49,670 nt of DNA, taken from Deltaproteobacteria bacterium TL4. Lineage in GTDB: Bacteria; SAR324; NAC60-12. The DNA is taken from the NCBI GenBank assembly GCA_051382335.1, contig JBBCAX010000216.1:1-49670 (forward strand), written 5' to 3'. Below the pieces are notes generated by a model. That model was not told where the DNA came from, searched no databases, and saw nothing but the letters and a program-made list of their open reading frames with translations. Numbering within the stretch: position 1 is the first letter of the stretch; each line of letters begins with the position of its first letter. Below, one piece after another: positions 1-49,670 of the stretch. Made by a program: the position numbers and the translations under genes.

Positions 1-314
1 TGTGTTCTTGGTGTTTTTAAAAAGTTTGGTGGGAAAAATATGAAAGAGAATCTTGATAATTGCAGGGACTCCGAACCCTTTTTTATGAATATACTTTGTC
101 AAGTTGGTTTTTTATGAGAAAGCCGTGGGCTGGTACCTAAACGGGAAGGTCGTGGTGATCCCTTCATTTCTCATTTAAGCCAATCCGGGGCCTGGTTCAA
201 AAATGTTTGTTATTACGGGCTGTTGACAGCTTTTTGAAAAAGGACATTTGAGGTAATAGGCTCATATCAAAGATTATTTCTAATTTATCGTTTTCATGGA
301 AGAGATGAATCCAG

Positions 315-379
315 GTTTGTAGTCCCGCCTTTAGGCGGAAAACGCTTCTGAAAGGCAGTCTGAAGGCGGAACTACGAAC
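315..379. repeat. REP doublet (REPIN-like), GTAG-type REP
   Basis: Left copy GTTTGTAGTCCCGCCTTTAGGCGG (315-338; GTAG followed by a CCGCCT/AGGCGG palindrome) and an inverted, slightly decayed copy CAGTCTGAAGGCGGAACTACGAAC (356-379). Confidence 0.75.
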
Positions 380-410
380 TTTTTTCCATGATTTCTGAAA
401 AACTTACATT

Positions 411-449
411 AACTTAATAAGTAACTATAATTAAAGTACTTATTAAGTT
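411..449. repeat. AT-rich inverted repeat with 13-bp arms
   Basis: AACTTAATAAGTA (411-423) and TACTTATTAAGTT (437-449) are exact reverse complements with a 13-bp spacer. Function unknown. Confidence 0.55.
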
Positions 450-743
450 TAACCGTATTTTCACTCACGGGTATTGCATCATATGGAGCATTATTTTTTC
501 ATCCACGATCAAAAACCGCATTTGACCATGATTGTTCATTATGAGGAGGCGAGGAGAGCTTTCCGAGGAACATTTTCTCCACTCCGTCAATGGTCTGCAA
601 GAATCCATTCTGGGGGCGTCGTCCTATGCTGAACGGATGGTTGGGGATCGGGGAAAAAGACAGGATGAGTGAAATTTCGATTTATATCAGTTCAGGGCAT
701 GAAACTTCTGTGAAAGTTGGAAGTCCTGGAAAACCTCAACTAG

Positions 744-913
744 GAGGCTGTCTGAGAACTTGTAGGGTGGGTTAGACTGAGCCAAAGCGAAGTCGTAACC
801 CACCGATTCCGGGGCAAAATGCCTTATTTTCACACGCCACTGGTTCATTTTTGGTGGATTACGCCTACCGGCTAATCCACCCTACGATTTCATGAACATT
901 CTCGGACAGCCTC
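744..913. mobile_element. 170-bp MITE-like element with IS5-family-like terminal inverted repeats
   Basis: TIRs GAGGCTGTCTGAGAA (744-758) and TTCTCGGACAGCCTC (899-913) match at 14/15. CTAG lies directly on both flanks (740-743, 914-917). No coding capacity. Confidence 0.65.
762..885. repeat. second REP doublet (GTAGGGTGG type) inside the MITE
   Basis: GTAG-GGTGGGTTA...TAACCCACC (762-804) and inverted GGTGGATTA...TAATCCACC-CTAC (853-885). Each is a hairpin with a GTAG tetranucleotide at its foot. Confidence 0.75.
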
Positions 914-947
914 CTAGGTAGGAAGATCAGGATTATAAGGAGTATGC

Positions 948-2015
948 ATGAATAGCAAGTATTGGATACTGGGATTAGCGATATTCCTCCTTGTTGGTTG
1001 TAGCAATGTAAACGACTCAGACTCCTCCTCTCCACTTGAGAGCACTCCAAATGCCACAACTAATGCAAATCTCTCCGGGGATGTTCAAGAACATCAGATA
1101 GCCATTTATTTTTCGGGTTCTACTGGACAGAATTACAAGGGGGGGATTGATGAGATCTTGGCTGAACGTATTGTAAACGCGAAGCAAAGTGTTGATGTCG
1201 CGATCTACGGTTTATCTCTGAACAGTATTACTGACGCTTTGATTGAATCCCATCTGAAAGGAGTACAGGTTCGTGTCTTCGGAGAAAGTGATAATTTATC
1301 CTGGGATCAGTTTCAATTGCTTCAACAAGCGGGTATTCCCTTAAAAGGTGATGAACGAAGTAGCTTAATGCATAATAAGTTTACCATAATTGATGGACAG
1401 GAAGTCTGGACAGGGTCCATGAATTATACCGCTTATGGTGTCTATCGAAATGATAATAACCTGATTCAATTAATTTCGGAAAAGATGGCTAAAAACTATC
1501 AAGTGGAGTTTGATGAGTTGTGGGAAAGGGACAAAGGGAGGGTTCTGGCAACCCCCTTTCCTGAAATCCAAATGAACGATCAAACCAAGGTTGAGGTCTA
1601 TTTTTCTCCTGAGGATCACATTGAGGGAAAAATCATCACCATTTTAAAAAATGCGACTAGCCACATTCGCTTTATGATGTTTGCCTTCACCTCCGTCTCT
1701 ATTGCAGAAACCCTGATTTCACTTCATCAAAAAGGGATTGTTGTTCAAGGCGTCTTTGAAGAAGAGCAGCGATCCTATCGGAAATATGATCTTTTAAAGG
1801 AGGCAGGTTTAGAAGTGCGATTAGATGGAAATTATTTTAGTATGCATCATAAAGTGATCCTTGTGGATGATACCACTGTCATTACAGGGTCCTATAATTT
1901 GACTGAAGCGGCATCAAGCAAAAATGATGAAAATGTGCTTGTGCTGCATAATCCGGAAATCACATCAACTTACCTCCAGGAATTTCAGCGTGTTTGGGAT
2001 ATAGCGGCACAATAA
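948..2015 (+). CDS. phospholipase D-superfamily lipoprotein (Nuc-like, two HKD motifs)
   Basis: Lipobox LLVGC; HNKFTIID...GSMN and HHKVILVD...GSYN motifs; AGGAG ribosome-binding site upstream. Confidence 0.9.
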   Translation: MNSKYWILGLAIFLLVGCSNVNDSDSSSPLESTPNATTNANLSGDVQEHQIAIYFSGSTGQNYKGGIDEILAERIVNAKQSVDVAIYGLSLNSITDALIESHLKGVQVRVFGESDNLSWDQFQLLQQAGIPLKGDERSSLMHNKFTIIDGQEVWTGSMNYTAYGVYRNDNNLIQLISEKMAKNYQVEFDELWERDKGRVLATPFPEIQMNDQTKVEVYFSPEDHIEGKIITILKNATSHIRFMMFAFTSVSIAETLISLHQKGIVVQGVFEEEQRSYRKYDLLKEAGLEVRLDGNYFSMHHKVILVDDTTVITGSYNLTEAASSKNDENVLVLHNPEITSTYLQEFQRVWDIAAQ

Positions 2016-2210
2016 ACGTTAGAGTTGATATATTCAATCGTTGCTTGAACGTGGATAAGGGGGGAAGAATCAGGTATGGCATGAATTTTTTATAGCGTTA
2101 TTAGGAATTAAAATTCCAAATGATTAGGAAAAAAATGTATTCCTAATGATAGAAATTCGGATTGATCCTCTTTAATTTTTAAATCATCACGATACCTATT
2201 TCTAAAAAAC

Positions 2211-5189
2211 ATGAAAATTAAGAAGCACATGAACACCAAATATGGACAACTTCTTGGGAGCAGGTTTCAACGCCTATGGTATAGGCTTGGTGCGGCTTTG
2301 CTGATGGGGATCGTTCTTCAAGGAATGGGTTTGAATGTTTTTGCTCAGGACGGTGATGGGGTGACTATTCAGTCGGTTGAGCTGTTGAGAAAAGGGCACG
2401 AGCTAAGTGTTCGAATATTCTCGGATAAATATGCTCAACCTAAAGTTGTTTCGAATTTGAAATTAAAAACACTGGTAGTTAAATACCCTCGCGCAAAAAT
2501 TCAATTAAGAGAAGGAAAAAATCAATATCGAGCCAACGACAAATTTTTGGATGGCATTCTGTTCCGGCAAATTGGAGAAGAAGTTTGGGCACAGTTTAAG
2601 TTGCATACCGACCAATTGACTTATAATGTTGTAGATAAACCGAATTCTCCCTATTTTGAAATCGCATTTCGTCCCATTCTGGAAATTGAAACCTTGGCGC
2701 CTCCTCCCCAGCCCGCTTCATATAAGCTTATGGCGGTGCAATTTGATTCGCGGGGACAGACCTATTCGAGAGTAACCCTGGAAGTTTCGGCAAAGGTTAG
2801 AGCTTTTGTGATACAAGATGGCGATCAAAAAGTAACAAAAATTCGGTTGGCGGATACAAAACCTTCAAAAGAATTAAAAATTTCTGAATACGCAGATGAT
2901 CGTATCAAGTTTGTTGAGATGACCAATGATCCGAATCAAACCTATGTTGTGATTGAGTCGACGGTGGGAAAGCTCGATGTGAGGGAGATGTTCTTAAATG
3001 ACCCCTTTCGTTGGGTTTTTGATTTTTTTGGTGAGGCTCGGTCAAAGAATGTTGGAGCTGTAGAAGACGTGCCGGAAAAGGAAGACGAAAAAAAGAAAAA
3101 GGTGCCTTTATCCGAGAAAGAAATTGAGAAAGCGAAAGTCGCTGAAGAATTAGCAAAAAAAGAGCAAGAAAAGCGTGAGCGGCGAAATGCTTATATCAGT
3201 GCTGTTTATTCTCGCTCAGAGCGAATTTTCCAAAGTGGTAGTTTTGAGCAGTCAATACAGCTTTTCCGTGCGCTATATGCAAAAGCTAAAAATAATATGG
3301 GTGAGTTTGAAGATGAAATGCATCCTTCCGCAGTTTTGAGTTTATTTCGAATAGCCGATTCGATTTATACCATGCTTGAAAAAAATGATGCTCGAAATTA
3401 TCATGAAGCCATTATGGCCTATGAAACCGCAATTCGTGTCGCTAATGAGTATAAGCTGCAGCAAGACTTAATTCCTCACGCATTATTCAGGATTGCTCGA
3501 AGTTATCAAAAAATGCAATTCCACGATGAGGCTAATGTAACCTTTAAGATGTTACAAGGACAATATCCGGGAAGTGAAGAAGCGGCAGAAGCCAATTTTT
3601 GGAAAGCAGTGAGCCAAGTCGATCGTCGGGAGTGGAAGTCTGCTATCGCTGATTTCAATGAATATCTACGTAGTCCTGATCCGAAGCATGTTGCCGCAGC
3701 ACACTATAAAATTGCGGAAGCCTATTACAATACAGGCGAATTTCGAAAAGCTAAAGAAGCATTTGATCGTGGGCGTGCCATCGATTTAGAATACCCAAAC
3801 AAGAATGCTAATCTGTTATTTCGCATGGGTGAAACTTATTATGAAAATGCGGACTATGCTACGGCCCGCGAGGTTTTTAAGGTCTTGTTACAAAACTTTC
3901 CCAAAGCGGATTTTTCCAAATTAGTTGCTTTGCGTTTGGGCGATTTTTATAGAGATGAAGGTAAAGAGGAAGAGGCCATTGAAGCGTACAAAAATACAAT
4001 AGGCAGTTTTTCTCGTGAGGTTGCTCTTTTGGGAAAAATGAGGATTGCCAATATTAAAGCCCAGCGTCCATATTCGGAGGAGTATAAAGAAGCCGTTAAC
4101 GTTTATGATGAAATAGTAACTCTTTACCCAAACTCCTCTTTAGTTGAAGAAGCTCTGTTACGGAAGGGATTGACACTCACTTTATTTGGGAAATATTCAC
4201 GTGCCATTGAAGCGTTGGAGTCTTATGTTCAAGCATATCCACAAAGTGTTTATGTGCAAAGAGGGGTGATTCAGGAAAATATTGACGAAAATCTCAAGGG
4301 GTTGATGGATCGGTTGTTCTATAACAAAGATTATTTGGGCGTTTTAGGGATATATAAAGATTATAAAACAAAATATTTGTCCAATTTTCGTTTTGATACC
4401 ACTTTGTTCCAAGTGGGGATGTCCTATAAACATCTCGGCCTTTATGATGAAGCTTTGGATATCTTTCAATTTCTGCGCTCCAGAACGTCTAACTCGTTGG
4501 AAGAATTAACTCATCTTAAAATTGCTCAGACCTTGCTTGATAAAGGTGATTTGGCACAGGCTAGAGATCAGCTAGTACAGTTTTTGAAAAAATTCACAAA
4601 TAGTTTGTATGATGCGGAAACTCGTAAACAATTAGCTGAAGTTTATCAGGCGAATCGTCAATTTTCTGAAGCGATATTGGTCTATCAGCAGACCATCAAG
4701 AAGTATTTGCAAACCGAAGATTCACTGAAAATGGAAATTATTCCAACATTGTATTACAATTTAGCAAATTTATACAGAGGCTTAGGAAAAAATACAGAGG
4801 CGGCAGACGCTTACAAGGAAGTAATGCATTATTATCGACATCCGGTTGTTGGCGAAAATGTGCCTCAGTCTGTGATAGAAAGCCATTTTTTCGAAGCGGA
4901 TATGCTTTTTAAAAGCAAAAATAATGCGTTGGCATTGGAAAAATATGAAAAGGCGATCGCACTTTATCTCAACCGCACCGATCCAGAAACCATCGCACGG
5001 GTTTATTGGGCAAAGTATCAAACAGGACAATTATACCAAATTTTTAGCCAAGCTCAAAGAGCATTGAGAATATATAAGCAGTTAATGGAAAGTCCAGATG
5101 GCGAGGGATCCTTATGGAAGAAACTGGCGACAGATAGCCACCAAGCCTTAACCCAGCAATTGGCTTATGACGCCTATCTGAATAAATAA
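2211..5189 (+). CDS. large tetratricopeptide-repeat protein, probably exported, with an N-terminal beta-rich (AMIN-like) region
   Basis: Hydrophobic signal-like segment ending in VFA; many TPR motifs (e.g. AHYKIAEAYYNTGEFRKAKEAF) from about residue 330 onward. The AMIN call is tentative. Start could be 2229. Confidence 0.8.
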   Translation: MKIKKHMNTKYGQLLGSRFQRLWYRLGAALLMGIVLQGMGLNVFAQDGDGVTIQSVELLRKGHELSVRIFSDKYAQPKVVSNLKLKTLVVKYPRAKIQLREGKNQYRANDKFLDGILFRQIGEEVWAQFKLHTDQLTYNVVDKPNSPYFEIAFRPILEIETLAPPPQPASYKLMAVQFDSRGQTYSRVTLEVSAKVRAFVIQDGDQKVTKIRLADTKPSKELKISEYADDRIKFVEMTNDPNQTYVVIESTVGKLDVREMFLNDPFRWVFDFFGEARSKNVGAVEDVPEKEDEKKKKVPLSEKEIEKAKVAEELAKKEQEKRERRNAYISAVYSRSERIFQSGSFEQSIQLFRALYAKAKNNMGEFEDEMHPSAVLSLFRIADSIYTMLEKNDARNYHEAIMAYETAIRVANEYKLQQDLIPHALFRIARSYQKMQFHDEANVTFKMLQGQYPGSEEAAEANFWKAVSQVDRREWKSAIADFNEYLRSPDPKHVAAAHYKIAEAYYNTGEFRKAKEAFDRGRAIDLEYPNKNANLLFRMGETYYENADYATAREVFKVLLQNFPKADFSKLVALRLGDFYRDEGKEEEAIEAYKNTIGSFSREVALLGKMRIANIKAQRPYSEEYKEAVNVYDEIVTLYPNSSLVEEALLRKGLTLTLFGKYSRAIEALESYVQAYPQSVYVQRGVIQENIDENLKGLMDRLFYNKDYLGVLGIYKDYKTKYLSNFRFDTTLFQVGMSYKHLGLYDEALDIFQFLRSRTSNSLEELTHLKIAQTLLDKGDLAQARDQLVQFLKKFTNSLYDAETRKQLAEVYQANRQFSEAILVYQQTIKKYLQTEDSLKMEIIPTLYYNLANLYRGLGKNTEAADAYKEVMHYYRHPVVGENVPQSVIESHFFEADMLFKSKNNALALEKYEKAIALYLNRTDPETIARVYWAKYQTGQLYQIFSQAQRALRIYKQLMESPDGEGSLWKKLATDSHQALTQQLAYDAYLNK

Positions 5190-5199
5190 CGATTTCGCC

Positions 5200-5228
5200 T
5201 TGAATTTCTATTTCATGTGATTTATAAG
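5200..5228 (+). promoter_or_regulatory. candidate sigma70 promoter for tRNA-Gln
   Basis: TTGAAT (5200-5205), 17-nt spacer, TATAAG (5223-5228), about 30 nt upstream of the tRNA. Confidence 0.4.
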
Positions 5229-5260
5229 GTTACTCTTCTTCATTAAGAAGCCAACCTATT

Positions 5261-5335
5261 TGGGGCGTAGCCAAGTGGTAAGGCAACGGGTTTTGATCCC
5301 GTCATTCGCAGGTTCGATCCCTTCCGCCCCAGCCA
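5261..5335 (+). tRNA. tRNA-Gln (anticodon TTG)
   Basis: Acceptor stem TGGGGCG/CGCCCCA; D arm GCCAAGTGGTAAGGC; anticodon arm ACGGG-TTTTGAT-CCCGT; T loop TTCGATC; discriminator G; encoded CCA. Confidence 0.97.
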
Positions 5336-5474
5336 GGGATATTGTCCTCTCCATTTCATGCCGTTTTATTACCGGTTTTCGCAATTTCTTATCCGCTAAG
5401 AGCAAAGATTCAGCAAAAGATTTGTGGTGTTAGGCCTTTTTGTCGCACTCTCATTTCACTAACCAATTGTTGTT

Positions 5475-6272
5475 ATGAATCAACGAGATCCTAACCCTAA
5501 ATTAAAATATTCTGAGTGGAGACCTGTTGGTGTGTGTGATCAGGGGGGCGCTGCACGAAAAGCAAAGTTTTTTACCCAGAAAGACTTTGCACTCATCACC
5601 GGGCCTGGAATCAATCGAACGAATTGGAATCAGCATCCACAAGTGATGAAAGTGGTTCGGCGTTATGCGAACGATGTTGCCAGAATCTCAAGCTTAACTC
5701 AATCTATGACACGTCCCTCTGTTGTGGGCATTGAATTGGTGGGTGCTGTTTTGGATTATAACCGTACTCCTGGGTTGAATCAGGAATCGGTTGCGGGAAA
5801 AGTGCAGTTTTTTCAAGTTGAGTATGCAGATCCGGTGAAGCGTAAAAATATTCATTGGTGGCGTATTCTTGCGTTAACATTGCTTGCCGTACTACTGCTT
5901 GTAATTGGAGCAGGGGTCCTGTTAAAATCAACACAAAGGAGTAAACTTCATCAAAGTCTTTCTACGTGTGAATCCCGGAGAACATCTTCAACGTATCAGT
6001 CCCACTTGGAAAAAGCCCAAAATCAATTAAATCTCCATGTTAATCGCTTGCCTCCCTTATTTAAATTAGATAAAGCAAGAAGCATGTGCTCGCAAAGGAG
6101 TTCTTCACTAATCGACCGTGAAAAACGCTTGCTTTATTGCTATATGGAATTGAAACAGGCCTCTTTTCTTGAGGAAAAGCAAGAAAGTGCTTTGGAATAT
6201 GCGAGGCGTTGTGTAAGTAATGTATGTAGTAAGGATCTTGTCTATCTAAGGTCTGTTTGCCGCCAGTTATGA
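5475..6272 (+). CDS. hypothetical single-pass membrane protein with Cys-rich C-terminal domain
   Basis: 265-aa ORF with one strong hydrophobic helix (ILALTLLAVLLLVIGAGVLL) and six Cys after it. No family recognised. Confidence 0.7.
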   Translation: MNQRDPNPKLKYSEWRPVGVCDQGGAARKAKFFTQKDFALITGPGINRTNWNQHPQVMKVVRRYANDVARISSLTQSMTRPSVVGIELVGAVLDYNRTPGLNQESVAGKVQFFQVEYADPVKRKNIHWWRILALTLLAVLLLVIGAGVLLKSTQRSKLHQSLSTCESRRTSSTYQSHLEKAQNQLNLHVNRLPPLFKLDKARSMCSQRSSSLIDREKRLLYCYMELKQASFLEEKQESALEYARRCVSNVCSKDLVYLRSVCRQL

Positions 6273-6339
6273 CAATAATGCGAATCAGGAGTTGAGGTTC
6301 TTGAAAATTCCTAATGTTAATCAAGCAAGGTACGAAATC

Positions 6340-7341
6340 ATGATGAAACAATCCGTAATAATGACGATCTTGGTACTTACGGTGATTGGAGCAAGTGGGT
6401 GTGCTTCAGGAACTGTTGAAAATATAATACGGTTGAAACAGACTCGTAAGTGCATTGATTGTGATTTGAAAAATGCCAATATGGAGGGAATTGATCTTTC
6501 CGAGGTGGATCTGACTCGCTCAGATTTAACAGGGGCAAATTTAAGAGGTACATTATTGCAGGGTGTTTTGCTTAGAAGGGCTAAATTGGATCGGGCTAAT
6601 TTGGAGGACGCTGATTTAGCTGGTTCAGATTTGCAAGGGGTCAACTTTTATAAGGCTAATCTTCGAGGTGCAAATTTAACAGGGGTTGATTTGACAGGGG
6701 CTAATTTTACTGCGGCATCTTTGAAGCGGGTTAATTTACAATATGCGAATCTTCAGGGGGTTGAGTTTGCCAATGTGAATGTGGGAGGAACGTCAACCTC
6801 TATGGGATTGGGCTTGCATTCTTCCAAGCAGACGGATTTTGAAGGAAAATCCCTTGAAGGTGCCGATTTGGAAGAGGCCAATCTCCAGGGCGCAAGCCTT
6901 CAAGGAGTGGATCTGAGAGGGGTGAATTTGATTGGTGCCAATTTGCAAAAAGGGAATTTGCAAAATGTGAATCTTGAGGGGATCAAATTGAATGGGAGTA
7001 ATTTAAAACAAGTGGATCTCTCGGGCGCAAATCTTCGTGGAACCGATTTGCAGAGAGCCTCTTTAGAAGGCGCAACAGTCATTGATGCTAATTTCCAAAG
7101 TGCAAATCTTGCGGGCGCCGATTTACAAAAGGCAAATTTTACAAAATCTAATTTGGAATCGGCTGATTTGTCAGGGGCTGATCTTTCAGGGGCGATTTTG
7201 ATGGGATGTCTCTTGATAAAGGCGAATTTAAAATACGCCAATCTTAAAGATACGAATCTTAAGGGGGCTAATCTGAGTGAGGCTACTTGGAGTAATGGCA
7301 GTCCTTGTAAATTGGGGTCCATTGGTCGGTGTATTCAGTAA
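6340..7341 (+). CDS. pentapeptide-repeat lipoprotein
   Basis: Long run of A(D/N)LxG-type repeats; CIDCDL N-cap; C-terminal TWSNGSPC...C cap; signal peptide ending GASGC. Start moved from TTG 6292 to ATG 6340. Confidence 0.9.
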   Translation: MMKQSVIMTILVLTVIGASGCASGTVENIIRLKQTRKCIDCDLKNANMEGIDLSEVDLTRSDLTGANLRGTLLQGVLLRRAKLDRANLEDADLAGSDLQGVNFYKANLRGANLTGVDLTGANFTAASLKRVNLQYANLQGVEFANVNVGGTSTSMGLGLHSSKQTDFEGKSLEGADLEEANLQGASLQGVDLRGVNLIGANLQKGNLQNVNLEGIKLNGSNLKQVDLSGANLRGTDLQRASLEGATVIDANFQSANLAGADLQKANFTKSNLESADLSGADLSGAILMGCLLIKANLKYANLKDTNLKGANLSEATWSNGSPCKLGSIGRCIQ

Positions 7342-7397
7342 GTCATAACCAATTTTTTGGTGCGCCTTACTCTAAAGCGCACCCTGTCTTCAGTCTC

Positions 7398-8525
7398 CTA
7401 CGGGGTTTGCATTTGAACTACTTGGGTTCTTGCGAAGGCTTCGTGAAGTGGCGCAAGAGCTTTCAGTTTCTTCTTTGCTTCCTCATCTGTTTCAAAAAAA
7501 CCAATACGAGTTCGGTATTCAACTTGTTTTGTCTCGGTGTTCCATCTTTGGGAAATATAAGCAAAGTCTGTTTTGGCACTAAATAGAGGCAAGTCTTTTA
7601 TGGCATTCTGGGCAGAAGAATAGTATGGAAGTTCTAACACCCACGGTTTGTTGATGGGGGCACGTAAATCAATCAACTCCTTGGATAGCTCTTGTGAAGA
7701 AGGAAGAACGGCCCAATAATTTTGGGGAAAATCAGTTTCATCCTTATAACGGTAGTAAATTTCTTGTCCAATAGTTTGAGCTTCATCCGTAGTTTTGAAA
7801 AAACCGACTCGAACTCGGTACCAATACTTCTTTTGGTATTGTGTCTCTGTTTTGATGAGATACGCGTAATATCCATCGTGAATCAATTTTTGTGTGAGTC
7901 CTACAGCAACAGAAAAACGATCTTCCTCAATCGACGCCATCTGTACTGAATACTTACCTTGTTTCTTCCTTGATAAAATATCCTTCTGATCTGATTTTTC
8001 TTCAGGAAACTGGATTTTAAGTTTCTTTCCTTCCCATAAAAGGTCCCATTTGGATGCGGGATTTTTGGGAAATATCGTAAAATCTAATTTGGTTTGGTTT
8101 TCGATCAAGATTGTTTGCCAATGCGGATAGTCCAACCCCTTGTGCTCTTTAAATGGAATAATATCCCAGAAACGTTCTCCTGTCTCCAAGAGTCTTGCTT
8201 GATCTACATTTTTGAGTGGTGGAATATTGAGTGAAGGACTGGGTATTTTACTAGCTACGGGGGGAGCTTCTTTGGGAGTATTTTCTGATATTGTTTCAGT
8301 CTCAGGAGGTACCTGTACCTCTGGTGTTGAAGGGGAATCAGGCTCGGACAGTTCTTCAACTATCCCGGCGTCCGTTGCTATAGGAAAGGATTGTTCGGTG
8401 CTTGGCACAAGTTGGGCACCCCGTCGAGGTGACATTTGGAATAGCAGAAAGATGATGATGATCACGAAGAGTGCAATTAAACTACCCCATAATATTATTA
8501 CTTTAGACGTTTTTGCTTTTTCCAT
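7398..8525 (-). CDS. SPOR-domain membrane protein (two SPOR-like domains)
   Basis: N-terminal TM helix, Pro/Glu-rich linker, then YSVQMAS...YWYRVRVGFF and YRTRIGFFET SPOR-type motifs. Confidence 0.8.
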   Translation of the reverse strand: MEKAKTSKVIILWGSLIALFVIIIIFLLFQMSPRRGAQLVPSTEQSFPIATDAGIVEELSEPDSPSTPEVQVPPETETISENTPKEAPPVASKIPSPSLNIPPLKNVDQARLLETGERFWDIIPFKEHKGLDYPHWQTILIENQTKLDFTIFPKNPASKWDLLWEGKKLKIQFPEEKSDQKDILSRKKQGKYSVQMASIEEDRFSVAVGLTQKLIHDGYYAYLIKTETQYQKKYWYRVRVGFFKTTDEAQTIGQEIYYRYKDETDFPQNYWAVLPSSQELSKELIDLRAPINKPWVLELPYYSSAQNAIKDLPLFSAKTDFAYISQRWNTETKQVEYRTRIGFFETDEEAKKKLKALAPLHEAFARTQVVQMQTP

Positions 8526-9038
8526 TCAACCTCTTGTTGTCTTGAGATGTTTGCTGAATTCTCTGCTCTTGACCACTCAACCTTGAGTTTTTCGATACCA
8601 CGAGGAAGAGCGGAGATCCATTTAAATTTAGAATAATATCGTACTTACCGTCATCGGATGCTAGCGGACTTCCAGCTCTTTGTTTGAACCTCCTTTAACG
8701 CTGCCATCAGCTATTTCGTCTTGTTCAAGTCCCATGCAGGAATCCTGAAGATGCTCCGATTTTTTAATAAGGAAAAACCTTTTTTGACATTTGTCACTAT
8801 AATAATAGGAAAAATGGTGAATCTGCTTGCGATTTCAAGGAGATTTCCTATGTTGTTCCTACCAATCAGTTCATTCCCGTTAGGCATTTCAGAGGTCAAT
8901 AATCCGATCAGATGGTAGAAAAATACTTCCCTTGAGGGGGATTGTTCATGTTAAAAGTATTCGATCTGTAACTCCACTATTGATCGTTGTAGCGAAATTC
9001 ATGCCTAAGTTTAATTAATTTTTATATATATCGAGTAA

Positions 9039-10283
9039 ATGGAAATTATTGATAACACACTGTGGATTGGAGAGGTTTCCACAAATGAAATTGTTCAACA
9101 GTACGGCTCTCCAGTTTATGTCTATGATGAACAGGTGATACGCTCTCAATATAGACAGCTTGCGGAAAGTTTTCCGCATGTTTCCCTGCACGTGCATTAT
9201 GCCATGAAGGCGAATTCCAATCCTGCAATTCTTCGCATTTTGCTTCAGGAGGGATCCTGGATTGATGCTGTTTCACCTTTTGAGGTTCGCTTGGCTTTGG
9301 AAACGGGGTTTTCTCCTGCGCAGATTCTGTTTACAGGGAATAATATTACCCAAGAAGAGTTGGAATACTGCTTGGAACAGAAGGTTGCAATCAATATAGA
9401 ATCGTTAACCTGGCTGGAGCGTTTGGGGCAATTGAATCTTGGAGGCAAAGTATCGATTCGGATTAATCCTGGGATCGGGGCAGGATATCACGCGCACTGC
9501 ATCACAGGAGGGCCCCAATCAAAATTTGGTATTTATTATGATCAAATGGATCAGGCCATAAACATTGCAAAACAATCTGGGCTTTCTATTAATGGAATCC
9601 ATTCGCACATTGGAACAGGCATATTTGAAGCGGAGCCGATGTTAGAGGCCATGGACATGACCCTCAACGTGGCTCGTCAGATACCTGGGTTGCAGTTTAT
9701 CGATTTTGGTGGTGGCTTTGCTATTCCTTATAAATCGGAGCAACAACCTCTGAATGTTGAGGACCTGGGTAAAAGAATGAGTGAGCGTTTTTCAGATTTT
9801 TGTGAGAACTATGGCTGTTCTTTGAATATGAAGATTGAGCCGGGACGGTTTTTGGTGGCCTCAGCAGGATTTCTTATTGCTACTGTGAATACCCTGAAAA
9901 CAACGCCACGATATCGTTTTGCTGGAGTTAATTCAGGGTTCAATCATTTGGTCCGTCCCACAATGTACGGTTCCTATCATAAAATTTATAATGCTTCCCG
10001 TATGCAAGGTGAAGAAGAATCTGTGGTGATTGTGGGCAATATTTGTGAGAGTGGAGATATCTTTTCGCGCAGCAATAAGGATCAAATCGAACGACTCATT
10101 CCCAGACTACAACTAGGAGATCATATTGCCATTGCGGATGTTGGCGCCTATGGTATGGCGATGAGTTCTCAATATAACATGCGATCACGTCCCCCAGAAG
10201 TTCTGGTGAATGGAGGGACTTCCCGTTTAATACGTCAACGGGAAAGTTATGAGGATTTGATTCGTAATTATGTCAATGAGTGA
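9039..10283 (+). CDS. lysA: diaminopimelate decarboxylase
   Basis: YAMKAN PLP lysine, SKFG, HSHIG, DFGGG, EPGR, GNICESGD, GAYG...SQYN motifs. Confidence 0.93.
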   Translation: MEIIDNTLWIGEVSTNEIVQQYGSPVYVYDEQVIRSQYRQLAESFPHVSLHVHYAMKANSNPAILRILLQEGSWIDAVSPFEVRLALETGFSPAQILFTGNNITQEELEYCLEQKVAINIESLTWLERLGQLNLGGKVSIRINPGIGAGYHAHCITGGPQSKFGIYYDQMDQAINIAKQSGLSINGIHSHIGTGIFEAEPMLEAMDMTLNVARQIPGLQFIDFGGGFAIPYKSEQQPLNVEDLGKRMSERFSDFCENYGCSLNMKIEPGRFLVASAGFLIATVNTLKTTPRYRFAGVNSGFNHLVRPTMYGSYHKIYNASRMQGEEESVVIVGNICESGDIFSRSNKDQIERLIPRLQLGDHIAIADVGAYGMAMSSQYNMRSRPPEVLVNGGTSRLIRQRESYEDLIRNYVNE

Positions 10284-12364
10284 GGAGTATGAAAAATCTT
10301 TGGAATGAACAAGACGCCTCCCAATGCCAAGGGGATTCGTTAGAAATTCGAGTTTATACATCAAGATTGCTGGGCGCAGAGCCGAATTTGGTTCTTCATG
10401 GAGGGGGCAATACTTCTGTAAAGCTTAAAATCAAAGATCTCTTTGGCGAGGAACAGGAGGTTTTGTATGTTAAGGGCAGCGGGGTTGATTTAGGACGTAT
10501 TGATGTCAAAGGCTTTGTAGGCTTGGATCTCAAACATCTTCAAAAACTCCGACGTTTGGAGGTACTTTCTGATCTGGCAATGGAAAATCAATTACAGACA
10601 CATCAAATTCAGGCGACCTTGCTCGCTCCTTCTGTAGAAGCCTTGCTTCATGCCTTTCTTCCCCATAAATATGTGGATCACACTCATGCCGACAGCATTC
10701 TGACCCTAACTAATCAGAACAATGGAGAGTTTCTTATAAAAGATGCTTTGGGATCGCGAGTGGGAATCCTTCCTTATGTTATTTCCGGCTTACCTTTGGC
10801 TAAAAGTGTTGCGCAATTATATGACGAAAATCCAGAGCTCGAAGCGATTGTGATTTTGAATCATGGCATTTTTACTTTTGGAGATGAGGCAAAAACTTCC
10901 TATGAACGAATGATCGAATATGTGGATCGAGCAGAACGGTACATAGAGAAAAAAGCCAAAGACCGCTTCGCGCTTGGAACGACACCTGACTCTATTAATA
11001 AAAGTCGGGCGGCAAGAGTGATTCAGACAATTCGAGGCGCATGTGCCTATCAGGAAACCGATGGACAGTGGCATCGTTTTTATGCGGATGTCCAGGCGCA
11101 TCCCTTGTTGATTCAGGCTTCTCAGTCTCCGGATGCTCACTCTTTGTGTCAAAGTGGAGTCATCACTCCCGATCATGCGATTCGGACAAAAAACAAATTT
11201 ATTTTCCTCGAACATCTCCCTGAAGACGATAGTGAACTGAAGCACGTTGTGGAACATGCGGTTCAGCAGTATATCCTTGAGTACGATCAATATTTTGCGA
11301 ATTACTCAAAAAATCAGTCAGGTTTGCAGAAATTAGATTCGCTTCCAAGAGTTTTTTTGGTTTCAGGCATAGGCATTGTTGCCTTGGGAGAAACGAGAAA
11401 AGCGGCACAAGTTGCCTCGGATATTGCAAAACATACGATAGAAGTAAAACTTCATGCGGAAAGCATGGGAGGCTATGAGGCAATTGAAGAATTTCACGTT
11501 TTTGAGATGGAATATTGGGTTTTTCAACAAAGAAAACTCGGCAGAGTTGCTCCGTTACCCTTACAAGGGCAAGTTGCTTTGATTACAGGTGCCGGGGGGG
11601 CCATCGGTTTTGGTATTGCGGACCGTCTGCTGGCGGCCGGTGCTGTTGTGGTTCTTGCGGATATTGACGCGCCTCTGGTCCAAAAAGCTCACTCACTGTT
11701 GGTGGAACGATATCATGAAAGCCGAGTGGCGTCTTTGGTGATGGATGTGACGAATTATGACGCCATTCAGAAGGCGTTTGATGAAGTCAGTTATGAGTTA
11801 GGAGGGTTGGATTTACTGGTTCCAAATGCCGGTATTGCCCATGTTGCTAAAATTGAAACCCTGGATCCTGCCAAGTTTCAACAAGTCCTTGCGGTTAACC
11901 TGATGGGAACTTTTAATGTGATTAAAGCGTCTATTCCTATCTTTAGACGGCAAGGAACCGGAGGGAACATTGTTTTGATCAGCTCTAAAAATGTTTTTGA
12001 CCCCGGAGCCGCATTCGGTGCTTACAGCGCCTCTAAGGCCGCTGCTCACCAAATATCCAGAATTGCTTCATTGGAATTGGCAGAATATGGAGTGCGAGTG
12101 AATATGGTGAATCCTGATGCCGTGTTTGGAGATCAAAAGGTTTCTTCAAAACTATGGGATTTGATTGGACCTGATCGGATGAAGTCCAGGGGCTTAGATC
12201 CTGAGGGGCTGAAAGAGTATTATCGTCAAAGGAATTTGCTGAAAATTTCTGTACTTCCGGAACATGTTGGAAATGTTGTCGTCTTTTTTGCGAGTAATCA
12301 AAGTCCTACAACCGGTGCTACCATTCCGGTTGATGGAGGGGTTCCTTCTGCCGCACCCCGTTAA
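10280..12364 (+). CDS. bifunctional class II aldolase / short-chain dehydrogenase (RhaD-SDR, RhaEW-like)
   Basis: HGGGNTSVK, PSVE, HTH and NHG metal-site motifs in the N-half; TGAGGAIG, NAG, YSASK in the C-half. GTGA overlap with the lysA stop (alternative ATG at 10289). Confidence 0.9.
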   Translation: MRSMKNLWNEQDASQCQGDSLEIRVYTSRLLGAEPNLVLHGGGNTSVKLKIKDLFGEEQEVLYVKGSGVDLGRIDVKGFVGLDLKHLQKLRRLEVLSDLAMENQLQTHQIQATLLAPSVEALLHAFLPHKYVDHTHADSILTLTNQNNGEFLIKDALGSRVGILPYVISGLPLAKSVAQLYDENPELEAIVILNHGIFTFGDEAKTSYERMIEYVDRAERYIEKKAKDRFALGTTPDSINKSRAARVIQTIRGACAYQETDGQWHRFYADVQAHPLLIQASQSPDAHSLCQSGVITPDHAIRTKNKFIFLEHLPEDDSELKHVVEHAVQQYILEYDQYFANYSKNQSGLQKLDSLPRVFLVSGIGIVALGETRKAAQVASDIAKHTIEVKLHAESMGGYEAIEEFHVFEMEYWVFQQRKLGRVAPLPLQGQVALITGAGGAIGFGIADRLLAAGAVVVLADIDAPLVQKAHSLLVERYHESRVASLVMDVTNYDAIQKAFDEVSYELGGLDLLVPNAGIAHVAKIETLDPAKFQQVLAVNLMGTFNVIKASIPIFRRQGTGGNIVLISSKNVFDPGAAFGAYSASKAAAHQISRIASLELAEYGVRVNMVNPDAVFGDQKVSSKLWDLIGPDRMKSRGLDPEGLKEYYRQRNLLKISVLPEHVGNVVVFFASNQSPTTGATIPVDGGVPSAAPR

Positions 12365-12401
12365 AGCAAATCCTGCCATTCTCAAGGCGTCGACGTTTTT
12401 A

Positions 12402-12432
12402 AAGATCCCAAAGAGCAATCCTTTGGGATCTT
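12402..12432. other. intergenic perfect 12-bp hairpin (possible mRNA stabiliser or attenuator)
   Basis: AAGATCCCAAAG-agcaatc-CTTTGGGATCTT between the aldolase-SDR gene and lsrF; no U-tract on the + strand. Confidence 0.5.
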
Positions 12433-12505
12433 GGTTAAAGAGGATGATGGAAATCTATTTTAAATTTAAAATGTTTCAAAACAATCTAGATGAAAGGAAA
12501 TAATT

Positions 12506-13387
12506 ATGCCTGAAGCCGATGAACAGGAAATCAAAAATTATTATACAGAGATCCCTCAAGTAACCGAAGGTTTCTTTTTGAAAGGATCGAATTCTTTGGA
12601 TTGGGGAATGAAAAACAGATTAGCACAAATCTTTAATCCCAAAACCGGACGAACGGTGATGTTGGCTTTTGATCATGGATACTTCCAAGGTCCGACGACT
12701 GGCCTGGAACGTATTGATGTGACTATTCTTCCTTTAATTCCTTATGCGGATACCTTGATGTTGACCCGGGGAATTTTAAGAAGTATGATTCCTGCTTCGG
12801 CAACCAATTCCATTGTGCTTCGCGCTTCCGGGGGGCCTAGTATCCTCAAGGAACTTTCCAACGAAGACATTGCGGTGGATATTGAGGACTCCATTCGAGT
12901 CAATGCCAGCGCGATGGCTGTTCAGGTTTTTGTAGGAGGAGAATATGAAAAGCAATCCATCATCAACATGACTCGTTTGGTTGATAGGGGAATGCGGTAT
13001 GGCATTCCGACATTGGCCGTGACTGCCGTGGGTAAAAACATGGCCAGAGACGCAAAGTATTTCCGTCTGGCTACACGTATTTGTGCTGAACTCGGGGCAC
13101 ATTACGTTAAAACCTATTATATTGAGGAAGGTTTTGAAACGGTTACGTCTTGTTGTCCTGTTCCGATTGTGATTGCAGGAGGAAAGAAACAACCGGAGTT
13201 GGATGCATTAAAAATGGCCTACAAGGCAATTCAACAAGGAGCCAGTGGTGTCGATATGGGACGGAATATTTTTCAGTCTGAGTCTCCTGTGGGAATGATA
13301 CAAGCGGTGAGGGCGGTGGTTCATGATCAGGAAACCCCTGAAAAAGCTTTTGACTTATACAAAACGATTAAAAATCAAAAGAGCTAG
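12506..13387 (+). CDS. lsrF: 3-hydroxy-5-phosphonooxypentane-2,4-dione thiolase LsrF
   Basis: [60 protein letters not shown], all characteristic of LsrF. Confidence 0.93.
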
Positions 13388-13394
13388 TTTCTTT

Positions 13395-13428
13395 CAGTGA
13401 GCTCTTTTAAGGGCTCACTGCTGATTTT
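13395..13428 (+). terminator. probable intrinsic terminator after lsrF
   Basis: Hairpin CAGTGAGCTC-ttttaa-GGGCTCACTG (13395-13420) just after the stop codon, with a weak T-rich tail. Confidence 0.55.
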
Positions 13429-13573
13429 ATTGCAAGTGGAACCTGCCTTCTTTTTGATGACTCGAGATATAAGGTATTGGTATTGGTTTGTGACCAGTCA
13501 AGGAGTGGCCTTCTTTTTGAATGAGAACCTACAAGTCAGATATTTCTTAACTTTAGTGTGTTGAGAGGAAGGG

Positions 13574-14212
13574 ATGCAACCATCAAGTTCACAAAAAATC
13601 GTGATAGATTACTATCAGGAAGTTCGCTCTTGTAAAAAAAATGACTGTTCCCTTTGTTGTTCTGGAAAAAAACACTCTCCTTATTATTTTGCCTCAACTG
13701 CAATTGATGGAATTGAACGCCACGTGTATATTGGCTCAAAATTTCGTACGGTGACCTTACAGGATTTTCAAAAAAGTATTGTTGTTGAGGATGTTGCCCA
13801 GGAATCATGTGCTGATGAGACTGAAGAGACTATTTCCAGACATGATAAGCTTCTCATACTCCACTCCAAGGCTTTGAAAAAAGCGGGATTTTCAACTTCA
13901 GAATATATCCATAATTATAGGATAGAGGTTGTGAGAATTCCTAAAGCGAGCACAGATACTTTGGACGAAAGTGATGAGTCAGAAGATAGACCCCGTTTAC
14001 CCTCCGAACAAGAGTTTTTCAGTGATTTAAAACGTTTTAAAACCATACGGTTAAAGGATGTTAAATTTCAATACCGGAATTTGATTAAAAAATATCATCC
14101 GGATCGTTTTGGACACGATCATTATCATGTCCAGGAATGGATGAAAATAATTAATCAGGTTAACGAAACGCACTTACGGCGTAAACGTCGCCTGCCTGTG
14201 GATCCCTGCTGA
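13574..14212 (+). CDS. J-domain protein with an N-terminal Cys/His (DUF6788-like) module
   Basis: C-terminal VKFQYRNLIKKYHPDRF...MKIIN J-domain; N-terminal CKKNDCSLCCSGKKHSPYY...YIG motif; GGAAGGG RBS. Confidence 0.75.
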   Translation: MQPSSSQKIVIDYYQEVRSCKKNDCSLCCSGKKHSPYYFASTAIDGIERHVYIGSKFRTVTLQDFQKSIVVEDVAQESCADETEETISRHDKLLILHSKALKKAGFSTSEYIHNYRIEVVRIPKASTDTLDESDESEDRPRLPSEQEFFSDLKRFKTIRLKDVKFQYRNLIKKYHPDRFGHDHYHVQEWMKIINQVNETHLRRKRRLPVDPC

Positions 14213-14625
14213 GGAGGTGATCTACCTTGCTCAGATCCCGGGTTTGGCCTTTTTCTTGCTTGGAACAGGAGGAGGGAATTGCGGCTTTTAAACAGAAAAA
14301 CTGCCACGGTCTTTAAGCGACTACGCTGTTGTAATAACAGATAAAATAGACCAAAGAACCTCTGCCGAATAGCTTGCGTAGAAGGAAAAATTTTCCTGTT
14401 CCAAGTTGAGGAGAGACATCAATCACTACTCCCTTTTACAAAATCAGAAAGTAGAATTATTTGCTGTTTGACGAAGCAGAGATCAGCGGGACAGTCATAA
14501 CCATTCTTTTACAGTCGGAAAAAGTAAAAATTTGGACTAGAACCAAATTCCAAAGTCAATACCGATACCGATTTTGGATAACTTGAGATCTTCATCAAGG
14601 ATCTCCGTAAAATGGAATTCGATGA

Positions 14626-15897
14626 ATGAGCAAAAAAATATGCGTCTTTCTGCTTTCTATCAATATCGGCTTGCTTAGTTGGACATCCACCAGTCTTGCT
14701 CAATCCAGTTTTTTCCAACAAGAGTCCTATAGCTTTGACAATGAATTAGTCAGTGGATTCAGTGAAGATGGACGTATCAAAATTCTTCTGCTCACATTGG
14801 TTCCGATGGGGATGACGGAAACGGCATCAGAAGAAATATTAAAAGCTCTTTATCTCAATCTTTCCAATACTAACCACTTCACTCTCGTGGGGCCTTCTGA
14901 ATGGAGTGCTCAAATCCGTGCGCGAAATCCAAGCATGGCCGATTGCAATGATATCGCCTGCGGGATTGATATCGGAAAACGCTTAAATGCAGATATGGTC
15001 TTAGTAGGAAAAATCCGCACTCAAACCATTCTGGATGATCTCTCTGAAGAACAAGAAGGGATGGTACTGACCGTCAACATGGTTGATGTCATTACCAACA
15101 TCAATATTTTCAATGATGAGGTTCAATTTACTGACGACAATATGCATGATGCTTTGTTTCAACTGGCGGTAAGGGTTTCTGAAAGCACTCAGTTACGAGG
15201 GCACGTGTTAAGTATTAAGGAAAAAGAAATTTCTATCGATTTAGGCAGAGCTCACGGATTGAAAATTGGCCATCAACTGGTTATTTACAAACAATCCTCC
15301 CAAACCTCTGAACTTGATGGTCAGCCCTTAGGTTTGTCTCAAGTCAATATTGCTATTGCACAGGTTCACAGAATTAATGACCATAGTTCTGAGGCCATCG
15401 TTATGCAATCGCTGGAAGATGTTCAAAGTGGGGCGTTAATTAAAACATTCATTAATTTTGCTAAACAAATCCAACTCATTTCTGAAACACGCAGAGAGCT
15501 GGATTCTCAAAGACGTTTAGTTCCTCCTCGCCGTCCTTTGCAACTCACACCTGAATTTCTGGAAACACAAAATACGGGTAAAGATCGATGGGAGGCCAGT
15601 TTAGAGACAGCAAAAGTGTCCAAAACACGATGGCAATATGCGACTCTTGGTGCAGGTGTTGCGACATTAATTATCTTAAACAATAATTTCACCCCTTTTA
15701 CTGAAGATATTAACCGCATGCTGCCTCTATTTGCAGGCGGAGCGACCGTTTATTGTGGCTATAATTTTGTGCAGTATCGTAATGACGTGAATGCTCTTAT
15801 GGCAGAAGGACGAGTAAAAGGGTTTTTCTCGCAAATTAATTATCAATGGAATCTGAATCTCAATGCGGTCCAAGTAGCGTTGCACTATAAATTTTAA
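14626..15897 (+). CDS. exported protein with a CsgG/TolB-N-like alpha/beta domain and an FlgT C-terminal-like domain
   Basis: Signal peptide ending SLA; CNDIAC...IGKRLNADMVLVGKI motif; RGHVLSIKEKEISIDLGRAHGLKIG FlgT_C-like motif; C-terminal hydrophobic helices and terminal YKF. Confidence 0.65.
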   Translation: MSKKICVFLLSINIGLLSWTSTSLAQSSFFQQESYSFDNELVSGFSEDGRIKILLLTLVPMGMTETASEEILKALYLNLSNTNHFTLVGPSEWSAQIRARNPSMADCNDIACGIDIGKRLNADMVLVGKIRTQTILDDLSEEQEGMVLTVNMVDVITNINIFNDEVQFTDDNMHDALFQLAVRVSESTQLRGHVLSIKEKEISIDLGRAHGLKIGHQLVIYKQSSQTSELDGQPLGLSQVNIAIAQVHRINDHSSEAIVMQSLEDVQSGALIKTFINFAKQIQLISETRRELDSQRRLVPPRRPLQLTPEFLETQNTGKDRWEASLETAKVSKTRWQYATLGAGVATLIILNNNFTPFTEDINRMLPLFAGGATVYCGYNFVQYRNDVNALMAEGRVKGFFSQINYQWNLNLNAVQVALHYKF

Positions 15898-15956
15898 TCA
15901 TCATCACAATTCAACACTTGTTAATAGCAGAGCATTACCGTCGTTCCCTGGAAACT

Positions 15957-17087
15957 ATGAATAATAATTATTTTGACAAATGGTTTCGTAATTCCCTCAA
16001 TTTGGGAATATTTTTTATGCTAGGGTGCCTTGCCATACCTTCTGCCTCTTTAGCACAAATGGCTCCGTCCCTTAGTGTTGAATTTCGAACAGATGCAGAA
16101 ATCCGACAAAGTGATTCTCAATACGATCCAACTCCTAATCAATTGGTTTATTTGTTTAAAGTCCAACGAGCTCATCTCAACATGAGCGGAGATTTCAGCT
16201 CAAAACTTTCCTATCGTATGCGTTTGAGATGGAATGAATCATTTGAGGGACAAACCGATGGTACCAGCTTGGGATTGGAGTATTGGTATATTCAATCTTC
16301 TTTGAGCCAAGGCTTAAACCTCCGTTTGGGAAAACAATTTGTATTACAAGGCGGAAGAGAAGGCAGTTATAACAGTATGGATGTCTTGAAATATTCCAAA
16401 ATGGGTGAACGTCTGCAAGGACTTTATGAAGTTGGTTTGAGTGCTATTTATGAACCCGATGCCTCAGGATTGAAAGAACATGTCTTGATTTTTCAATTCC
16501 TCAACCAGCCCGGAGGAGGTAACTCAACGCAATCAGAGGCGGCGTTCAACCTTGCCTGGTATGGAACCGTGATGGAAGGGTTGTTTGAAACCATCGTTCA
16601 AATCGGGTCTTTTCCTCAAAATCGTTTATGCGACCTCTCTTCTCCGCCCTGTGGCCCTGATTGGAAATATTTCCAGCCTAAAACTATGATTTCCTTGGGG
16701 ACCAAAATCAACTGGACCCAGTTCACCTTTGATATTGATTTCCTTCAAGGCGAATTTGTTGGAAACAATGGTGACGGAAATCTTGTCAAACATCAAAATG
16801 AATCCTTTATCTTATTTATTCGCCAAAATGAAAGTGAGCTTTCAGAAGAAAAAGGAGAGCTTTTCCCCTTTCTCAAATGGATTTATGATAAATCGTCCCA
16901 ATCAGAATCCCAAGCTCAAGATTTGAAGAACAGACGCGAGCTGCACATTGGAACAGAATATTATCCAATAGCGGGTAATCACTCATATCGTTGGCATGCA
17001 ATGATTCTTTCCGACCAAAGCTCTTTACAAAGCTACAGCTATAGTGAATATCGCTTTAATATTGGAATCAGCGCCCGATTTGAATAG
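15957..17087 (+). CDS. putative outer-membrane porin (OprO/OprP-like)
   Basis: Signal peptide ending SLA; FKVQRAHLNMSG, YRMRLR and LRLGKQFV porin-like strands; amphipathic C-terminal strand. Start set at ATG 15957. Confidence 0.6.
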   Translation: MNNNYFDKWFRNSLNLGIFFMLGCLAIPSASLAQMAPSLSVEFRTDAEIRQSDSQYDPTPNQLVYLFKVQRAHLNMSGDFSSKLSYRMRLRWNESFEGQTDGTSLGLEYWYIQSSLSQGLNLRLGKQFVLQGGREGSYNSMDVLKYSKMGERLQGLYEVGLSAIYEPDASGLKEHVLIFQFLNQPGGGNSTQSEAAFNLAWYGTVMEGLFETIVQIGSFPQNRLCDLSSPPCGPDWKYFQPKTMISLGTKINWTQFTFDIDFLQGEFVGNNGDGNLVKHQNESFILFIRQNESELSEEKGELFPFLKWIYDKSSQSESQAQDLKNRRELHIGTEYYPIAGNHSYRWHAMILSDQSSLQSYSYSEYRFNIGISARFE

Positions 17088-17200
17088 CTTCGACCATCAT
17101 ACCTCCTCCGATTTGACTTGTTTTCTTATCGAGTTGCTCCATTTTATAAGTTTGTCTTTTGTTGCTCCGAGTCCCTTAACCACGATCAAGAAACACAACT

Positions 17201-18145
17201 ATGAGTAAAACCTGTGACCTCTCATTTGTCATTCCAGTTTACAATGAGCAAAGTTCTCTAACCCGACTGGTAGAATCCATTCAGTCCATCTTAAAAACTC
17301 AAAAAAAGTCTGCGGAAATTATCTTCATTGATGATGGAAGTACTGACAGATCACCGCAACTATTGAAGGAATTACAGGATCAAAGTTCGATCAAAATTAT
17401 TATCATTATCTTGCGTAAAAATTTTGGAAAATCTGCTGCCCTTTTTGCGGGAATACAAAAAGCCCGAGGTCAAATCATTGTAACCTTGGATGCTGATTTA
17501 CAAAATGACCCTCAGGATTTACCAAGCTTCCTTAAAGCTATGGATGAGGGGTTTGATATGGTCTGTGGATGGAGAGTGAATCGTCAGGATCCCTTGGAAA
17601 AACGTCTTCCTTCTAAATTTTTCAATTCGGTGACATCCAAAATGAGTGGATTGAACATTCACGATTTTAATTGCGGCTACAAAGCGTACCGGCGAGAAGT
17701 TCTCGAGGAAATTGTGCTCTATGGTGATATGCACCGATACACTCCTTTTCTTGCTCATAAACGAGGGTTCAAAGTCACTGAAATTCCTGTGACTCACCAT
17801 CCTCGTCTTCATGATTCGTCAAAATATCGTTTTGAACGCTATGCTCGGGGAGCCCTCGACCTTTTGACCGTTTTATTTTTAACAACCTACCTCGTCCGTC
17901 CTATGCACCTTTTTGGTTCGATAGGCGTCTTGACCATCTTTTCAGGAATACTCACTTTCATCTATCTCTTTTTTGGGCGATGGATTTGGGGGATCTCAAT
18001 CGGAAGCAGTCCCTTACTTGCCGTCAGTTTCTTGGCTATTGCCGTCGGAACACAAATTCTGGTCACAGGATTTCTTGCGGAATTGCTTGTCCACTGGAGA
18101 AAAACACTTCAACCCGAATTTTCAATCAAAAAAGTGGAGGATTAA
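17201..18145 (+). CDS. GT2 polyprenyl-phosphate glycosyltransferase (ArnC/GtrB/DPM1-like)
   Basis: VIPVYNE, IDDGSTD, NFGKSAAL, DADLQND, DFNCGYKAY motifs plus two C-terminal TM helices. Confidence 0.92.
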   Translation: MSKTCDLSFVIPVYNEQSSLTRLVESIQSILKTQKKSAEIIFIDDGSTDRSPQLLKELQDQSSIKIIIIILRKNFGKSAALFAGIQKARGQIIVTLDADLQNDPQDLPSFLKAMDEGFDMVCGWRVNRQDPLEKRLPSKFFNSVTSKMSGLNIHDFNCGYKAYRREVLEEIVLYGDMHRYTPFLAHKRGFKVTEIPVTHHPRLHDSSKYRFERYARGALDLLTVLFLTTYLVRPMHLFGSIGVLTIFSGILTFIYLFFGRWIWGISIGSSPLLAVSFLAIAVGTQILVTGFLAELLVHWRKTLQPEFSIKKVED

Positions 18146-18159
18146 GCACCAATTTGGGT

Positions 18160-20259
18160 TCAGGGTTCATAATTAAAAAAATAATGCAACCCTGAGCGGG
18201 CATAAGCGTCAATCTCTTGACGAAGTGCCTTGGATTCCTCGTTGCATAAGGCACTCTGGCAAAATTTTAAATTCTGATCGGTTTCTATTTGATACGTTTC
18301 TTCATGGTCAAAACACATTTTTTTTATGCAATCAATCCAAAACGCATTCAAATACTGCTGAGATGAAGGATAAAAAAGCGAACGGCCCCAACTATGAATG
18401 GTTTTCGGCTCATCAAGAAGAAGGGACATTAAGGTGGGCAATAAATCCAAATGAGTGCCTCGTTCCTGCTTTATGGCAATCGGATTTTTGAGCAGAGTCG
18501 GCGCATAAAAAAGCAAAGGAATTTTTGAAATTCGGTATTTATCTTCAGGTTTCCATCTAAAACCCCCGTGAATGGGGTGATCCCCTGTGATAATAAATAA
18601 CGTTTCATTAAAATACGGTGCCTTTTTCGCTTTTTCAAAGTATTGCCCCAATGCAAAATCAGAATAGGCAAAGGTTCGAAAACGCTTATAAAAATATTGA
18701 TCATTATTCAACCGATCCTGCAAAAACTTGGGAATTTTAAGCTGTTGAGAAACCTGGAAATCATCTGGAACGCGAAAAGGAGCATGATTGCTCAAGGTCA
18801 TAACCATATTAAAGGTTGGTTTTTGCGCTTCAAGTAACTTTTCATGAAGGAGTTCAAACAAATCCCCATCATAAGCGCCAAAATCGGGTTTATCCTTACT
18901 GTTGATATGATGCTCTCCAAAATTTTCCTCAAACCCCCATCGTGATAGGGAATAATACATATCATGCCATTTCAGCGATCCTCCATAAAAAAACCGAGGA
19001 ACATACCCAAGTTTCTTCATCATTTTGGGTAAACTATACGGAAAGGGTTTGTAAACCTCCGGGAAGGTAAACTCCAGGGGAAACCCTGAAGAAAATCCAG
19101 GAATCCCCAACACCGCTTTCATGATGTTATGCATGGTTACGGTGCCCGCAGGGAAGTAATCCTCAAACGAAACGGACTGTTTTCTTAACTCTATCAAATT
19201 GCTTGCTGTAATTTGATTAAATCCGTCTTCCTCTAACCGAGTCACCCAATCCGAGAACGATTCCATAAACAACAGGACAATATGCTTTGGTTTTTTTGTT
19301 AAATACTGAGATCGCAATCCGGGAACTTGATATTCCATGGCCCAATAGGGACCATAGTCTTTAATACTCCTTAATTCATCTAAAGACGCATAAAACTCAA
19401 AATCACGTTTTACATTCTGCTTTGAAAAATCCAGACGTCCTCCTTTGTCTGCCCTTAAACTTTTCATCTGCTGTTGACGCGCAACCACTGGCAGAAAGTC
19501 ATTCTCCCAACTGGAATAAAGAGCGATCATGGGGTTACTATTGGTAAAATTCAAATGAGGTTGTGATAATTTAAAATATTTATACTGAATTAATAAGGGC
19601 CGCTCAAACGTTGCTCTTACTCCTAAAAGGAACAAAAAGAACCACATCACCACCCAGGCAGGATGCTGTAATGCTGTGATCTTAAATCGAGGAACAATAC
19701 GCTTCAAGAAGCGATTTAGAAAGACTCCAATCAATCCCAACCCCAATAAGCCGATCACCACTTTAGGAATCGGAACTTCGTCTGATATTCCGGCTAAAAC
19801 CAAGTCTGCATTTTCCTGATTGGTCCAAAACTCCCAAAATAAAACATTAAAATGATCCTGAAAATTGTAATAATACTGATGGGCAAGCTCAATCAAACAC
19901 ACACTGAAAAACAGAGCGATTGCCATCCAAAACTGTAAGAGCCAATAATATATTTTTTGAAAATTTGGAATAATCCACCATCCCATCAAAGTCAGCAGAA
20001 AAGGAGGCGCTAATAAGATGGTAGAAACAGATATATCCAGACGTGCCGCCAAGAGAAAGGTTTCAAGCAGCTCTCCCCAAGAAACTTTTTCGAAAAAACC
20101 GGAAGGCAGGAAATCGAAAAAAAAATACAATCGTCCTGCTGTAAAAACGCCTATCAAACTAGCCCAGATAAGAATCATCTCCCGAATAAAATGATTGTAA
20201 ATACTCATGCGGTAACGATTTTTGGGGAGCTGAAACGTGTATTTTGAAGTAGAAGTCAT
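18160..20259 (-). CDS. LTA synthase-family / sulfatase-like membrane phosphotransferase
   Basis: About five N-terminal TM helices; KHIVLLFMESF, TLSNHAPF, YSDFALG, ITGDH and HLDLLPT motifs. Start probably 20259 or 20208. Confidence 0.85.
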   Translation of the reverse strand: MTSTSKYTFQLPKNRYRMSIYNHFIREMILIWASLIGVFTAGRLYFFFDFLPSGFFEKVSWGELLETFLLAARLDISVSTILLAPPFLLTLMGWWIIPNFQKIYYWLLQFWMAIALFFSVCLIELAHQYYYNFQDHFNVLFWEFWTNQENADLVLAGISDEVPIPKVVIGLLGLGLIGVFLNRFLKRIVPRFKITALQHPAWVVMWFFLFLLGVRATFERPLLIQYKYFKLSQPHLNFTNSNPMIALYSSWENDFLPVVARQQQMKSLRADKGGRLDFSKQNVKRDFEFYASLDELRSIKDYGPYWAMEYQVPGLRSQYLTKKPKHIVLLFMESFSDWVTRLEEDGFNQITASNLIELRKQSVSFEDYFPAGTVTMHNIMKAVLGIPGFSSGFPLEFTFPEVYKPFPYSLPKMMKKLGYVPRFFYGGSLKWHDMYYSLSRWGFEENFGEHHINSKDKPDFGAYDGDLFELLHEKLLEAQKPTFNMVMTLSNHAPFRVPDDFQVSQQLKIPKFLQDRLNNDQYFYKRFRTFAYSDFALGQYFEKAKKAPYFNETLFIITGDHPIHGGFRWKPEDKYRISKIPLLFYAPTLLKNPIAIKQERGTHLDLLPTLMSLLLDEPKTIHSWGRSLFYPSSQQYLNAFWIDCIKKMCFDHEETYQIETDQNLKFCQSALCNEESKALRQEIDAYARSGLHYFFNYEP

Positions 20260-20261
20260 GT

Positions 20262-21302
20262 CTAAATTACCTGATAATTGAAATCCCGTCGCTGAGGAAC
20301 AAATCCCGCTTCCTTCAAATAAGCACAAGCCTCTTCTTCTGTTCGGACTCCAAAAGATTTTAACACGTTCTCTTCTAAAACTGCGGAACTGATGTCATTA
20401 GCTCCAATACGGAGTGCAATTTTGCTCAAATCCTTGCCCATAACCATCACACTGATCTCAAGATTCTCAATGTTTTCCAAATACAAACGTGAAAACGCAA
20501 GGATTTTAAAGAATTGATCCGGCCTCATTTTTTGGATTTTAAAACGCTTGGTTTGTTGCTGATAAACCCATAGGATAAAGGCGTGAAACCCGCCTGTATG
20601 ATCTTGAATATTTCGCACTGCCTCAAGGTGCATCACAATTTCATCCAAACGTTCACCTCCCCCTACAACCATTGTCGCGGAACCTGGTAAACCATGACGA
20701 TGACATTCTTCCATAATGGAACACCATTCCTCAACGGTACATTTATTGGGGGATAACTCTTGACGCATACGTTCCACCAGCAATTCTGCACCTGCACCGG
20801 GTATAGAATCGACTCCTGCCTTCTTCAATAACGCTAACACCTCTTCAATCGGACGCTTTGTTACTTGGCTGATTCCCAAGATTTCAACAGGAGAAAAGGC
20901 CCGAATATTAATCCCGTACTGCTGTTTAACATGAACAATAATATCCGTATAATATTCCAAAGGAAGGCCAGGATGAACTCCCCCTTGAAAAAACATCTGA
21001 TTTGCTCCTTGTTTCAAGGCTTCTTCAACTTTTTGACAAACGTCATCTTTACTCAAGACATAAACAGATTTGTGTCCCAATTCCTTCTGAAAACTACAAA
21101 ACTTGCAATCAACCACACAAGCATTGGTATAGTTGATAATCCGAAACATCGTATATGAAGCGTATTGATCTCCGTGTTTCATACAACGAAATTCCCAAGC
21201 AGCCTTAGCCAACTCCAACCAGTCAAAATGAGTCAGTACCTCTAAACCCTCTTCAAATGACAGCCTTCCTCCGTCTAACACATTTTTTAAATAGCGATGC
21301 AT
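20262..21302 (-). CDS. mqnC: CofH/MqnC-family radical SAM protein, probably cyclic dehypoxanthine futalosine synthase
   Basis: INYTNACVVDCKFC (CxxxCxxC), QGGVHP, AFSPVEI, PGAGAELL, GAND...EENV motifs. MqnC versus other CofH-like proteins cannot be settled by eye. Confidence 0.65.
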   Translation of the reverse strand: MHRYLKNVLDGGRLSFEEGLEVLTHFDWLELAKAAWEFRCMKHGDQYASYTMFRIINYTNACVVDCKFCSFQKELGHKSVYVLSKDDVCQKVEEALKQGANQMFFQGGVHPGLPLEYYTDIIVHVKQQYGINIRAFSPVEILGISQVTKRPIEEVLALLKKAGVDSIPGAGAELLVERMRQELSPNKCTVEEWCSIMEECHRHGLPGSATMVVGGGERLDEIVMHLEAVRNIQDHTGGFHAFILWVYQQQTKRFKIQKMRPDQFFKILAFSRLYLENIENLEISVMVMGKDLSKIALRIGANDISSAVLEENVLKSFGVRTEEEACAYLKEAGFVPQRRDFNYQVI

Positions 21303-21348
21303 GTGATTGCTCTTGTAAATGATTATTGCTTTTTAGGCTTTTAAAAAG

Positions 21349-23262
21349 TTACTGGATCCGAGATGCTTTTGCCCGCTGTGTTTGTTGATTTTTCAAATAA
21401 ATTTGAATCACATTAATGGCGGCTGGAGTCATCCCACTGATTCTGCTTGCTAATCCTAAATTGGCCGGACGAAATGCTTTAAACTTCTCTATCACTTCCA
21501 GTGATAATCCTGGAATAGTGTTGTAATTGAGTTCTAATGGTAATTTTACCCGTTCCAATTCATTGAATTGTTTCAACTCCTGATGTTGACGGGCGATATA
21601 CCCTTCATATTTGATATCTGTCTCCACCTGCTCTCTCACCACGGGTTGATACTCGTTCCAGAGCGTATCGTCTCCAAGTAATGGAAATGACCGTAACGAC
21701 TCAATATTAATACCAGGACGCTTTAATAAAGCGGCGACGGTCACCGTTTGTTTAAGGGGGGCTTCTCCTCGATCCTCCAAGGCTTGATTAACTTGGGCCT
21801 CCGGTGCAATTTTGAGAGTCTCAATGTATTGGGAAAGCTGAACAATTTTTTCTTTCTTTTCCTCAACCCTACGATAATATTCCTCAGGCAGTAAACCTGC
21901 TCTGAAGCCCTTTTCACTTAACCTTTGATCCGCATTATCTTCCCTTAATATCAAGCGATATTCTGCGCGTGATGTGAAAACCCTGTAAGGTTCGTTGGTC
22001 CCTTTTGTGATGAGATCATCAATCAACACCCCAATATAAGCTTCACTTCGTTTGATGATTAAGGGCGGTTCCTTTTTAACTTTTAATGCGGCATTAATTC
22101 CCGCAATAAGTCCTTGTGCTGCTGCTTCTTCATAACCGGTGGTTCCATTGATTTGTCCAGCCATAAATAAATTATGGATATCTTTCATTTCCAATGTTTG
22201 ATGCAATTGAGTAGGAAAGACATAGTCATATTCAATGGCATATCCAGGACGAATCATCTCCACATTTTCCAAGCCCTCAATGGTTCTTAGAAACTCTAAT
22301 TGTATTGTCGCAGGCATACTTGTGGATAAACCATTCGGATAGATTTCAAGACTGTTGAGTCCTGTCGGTTCCAAAAAGATTTGATGCCTTAATTTATCAG
22401 CAAACTTTACAACTTTATCCTCAATAGACGGACAGTATCTCGGACCAATTCCTTTGATTGCGCCACCGTAGAGTGCGGAGAGCATCAGGTTCTTTTTGAT
22501 AACTTCGTGTGTTGACGCATTGGTATAGGTAATATGACAAGGCACCTGTGGCAAGCGAATTTCAGAATCCCAAAAAGAAAATTTTCGAATGGGCGTATCT
22601 CCATGATGGGCTGTCGTTTTATTCCAATCGATCGTACGTTTATCCAAACGAGCAGGCGTTCCCGTTTTCAAACGTCCCATTTGAACTGATTTTTCAGCCA
22701 AAGAACCGGATAACTTTTTGGCAGGAGGTTCATTGATTCTTCCTCCTTCAACCCGTTCCTTTCCGCAGTGTATCAAGCCATTAAGAAATGTTCCTGTCGT
22801 AATCACAAGGGTTTTTCCGAAATACTCCGTTCCAGCTTGAGTTTTCAAACCCACAACCTGATTTTCCTCAAAAATCAACTCCTCAACCAACCCCTCTGCC
22901 AAGGTTAAATGGGCCTGAGTTTCAAAAACCTGACGCATGTATGCTTTATATTCATACATCTCTGATTGACAACGAGTACCCCGGGTTGCCGGACCCTTTG
23001 AGCCATTAAGCATCCGAAACTGAATGCCCGTCGCATCTGCGGCCTTTCCCATTTCACCGCCAAGAGCATCAATTTCTTTAACCAGATGCCCTTTGCCTAT
23101 TCCTCCAATGGCAGGATTACAGGACATCTGTCCTATTGTTTCTTTGGACATGGTAACTATTAGCGTTTCAACACCAATCCTTGCCGCAGCAAGTGCTGCT
23201 TCACAGCCCGCATGCCCTGCGCCAACCACAATCACATCGTACTTTTTTTGATTTTGTTCCAT
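21349..23262 (-). CDS. mnmG: tRNA uridine-5-carboxymethylaminomethyl(34) synthesis enzyme MnmG (GidA)
   Basis: [47 protein letters not shown] motifs. Confidence 0.98.
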
Positions 23263-23443
23263 ATAATTCCTTAAAAAGGATTAAACAAGGCTGCCTTTTC
23301 TAGCAAATTTTCACCTTTTTGTCCATGACAACAAGCAGGAAGATTCCAAACGGATTCAGATTTGATGATTCTTGAAAGGCTATATTTGGGATGGGCACAG
23401 AAAAAAAAGATAAAAACTCAAGCAGCTTATTCTAAAGCCATTC

Positions 23444-26266
23444 TTATTTGGCATGAACACCATAGACAGCATTTCTGAAAATCTTTGCAAGATCATCCTC
23501 TTTTTCAACAACCTTCGTTGCGGAGTGTGTCGTTTCCGCGCTGTTAGGATTGAACCAGAAGGCTGTTTTCACTTTTTCATCTTTGAGCGATATTTTTCGC
23601 TCACTTAAAAACCTCGCAATGGTCGTGTGAAAGGCCTTGTTTTTGAATGTATCCTGATAGTTGGCAGCGAGATGACTGGCCATAATTTTTAATTCTTTAT
23701 GATCATACTCATCGAGATACCAATTGGTCAGATTATCGCGATATAAAATCGAAAGACGTCCAAAACGCATCATACTATAAATGAAAAAGATCTCTAAATA
23801 ATGCTTTGGAGCCTGAATACAGTCTAAATAATGATAAGTCCGATACACAAAAAATTCGGTGATTTTGTCCGATAACCGCATAATGTTATCAGGACGGACA
23901 TAAGCCAAGCGCGAATCAACTGGATCTTTAATTTTCATCGAAGCTGAGTCAAATTCAAAAGCGGTTTTTTGCTCCTTAAGAGACCCGCGATTCACATAAC
24001 CATAATAGGAATTGAGGATACAATCCGCCAACGAATACAAAAAACTACTGGAGGTTGTTAAATCGACTTCGTCTGGTAAGTCATCTAACACCCCAAATGT
24101 ATCAAATCGTTTTCCAAGTTTACTCTCTGTTTGTAAGGATCGAAATTTCCATAATTTCGATTTTTCTTCATACCTTGCCTGAAGTCGTAAACGTGGCACT
24201 TTGAGGTGATGGAGAATACTTCTACGAACCATATTCCGTGGAGGTTCAAAGTTCTTTTGGTAGTAATGATACCAGATTTTAAACTCATTTTGATTACTTT
24301 CATCAGGAATCCCATGTCGGGTTTCAATATCCAAAACACGTTCAAGTGAGGCTTTAAACAACTCCTTCATCTCACTTTCAAACTCGATTACAGCTTTCGT
24401 TTCTCCTATATTCACATGTTCTAGAAACGTTCGTTGTGTTGAGCCTGGAGGAAAGGCACGATTTAGAAAATCTACCAAGAATTTTTCCCGGTAACTAGCA
24501 AAGACTCGCGTATCTCCTGGTTTGACAAAAACTTCAGAGACTTTGATATGCAATCCAAAACATAAATCAATAATCCTGGAAATTCTTTGACGCTCTTCTG
24601 CTTGTAAATATTCCAGATTTCCAAAAGCGATTTTCAAGATCTTATACTTAACCCACCAAGGATCCTTCGGTAACAACCCGTGTGTCTGTTCCATTTCCAA
24701 TAATTCCCATAATCGAAGTCCATAAGGCTTTTCCTTATCAGCCCTCTCCTCTGGAGTTGGTTCCTTGATAAACTCATTTAAAACATTCGGTTCCTTGATA
24801 ATTTCAATAATCATGATCAAATACTTGGGCTCATGAAGCATTTCAATTCGGAACAAATTCAACAGGGCTTTTGCTAAATTTCCTGAAGACGCTTTAAACG
24901 ACTCCCAATAGATGGCACCCCCATGAGCTAAAATGTATCTTAATTTTAAACGAGGTGTACTTCCAAGATTTACTAGCATTTCTGCGTAATCCTTGTAGAG
25001 ATGAATGGCTCCATAACGGATATAATCCAGAGTACGCTCGTAAAACGCAGGCGAGTCATTGATGATCTTTGGTAAGATAAAATGTGTAGGAATCATTGGA
25101 GTAAACTGAATCCCCGGCATAAGCACATCATAGGTTAATATAAACTCATATGCTGATCCAGACGCCTCTTTGGATTCCAGCGTTGTTCCGTGATAGCCTT
25201 TTCGGTAAGTTACATTATCGCACAAAAACATGTAAATTTCCGCTTTTGGAAATTTACGTTGAATATAGTCTTGAATCGTATTAACCCGCTGTTTAATCAA
25301 TTCATGCTGATTTTTTTGCTCCTCCGCATGCTCCTTTTGATGATTGCGTTTGATCAAATCCATCATCTCATGAAGAAACATCTGACGAAGTTTGGTACCA
25401 TCAGGTTTTTTTAATTCTTGCCGATACTCCCCTTCTTTGAGTAGCAGATACTTAAATAACTGAGGAAAGGCTTTCCGTACCTGTCCATTCGCCATTTTTT
25501 GCAATTCTTTTTTAACCTCGGGATCTTGTAACTTTTCGGCTGGAATTTTTTTGTTCCTCCGAATCGCACTCATCCAAGACTGAATTTCTTTTTTTAAGGC
25601 CAAAATGATTCGTTCATCATTCCAATCTTCCAGATCAAAACAAAAAGGATCCAATTCATACTGCACTTGAATATCCAAATCGGAAACAATCGGTTTATGA
25701 CCTACGGTTCCAATGGATCCTAAAGATGAAATACTTACAAAGGGACAAATTCCTTTTACACTTCCTTCTGAAGGGCGTGTATTAAACTCAGATTGGATAT
25801 ATTCAAAAAAACGTTCACGAAAAATCTCAGGCAAATTGTCTATGCCTTTCACTCCGTGTGGCGCACTTTCTAAATAAAGATTTGAAGAGGTTTCATATTC
25901 ATGTTCCCTTTCAATCCCATAAATATGTTCAATTTCAATTCCTGTATATTTTACCTCAGAATATTTGGGATCATTAACGTGTAGAAAAAACAGGATCTCA
26001 TAGAGCGCTTTTTTCATGTCTTCGCCGAAATTTTCAAAGGCCAACTGCATCCGTGTGTTATTAAACTCCTGAAAAAAAGTATTTCCTTCCTCAAAACTTT
26101 TCTTCAACAGATCCTCACGCTCTGCTTGCATTTCAATCCCTCTATAGAACAGAGAGATCAATCCACGCTCAGAAAGCATCTCAACTTCTGTTTTTTCGTC
26201 AGGTATTATCTGCACCGCAACAGGTTTCTTTTTTTTCGCAAAGGGATTCAAAGCCATAATTAGCAT
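23444..26266 (-). CDS. divergent class I adenylate cyclase-like nucleotidyltransferase
   Basis: SLGSIGTVGH...SDLDIQV Pol-beta motif; EASGSA, NLG, YWESFK...KALL...E and DPW blocks occur in the same order as in enterobacterial CyaA. Confidence 0.7.
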   Translation of the reverse strand: MLIMALNPFAKKKKPVAVQIIPDEKTEVEMLSERGLISLFYRGIEMQAEREDLLKKSFEEGNTFFQEFNNTRMQLAFENFGEDMKKALYEILFFLHVNDPKYSEVKYTGIEIEHIYGIEREHEYETSSNLYLESAPHGVKGIDNLPEIFRERFFEYIQSEFNTRPSEGSVKGICPFVSISSLGSIGTVGHKPIVSDLDIQVQYELDPFCFDLEDWNDERIILALKKEIQSWMSAIRRNKKIPAEKLQDPEVKKELQKMANGQVRKAFPQLFKYLLLKEGEYRQELKKPDGTKLRQMFLHEMMDLIKRNHQKEHAEEQKNQHELIKQRVNTIQDYIQRKFPKAEIYMFLCDNVTYRKGYHGTTLESKEASGSAYEFILTYDVLMPGIQFTPMIPTHFILPKIINDSPAFYERTLDYIRYGAIHLYKDYAEMLVNLGSTPRLKLRYILAHGGAIYWESFKASSGNLAKALLNLFRIEMLHEPKYLIMIIEIIKEPNVLNEFIKEPTPEERADKEKPYGLRLWELLEMEQTHGLLPKDPWWVKYKILKIAFGNLEYLQAEERQRISRIIDLCFGLHIKVSEVFVKPGDTRVFASYREKFLVDFLNRAFPPGSTQRTFLEHVNIGETKAVIEFESEMKELFKASLERVLDIETRHGIPDESNQNEFKIWYHYYQKNFEPPRNMVRRSILHHLKVPRLRLQARYEEKSKLWKFRSLQTESKLGKRFDTFGVLDDLPDEVDLTTSSSFLYSLADCILNSYYGYVNRGSLKEQKTAFEFDSASMKIKDPVDSRLAYVRPDNIMRLSDKITEFFVYRTYHYLDCIQAPKHYLEIFFIYSMMRFGRLSILYRDNLTNWYLDEYDHKELKIMASHLAANYQDTFKNKAFHTTIARFLSERKISLKDEKVKTAFWFNPNSAETTHSATKVVEKEDDLAKIFRNAVYGVHAK

Positions 26267-26281
26267 GCTCTATGAAATAAT

Positions 26282-26923
26282 TTATGAAAGACATTTCTTG
26301 ATTTGCTGATAAACAGAATCAGGAGAAAGCATTCCATCGATGGTAGTCAAATTGCCACGATCTCCGTAATATTGGATAAGAGGTTTAGTTTGTTGGTGAT
26401 AGGTTTCCAGCCGACCTTTCACCGTTGCTTCATTATCATCATCTCTTTGAATCAGATCCTCACCTGTTACATCATCTTTTCCCGCAACTTTAGGTGGATT
26501 AAATTCAATGTGATAGGAGCGGCCACTACCTGAATGTACCCGTCTTCCAGAGATTCTTTTAATGACAGTTGTATCATCAACGGCCAAACTCACAACTTGA
26601 TCGATTTTTTCGTTATTTTTCAACAACATTTCATCTAATTTTTGAGCTTGCATGACATTTCTTGGAAATCCGTCCAATAAATATCCTTTCTTACAATCTG
26701 ATTGCTGAATACGTTCTCGGATAATATTAACAACAATTTCGTCACTTACGAGTTTCCCCGCATCCATCGCAGCCTTTGCCTGTCTTCCCACCTCTGAACC
26801 GGAAGTTACTGCAGCACGAAGCATATCACCCGTAGAAAGTTGTACAATATGATAGTCTCTGATAATATTCTGGGCTTGCGTTCCTTTTCCAGAACCAGGC
26901 GGGCCTAGTAAAATAAGTCTCAT
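26282..26923 (-). CDS. adk: adenylate kinase
   Basis: [27 protein letters not shown] domain [13 protein letters not shown] (non-zinc type). Confidence 0.98.
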
Positions 26924-27020
26924 CTGTTCCTTATGATGTTGAATGTTAACAGTTCATGAACCTCAATCAGGAAGTTCACCTTTGGATAAAATTTTATAAC
27001 ACTTTGTTGAAACGACAGGT

Positions 27021-28649
27021 TTATAGACTATCTGCTTCATGAACCAATTCCAGAAAAACGTCCTGTCCAATCTTTCTTTGCTCTTCCAGAATTTCCTTTA
27101 AAAACTGAGATTTGGTCAACAAGTTTGTCAAAACGGTTCGAAAGACGACAATCTCTTGTGAATATCCCGCCGACTCCAAGGTGGTTCTGGACACAAAACT
27201 TTCTCCTGCTTCTCTTTGCCGTTTCTGTAACTCTACATTGACAACGTTCAGTTTTTTATTCATCTTGGATAACTGTTTTAAATTACCTTCCAGTTTATAT
27301 TTTTCTAATATTTTCATCCACGCTTCCGGAACATATCGATAAGTCAAAATACAGATATCCGGTTCACTAGTCCGCTCAAAATCAGGAGCTTCGTCAACAA
27401 GGTTTTTCATTAACTCTGTGAGTTGAATGGATTTCTTTAATAAGACATTGTAGCCATCCATTCCCAGCATTTTCAAGGAAAACCACAATTTTAACGCATT
27501 AAAACGCCGCGAACCTTCCAACGAAGTCTGTCCTAGATCAACAGAGCCTTTTCTGATTATATAATTGGCATTATGTCGCAACAGATCCAAGGTGTTTTTT
27601 TCTTTAAATAACACCGTTCCATGTGCCAATGCCAAATAGAATAGCTTATGGCCATCTAAAACCACAGAATCCGCTTGTTCTATTCCACGTAAACGCTCTC
27701 TCAAATCTTTTGCCAGTAGCAATGCCCCACCCCATGCGGCATCAACATGAAACCAGATTTTTTCACGCTGCGCAATGATGGCCATTTTTTCAAGGGGATC
27801 AATATTACCAGTCTCTGTTGTTCCCGCAATACCAATAATCGCTAAAATTGCCACATTATTTCTTTTCAATTCTTCTATCTTTTTTTCAAGAGCATCGATG
27901 CGAATACCATTACGATCATCTACGGGTAAAGTCACTACTGACGCTTCACCCAGTCCAAGCACCCCTGCACATTTTCTCAGGGAATAGTGAACTCTCCTCG
28001 AAGCCAGAATCGCTACGTCTTCATATCCAGCCTCTCTAACTACTATGAGGATCCCTTTCTCCCGCACCCCAGGAAACCGTTTTTCTCTTGCAACAGCCAG
28101 CGCCGTCAAATTTCCTAAGGTTCCTCCACCGGTCATATTCCCCAACGCAACGGAGTGATTTTGGATGCAATCTTGATAAAATTGGTCAGAATTCGCATAA
28201 ACCAGACGATGGAACCACGCAATAGTTTGCCGTTCAACAAAGGAGGATGCTAAGGCTGTTTCAATTTTAACCTGATTCTGATTGATTGAGGTAATGAGAA
28301 TATCCACCACGGCAGAAAACCAAGGGATTGCCGTCGTCATGTGCCCAATATAGCGTGGATTATTAACACGGACTGAGTTATTCAAAATCTTTTGGATACA
28401 TTCTTCAAAAACATCCTCTATCTCCGCGCCGACCTCTGGGAGATGAATATCACTAAAGGCTTCTGCTAATTCAGGAAGTGTGATATCCGCATGAATCTTA
28501 CGTTTTTCCGGATTTTTTAACCACTTCAGCGCAATTTGAATAGCCTGATCTCCCCATTTACGAAAGGTGTCATCATCACCTGGACCAACAAAAAACTTAT
28601 GACGCAAATTATCGATGGCTTCTTGTGTGGGAAACTCAAATTCCTTCAT
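27021..28649 (-). CDS. panP: PLP-dependent group II decarboxylase, PanP-type aspartate 1-decarboxylase
   Basis: YIGHMT, NQNQVKIET, GGTLGNLTAL, AGTTETG, HVDAAWGG, DGHK, DLGQTSLEGSR and GESFVSRT motifs, typical of the PanP subfamily. Confidence 0.75.
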   Translation of the reverse strand: MKEFEFPTQEAIDNLRHKFFVGPGDDDTFRKWGDQAIQIALKWLKNPEKRKIHADITLPELAEAFSDIHLPEVGAEIEDVFEECIQKILNNSVRVNNPRYIGHMTTAIPWFSAVVDILITSINQNQVKIETALASSFVERQTIAWFHRLVYANSDQFYQDCIQNHSVALGNMTGGGTLGNLTALAVAREKRFPGVREKGILIVVREAGYEDVAILASRRVHYSLRKCAGVLGLGEASVVTLPVDDRNGIRIDALEKKIEELKRNNVAILAIIGIAGTTETGNIDPLEKMAIIAQREKIWFHVDAAWGGALLLAKDLRERLRGIEQADSVVLDGHKLFYLALAHGTVLFKEKNTLDLLRHNANYIIRKGSVDLGQTSLEGSRRFNALKLWFSLKMLGMDGYNVLLKKSIQLTELMKNLVDEAPDFERTSEPDICILTYRYVPEAWMKILEKYKLEGNLKQLSKMNKKLNVVNVELQKRQREAGESFVSRTTLESAGYSQEIVVFRTVLTNLLTKSQFLKEILEEQRKIGQDVFLELVHEADSL

Positions 28650-28760
28650 TCAAAACCTCATCTACCCTTTTGCGTTCAAATTTACTGTCTAATCTGATCC
28701 AACCCATTATTATTAAGATATACACAATACTACTTAAGAAAAAAAGTGTTAAATTCTATT

Positions 28761-30125
28761 TCAGTCCTTCCCTTTTATTGAAGGGAAACGTTGTTCGATT
28801 TCAAACGAATTCATTGGTCGGTGTAAAAAAGTTTTTCCCTTGCTGCTATAACGAGCAACCCCTTGTCCTTGACCATACAGCTTATATTTATAAATAACCA
28901 GTCCATCTAGACCAACAGGCCCACGAGCATGGGTTTTACTTGTGCTAATTCCCACTTCGGCACCAAATCCATAACGAAACCCATCTGCAAAACGGGTGGA
29001 AGCATTCCAAAAGACACTGGACGCGTCTACCTCGTTCATAAACTGCTCTGCGCTGTTTTGATTTTCAGTCACAATCGCATCGGTATGCTTTGACCCATAT
29101 CGATTGATGTGCTCAATAGCCGCACCCAAAGAATCCACCATTTTGACTGAAAGGATCAGATCCGTATATTCTGTCGCCCAATCTGCTTCTATCGCCTCTT
29201 GCAATGAAAGGGGATAGGAAACTAAACACTCTCTAGTTGAATCACATACCCGTAATTCAACACCGGACTCTTGGAGTTTTTGCAGGATTTCCGCAAGCAA
29301 TCCGGAATCAAACTCTCGATGAACCAGTAGCGTTTCCATTGCATTACAAACAGCTGGATACTGAAGCTTGGCGTCGATCACAATTTCTCTGCTTTTTTCA
29401 GCATCAGCATCCTTATCCAAAAATACATGACATATTCCATCAGCATGAGCTAGTACAGGTACACGGGAGTTTTGTTGGATATGACGAACTAAGGAATTGC
29501 TCCCTCTGGGGATGATCAAATCAATAAACTCACTCATTTGAACAATCTGAGCAACTTCTTCCCTGGTTTGGATTAAGTTAACCGCATTTGCAGGAAAATA
29601 CTCAAAGCGGGCTAATACGGAATTAATAATTTCAACTAACACCTGATTAGAGTGGTTTGCTTCTTTTCCCCCTTTCAAGATCACAGCATTACCCGATTTG
29701 ATGGTTAAGGCTGATATTTGTACCACCACTTCAGGACGGGATTCAAAGATCACCATTAATACACCAATAGGTGTTGTGACTTGATATAATTCCAGTCCTT
29801 CATCCAGCAGGACTCCTTTCTGGATTTTACCTACAGGGTCCGGTAAATTGGCAACACTTTCCATATTCAATGCCATTTGCTCAATCTTGTCCTTGTTGAG
29901 CACTAAACGCTTGAAAGCACTGGCTGTCAATTCACTATGAGCTACCATCTGTTGCCCAAGCACTAAATCCTGTTCATTAGCATCCAAAATACGTGTTTGA
30001 TTCAAACGAAGCTCACTTGCTATGGCTTTCAGTACTTCATTTTTTTGAGTAGTGCTCAAATTGGCCAAAGTAATTGAAGCGTTACGTGCCGCCTCCGCTT
30101 GCTTTTTTAGTGCATCACTGACCAT
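28761..30125 (-). CDS. proA: gamma-glutamyl phosphate reductase
   Basis: IFESRP, ILKGGKEA, IPRG, CNAMETLL, NASTRFADG, EVGISTSKTHARGPVGL motifs. Confidence 0.97.
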   Translation of the reverse strand: MVSDALKKQAEAARNASITLANLSTTQKNEVLKAIASELRLNQTRILDANEQDLVLGQQMVAHSELTASAFKRLVLNKDKIEQMALNMESVANLPDPVGKIQKGVLLDEGLELYQVTTPIGVLMVIFESRPEVVVQISALTIKSGNAVILKGGKEANHSNQVLVEIINSVLARFEYFPANAVNLIQTREEVAQIVQMSEFIDLIIPRGSNSLVRHIQQNSRVPVLAHADGICHVFLDKDADAEKSREIVIDAKLQYPAVCNAMETLLVHREFDSGLLAEILQKLQESGVELRVCDSTRECLVSYPLSLQEAIEADWATEYTDLILSVKMVDSLGAAIEHINRYGSKHTDAIVTENQNSAEQFMNEVDASSVFWNASTRFADGFRYGFGAEVGISTSKTHARGPVGLDGLVIYKYKLYGQGQGVARYSSKGKTFLHRPMNSFEIEQRFPSIKGKD

Positions 30126-30259
30126 GAATCCTCATTTGCTATGTTTTTTTAACACTAATTTATCCTTGATGAGATTATTCACCTCTATAACATAGGAATT
30201 CCACATAAAGTCGCAATCTTTTTGTCTGAGTTTATGGTTGTTGTTTTTTCATTCGCTTT

Positions 30260-30301
30260 AAAACAAAAAAAGCCAGCAAATGCGTTCACACTCGCTGGCT
30301 T
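30260..30301 (-). terminator. intrinsic terminator of the giant lipoprotein gene
   Basis: On the minus strand, AAGCCAGCGAGTGTG-AA-CGCATTTGCTGGCTT followed by TTTTTGTTTT. Confidence 0.8.
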
Positions 30302-30338
30302 CAGTTCATCATTATTGATTCAAAGACTATTTAAGCGG

Positions 30339-33300
30339 TTATTGTGTCTTCCCTGCTGGAGGCAAAAACTCAATTTTCACACCCGTCGTTGATAGAGAGA
30401 TTCTTAAATCACTGACATATTCAGAACCATTCGGACTAGGTTGAAAAAACTGTAATATCATAGAACTCGTCATTGGCTGTTCCACATCAGTCATAAATTC
30501 TGTTAATTGTGGCCATTTAACACGGAACCCTGCATAAAAATGAATGAAATCCGCAGAAAATCCAATGATTGAGGTTGCATTTGGAGGTACCGCACTTTCT
30601 GCAGCACTTTGAAGTTCGCCTGAAGCATCCCTATAAATTTGATCTCCATTAGCTAATTCAAATACAGAATTCTCACCTCCTCCGTTGCTACCTGTTGGAT
30701 CATCTACGAGAGAAACATAAACACCCCCAGTTGTTGCATGAATCCTAATGTCTGTAACGTTGTCAGTCGTATTATCAGCATGAGTGTAAGTTATGGTATA
30801 GATTTCATCGGTCGTTCCAGGAGTAATGCTACTCGTTGGTTGTAGCTCACCCTTTTTTGCATGCCATGATGTCCCAAATTTTAAGGAACCATCACTCCCG
30901 ACAGTAAATATTACTGTTGCGCCAGTCGGTACAGTTTCTCCACTTCTAGCAACTTCAATCGTTTGTCCATTTTCTAAAATGGCGTATAAACGATCGCCAA
31001 CGTTCAAGGTAACCTCGCTGTCACTACCGGTACCATCACCACCGCCATCACCACCGCTTGAGCAATTCAATCCGCCAGTATTCTTAGGCTGATCTAACAT
31101 CCAGTCTGTGAAACCACAAATTTGTTGTTGATTCAGAACATTAACGATATCTGAAGTTTTTGCGAATATTTGTACAGAAGTTAGTGCGAAATCAATCTCT
31201 GTAGCCTCTCCAGTTGGAGTGTTGACATGATTGCCTGTTGTAAAGGTACCTGAAAACACGACTTCTATCAGAAGCATTTTACAGTTAGCATCACCATATC
31301 TCAAATTTTTTGAGATAAACTGATTTCCAGTCACGATCAATGTTTCTCGGGTTGTTTCATTTGGATTTTCCATATCTTCCACACAAGGCGCTTCCCAAGA
31401 ACCCTCTAACCCTGTACCGCTAATATTGACTCTAGTTGATCCTTGCAATTCTAATTCATTGGGACGATCTTGAGTCATTTCCTCACCAAAGTGAAGCATA
31501 CCCGTGCTGTCAATCATGAAAATATCCTTCAGGACATCTCCGGGAGCCGGCATCTGGTTACTATATTCACCACCACCGGTGCCGTTGTTATTTGACGGTG
31601 GCATGAACAAGACATAGACACCACCACTTTCTGTCTTATGAACCTTTATGTCTGAAAGACTGTCCATTGAACCATCAACCTTAGTATGCACTATGGTATA
31701 GGTTTCCTCAGTCATTACAGTGTTAATGACACTCTCTGGGAGTTGATCCCCCCTTTTCGCATTCCATGATTTACCAAAATTTAAGGCACCTCCGTTCCCA
31801 ACGGTAAATATTACGGATGCACCGTCTGGTAAAATTTCGCTATTTCCAGCGATGCTAAATCCCTGGTCACCTCCCAAAATGACATACAAACGATCACCAA
31901 CGTTCAATGTCGTTCCGTTACCATCACCACCAGTGTCGTTTCCACCGTTTTCACCGTCGCTACCAGGCATAAAAAATTCGACGCTGATACCAGTTCCATC
32001 AAGCTTCACTTTCATATTTTTGACCGTACTCCCCTCATACACTAGCGCATACTCATCTCCAGTGGGTATAGCATAAATGGTGGCCATTTGACTGCCCCCC
32101 TTCTCTGCATGCCAATCTGGACCAAAGGTGATGAGAGCGTCATTTCCGACAGTAAACACAATGGATGCATTGGAAGGGAGAGACTCACCGCTTCGAGCGA
32201 TCTCAATTTTTGATTCGCCTAAAATCACATAGGCTCGATCATCTGGACCTAAGCTCATGCTCGATCCACCACCGTTAGTGTCACCTCCTCCGTCAGAACT
32301 GCCGCCAAATCCGATGCCCCCCTCAACAACACCATCAGCGTAATTATTTGAAAATACAACAATAACCAGTTGATTTTCTTTACTCATGAGTTCAGAAACC
32401 TGAGAAGTTTCCAGGACTTTCTTTGCTTCAGTATAAGCAAACGCGCCTTCAAATTTCCAGTCTGACGCTGTTGCCAACTCGAGTACTAATTCTGGACCTG
32501 ATGTGGTTTTTTTATAAATAGCAGCGGTTGTCAAGAAATCACCAAAACCTAAATCAATACCAAGACGATAACTCAAACTGACAATTTCTCCGTCCTTTAT
32601 GATTTCAAATTCAGCGTTTCCAAATATTCCACTCTCACTCATTGGATTCAATGGAAATTGGCGTGGTCCATTGGCAGGACCAGTACCGCCACCCGGTTGA
32701 AGTTTGACATACGCGGAATTGTCACGAATGTTGACATCCATGCCATAGGAAATATTATCTTCTCCAACCGTTCCAACCAAGAAATAGAATCCGCTATTTT
32801 GCAGATTATCTACGCTATTGCCCTCAGGAGTTGTAATTGTCCACCCATTTGCGGTCACAGGAACCAACTGTGCTTTTCCAGCTCGTGTTACCATCATCAC
32901 CGCTGCTAAACCACCATTATTGAGATCACTTGGAGGATTAGTCTCATTAGAAACAAATTGACTTTCCGCTCTCAAAAAAGTGTTGCCCATCGGATCTTGA
33001 TCACGGAAAAAAACAATCGCGTCATTCTGGAATAAATTTCTTTCAAAGAAACTTGGAGGCGGCTGTATACGAATAGATACTTCTTGCAGATCTGCATACA
33101 TCACAAACTCAAAATTTTGGACATCAGCATTCGTACTCTTCACATTGTAGAAATTTTCTCGCTGATCTTTCCTTGGCTGAGTTACCTTTCCACTCACTAC
33201 TCCTGGTCCCTGAAGATCAAAAGTATTTGTATCCGCGCTTTCCAAAATGGCTTGAGAACTGCTGATGGTCAAAGTCAATATTTTTGTATCGCCTGCCGGG

Positions 33301-36300
33301 GTGCTTCCTGCAAAGAAACTTCTATTGGAATAATAGATCTCATGTGTTCCAATACCTAAACTGGATTCAAAGGAACTTCCCCCTCCTTCACCGGGACCTG
33401 TGGGCACACTGTTGCCGGGAGGTAATATTCTTACCTGAATCTCAGCGGCAGTTGGATTGTCTTCATTATCAATCCAGAGATAGGTAATATCAAGGTCATA
33501 CTCTCGATTAAGCGTTGCATTGGAGATTCTGAAAATACCACCTTTGCCATATTTCAACTCAAGTTCTGTTGCATCAGAGCCTTCAACATTGATTTTCCAT
33601 CCATTATTGAACTTCACTTTCTTTTCACTTAGATAGACACGGATCATTTCCGCGCCAAGTTGGATTCCCGCCTGATCAACACTAAAGAAATCATTTTGAA
33701 ACAACAGAACCTTTGCAGTTACAGGAGCCACATTTTGAGTAAAGAGATTTGCGTTGAACAGTTCGGAGCCATTAGTTCCATTGCCATCGCCACCAGCAGG
33801 GCCAATGAAGAGTTCAAACCATCCCGCTTGAGGATCATTGCTCTGGATTTTTTGGCCTTCAAACTTGAAGGATTTACCGGAATCCAGTGATACATCAAAT
33901 CGAGCATCATTGTTTGTACTGCTGTCAACCGTTTTTTCAAAGATATTAATGGCATTTCTAGTCAGAGCGGTGAAAACCCCGGGAGGATTTTCAAACTGAA
34001 CGGAACTGACCTTGCTGCCAAAAGTGAAGGTCCATTGATTTCCACTTTGTACCACTGAAACATCCTTGTTTCCGTCTCCATCAAAATCATGATCTCCAAC
34101 CAGACCAAAGGAAGGCGGAGGTAAGAACCATGCAACTTTCATCTGACTACTGTTGATGAAACGAATGTCAAAATCTACACCCTGCTGTTCCTGAAGCGCA
34201 ACATACAAGAAAGAACCCGGATTAATGGTTTTGCTTGTTCCTCCTGCGTTCTCAATCTTACTTTCATTAGAAGCAGATCTGACATTAATGAAGTCTTTAT
34301 TACCATCCATCTCAATTACAGCACCGTCACTTGGACCAAGCCTATAAAACCCTGGTTGATTTAAATCTATTGAGGTTACTTGTTCTTTATCTTTTAAGAT
34401 TAACCAGTCAGAAACGGTACTTGCGAGAGTTAATACACTTCCACCATTCGACTCTAGTATGGCAACTGGAGTCTTCTCAACACCACATCGTTTTGAATAA
34501 GAGTCAGTACTAATTTCTCCACATGTCGGTTTGGTGATACTGTCTATTTTAATTTGTGCGGTTTTATTAAAATCAAGTTTTCCTTCGGTCAGAGGTGTAG
34601 GTGCGCTTCCAAATGCGGCATTTCCTACATTACTACCAAAAGTAAGTGATGCCGAAGCTTGGTCTGTCATAGCCGTCACAGTAAAGAGCACTTTTGTTGG
34701 ATCAGAACAAGTTGCTCCAAATTCAACCATCCCATTCGTAAAACAAACAGCGTCATTGGTTGCAAGCTTGAGTTCGTTATTAACACCGGCAGTTGCTCCT
34801 CCTGTTGTGGTAATCCCGTCAAAATCAGCGATACTCGCACCGATGAGTTCACCGGCTGTACTCAAAAAGGAGGTCAAGGTAAAATCACATGAACGTCCTC
34901 CAGGAATTCGTGGACCAATACGAAACTCAGGTTTCTTGATAACACCACCAGGTCCTTTTGCAGGCTCATATAAGTGATCTCGAAATTCAGAAATGAATTC
35001 TGTCATACTTTCTTTTCCCGCACAATAAATCTCCAATTGGTAATCCGTCGCGTCGGAAATACTATCCGCTGAAATGACAATGTCACGACCTATATCAATA
35101 GATGTTTTGTTTTTTTCAACCTCGCTAAAGAGTTGAGCTGACTCTGCGCCCACCTGAATTTTAACATTTGAGAAGACAATCGTTTGCCCTGCCGCAGGAA
35201 CCATGATTTGAGACTCAGTCGTTATTGAGGGGCGGGCTTCACAATCCATTGCGCCACACTTGAGAGGGTTTCCATCCAAGTCCAATGACTTACGGAATTT
35301 TATTGATGCCACAAATTTAGTACGCTTACCTTTCAAAGCTGTAAAGGATGTGGAATTTTGCGAAGGAGTGATTTTGAACGATGCTTCTTCAGAACTTACA
35401 AAATCCTGAGCAATTTTTAATCCTGTGACCTCTTTTGCCGTACAAGTAAGAGCGGTTAGACTTCCTTCACTTTGCTTTGGAGCGTCACATGTAAAAATCG
35501 TATAATACTCAGTCGCGTCGGGGAAAATGCTGGCATTTTGTAATGTCACCGAACGAATATCTCCAGGATAGACCCCACGAGTTCTAATAATGAATGAACG
35601 GCTTATAGAACCAGTAGTACTTCCTTCTTCGACAATTGAGGTAATTTCGATGCCGCTTCCACCACCACTTGAAACGCCAGCACTGCCAGCATTAGTACTG
35701 GTACCCGCATTCGCGACAGTACCGCTACTTGGCTTGATGTTCGGATCCCCATCATTGGGATCAAAAATCGCAGGCACACCGTCAAAGTCCGCGTCAAATA
35801 CATCTCCTATGGCTGTTTGCAGAGCTCCATCATAGTACAATTTGGGCAAGGTGCTTGAAGTTGTACAACCTGTGCCAAGACAAAACACTTGTTTTTCAGA
35901 TTTCACAATCTCCAAACCAATGTCCATATTCGCTTGAGGATCATTTGAAGGGCGATTACGAACTACTCGTGCCATATAAGCATAACTTGATCCCTCCCTG
36001 ATGGCAACAATATCTCCATCCGTTAAACCAGTAATGTATCCAATGGCTGATTCGGGTTTCGGAGACATGACATAAGAGCGGGTTTGTTGCTTGAATTGTA
36101 ACTTCACAAAAGTAATACCACTTCGACCTGCGTCCAAACGGACAGGGACTTTAGAATAGTCAAAGTTTGCTCCAAAATCAGCCACACTGGAAATCTTCTC
36201 ATTGAAGTATTCTCCTGCATAACGGATAAAAATCCCACTGGTTGCGGATTCCAAACCAACTGCGAGAGAATTGTTTGAATCCCAATCCACTTGTTTAGGA

Positions 36301-39300
36301 GCTATAACTCCTTGCTGTGGACCATTGAACCCACTAGGCGCTTCTAAGACCAGCCAATCTCCAAAAGCCAGGTTTTGACGCTGAATTCCCGCTTGTGACG
36401 CTTGATTACTGATCGGCCCCGCGTTAAATCCTGCTTCTGCAATTTGAACCTCTCCACGGGAGTTGATTTCAGCAAACCCAAAATTCAGGACTGCTCTTTT
36501 TTGTCCACTAGGATCCGTCATAACGTCTATGAATCGTAGTTCAATAACCCAAAATCCTTTATCAGGATCTCTAAACAGAAAAACTTGATCATTGATAAAT
36601 TTCGCAGGATCCAGCGTAATTGAAGTTGCTGCGGTTTTCGCATCGATTTTGTCTTTGAAGGAAGATGTCTGAGTTCGCAATGAGCGTCCAACAACCGGAG
36701 AGATCCCTTGCAATTCCTCACCTGCCGTTACCGTCAAAGTAAAACCCAATCCTTCAGTATCAGACATGGTTTGGTAAAGCGGAGCAAAAGCGGCATTGGT
36801 AGTGTCTTTCACTTTCAAGGAGTATTTTCCACCCGTTACAGACACTAAATAAAAGTCCAGTTTTCCACGGCCAGCTGTCTCGTCACTTTCGGTCACCATA
36901 ATAGGAGCACCTGGTAACTTAAAGTTGCTCAGATCCACGCCTTCTGGCTGAGACTTGGTGGGCTTGCCTTTGCTGTCAAATTCTATACCACGTTGTTGAT
37001 CAGACGTTAATCCCATTCCGGGAATGTTCACCATTTTCTGGTCTGAGCCTATCATGTAAGGAAATTCCTTGGGACAGACATTAATGACATTAGAAAAACC
37101 ATCGATATAGAATTGAAACTCTGGTAAATCATTCGAGTAACTGTCAATACCAAAGCGAATGACAAAGTCTCCAGGAAAAGTAACGTTATTTTCAGCACTC
37201 AAGACCATACTATAAGTCCGTTGCTTATTAGCATAGGATCCTTTATCCAGGGTATAGTCCGTTCCAGCGGTTAAAGCTTCTCCTTTGAAAAACTGACCAT
37301 TGTCCTTAGATACTGGAAATAAGTTTAAATTCAATACCTCAGAATTGTTTATTCCAGCGTTTGGATCTAACCCATCATAGCGTCCCACTGTACACTGAAC
37401 GGTCACACTACTGACATTTGTACCTAAGAACTGGGTTAAGTTTTGTGCCTTAAACTCAGGAAGTTCAGGCAAAGAACTGCTCAAAAGATTTTTCTTGGGA
37501 TCACTCATTTTACTTGCGGCTTCCGTAAAGGCCGCACTGTTCTGGATCGTTGTGATATTGAGAAGAGAAGCAATAATACCGGCAATGCTAACGTCAGAAC
37601 TTTTAGGAACGAGTTCTTTAAAGTTCTCGAAGTTTGGACGCCAACGAGTTGTTGTTTTAATTTTGATTTCTGTGTAGAACCCTTTTTTATCTTCAATGAG
37701 ATGTGTTCGTTCCAACAACATGTTCAGCAAGAAAAACGCCGTCTGAATATTAACCTTAGTTTCACTGGTAAGCGTCTGCCCATAAAGATTTTGAGGAATT
37801 GCGGCCGTTAACCCGCGTGCAATCGCGTCACTAGCCGAAACAAAAGCAGGAGTGGCAGGAATATTTTTTGCGCGATTTCCTAAAACTAAATCCTTATATC
37901 CCTCTTTTGTTGCTGGGTATTGTGCTTCCACTTCATCTAAGTTGAAGCTACCCTTTTGTTGGAGTCTCTGAAGATTTGCATTAATCGCATTACCCGAAAA
38001 CATAGAGTAAAAATTTTCACTTTGGGTCAAGAGATTCGCTGTTTTCACAGGATCTGTCCCAAGCGTAATACTCAAAGCGCGAATTAATTGACTGCTATCA
38101 ACGGTTGCTCCGCTTGTTGGCGCGATTTGACGTCCTGAAAAGATAGGAAATCCTTCAGGAGTAATATTGACAGGCTCTGAGACCCACTTGAAGTTTTTTG
38201 CTAAAATTGCAGCAATATCCTTGATCGCAATGGTTTTATCATTGTTATCAATTAACTTTGCAATCGCCTCATCCGAAATCAAGGTGCCTGCACCATTCTG
38301 GATGGTACGTGCCATTTCATGGAATAACCGAACACGATCCACTTTCCTGGAATCAGAAGAAGTTGCCGTGCCTTTAAACAGTTTATCCTGAGCAGCATCA
38401 ATGGCAGCCTGGTTTAAACCAGCTAATTTAGTAGGAGTGCCCGCAGGATTTGACTCATTGGCAAGAGAAGGTGCACTTGCGAAATCGCCTGTGATGGTTC
38501 CTGAACCGATTTTAAATGCCCGGTAACTTGGCTCTCCCAAAGCACGCATTCCAGGAATTTCAGCATCAGAAAGGTGAGGCGGTGCAGGGAGATTCACGAC
38601 AACGACCGATGTTTTACTACCGTTATCTTGAGCAACAAGTACAGGAAATCCCATCGTTAAGAAAAATCGCTGTATTGCCAGCTTAATTCCTGTGTTTTTA
38701 CTCTCTGCAAAACTGGCACTACTTGTGACTGAACTAAATTGTGAATCCGCTGCGGCAATCGCATAAACCCCTTGGCTCATCGTATTGGAAAGTCCCGCTA
38801 ACAATCCAGATTCCTCACTACTCAAGGAGGAGGAGAGGTTGCTGTTAGTATTGGTTGCAGAAGCCGACAAAACCACACTTGAGGCAGCAACCGTTTCATC
38901 TTTTTTTGCTAATTCCGTTTGTAGAGAAGCCAGTTGATCAGCGTCCATGGTAACGACCAGATCCTTTTCCTGTGAATTAAATACATCACTTGCAGATTGT
39001 CCGTCAGGAATGCTAATCGTGCTGGTATCAGCTGTTGCCAATACGGTGGTCACGGTATCTTCCACACTTGATAAAATTGCTTTGATTAATGTGTCCGCAA
39101 GGGCACCATCTCCCAACAATCCTCTAATCGGATCCAGAGCTGTCTTGACTGCAGTAAGAATCTGTTTAACTAGGCGGTGTACAATTGGATTAACTTTGGT
39201 TACGTTAGGCTCTCCTTTGTCATCCAGATTGTTGGGATCCCCAATAGAAGTCATCGCCATGGGCTGTTCATTACCATTGCTGTCTTTACGAACAATAACG

Positions 39301-40028
39301 GCACGAACCTGCATTTTTCCCAATAGTTTGAAAGCCGCTATAATGTCAGCGTCACTTGCATCATTGGAGACTTTATTTTGATCAACTAAATATTTTTTCA
39401 CATGCTCCGCTCGAATGTTATACTTACCATCACTTCCCGTCCTCACTGTTGCGACGACATTTTTCAAATCTGTGTCGGACAGTAAATACAAACTCACCAT
39501 CGCTTTTGCTGGGGGCAAACATTCCTGCTTGATCGTCCCTGCGGACTCTGCAGCCGTACAATTGGCTGTTTCTGCCTCACTGAGACGGCTGTAATCGCTC
39601 AATCGAACTGTTCTGCCACTTGAAGTTGTGCCTTCTGGAAAGGCGGCAACCAATCCTGTCAAGGCAACTCTTGACGTACTTGACTGTGTTCCTCCCGATG
39701 TTGTCGATGATGTTCCTCCTGATGTTGTTGAGGATGTTCCTCCCGATGTTGTTGAGGATGTTCCTCCCGATGTTGTTGAAGATGTTCCTCCCGAGGTTGT
39801 TGAAGATGTTCCTCCCGAGGTTGTCGATGATGAGTCAGTAGTATTATCTGCCACTGCACCCCCTGTAGTTGTTCCCCCCGATGTAGGTCCGACCACATTT
39901 GCTGCCGTTGAATCACTGTCATCAGCAGGAGCCGGAGCATCACAACTTGTCAGTCCAAAGCTCAGTCCCATCACTCCCAGGACCATGAATCCCAACCATT
40001 TTTTAAAAATCACTTTGCTACTAAACAT
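30339..40028 (-). CDS. giant (~3230 aa) modular surface lipoprotein
   Basis: 9.7-kb uninterrupted ORF; GGAGGG RBS before ATG 40028; basic N-terminus, hydrophobic core and lipobox LTSC; Ser/Thr/Gly tether; Gly-rich linkers separating beta-rich domains. Confidence 0.9.
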   Translation of the reverse strand: MFSSKVIFKKWLGFMVLGVMGLSFGLTSCDAPAPADDSDSTAANVVGPTSGGTTTGGAVADNTTDSSSTTSGGTSSTTSGGTSSTTSGGTSSTTSGGTSSTTSGGTSSTTSGGTQSSTSRVALTGLVAAFPEGTTSSGRTVRLSDYSRLSEAETANCTAAESAGTIKQECLPPAKAMVSLYLLSDTDLKNVVATVRTGSDGKYNIRAEHVKKYLVDQNKVSNDASDADIIAAFKLLGKMQVRAVIVRKDSNGNEQPMAMTSIGDPNNLDDKGEPNVTKVNPIVHRLVKQILTAVKTALDPIRGLLGDGALADTLIKAILSSVEDTVTTVLATADTSTISIPDGQSASDVFNSQEKDLVVTMDADQLASLQTELAKKDETVAASSVVLSASATNTNSNLSSSLSSEESGLLAGLSNTMSQGVYAIAAADSQFSSVTSSASFAESKNTGIKLAIQRFFLTMGFPVLVAQDNGSKTSVVVVNLPAPPHLSDAEIPGMRALGEPSYRAFKIGSGTITGDFASAPSLANESNPAGTPTKLAGLNQAAIDAAQDKLFKGTATSSDSRKVDRVRLFHEMARTIQNGAGTLISDEAIAKLIDNNDKTIAIKDIAAILAKNFKWVSEPVNITPEGFPIFSGRQIAPTSGATVDSSQLIRALSITLGTDPVKTANLLTQSENFYSMFSGNAINANLQRLQQKGSFNLDEVEAQYPATKEGYKDLVLGNRAKNIPATPAFVSASDAIARGLTAAIPQNLYGQTLTSETKVNIQTAFFLLNMLLERTHLIEDKKGFYTEIKIKTTTRWRPNFENFKELVPKSSDVSIAGIIASLLNITTIQNSAAFTEAASKMSDPKKNLLSSSLPELPEFKAQNLTQFLGTNVSSVTVQCTVGRYDGLDPNAGINNSEVLNLNLFPVSKDNGQFFKGEALTAGTDYTLDKGSYANKQRTYSMVLSAENNVTFPGDFVIRFGIDSYSNDLPEFQFYIDGFSNVINVCPKEFPYMIGSDQKMVNIPGMGLTSDQQRGIEFDSKGKPTKSQPEGVDLSNFKLPGAPIMVTESDETAGRGKLDFYLVSVTGGKYSLKVKDTTNAAFAPLYQTMSDTEGLGFTLTVTAGEELQGISPVVGRSLRTQTSSFKDKIDAKTAATSITLDPAKFINDQVFLFRDPDKGFWVIELRFIDVMTDPSGQKRAVLNFGFAEINSRGEVQIAEAGFNAGPISNQASQAGIQRQNLAFGDWLVLEAPSGFNGPQQGVIAPKQVDWDSNNSLAVGLESATSGIFIRYAGEYFNEKISSVADFGANFDYSKVPVRLDAGRSGITFVKLQFKQQTRSYVMSPKPESAIGYITGLTDGDIVAIREGSSYAYMARVVRNRPSNDPQANMDIGLEIVKSEKQVFCLGTGCTTSSTLPKLYYDGALQTAIGDVFDADFDGVPAIFDPNDGDPNIKPSSGTVANAGTSTNAGSAGVSSGGGSGIEITSIVEEGSTTGSISRSFIIRTRGVYPGDIRSVTLQNASIFPDATEYYTIFTCDAPKQSEGSLTALTCTAKEVTGLKIAQDFVSSEEASFKITPSQNSTSFTALKGKRTKFVASIKFRKSLDLDGNPLKCGAMDCEARPSITTESQIMVPAAGQTIVFSNVKIQVGAESAQLFSEVEKNKTSIDIGRDIVISADSISDATDYQLEIYCAGKESMTEFISEFRDHLYEPAKGPGGVIKKPEFRIGPRIPGGRSCDFTLTSFLSTAGELIGASIADFDGITTTGGATAGVNNELKLATNDAVCFTNGMVEFGATCSDPTKVLFTVTAMTDQASASLTFGSNVGNAAFGSAPTPLTEGKLDFNKTAQIKIDSITKPTCGEISTDSYSKRCGVEKTPVAILESNGGSVLTLASTVSDWLILKDKEQVTSIDLNQPGFYRLGPSDGAVIEMDGNKDFINVRSASNESKIENAGGTSKTINPGSFLYVALQEQQGVDFDIRFINSSQMKVAWFLPPPSFGLVGDHDFDGDGNKDVSVVQSGNQWTFTFGSKVSSVQFENPPGVFTALTRNAINIFEKTVDSSTNNDARFDVSLDSGKSFKFEGQKIQSNDPQAGWFELFIGPAGGDGNGTNGSELFNANLFTQNVAPVTAKVLLFQNDFFSVDQAGIQLGAEMIRVYLSEKKVKFNNGWKINVEGSDATELELKYGKGGIFRISNATLNREYDLDITYLWIDNEDNPTAAEIQVRILPPGNSVPTGPGEGGGSSFESSLGIGTHEIYYSNRSFFAGSTPAGDTKILTLTISSSQAILESADTNTFDLQGPGVVSGKVTQPRKDQRENFYNVKSTNADVQNFEFVMYADLQEVSIRIQPPPSFFERNLFQNDAIVFFRDQDPMGNTFLRAESQFVSNETNPPSDLNNGGLAAVMMVTRAGKAQLVPVTANGWTITTPEGNSVDNLQNSGFYFLVGTVGEDNISYGMDVNIRDNSAYVKLQPGGGTGPANGPRQFPLNPMSESGIFGNAEFEIIKDGEIVSLSYRLGIDLGFGDFLTTAAIYKKTTSGPELVLELATASDWKFEGAFAYTEAKKVLETSQVSELMSKENQLVIVVFSNNYADGVVEGGIGFGGSSDGGGDTNGGGSSMSLGPDDRAYVILGESKIEIARSGESLPSNASIVFTVGNDALITFGPDWHAEKGGSQMATIYAIPTGDEYALVYEGSTVKNMKVKLDGTGISVEFFMPGSDGENGGNDTGGDGNGTTLNVGDRLYVILGGDQGFSIAGNSEILPDGASVIFTVGNGGALNFGKSWNAKRGDQLPESVINTVMTEETYTIVHTKVDGSMDSLSDIKVHKTESGGVYVLFMPPSNNNGTGGGEYSNQMPAPGDVLKDIFMIDSTGMLHFGEEMTQDRPNELELQGSTRVNISGTGLEGSWEAPCVEDMENPNETTRETLIVTGNQFISKNLRYGDANCKMLLIEVVFSGTFTTGNHVNTPTGEATEIDFALTSVQIFAKTSDIVNVLNQQQICGFTDWMLDQPKNTGGLNCSSGGDGGGDGTGSDSEVTLNVGDRLYAILENGQTIEVARSGETVPTGATVIFTVGSDGSLKFGTSWHAKKGELQPTSSITPGTTDEIYTITYTHADNTTDNVTDIRIHATTGGVYVSLVDDPTGSNGGGENSVFELANGDQIYRDASGELQSAAESAVPPNATSIIGFSADFIHFYAGFRVKWPQLTEFMTDVEQPMTSSMILQFFQPSPNGSEYVSDLRISLSTTGVKIEFLPPAGKTQ
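39687..39830. repeat. coding tandem repeat, 6 x 24 bp (SSTTSGGT)
   Basis: Unit TGTTCCTCCCGATGTTGTTGAGGA with minor synonymous variants, six consecutive copies. Confidence 0.95.
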
Positions 40029-40881
40029 AGTCCCTCCAGACTTTTTGAAACTCATTAGTTTCAGAATATTAATAATGTGACCCCCCCTCAGTCACAGGAT
40101 CTACAACTGAGACATCTCCACAGTGGAGATGCTCCAATCAAAACCAAAGAACATCTATTCGTGATTTTACCATCATAACTTTGTTTTGAAAACATTAACT
40201 TCAAAATAATTATCCCCTTCCTACAATTATTGAACGTCACCCTTTGAAGAGATCATTTCATCAAATCCGGTTCAATTTTGTCATTCACAACAATACCTGA
40301 ACGAACCTTCTCATCTGCAAAAAAAAAAAATCATCTCTAGTTTAATTGTTTTTCAAAGCTCTATCATCCGACAAAACAAATCCAACCTTCACGACACTTG
40401 TCTAGGGCTCTAACATATTCAATTCACAAAAGTCAACAATCCGTTCTCCTAAACGAGGATTTAGATTTTTTTTCATCGAACTAAAAAAAAATGCTCATAG
40501 AGTGCCAAGAATAGATTACACCTAACTTCTTAAAAGAATAACGCTAACTCAAAATATATAAAGTAAAATCAACCTATTCACCTAATATGCTGTTCACCTT
40601 TAGTGAACAAGGATATTCTTTCTATTGAATTTTTTTTGCAGTTGTGTGTTTGGAGGTACTTCCTCCAAATTTCATTGATAAAATCAAGGATAAAGCCTCT
40701 GACTTTATCAAAAAGCGGATAGGCACAATTTTTTTTTTTTGATTTCCAATTCGTTGAAATCTTTGGTATGGACATTCGTAAGTGTTGTTCTCCAATAAAA
40801 ACTATAATAGCTAAATTTGGCACCCTATTGTAGAGAGCAATATGCCATCTTTTTGAATCACGCACTACAGGAGAAATTATC

Positions 40882-41367
40882 ATGAAATTAAGCGGACTGT
40901 TTGTACTAATCATTTCAATCGTTCTTTTCATTAGCTGTTCCAGCTCAAAAAGAGGGACTCCCGAACAAACTCAAGTGAATCCAGAACATCAATTTGATGG
41001 ATCCTACTCCTTGATTTACAAGCGGGAAGGCGAATCTGATGCTCAAGGCTACCAACTTCCTATAGTTATCAAAGAGAGTCAAACAAGCATTCGTTTTTAT
41101 AATCGCGATAAAGAGATTGTGGAAATCAAGGGAAGTATCGACAAAACAGGTAAGCTGACTCTAAACTCTTCTTTAGGAGGCATTTGGGTGAATACGGAAG
41201 GGCATATTGATGTCCAGGGGAATGTAAATGGAACCTATGTTTTTGAAAGAAACGGAGAAACATTCAAAGGACTATTTAAGGGACATAAAACTGGGAACGC
41301 TTCTCAAGCAGCTCCAGTTAATGCAATTGGACTTGCCGGTTTTTTACAAGCGATACTTGGAAGATAA
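40882..41367 (+). CDS. small beta-rich lipoprotein, hypothetical
   Basis: AGGAGA RBS; lipobox LFISC; predicted beta strands. Divergent from the giant gene. Confidence 0.8.
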   Translation: MKLSGLFVLIISIVLFISCSSSKRGTPEQTQVNPEHQFDGSYSLIYKREGESDAQGYQLPIVIKESQTSIRFYNRDKEIVEIKGSIDKTGKLTLNSSLGGIWVNTEGHIDVQGNVNGTYVFERNGETFKGLFKGHKTGNASQAAPVNAIGLAGFLQAILGR

Positions 41368-41421
41368 AGACGTCCCTCAAACAATGTTTGAGGTTCGAGC
41401 TAAAATCGAACAGGATTTCTT

Positions 41422-42360
41422 TTATTTATCGCGGAACTTCCAAGTAAATAGTAATCCGAATCTTGTGAAGGTTGTCACGTTATCCGGCCAGATGATTTCA
41501 ATCTTTGATCCGGCAGGCGCGGTATAGGTTTTGCCATTAGAGAATACTTTACTCATTTTCTGAGACTCTCCTTCCCTTGTCACCTGCGTATAGGTCAAAA
41601 AAGGTCCAAGTTCTACTCCTGGTTTTACCGTATATCCCCATCGTCCCCATAACTCCAGGTTATACCCTGCTGCGTTAGTGAATTCCAACCCAGGATAAAG
41701 GGTGTTTCGCGCACTTTGCCATAGGGGTAATCCAACTAAGAAAACATAGTTTTGACGAAAACCTTGAAGGCCGACAGTTTTTGTTTCCAACCATGTTCCA
41801 ACGGTTGTTACCAAGGAGGACACTCTTTCATCAACTATATTGGAATCGGTTCCAATCCCTTCATCAGCATCCCATCCAAATCGTTTGAAGTTATTGGAGT
41901 AATAACTTATTCCTCCAACAGCTCGAACCATACCGAACATACCATGGGGTTTTAGCTTATAATGAAGTAGAAAGATCATGGAGTTACTTGTGACTTCCGC
42001 CTGATTCTTTTGCGCTTCCTTTCCGTCAATCTTCCAGGTTTCTTCCAAAGTATCCGCAAAAATAGTCGAACCGATATCATAGGAAAAATCGAATATATCA
42101 TCAATTTTTAGAATGGCCCCACTGGAGTAAACCAAGTTTTTATCCCCTTGCGCATGTGAGGTAATCTCAAGCGTTTTTCCTGCTTGAGGCAAATCTGTAT
42201 TTTCTTCATAGGTAGGTTGCTCTAATCCAAAAAACATATAGGAATATCCATCGAATATTTCTCCTAACAGTGGCGCCAGAAGCACTTCTTGTTGAGCAGA
42301 CACAATTGATGGAATCATGAGGATTACGATTCCAATAAGACCTTGTATTATTTTGTTCAT
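41422..42360 (-). CDS. hypothetical exported protein, probable outer-membrane beta-barrel
   Basis: AAGGAG RBS before ATG 42360; signal peptide ending VSA; alternating aromatic/Gly strands; C-terminal RFGLLFTWKF strand. Confidence 0.7.
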   Translation of the reverse strand: MNKIIQGLIGIVILMIPSIVSAQQEVLLAPLLGEIFDGYSYMFFGLEQPTYEENTDLPQAGKTLEITSHAQGDKNLVYSSGAILKIDDIFDFSYDIGSTIFADTLEETWKIDGKEAQKNQAEVTSNSMIFLLHYKLKPHGMFGMVRAVGGISYYSNNFKRFGWDADEGIGTDSNIVDERVSSLVTTVGTWLETKTVGLQGFRQNYVFLVGLPLWQSARNTLYPGLEFTNAAGYNLELWGRWGYTVKPGVELGPFLTYTQVTREGESQKMSKVFSNGKTYTAPAGSKIEIIWPDNVTTFTRFGLLFTWKFRDK

Positions 42361-42466
42361 AAACACTCCTTTCGTGAAAGCTTAAAAATTAGGATTAATA
42401 AAATTGGAGCAACACGTTCCTTAAGATTTGAAAATCTGCCTATCCATAGGTACAACAAATTCAAAC

Positions 42467-44173
42467 TCAGGTTTCAAGTAAAATATTTGGTTGCGGTTCT
42501 GAAAATAGATATCCTTGTGAAAAATGAATGCCAATTTCTTCTACAATTTTTTGAATTTCTTCATTGGCGACAAACTCTGCAACTACCTCGGCTCCCATCC
42601 TGGTAGCAAGGTCAAAAACGTTTTCGACAAGAATTCTACAGTTTTTGTCATTAGGGAGGTTTTTAATAAATTTCGCATCAATTTTGATATAATCTGGCGC
42701 AAAATCCAAAAGACGACTTATATTTGACTGTTCCGAGCCAAAATCGTCAATTGCGATTTTGCAACCCAATTTCCGGAGACTCATCAACAAGGAACGAACC
42801 TCCTTATCTCCTAAGGAACTCACACCTTCTAAAATTTCAAAAGTGACACGATCAGGAGAAATCTCATGTCCTTCCAACTGATATTGAATGAAAGGAAACA
42901 TGGAGGGATCTAGAAGGTCACTTTCTGTAATGTTGATTGAAAATTCATAGTCGAATTTTGTCATATAAGTGCAGCTTTTCATAAGCATGAGCTTCGTTGC
43001 TCGAGTCATTTCGCCAGAACGATTTAAGGCATTCAAAAAAAAATGAGGAGAAAGGATTCGGTGATCAGGTGCTTTCAAGCGAATGAGGCATTCATATTTG
43101 AGTAATTTTCCATAAGTCGACAGATTCTTCCGATTGTCCCGAATCCCCTGGAAAACCGGGAAAAAATTATTATTCTCAAAAGCTGTTCGGACCATTTGAA
43201 ATTGCTGCAAGTTTTTTAAATTTTCTGTTTGTGCTTGTATATCATCAGAATAAACTATGACTCTTTTAACTCGTTTTGCCTCTCCTAACGCAATGTGAGC
43301 CTGTTTGAATAAATCTCCGGTATCCTCTTGATGGGCCAGGCCAATAGATAAGGAGACTGCAATTTGAGAATTTTTAAAACTAATATTAGAAATACTCAGG
43401 TATCGTCTGATTCGATTTGCGATTTCTAGATTTTTTATGTGGGAGTCAAACAATAAGACGGCGAACTCTGCGCCTGAAAAGCGGTACAATAAGGCAGATT
43501 TCGGTAACACTTCGCGAACTAGCTTAGCTGTTTTTTCTAAAACCGTATTTCCCGCTTCAAAGCCCAAACCATCATTAATTTCATTAAACTTATCTATTTT
43601 CAAGCAAATGAGAGTTCCTGTATTATGTTTTTTTAAATCTTCAAACAGGCGATTTTGATTGTAACATTGAGTAATTGGATCCCGTTGTGATTTTTCCAAC
43701 AATCCTGCCTTACTGCTGGTCATTCTAAGTTTTTCAAAAAGAATGGTGGAAATCATTTGAAAAAAAACAGCTTCCAATCTTTGTGCATTCGGAGTTGTTT
43801 GAAATTTTTCGCGCTCTATCACCAATAATACCACAGAAGTTTCAGCTACAATACTTTCCGTACAAGGTCCCTTGGTAATGACACTCCCCTCTCCAAAAAT
43901 ATCCCCTCTACGTTTGAGCGAATAAAGATACTCATTATCGAAAACGACACGAACCGTTCCCGCTGTGACGAAAAATAGCTTTGAATTTAAAAGACCTTCT
44001 TTCAAGATCACTTCTTTCTCTTGATACGTTTCTACCACAGCTAATTGTGCAATTCCCTGTAGCTGTTCTTCTGACAGATTTTCGCACAAACGCGTGCTTT
44101 TAAAGAAATTCGCTACGTCGAGAGCGCTCTGAGGATTTGATAAGGGATCAACAGTTTTAATTTTTTTTTCCAC
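42467..44173 (-). CDS. cNMP-binding / degenerate GGDEF / EAL c-di-GMP phosphodiesterase
   Basis: N-terminal CAP-type domain (LFFVTAGTV...GDIFGE); GGDEF domain reading SGAEF; EAL domain with ECLIR, TFEILE, IDDFGS, IKID, AEFV, QGYLFS. Confidence 0.9.
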   Translation of the reverse strand: MEKKIKTVDPLSNPQSALDVANFFKSTRLCENLSEEQLQGIAQLAVVETYQEKEVILKEGLLNSKLFFVTAGTVRVVFDNEYLYSLKRRGDIFGEGSVITKGPCTESIVAETSVVLLVIEREKFQTTPNAQRLEAVFFQMISTILFEKLRMTSSKAGLLEKSQRDPITQCYNQNRLFEDLKKHNTGTLICLKIDKFNEINDGLGFEAGNTVLEKTAKLVREVLPKSALLYRFSGAEFAVLLFDSHIKNLEIANRIRRYLSISNISFKNSQIAVSLSIGLAHQEDTGDLFKQAHIALGEAKRVKRVIVYSDDIQAQTENLKNLQQFQMVRTAFENNNFFPVFQGIRDNRKNLSTYGKLLKYECLIRLKAPDHRILSPHFFLNALNRSGEMTRATKLMLMKSCTYMTKFDYEFSINITESDLLDPSMFPFIQYQLEGHEISPDRVTFEILEGVSSLGDKEVRSLLMSLRKLGCKIAIDDFGSEQSNISRLLDFAPDYIKIDAKFIKNLPNDKNCRILVENVFDLATRMGAEVVAEFVANEEIQKIVEEIGIHFSQGYLFSEPQPNILLET

Positions 44174-44268
44174 AAAAAAACTCCATTAGACGAAAACCTC
44201 AAAGGAGAACAATCACTAGGAATATTAGACTGAAATTCACACACTCTTGCAAGCTCACCACAAGACAA

Positions 44269-44727
44269 TCAATCAGTCTCTTCAACGGATGCCAACCAGT
44301 CTGATAAATAAGAACGTATTTCTTGAGCACAGATGCCTTCTGTTACCTCAAGGCCCGCCTCTTTTAAAAGCTGAATTCCCTTGCCGTTGACCTTTGGGTG
44401 TGGATCTCGGATCCCAACCACAACCCTGGCCACCTTTTTTTCAATCAATGTTAAAGCGCAGGCCGGAGTTCTTCCAAAAAACGAACAGGGCTCCACCGTA
44501 GAATAAACAGTCGCATCTTTTACCGTCAATTGTCGGGATTCAGCACTCTTCATAGCTACAATTTCCGCATGATCGCCCCCGGGAGGACACGTATTTCCCT
44601 CTCCGATAATTCCCGTGTCGTTTACAATGACGCAGCCCACATAAGGATTGTCTCCGGTCTTTCCTTTGACCTTTTTCCCCAACTCAATGGCATGCTTCAT
44701 ATAAGTGATATCATTTTTATCAGACAT
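44269..44727 (-). CDS. stand-alone RibD-type zinc deaminase domain
   Basis: NPYVGCVIV, HAE, EPCSFFGRTPAC and DPHPKVNGKG motifs. The ORF ends where the reductase domain of RibD would begin. Confidence 0.85.
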   Translation of the reverse strand: MSDKNDITYMKHAIELGKKVKGKTGDNPYVGCVIVNDTGIIGEGNTCPPGGDHAEIVAMKSAESRQLTVKDATVYSTVEPCSFFGRTPACALTLIEKKVARVVVGIRDPHPKVNGKGIQLLKEAGLEVTEGICAQEIRSYLSDWLASVEETD

Positions 44728-44734
44728 AACACTC

Positions 44735-45325
44735 TTACTTTTTATATAAAATAGGATTCAGTGTTTCGTCATTATACATTTTCATTTGACGATAAATCTT
44801 TAGCCGTTTTTTCCCCTCTTTTAAGTCTTGTATCAATTTTTCCAAACACTGTCCTAAATCCTGGCGCTGTTCTTGAAGAATCCTTAATTTTTCTGTACAT
44901 TTTTGTTTATGTTCCTCTGATGAATCTTGACGTCGTGCTTCTTCCTCCATATGATAGACTTTCAACGCACTGATGGACAAGCGATCAAGAATACTACCTA
45001 CAGTTTCACTGTTCAATGTCGCATCCCTTTGTTTTTTTACTTTCAAATCAGAAAGAGACTGAGTGAAACATTCATCAATCTTTTCAATCAGATCATTACG
45101 CTTCTGATTCAAGCGATCAATGGTGCGTTTGACTGATGCAATTTGCTGATCCTTAGCGTCAGGATCTCTGGCAAGATCTTCTTCATGCCATAATTGGAAA
45201 TTTGTGTAATGTTGTAACGTTATCACCTCCTCAAGCTTGTGCCCGTCATTAATAACGAAAGCTTGTTGGTGCCATTGCTTGACTTGTTCTGATTGTTCTT
45301 TCAATAAATTTGTGACTTGAATCAT
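44735..45325 (-). CDS. DUF4254-family helical protein
   Basis: [53 protein letters not shown] motifs. Confidence 0.85.
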
Positions 45326-46365
45326 AGGGATTCCTTGGTTTCAATATAAGTTATTAGCTGGATGATTACCTGCTGCACCTGCTCTGTTGAAACCTTGTTG
45401 ATACATTCCAGATGAGAACATTGTGGGTAACTACATTGGTTTTTACAGCCTGGATCAAACTCTACCGAACGATGAAGCCTTTGTTCTGGAGGAGTCCAGT
45501 TGACAGCGTGAGGCTTTCCAAAAATTGCGATCGTTGGAATTTTGGCGGCAATTGCAAAGTGACATGGACCATTATCGTTGCCGATATGCATCATTACTTT
45601 TTCAAAAATAGCACGCGTCTCTCTTAAAGTTGGAACGTCATAATTTGGAAGCGTTTGATGTCGCATGTGTAACCGAACCGCATCTACAAAATGGTCTTCT
45701 CCTGGTCCATAAATAAACAAAAGCTTCACTTGATAACGTTCTATTAAAAAGTCAGCGATCTTTGCAAAATTTTCGGGAGGCCAAACCTTATAGGGCTGTC
45801 GGGAAACAGGTGATATGGAGACAATTTTGTCATTTGTCGTAATTCCCAAGCTTCGAAATAACCGGTCCACATAAGCACGATCATCCGTGTTGATATAAAA
45901 ATCTATGTCATACGACTCCGGCTTAACACCGAGTTCTTCCACTAGTAAAGCTTTGTGTTGCGCGGCATATTGAAGCTGAGTAGCGATATCAACACGATTA
46001 CTGTAAAATAACCGACGTCCTCGAAAATTATAACCTATTCTGAAAGCTGCACCTGTAAACCAACTGATTTGAGCACTTCTCGGATTACCAAAAAAATCAA
46101 TGACTAGATCAAAACGCTTTTGACGGAGATTCCATAAAAAATGTAAATAACTCCAAATGGATTTTGATTTTGGATGAATAATAATCTCATCTAGTGCAGG
46201 ATTCAGACGCAAAACCTGGTCCGAAGGGGGTTCAGTCAGAAATGAAATCGTCGCATGAGGGAAAGCCTGCTTTAATGCGCGGATTGAAGGCGTGGTCATC
46301 AAAACATCACCAATCCTCCGCAATTGAATGAGTAAAATATTTGTAGGGGGCACCGACTTATTCAA
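45322..46365 (-). CDS. GT9 glycosyltransferase (LPS heptosyltransferase family)
   Basis: [36 protein letters not shown]...AIFG motifs. Start probably TTG 46365 or GTG 46353 rather than 46461, which would overlap fliN heavily. Confidence 0.9.
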
Positions 46366-46669
46366 ACGTTGCCATGCTCTTAAGTCTTTCTTCGGCTGAA
46401 GCGATGTCGACAATTTTAGCTCCAAATTTTTCGTTAACGACGACCGTTTCTGCTTTCGCAATCAATCGGTTATTGACCCAAAGTTGAATCGGTTCCTCAG
46501 TAACACTGTCTAATTCTAAAACCGACCCTTGTCCCAAGGTCAGGATATCTCCAATTTCTAAATTGCACCCTCCTAATACAAGGCGTGCCGTGATGGGTAA
46601 ATCCAGCAATTGTTCCATTTGCGCCCATTGTTTTGCATTAAAATTTTCCTTTTTGTTCTCGTTTTTCAT
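46358..46669 (-). CDS. fliN: flagellar motor switch protein FliN (SpoA domain)
   Basis: LLDLPITARLVLG, LGQGSVLELD, VNNRLIAKAETVVVNEKFG motifs. Confidence 0.88.
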   Translation of the reverse strand: MKNENKKENFNAKQWAQMEQLLDLPITARLVLGGCNLEIGDILTLGQGSVLELDSVTEEPIQLWVNNRLIAKAETVVVNEKFGAKIVDIASAEERLKSMATFE

Positions 46670-46773
46670 CAGTCTCTCAAAGAATTACACATTTGAACTG
46701 GAAATCGTATTCTACTTTTGATACACTGCGCATCTATTTGTTAATATCTCCTCAACTCTAACAGTGAAAAATC

Positions 46774-46923
46774 ATGTCTCCAAGCAAAAAAACCGGATTA
46801 CAACGAAACAATAAATCTAAACCCAATAGCGCGAATAATCGAGAAAATACTTTACGCATTCAAAAAAATTCTGAAGTTTTGAGATCTCTTGCTGAAACTG
46901 ATCAAACTGAGAACATTGAATAG
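46774..46923 (+). CDS. possible small protein (49 aa), below the ORF-track cutoff
   Basis: ATG to TAG open frame MSPSKKTGLQRNNKSKPNSANNRENTLRIQKNSEVLRSLAETDQTENIE, ending 11 nt before the xth start. No clear RBS. Confidence 0.3.
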   Translation: MSPSKKTGLQRNNKSKPNSANNRENTLRIQKNSEVLRSLAETDQTENIE

Positions 46924-46934
46924 CTCGTATCCTT

Positions 46935-47981
46935 ATGAGTTCTGAAACTGTCGATATTCAAGATTTTCTTCGTCATCCTATTTCTCTGAATGAGTTGAAG
47001 CGACAAACGGGGACGCAGTTTTATCGACTTGTTGAGCAGTTATATGATGGGTGGCGTACTCAGAAAATTTTTGTCACCCGTATTCGACTTGGTTTCGTAG
47101 AGCAACCTACGCAGGTTGCTTACTCCAGTCACGCCTTTCTTCTGCTGGATGATCAATTTCAATTGCGATCAACGGAAGGCTATGCTTCCATAAAAGTTGC
47201 GACTTGGAATGTCAATTCAATTCGGGTTAGACTTTCTTTGCTCCTGTCATGGTTACAAACAGAGCAACCTGACGTTGTATGTCTTCAGGAAACTAAAACG
47301 GAAGACAATCATTTTCCAGAATGGGAACTCAAACTTGTAGGGTATCATTCTGTTTACGCGGGACAGAAATCATACAATGGTGTTGCTATTTTATCAAAAT
47401 TACCCATTGATGAAGTCAAATATGGATTTTCATCTCAATATGATTCCTCCGAAAAACGTTTCATTTCTGCTTCTATTGCCGGCATCCAGATTATGAATGC
47501 TTATGTTCCTCAAGGTCAAACAACGGATTCCCCCAAATTTGCGTACAAACAAGAATTTCTAGAAAACTTATTGACTGAACTCCAACAAAACTATTCTTCA
47601 AATTCTCCTCTCTTACTTGCAGGAGATTTTAATATTGCACCTGATGTCAGAGACGTGGTGTCTGCAGATACAATGAAAAATCAAGTCAGTTTTCACCCCA
47701 TTGAACATGAGTATCTTGCTCAATTTCAAAAGTGGGGATTGACCGATTTGTACCGAAAATGGCACAAAGAAGCAGGGCAATATACGTGGTGGGATTTTCG
47801 GACCCGGGGATTTAAACACAATGAGGGAATGCGTATTGATCATTTATGGGGTACGCTCCCCCTTGCGGAGATATGCGCTTCTGTTGAGATAGACTTTAAC
47901 AATCGCTCTCAACCTAAACCTTCCGATCATGCTCCGGTGTTGTGTGTTTTAAAACCAAAGCACAAACTGCAGGATCTTTAA
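46935..47981 (+). CDS. xth: exodeoxyribonuclease III with an N-terminal extension
   Basis: ATWNVNSIR, LQETK, YNGVAILS, GDFNIAP, YTWWDFR, RIDH, SDHAP motifs, preceded by about 83 extra residues. Confidence 0.92.
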   Translation: MSSETVDIQDFLRHPISLNELKRQTGTQFYRLVEQLYDGWRTQKIFVTRIRLGFVEQPTQVAYSSHAFLLLDDQFQLRSTEGYASIKVATWNVNSIRVRLSLLLSWLQTEQPDVVCLQETKTEDNHFPEWELKLVGYHSVYAGQKSYNGVAILSKLPIDEVKYGFSSQYDSSEKRFISASIAGIQIMNAYVPQGQTTDSPKFAYKQEFLENLLTELQQNYSSNSPLLLAGDFNIAPDVRDVVSADTMKNQVSFHPIEHEYLAQFQKWGLTDLYRKWHKEAGQYTWWDFRTRGFKHNEGMRIDHLWGTLPLAEICASVEIDFNNRSQPKPSDHAPVLCVLKPKHKLQDL

Positions 47982-47994
47982 TTTCTTCTTAAAT

Positions 47995-49254
47995 TTAACC
48001 GATAGATCCTTCAAAAATATAAAACAATTGAAAAAACCCGACACACATTCCAAGTACGGCACCTACCATAATTAATATCCATTCATCTTCCTCAAACGCA
48101 GGATGTAAGACTCTTTCAAATTCTCTAGTCGGTAATCCTTTCATTTTAGAACTGAGCACATTTTCAATATCCATCACTTGATGGCTATATTCCTCCATAT
48201 GTTGAACTTGTTCAGGCAATTCATCCATAACAGACTCACAAACACTATTTTTCATTTTAATGTAATCATTTGTCCCTATCACTATCTGGATGACAGGTTT
48301 AGCAAAACCCGTTGCTTGATCTATGGATCTTTTGACGTGTTTATGAATAATTTTTTGGACTTTATCGGCTCCAGGTCCTGATATAATTGCGTTTAGAATG
48401 TTTTCCGAATTTAATACATCCTTTGAAACCATTTTAGCGTATTCATCTGAAACTTCGTGTTGGCGCTTTAAAAAAAGGCCTTGCCACTTATAATGTCCTA
48501 TATGAATGGGTTCAATGGGAAAGAAGATCATTTTCAATGCTAACCAATTGGTTGCATAACCTACAAAGGCACCCGCTACGGGTAATAACCACCAAGGTTT
48601 GTAGTAGACCCAAATTATCATTTGAATTAAACCAAATAAAAGTCCAAAATAGATCCCCGATTTTCTGATTAACTTAAACTCTTCAACACCACATGTTCTA
48701 AAAATAGTGTTGATCAGTGTTTTATTTTTCATTAAAACCCCCATAATCATCGATCGAATCTCGAAAATATCTGTTATGTTATTTTTTGTTTCTTCCATCA
48801 CAACTGTTATCACCGCAGGTAAGTCCCTTTTTATACGTCCCATTACCTCATCTTTAATTCTTTGAGGTAAACTCTCCCATATTGTGGGTGCAGTTGACTC
48901 CATTACTTCTTCGGTAATTCGTTCCACTGCTCCGTCAAGGAAAGGTCCGATTTCCAAGGCAACTCGACTTGGATCAATACGAGAAAATAATTCCTCAACT
49001 GTAATCAATTTCGGAATCATCGTATCAATCGTAATGTTTGCCATCTTAAACGCTTTTCTTGGAATAACTCCCTGCCAACCTAAATAGGGAGGTATCCCAA
49101 AAAATTCTATGGGAAGAAACATCATTTCTATTGCAATCACATTCGTTCCCCAACCCACAATAGCACTCGTTATAGGTATTCCCAAATATAAGAAAAAATC
49201 TGGATGATTAATGATACTCATAATCATCGTATTTGAAATAAGAGCGTCAATCAT
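47995..49254 (-). CDS. DUF445-family membrane protein
   Basis: VGWGTNVIAIEMMF, GWQGVIP, GYATNWLALKMIF, EEDEWILIMVGAVLG motifs. Start at ATG 49254 (or TTG 49266). Confidence 0.85.
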   Translation of the reverse strand: MIDALISNTMIMSIINHPDFFLYLGIPITSAIVGWGTNVIAIEMMFLPIEFFGIPPYLGWQGVIPRKAFKMANITIDTMIPKLITVEELFSRIDPSRVALEIGPFLDGAVERITEEVMESTAPTIWESLPQRIKDEVMGRIKRDLPAVITVVMEETKNNITDIFEIRSMIMGVLMKNKTLINTIFRTCGVEEFKLIRKSGIYFGLLFGLIQMIIWVYYKPWWLLPVAGAFVGYATNWLALKMIFFPIEPIHIGHYKWQGLFLKRQHEVSDEYAKMVSKDVLNSENILNAIISGPGADKVQKIIHKHVKRSIDQATGFAKPVIQIVIGTNDYIKMKNSVCESVMDELPEQVQHMEEYSHQVMDIENVLSSKMKGLPTREFERVLHPAFEEDEWILIMVGAVLGMCVGFFQLFYIFEGSIG

Positions 49255-49507
49255 AAATCCTCTCAAGTTTTATATATAGCTGTCAAGAAAAGTTTTGTCC
49301 TTTGGCCTGAGTTTTGCTGTGGATATGGTCTTTCCTGAAGAAGTACTTTAATAGTAGTTAGATAGCAATAATTTTTGAAAATTTAAAAAAAGACTCTCCT
49401 CAGAGTTGATTTTTTGTTACAATGTATTATTTCACTAATAATTGTAACCCAAAACTAAGGAGAGCTTATAGATTCTAAAACGGCTATCAAAACACTACAA
49501 GCCTTTA

Positions 49508-49560
49508 TGATTATGGCAAGGGAAAAGTGCACCCCTGTGGCAGCCGAAAAACGCACCCCC
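49508..49560. mobile_element. candidate IS21-family element terminus
   Basis: Begins with TG and carries two 22-bp imperfect direct repeats at 24-bp period: TGGCAAGGGAAAAGTGCACCCC (49514-49535) and TGGCAGCCGAAAAACGCACCCC (49538-49559). No transposase in the window. Confidence 0.55.
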
Positions 49561-49670
49561 TCCGTTAGAAAAAATTCTTGATTCATTGGAACGAATTCAA
49601 GATATTGGGACATCTCCCCACAGAGTCTGATTTCTCAAAAATTGTTTATGTTTTTCCGAACTCAAGAGTT

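Follow-up and report, generated by a model that had tools for sequence, protein, structure and literature searches.

The 49,670 nt stretch of DNA analysed here (the window) carries a class II aldolase/SDR fusion gene followed by lsrF, two genes whose database names point to rhamnose and AI-2 catabolism, and the question raised by this locus is what they do together. The fusion ORF (nt 10280–12364, + strand) encodes 694 aa from a GTG codon; homologues start at the ATG at 10289, and the gene is therefore listed as 10289–12364 (+). The lsrF gene (12506–13387, + strand) encodes 293 aa and begins after a gap of 141 nt. An earlier note on this DNA had described a fusion with a well-conserved lsrF directly behind it, and this was confirmed, as both ORFs are intact and score above the cut-offs of their families.

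The fusion matches NF006194 with 964 bits (cut-off 686), and remains below the cut-offs of TIGR02632 (RhaEW; 504 bits, cut-off 567.75) and NF006189, a family also named rhamnulose-1-P aldolase/SDR (483 bits versus 634). Its Pfam domains are Aldolase_II (residues 26–221) and adh_short (431–615), and with this two-domain architecture and intact sites it is a member of the PRK08324 family that lies outside the rhamnose clade. The protein has three parts: an N-terminal metal site (E120, H134, H136 and H195, counted from the GTG at 10280), a degenerate middle domain, and an NAD-type SDR (TGAGGAIG at 436, D461, S569-K570 and Y582-xxx-K586). The aldolase motifs are intact. A basic residue directly after the catalytic Ser of the SDR was present in 100% of 145 fusions, as it is in sorbitol-6-P dehydrogenase, and would suit a substrate that carries a phosphate. 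The predicted structure is confident (pLDDT 93), and a fold search with this model returned only single-domain matches, namely 3M4R and secondary-alcohol SDRs such as SrlD; a solved relative of full length was not among them, and they gave no clue to the substrate. The middle domain resembles the aldolase fold as a weak duplicate only (HHalign probability 38% over 37 columns). The fusion is proposed to be a C4 dehydrogenase of a deoxy-ketose phosphate. The rhamnulose-1-P aldolase/lactaldehyde dehydrogenase RhaEW (YuxG), as described in PMC3870299, has the same domain architecture, metal-binding His triad and NAD-type SDR, but is placed in a separate clade; the window fusion is found without rha genes, and its neighbours are lsrF and, in relatives, mtnA.

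The LsrF protein scores 495 bits against NF006081 (cut-off 297). A 2014 paper reportedly treats the E. coli and Salmonella LsrF as a thiolase. The window protein is 61% identical to the E. coli lsr-operon enzyme (PDB 3GKF, 4P2V; PMC2728841), and the catalytic and phosphate-binding residues are all shared (D57, H58, K203, D251, R254 and G226/G227/G253 in E. coli numbering). It carries Ala175 and Phe143, where nine of nine lsr-operon sequences have Gly and Tyr. The lsr operon includes lsrK, lsrG, lsrR and a transporter, all missing from the window system, and whereas LsrK and LsrG provide the LsrF substrate there, it would come from a dehydrogenase here.

The absence of lsrK, lsrG, an Lsr transporter, rhaA and rhaB, reported earlier for the window, extends to the whole genome, which is 100% complete. 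None of lsrK, lsrG, lsrR, lsrB/C/D, luxS, rhaA/rhaI, rhaB, rhaD, rhaM or rhaT was found anywhere in it. The lsrA matches in the genome are generic ABC ATPases (~30%), lsrB/C/D/R and E. coli LsrG had no tblastn match, and the best FGGY kinase reaches 159 versus 528 bits for LsrK. NF007791 had no match in the genome, and the control genomes also all fell below its cut-off. The genome carries two FGGY kinases without an assigned role. The entry genes of the DHAP shunt are present on contigs other than that of the fusion and lsrF: mtnA (TIGR00512) adjoins apt, and mtnP (TIGR01694) is close to metK and metA. The earlier note had stated that a complete lsr or rha pathway elsewhere, or a lack of mtnA-type isomerases, would speak against its idea, and neither was encountered. 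The fusion is the only PF00596 (class II aldolase) match of the genome, so there is no stand-alone Ald2/DrdA or MtnB; MtnB, MtnD (ARD) and a RuBisCO-like protein, belonging to universal methionine salvage or the MTA-isoprenoid shunt, were not found in the genome, and the product of MtnA has no other known outlet in it.

The two genes probably supply the last steps of an oxidative disposal route for 5′-deoxyadenosine, which radical-SAM enzymes release as a by-product. In this route 5-deoxyribulose-1-P would be formed by MtnP and MtnA and then oxidised at C4 with NAD+ by the SDR domain, to give 3-hydroxy-5-phosphonooxypentane-2,4-dione. A CoA-dependent cleavage by LsrF would turn the dione into DHAP and acetyl-CoA. 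The chemistry proposed earlier is correct: 5-deoxyribulose-1-P oxidised at C4 is the very compound that was named as the substrate of LsrF. Where LsrF is missing, the metal-binding aldolase-like domain may hydrolyse the same diketone to DHAP and acetate, comparable to the formation of DHAP and lactate by RhaEW, and the methylthio analogue derived from MTA is a possible second substrate. The diketo-hydrolase branch of non-phosphorylative L-rhamnose catabolism follows the same logic, with C4 oxidation to a 2,4-dione by the SDR LRA5 and retro-Claisen cleavage by the hydrolase LRA6, but uses an unphosphorylated acid substrate, an FAH-family hydrolase and no CoA. The DHAP shunt, or 5-deoxyribose salvage (MtnP or MtnN+MtnK/DrdK, MtnA/DrdI and Ald2/DrdA), as outlined in PMC6079011 and PMC10986504, shares with the system proposed here the entry enzymes MtnP and MtnA, the proposed intermediate and the product DHAP; it differs in having a stand-alone Ald2/DrdA, absent here, and in releasing free acetaldehyde, where the exit proposed here would be oxidation and thiolysis to acetyl-CoA and NADH. 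No paper describing an oxidative LsrF route was found in the open-access literature searched.

Genome content and comparative tests support the AI-2-independent SDR and LsrF salvage suggested earlier, for which we infer the activities and the substrate (5-deoxy versus 5-methylthio). The co-occurrence and synteny check that had been proposed revealed a conserved adjacency, with lsrF on the same strand and within 1 kb in 28 of the 37 closest fusion loci of other species, and the pairing is therefore beyond chance. Over 80 fusion loci, lsrF occurred in 30 (all on the same strand and within 1 kb), mtnA in 15 (14 of these from one phylum), and lsrK, lsrG or rha genes in none. LsrF is missing from 41 of the 43 more distant loci. 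In the fusion clade of the window itself mtnA was present in just one of 37 loci, and it was not found within ~8 kb in any of ten widened Pseudomonadota and Chloroflexota fusion loci. Relatives do carry mtnA-fusion-lsrF operons, the three genes being contiguous in six of 20 fetched loci, and the tree of fusions has four separate branches with mtnA next to the fusion gene. Within the phylum of the window (72 genomes), 28 of 29 LsrF-positive genomes have the fusion, adjacent by coordinates in 23, and 26 have mtnA; lsrK was in none of the 72, while the E. coli K-12 positive control was detected. The view of fusion and LsrF as one route is strengthened by the conserved adjacency, but the fusion is found without LsrF in 14 of 42 genomes of this phylum and in all five genomes tested from other phyla. 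As the fusion so often stands without it, LsrF is an optional exit.

The same comparison was made from the LsrF side. The 80 nearest LsrF loci comprise 29 with the fusion and 28 with an adjacent zinc dehydrogenase in its place; none has both, and lsrG is in none. What LsrF appears to require is thus a dehydrogenase rather than an aldolase. Pairing with one of these two unrelated dehydrogenases is usual across five phyla, and the LsrF tree shows at least 12 changes of partner. One zinc-dehydrogenase locus (L331) has the order metK-ahcY-lsrF-dehydrogenase-mtnP...mtnA, and mtnA is within ~8 kb in just one of 20 widened loci of this type. The phylum of Desulfonema magnum was sampled with 101 genomes, 99 of which have mtnA. 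Here, stand-alone class II aldolases occur in 9/34 LsrF-positive versus 58/67 LsrF-negative genomes, and LsrF is present in 19 of the 23 genomes without any class II aldolase. After correction for lineage (60 of the 101 genomes, with the MtnA tree as proxy) this anticorrelation was not significant (median p 0.0625; nine independent pairs, 4.6 in the expected direction and 0.0 in the opposite).

This p value counts against the oxidative route, as do the many fusions without LsrF, the patchy linkage to mtnA (with mtnA and mtnP on other contigs in this genome), the LsrFs that occur in other contexts, and the intact aldolase site, which makes plain aldol cleavage possible. It is unlikely that the same enzymes act mainly on 5-methylthioribulose-1-P from MTA (giving DHAP and methylthioacetyl-CoA) or on ribulose-1-P (giving DHAP and glycolyl-CoA). 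MtnP and MtnA accept both sugars, according to PMC10986504, speD/speE lie near the fusion in three relatives, and the genome has two spermidine-synthase-like matches. These two are weak aminopropyltransferase matches set against 43 radical-SAM matches, and the E. coli LsrF moves an acetyl group (PMC7828210), with every active-site residue checked retained in the window LsrF.

There is a similarly small chance that the fusion is an ordinary one-polypeptide DHAP shunt, in which the aldolase cleaves a deoxy-ketose phosphate, the SDR takes the aldehyde, and LsrF plays some other, auxiliary part. The intact aldolase motifs and the fusions standing without LsrF agree with this, as does the published reading of RhaEW. 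It leaves unexplained the pairing of LsrF with the fusion or else with a zinc dehydrogenase that has no aldolase, never with both, and the presence of LsrF in genomes without a class II aldolase. It also does not account for the result, given in PMC3870299, that RhaEW yielded neither DHAP nor lactate without NAD+, which fits an oxidation that comes first.

That the pair acts on another deoxy-ketose phosphate with no link to SAM, such as 1-deoxyxylulose-5-P in its breakdown or a sugar taken up from outside, or runs a DHAP-catalysed cycle from acetaldehyde to acetyl-CoA, is a doubtful alternative. C4 oxidation of 1-deoxyxylulose-5-P should give the same diketone, the physical linkage to mtnA is patchy, and some LsrFs occur in other contexts, beside dhaK/dhaL or an FGGY kinase. 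The closest loci, however, have no conserved sugar kinase, transporter or regulator as neighbour, and the four separate mtnA-adjoining branches also argue against it. A DXS bypass (LsrF in reverse, with reduction to 1-deoxyxylulose-5-P) was rejected, since this genome carries dxs, as do 69 of the 72 genomes of its phylum and 31 of about 34–35 LsrF-positive genomes of the second phylum. Catabolism of AI-2 or rhamnose, suggested by the family names only, is very improbable and was rejected on the basis of gene content and trees, given a complete genome without lsrK/G/R/B, luxS or rha genes, the lack of lsrK in relatives, and RhaEWs of rha context that form their own clade at 34–36% identity to the window fusion.

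The oxidative route would have consequences beyond this locus. According to PMC6079011, the 5-deoxyribose disposal clusters known so far are by no means universal, and there must be further routes. In many anaerobes and marine bacteria mtnA is retained although no downstream enzyme is known, a gap that the proposed route would fill with named genes, saving the C2 fragment as acetyl-CoA and avoiding free acetaldehyde. The thousands of lsrF annotations outside lsr operons are probably unrelated to AI-2; in ammonia-oxidising archaea lsrF has been counted as a quorum-sensing gene (PMC11442133). A wider and more tentative reading is that the ancestral, widespread job of LsrF is a CoA-conserving exit for SAM waste fed by either of the two dehydrogenases, that the AI-2 lsr operon may have recruited it later, as its LsrF sequences nest within the salvage-linked radiation, and that the whole RhaEW family might oxidise first and then cleave a 2,4-dione. 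This would be a simpler explanation of the NAD+ requirement of RhaEW, and the labels 'aldolase' and 'lactaldehyde dehydrogenase' would then have to be revised, as would the practice of taking lsrF as a marker of quorum sensing.

A feature to be added to the earlier description is the overlap of lysA (diaminopimelate decarboxylase; 9039–10283, + strand; TIGR01048 above cut-off) with the 5′ end of the fusion ORF. The two genes are likely to be co-transcribed, but lysA adjoins the fusion in just one other locus (L131) among 120 checked, and it was dropped as a pathway member, being probably outside the pathway. A promoter scan gave six sites versus 9.2 expected. The gap between the fusion and lsrF contains a hairpin (12400–12432, + strand; intergenic z = −2.3) without a U-tract, and no terminator was called there. 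Directly 3′ of lsrF, a terminator-like hairpin (13395–13430, + strand) with 11 pairs plus a T-run, identified as a consensus match only, is likely to mark the end of a lysA-fusion-lsrF transcript.

The gene for the class II aldolase/SDR fusion (10280–12364, + strand; likely start at 10289) follows lysA (9039–10283, +), and is itself directly followed by lsrF (12506–13387, +), with a terminator-like hairpin 3′ of lsrF. The earlier note's description of a fusion and a conserved lsrF is borne out, as both proteins exceed their family cut-offs (fusion, NF006194, 964 vs. 686 bits; LsrF, NF006081, 495 vs. 297 bits) and retain their catalytic residues. LsrF is 61% identical to that of E. coli and keeps D57, H58, K203, D251 and R254 (E. 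coli numbering), while the fusion, numbered from the GTG at 10280, keeps an aldolase site (E120, H134, H136 and H195) and the SDR residues S569, Y582 and K586. The fusion falls below the cut-off of TIGR02632 (504 vs. 567.75 bits), the model for RhaEW, a rhamnulose-1-P aldolase/lactaldehyde dehydrogenase of the same domain architecture. Its structure was predicted with confidence (pLDDT 93, 74-row alignment), and solved structures match single domains only. A Lys or Arg directly after the SDR catalytic Ser, present in 145/145 full-length fusions and common to SrlD, has a presumed role that fits a phosphorylated substrate.

The absence of lsr and rha genes, claimed earlier for the window, extends to the whole genome (completeness 100%, contamination 2.6%). 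E. coli LsrR, B, C, D and G, and RhaA, D, M and T, gave no tblastn match at E 1e-3, and RhaI, LuxS and, by family search, LsrG were not found. The LsrK and RhaB queries matched only the FGGY kinases of the genome, at 21–28% identity; these three are GlpK and two without assignment, none of which scores above 159 bits, where the LsrK cut-off is 528. A complete lsr or rha pathway elsewhere in the genome, which would have accounted for both genes, was thus not found. The mtnA-type isomerase gene, also looked for, is present and adjoins apt, and mtnP lies near metK and metA; radical-SAM matches number 43. Since the fusion is the sole class II aldolase-family match, and neither ARD nor a RuBisCO-like protein was found in the genome, the product of MtnA has no known outlet beyond the fusion–lsrF locus.

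The fusion–lsrF pairing is real, conserved and apparently undescribed. Among the best 80 of 222 related stretches from species genomes, lsrF occurs in 28 of the 37 fusion loci at ≥48% identity, and in 2 of the other 43 (<48%), 14 of which carry mtnA. Each of these 30 lsrF genes shares the strand of the fusion and lies <1 kb away, and lsrK, lsrG and rha genes are found in 0/80. The LsrFs form two subtypes, about 80% and 45% identical to that of the window, and are found on either side of the fusion. In 72 genomes of the window's own phylum (SAR324; completeness ≥80%), LsrF (≥60% identity) was counted in 29, the fusion (fusion-length aldolase match) in 42 and both in 28, adjacent by coordinates in 23. 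No lsrK exceeded its cut-off in these 72 genomes; no built-in control passed that cut-off, and E. coli K-12, run as the positive control instead, scored. LsrF is optional for the fusion, being absent from 41 of the 43 distant loci and from 5/5 genomes sampled in other phyla.

The co-occurrence with mtnA that the earlier note proposed as a check was seen at the genome level (26/29 own-phylum genomes with LsrF), but linkage is weak in the window's own fusion clade (1/37 loci). It is absent from 10/10 widened Pseudomonadota and Chloroflexota fusion loci. The order mtnA–fusion–lsrF is contiguous in 6 of 20 adjacent own-phylum loci examined (five from one genus), and plasmid records show mtnA–fusion in Ruegeria and mtnP–mtnA–fusion in Tistrella. 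In a FastTree reconstruction of 88 fusions, branches with mtnA next to the fusion arise in four separate places, and the four RhaEWs from rha contexts group in a clade apart, 34–36% identical to the window's fusion.

Among LsrF loci (best 80 of 567 metagenome stretches), the fusion is present in 29, an adjacent MDR, a zinc dehydrogenase of no named NCBIfam family, in 28, and a more distant MDR in two; none carries both, 21 (4 long, 17 short) carry neither, and lsrG and lsrR are found in 0/80. The MDR gene lies 3′ of lsrF, fusion absent, at L190:7769–8785 (+) and 27 other metagenome loci, and also at L331:8697–9731. This pattern recurs in the phyla sampled, counting only loci returned by the search: Desulfonema magnum phylum, 21 MDR, 1 fusion and 8 other (best 30 of 34); Pseudomonadota, 25 fusion and 5 other (best 30 of 46); Chloroflexota, 5 MDR, 5 fusion and 4 other (14 loci); Planctomycetota, 15 MDR, 3 fusion and 12 other (best 30 of 43 genomes). 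Lower-ranked Pseudomonadota matches were true lsr operons in 8 of 10 examined. The LsrF tree implies a minimum of 12 partner switches. Of all the comparisons, this LsrF-centred one argues most strongly for the mechanism: fusion and MDR share alcohol-dehydrogenase chemistry, so that the sugar phosphate passed to LsrF has most likely been oxidised already. In L331 the MDR sits amid metK, ahcY, mtnP and mtnA; mtnA was seen in no other of the 20 widened MDR loci. The closest match to the MDR in the TL4 genome is 27% identical, and no close copy was found there.

As the earlier note had reasoned, 5-deoxyribulose-1-P oxidised at C4 is, by its chemistry, the compound named in the LsrF annotation. The products of LsrF are DHAP and acetyl-CoA, according to PMC7828210, which cites a 2014 paper. 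The fusion–lsrF pair is likely a new exit branch of 5′-deoxyadenosine salvage, with predicted activities. According to PMC3870299, RhaEW yields DHAP and lactate with NAD+ and neither without it, which its authors view as an aldolase step followed by aldehyde dehydrogenase. A first oxidation, to a 2,4-dione, and then metal-assisted hydrolysis could account for the same data, and would explain why fusions can stand alone yet the aldolase-free MDR occurs beside LsrF. Counting against oxidation first, the aldolase site of the fusion is intact and would allow plain aldol cleavage. A DXS-bypass role for the pair was tested and ruled out, as the genome has dxs. The salvage route was not described in the open-access literature searched, a coverage mostly outside subscription journals. 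New here are the pairing of LsrF with either the fusion or the MDR, the NAD+ need of RhaEW as a clue and the dispensability of LsrF to the fusion, and the route is open to direct testing.

Of 101 genomes sampled from the Desulfonema phylum, 99 had mtnA, 34 LsrF and 78 a match to the class II aldolase family; 11 long, low-scoring matches (2 checked directly) were counted as fusions. A stand-alone aldolase occurred in 9/34 genomes with LsrF vs. 58/67 without (Fisher p 3e-9, overstated by kinship), and LsrF in 19 of the 23 lacking any class II aldolase match. Lineage was corrected for with an MtnA tree covering 60 of the 101 genomes (31 with LsrF and the first 29 without it that had a whole mtnA). 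Of nine independent pairs, 4.6 changed as expected, 0.0 changed the other way and 4.4 showed no change (median p 0.0625), so that the complementarity is suggestive and, after lineage correction, not significant.

The lsr-operon LsrFs (3 representatives of 9) nest within fusion- and MDR-linked ones (FastTree, 119 LsrFs and five outgroups). Recruitment of LsrF into the lsr operon from that radiation is put forward as a lead only, because sampling centred on the window's query, and one row (L224) was wrongly labelled fusion-linked. In the alignment, Y143 and G175 occur in 9/9 lsr-operon LsrFs, and F143 and A175 in most fusion- or MDR-linked ones, a possible marker of gene context. A shorter subtype (about 263 aa, 45–48% identical to E. 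coli LsrF, often N251 for D251; L011:5022–5813 and similar) likewise pairs with both dehydrogenases. Further contexts include an FGGY kinase and dhaK/dhaL; LsrFs with dhaK/dhaL-type kinases (L225:4200–6870, L360, L141 and L302–L306), mostly one tree clade, probably belong to another sugar pathway.

Other genes recur near the pair. A glyoxalase/VOC-fold gene of 128 aa lies beside both fusion and MDR versions (L020:5270–5656, L109:9878–10261, L196:8994–9380), in 15/37 of the closest fusion loci and 9/80 LsrF loci, and was not found in the TL4 genome; its product may serve methylglyoxal removal or diketone isomerisation. NAD kinase, metK and ahcY recur in Desulfobacterales-type loci (L027:1875–2729; L154, L155, L159 and L160). 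In one own-phylum family (L102, L137 and L138), genes that we take, from sequence motifs, to be speD–speE, a source of MTA, lie ≤7 kb from the fusion.

Elsewhere in the window are a 3238-aa ORF without a Pfam match above cut-off (30339–40055, −), a stand-alone RibD deaminase domain of 152 aa with the reductase half absent (44269–44727, −) and a 940-aa protein weakly matching class I adenylate cyclase (23444–26266, −). A pentapeptide-repeat protein (6292–7341, +) has a likely lipoprotein-type N-terminus and reaches the cut-off of the Alr5209 model alone, other family scores being below theirs. An MqnC-like radical-SAM enzyme (20262–21302, −; 399.7 vs. a cut-off of 428.1 bits), a 5′-deoxyadenosine producer, is encoded 7 kb from the fusion–lsrF locus.
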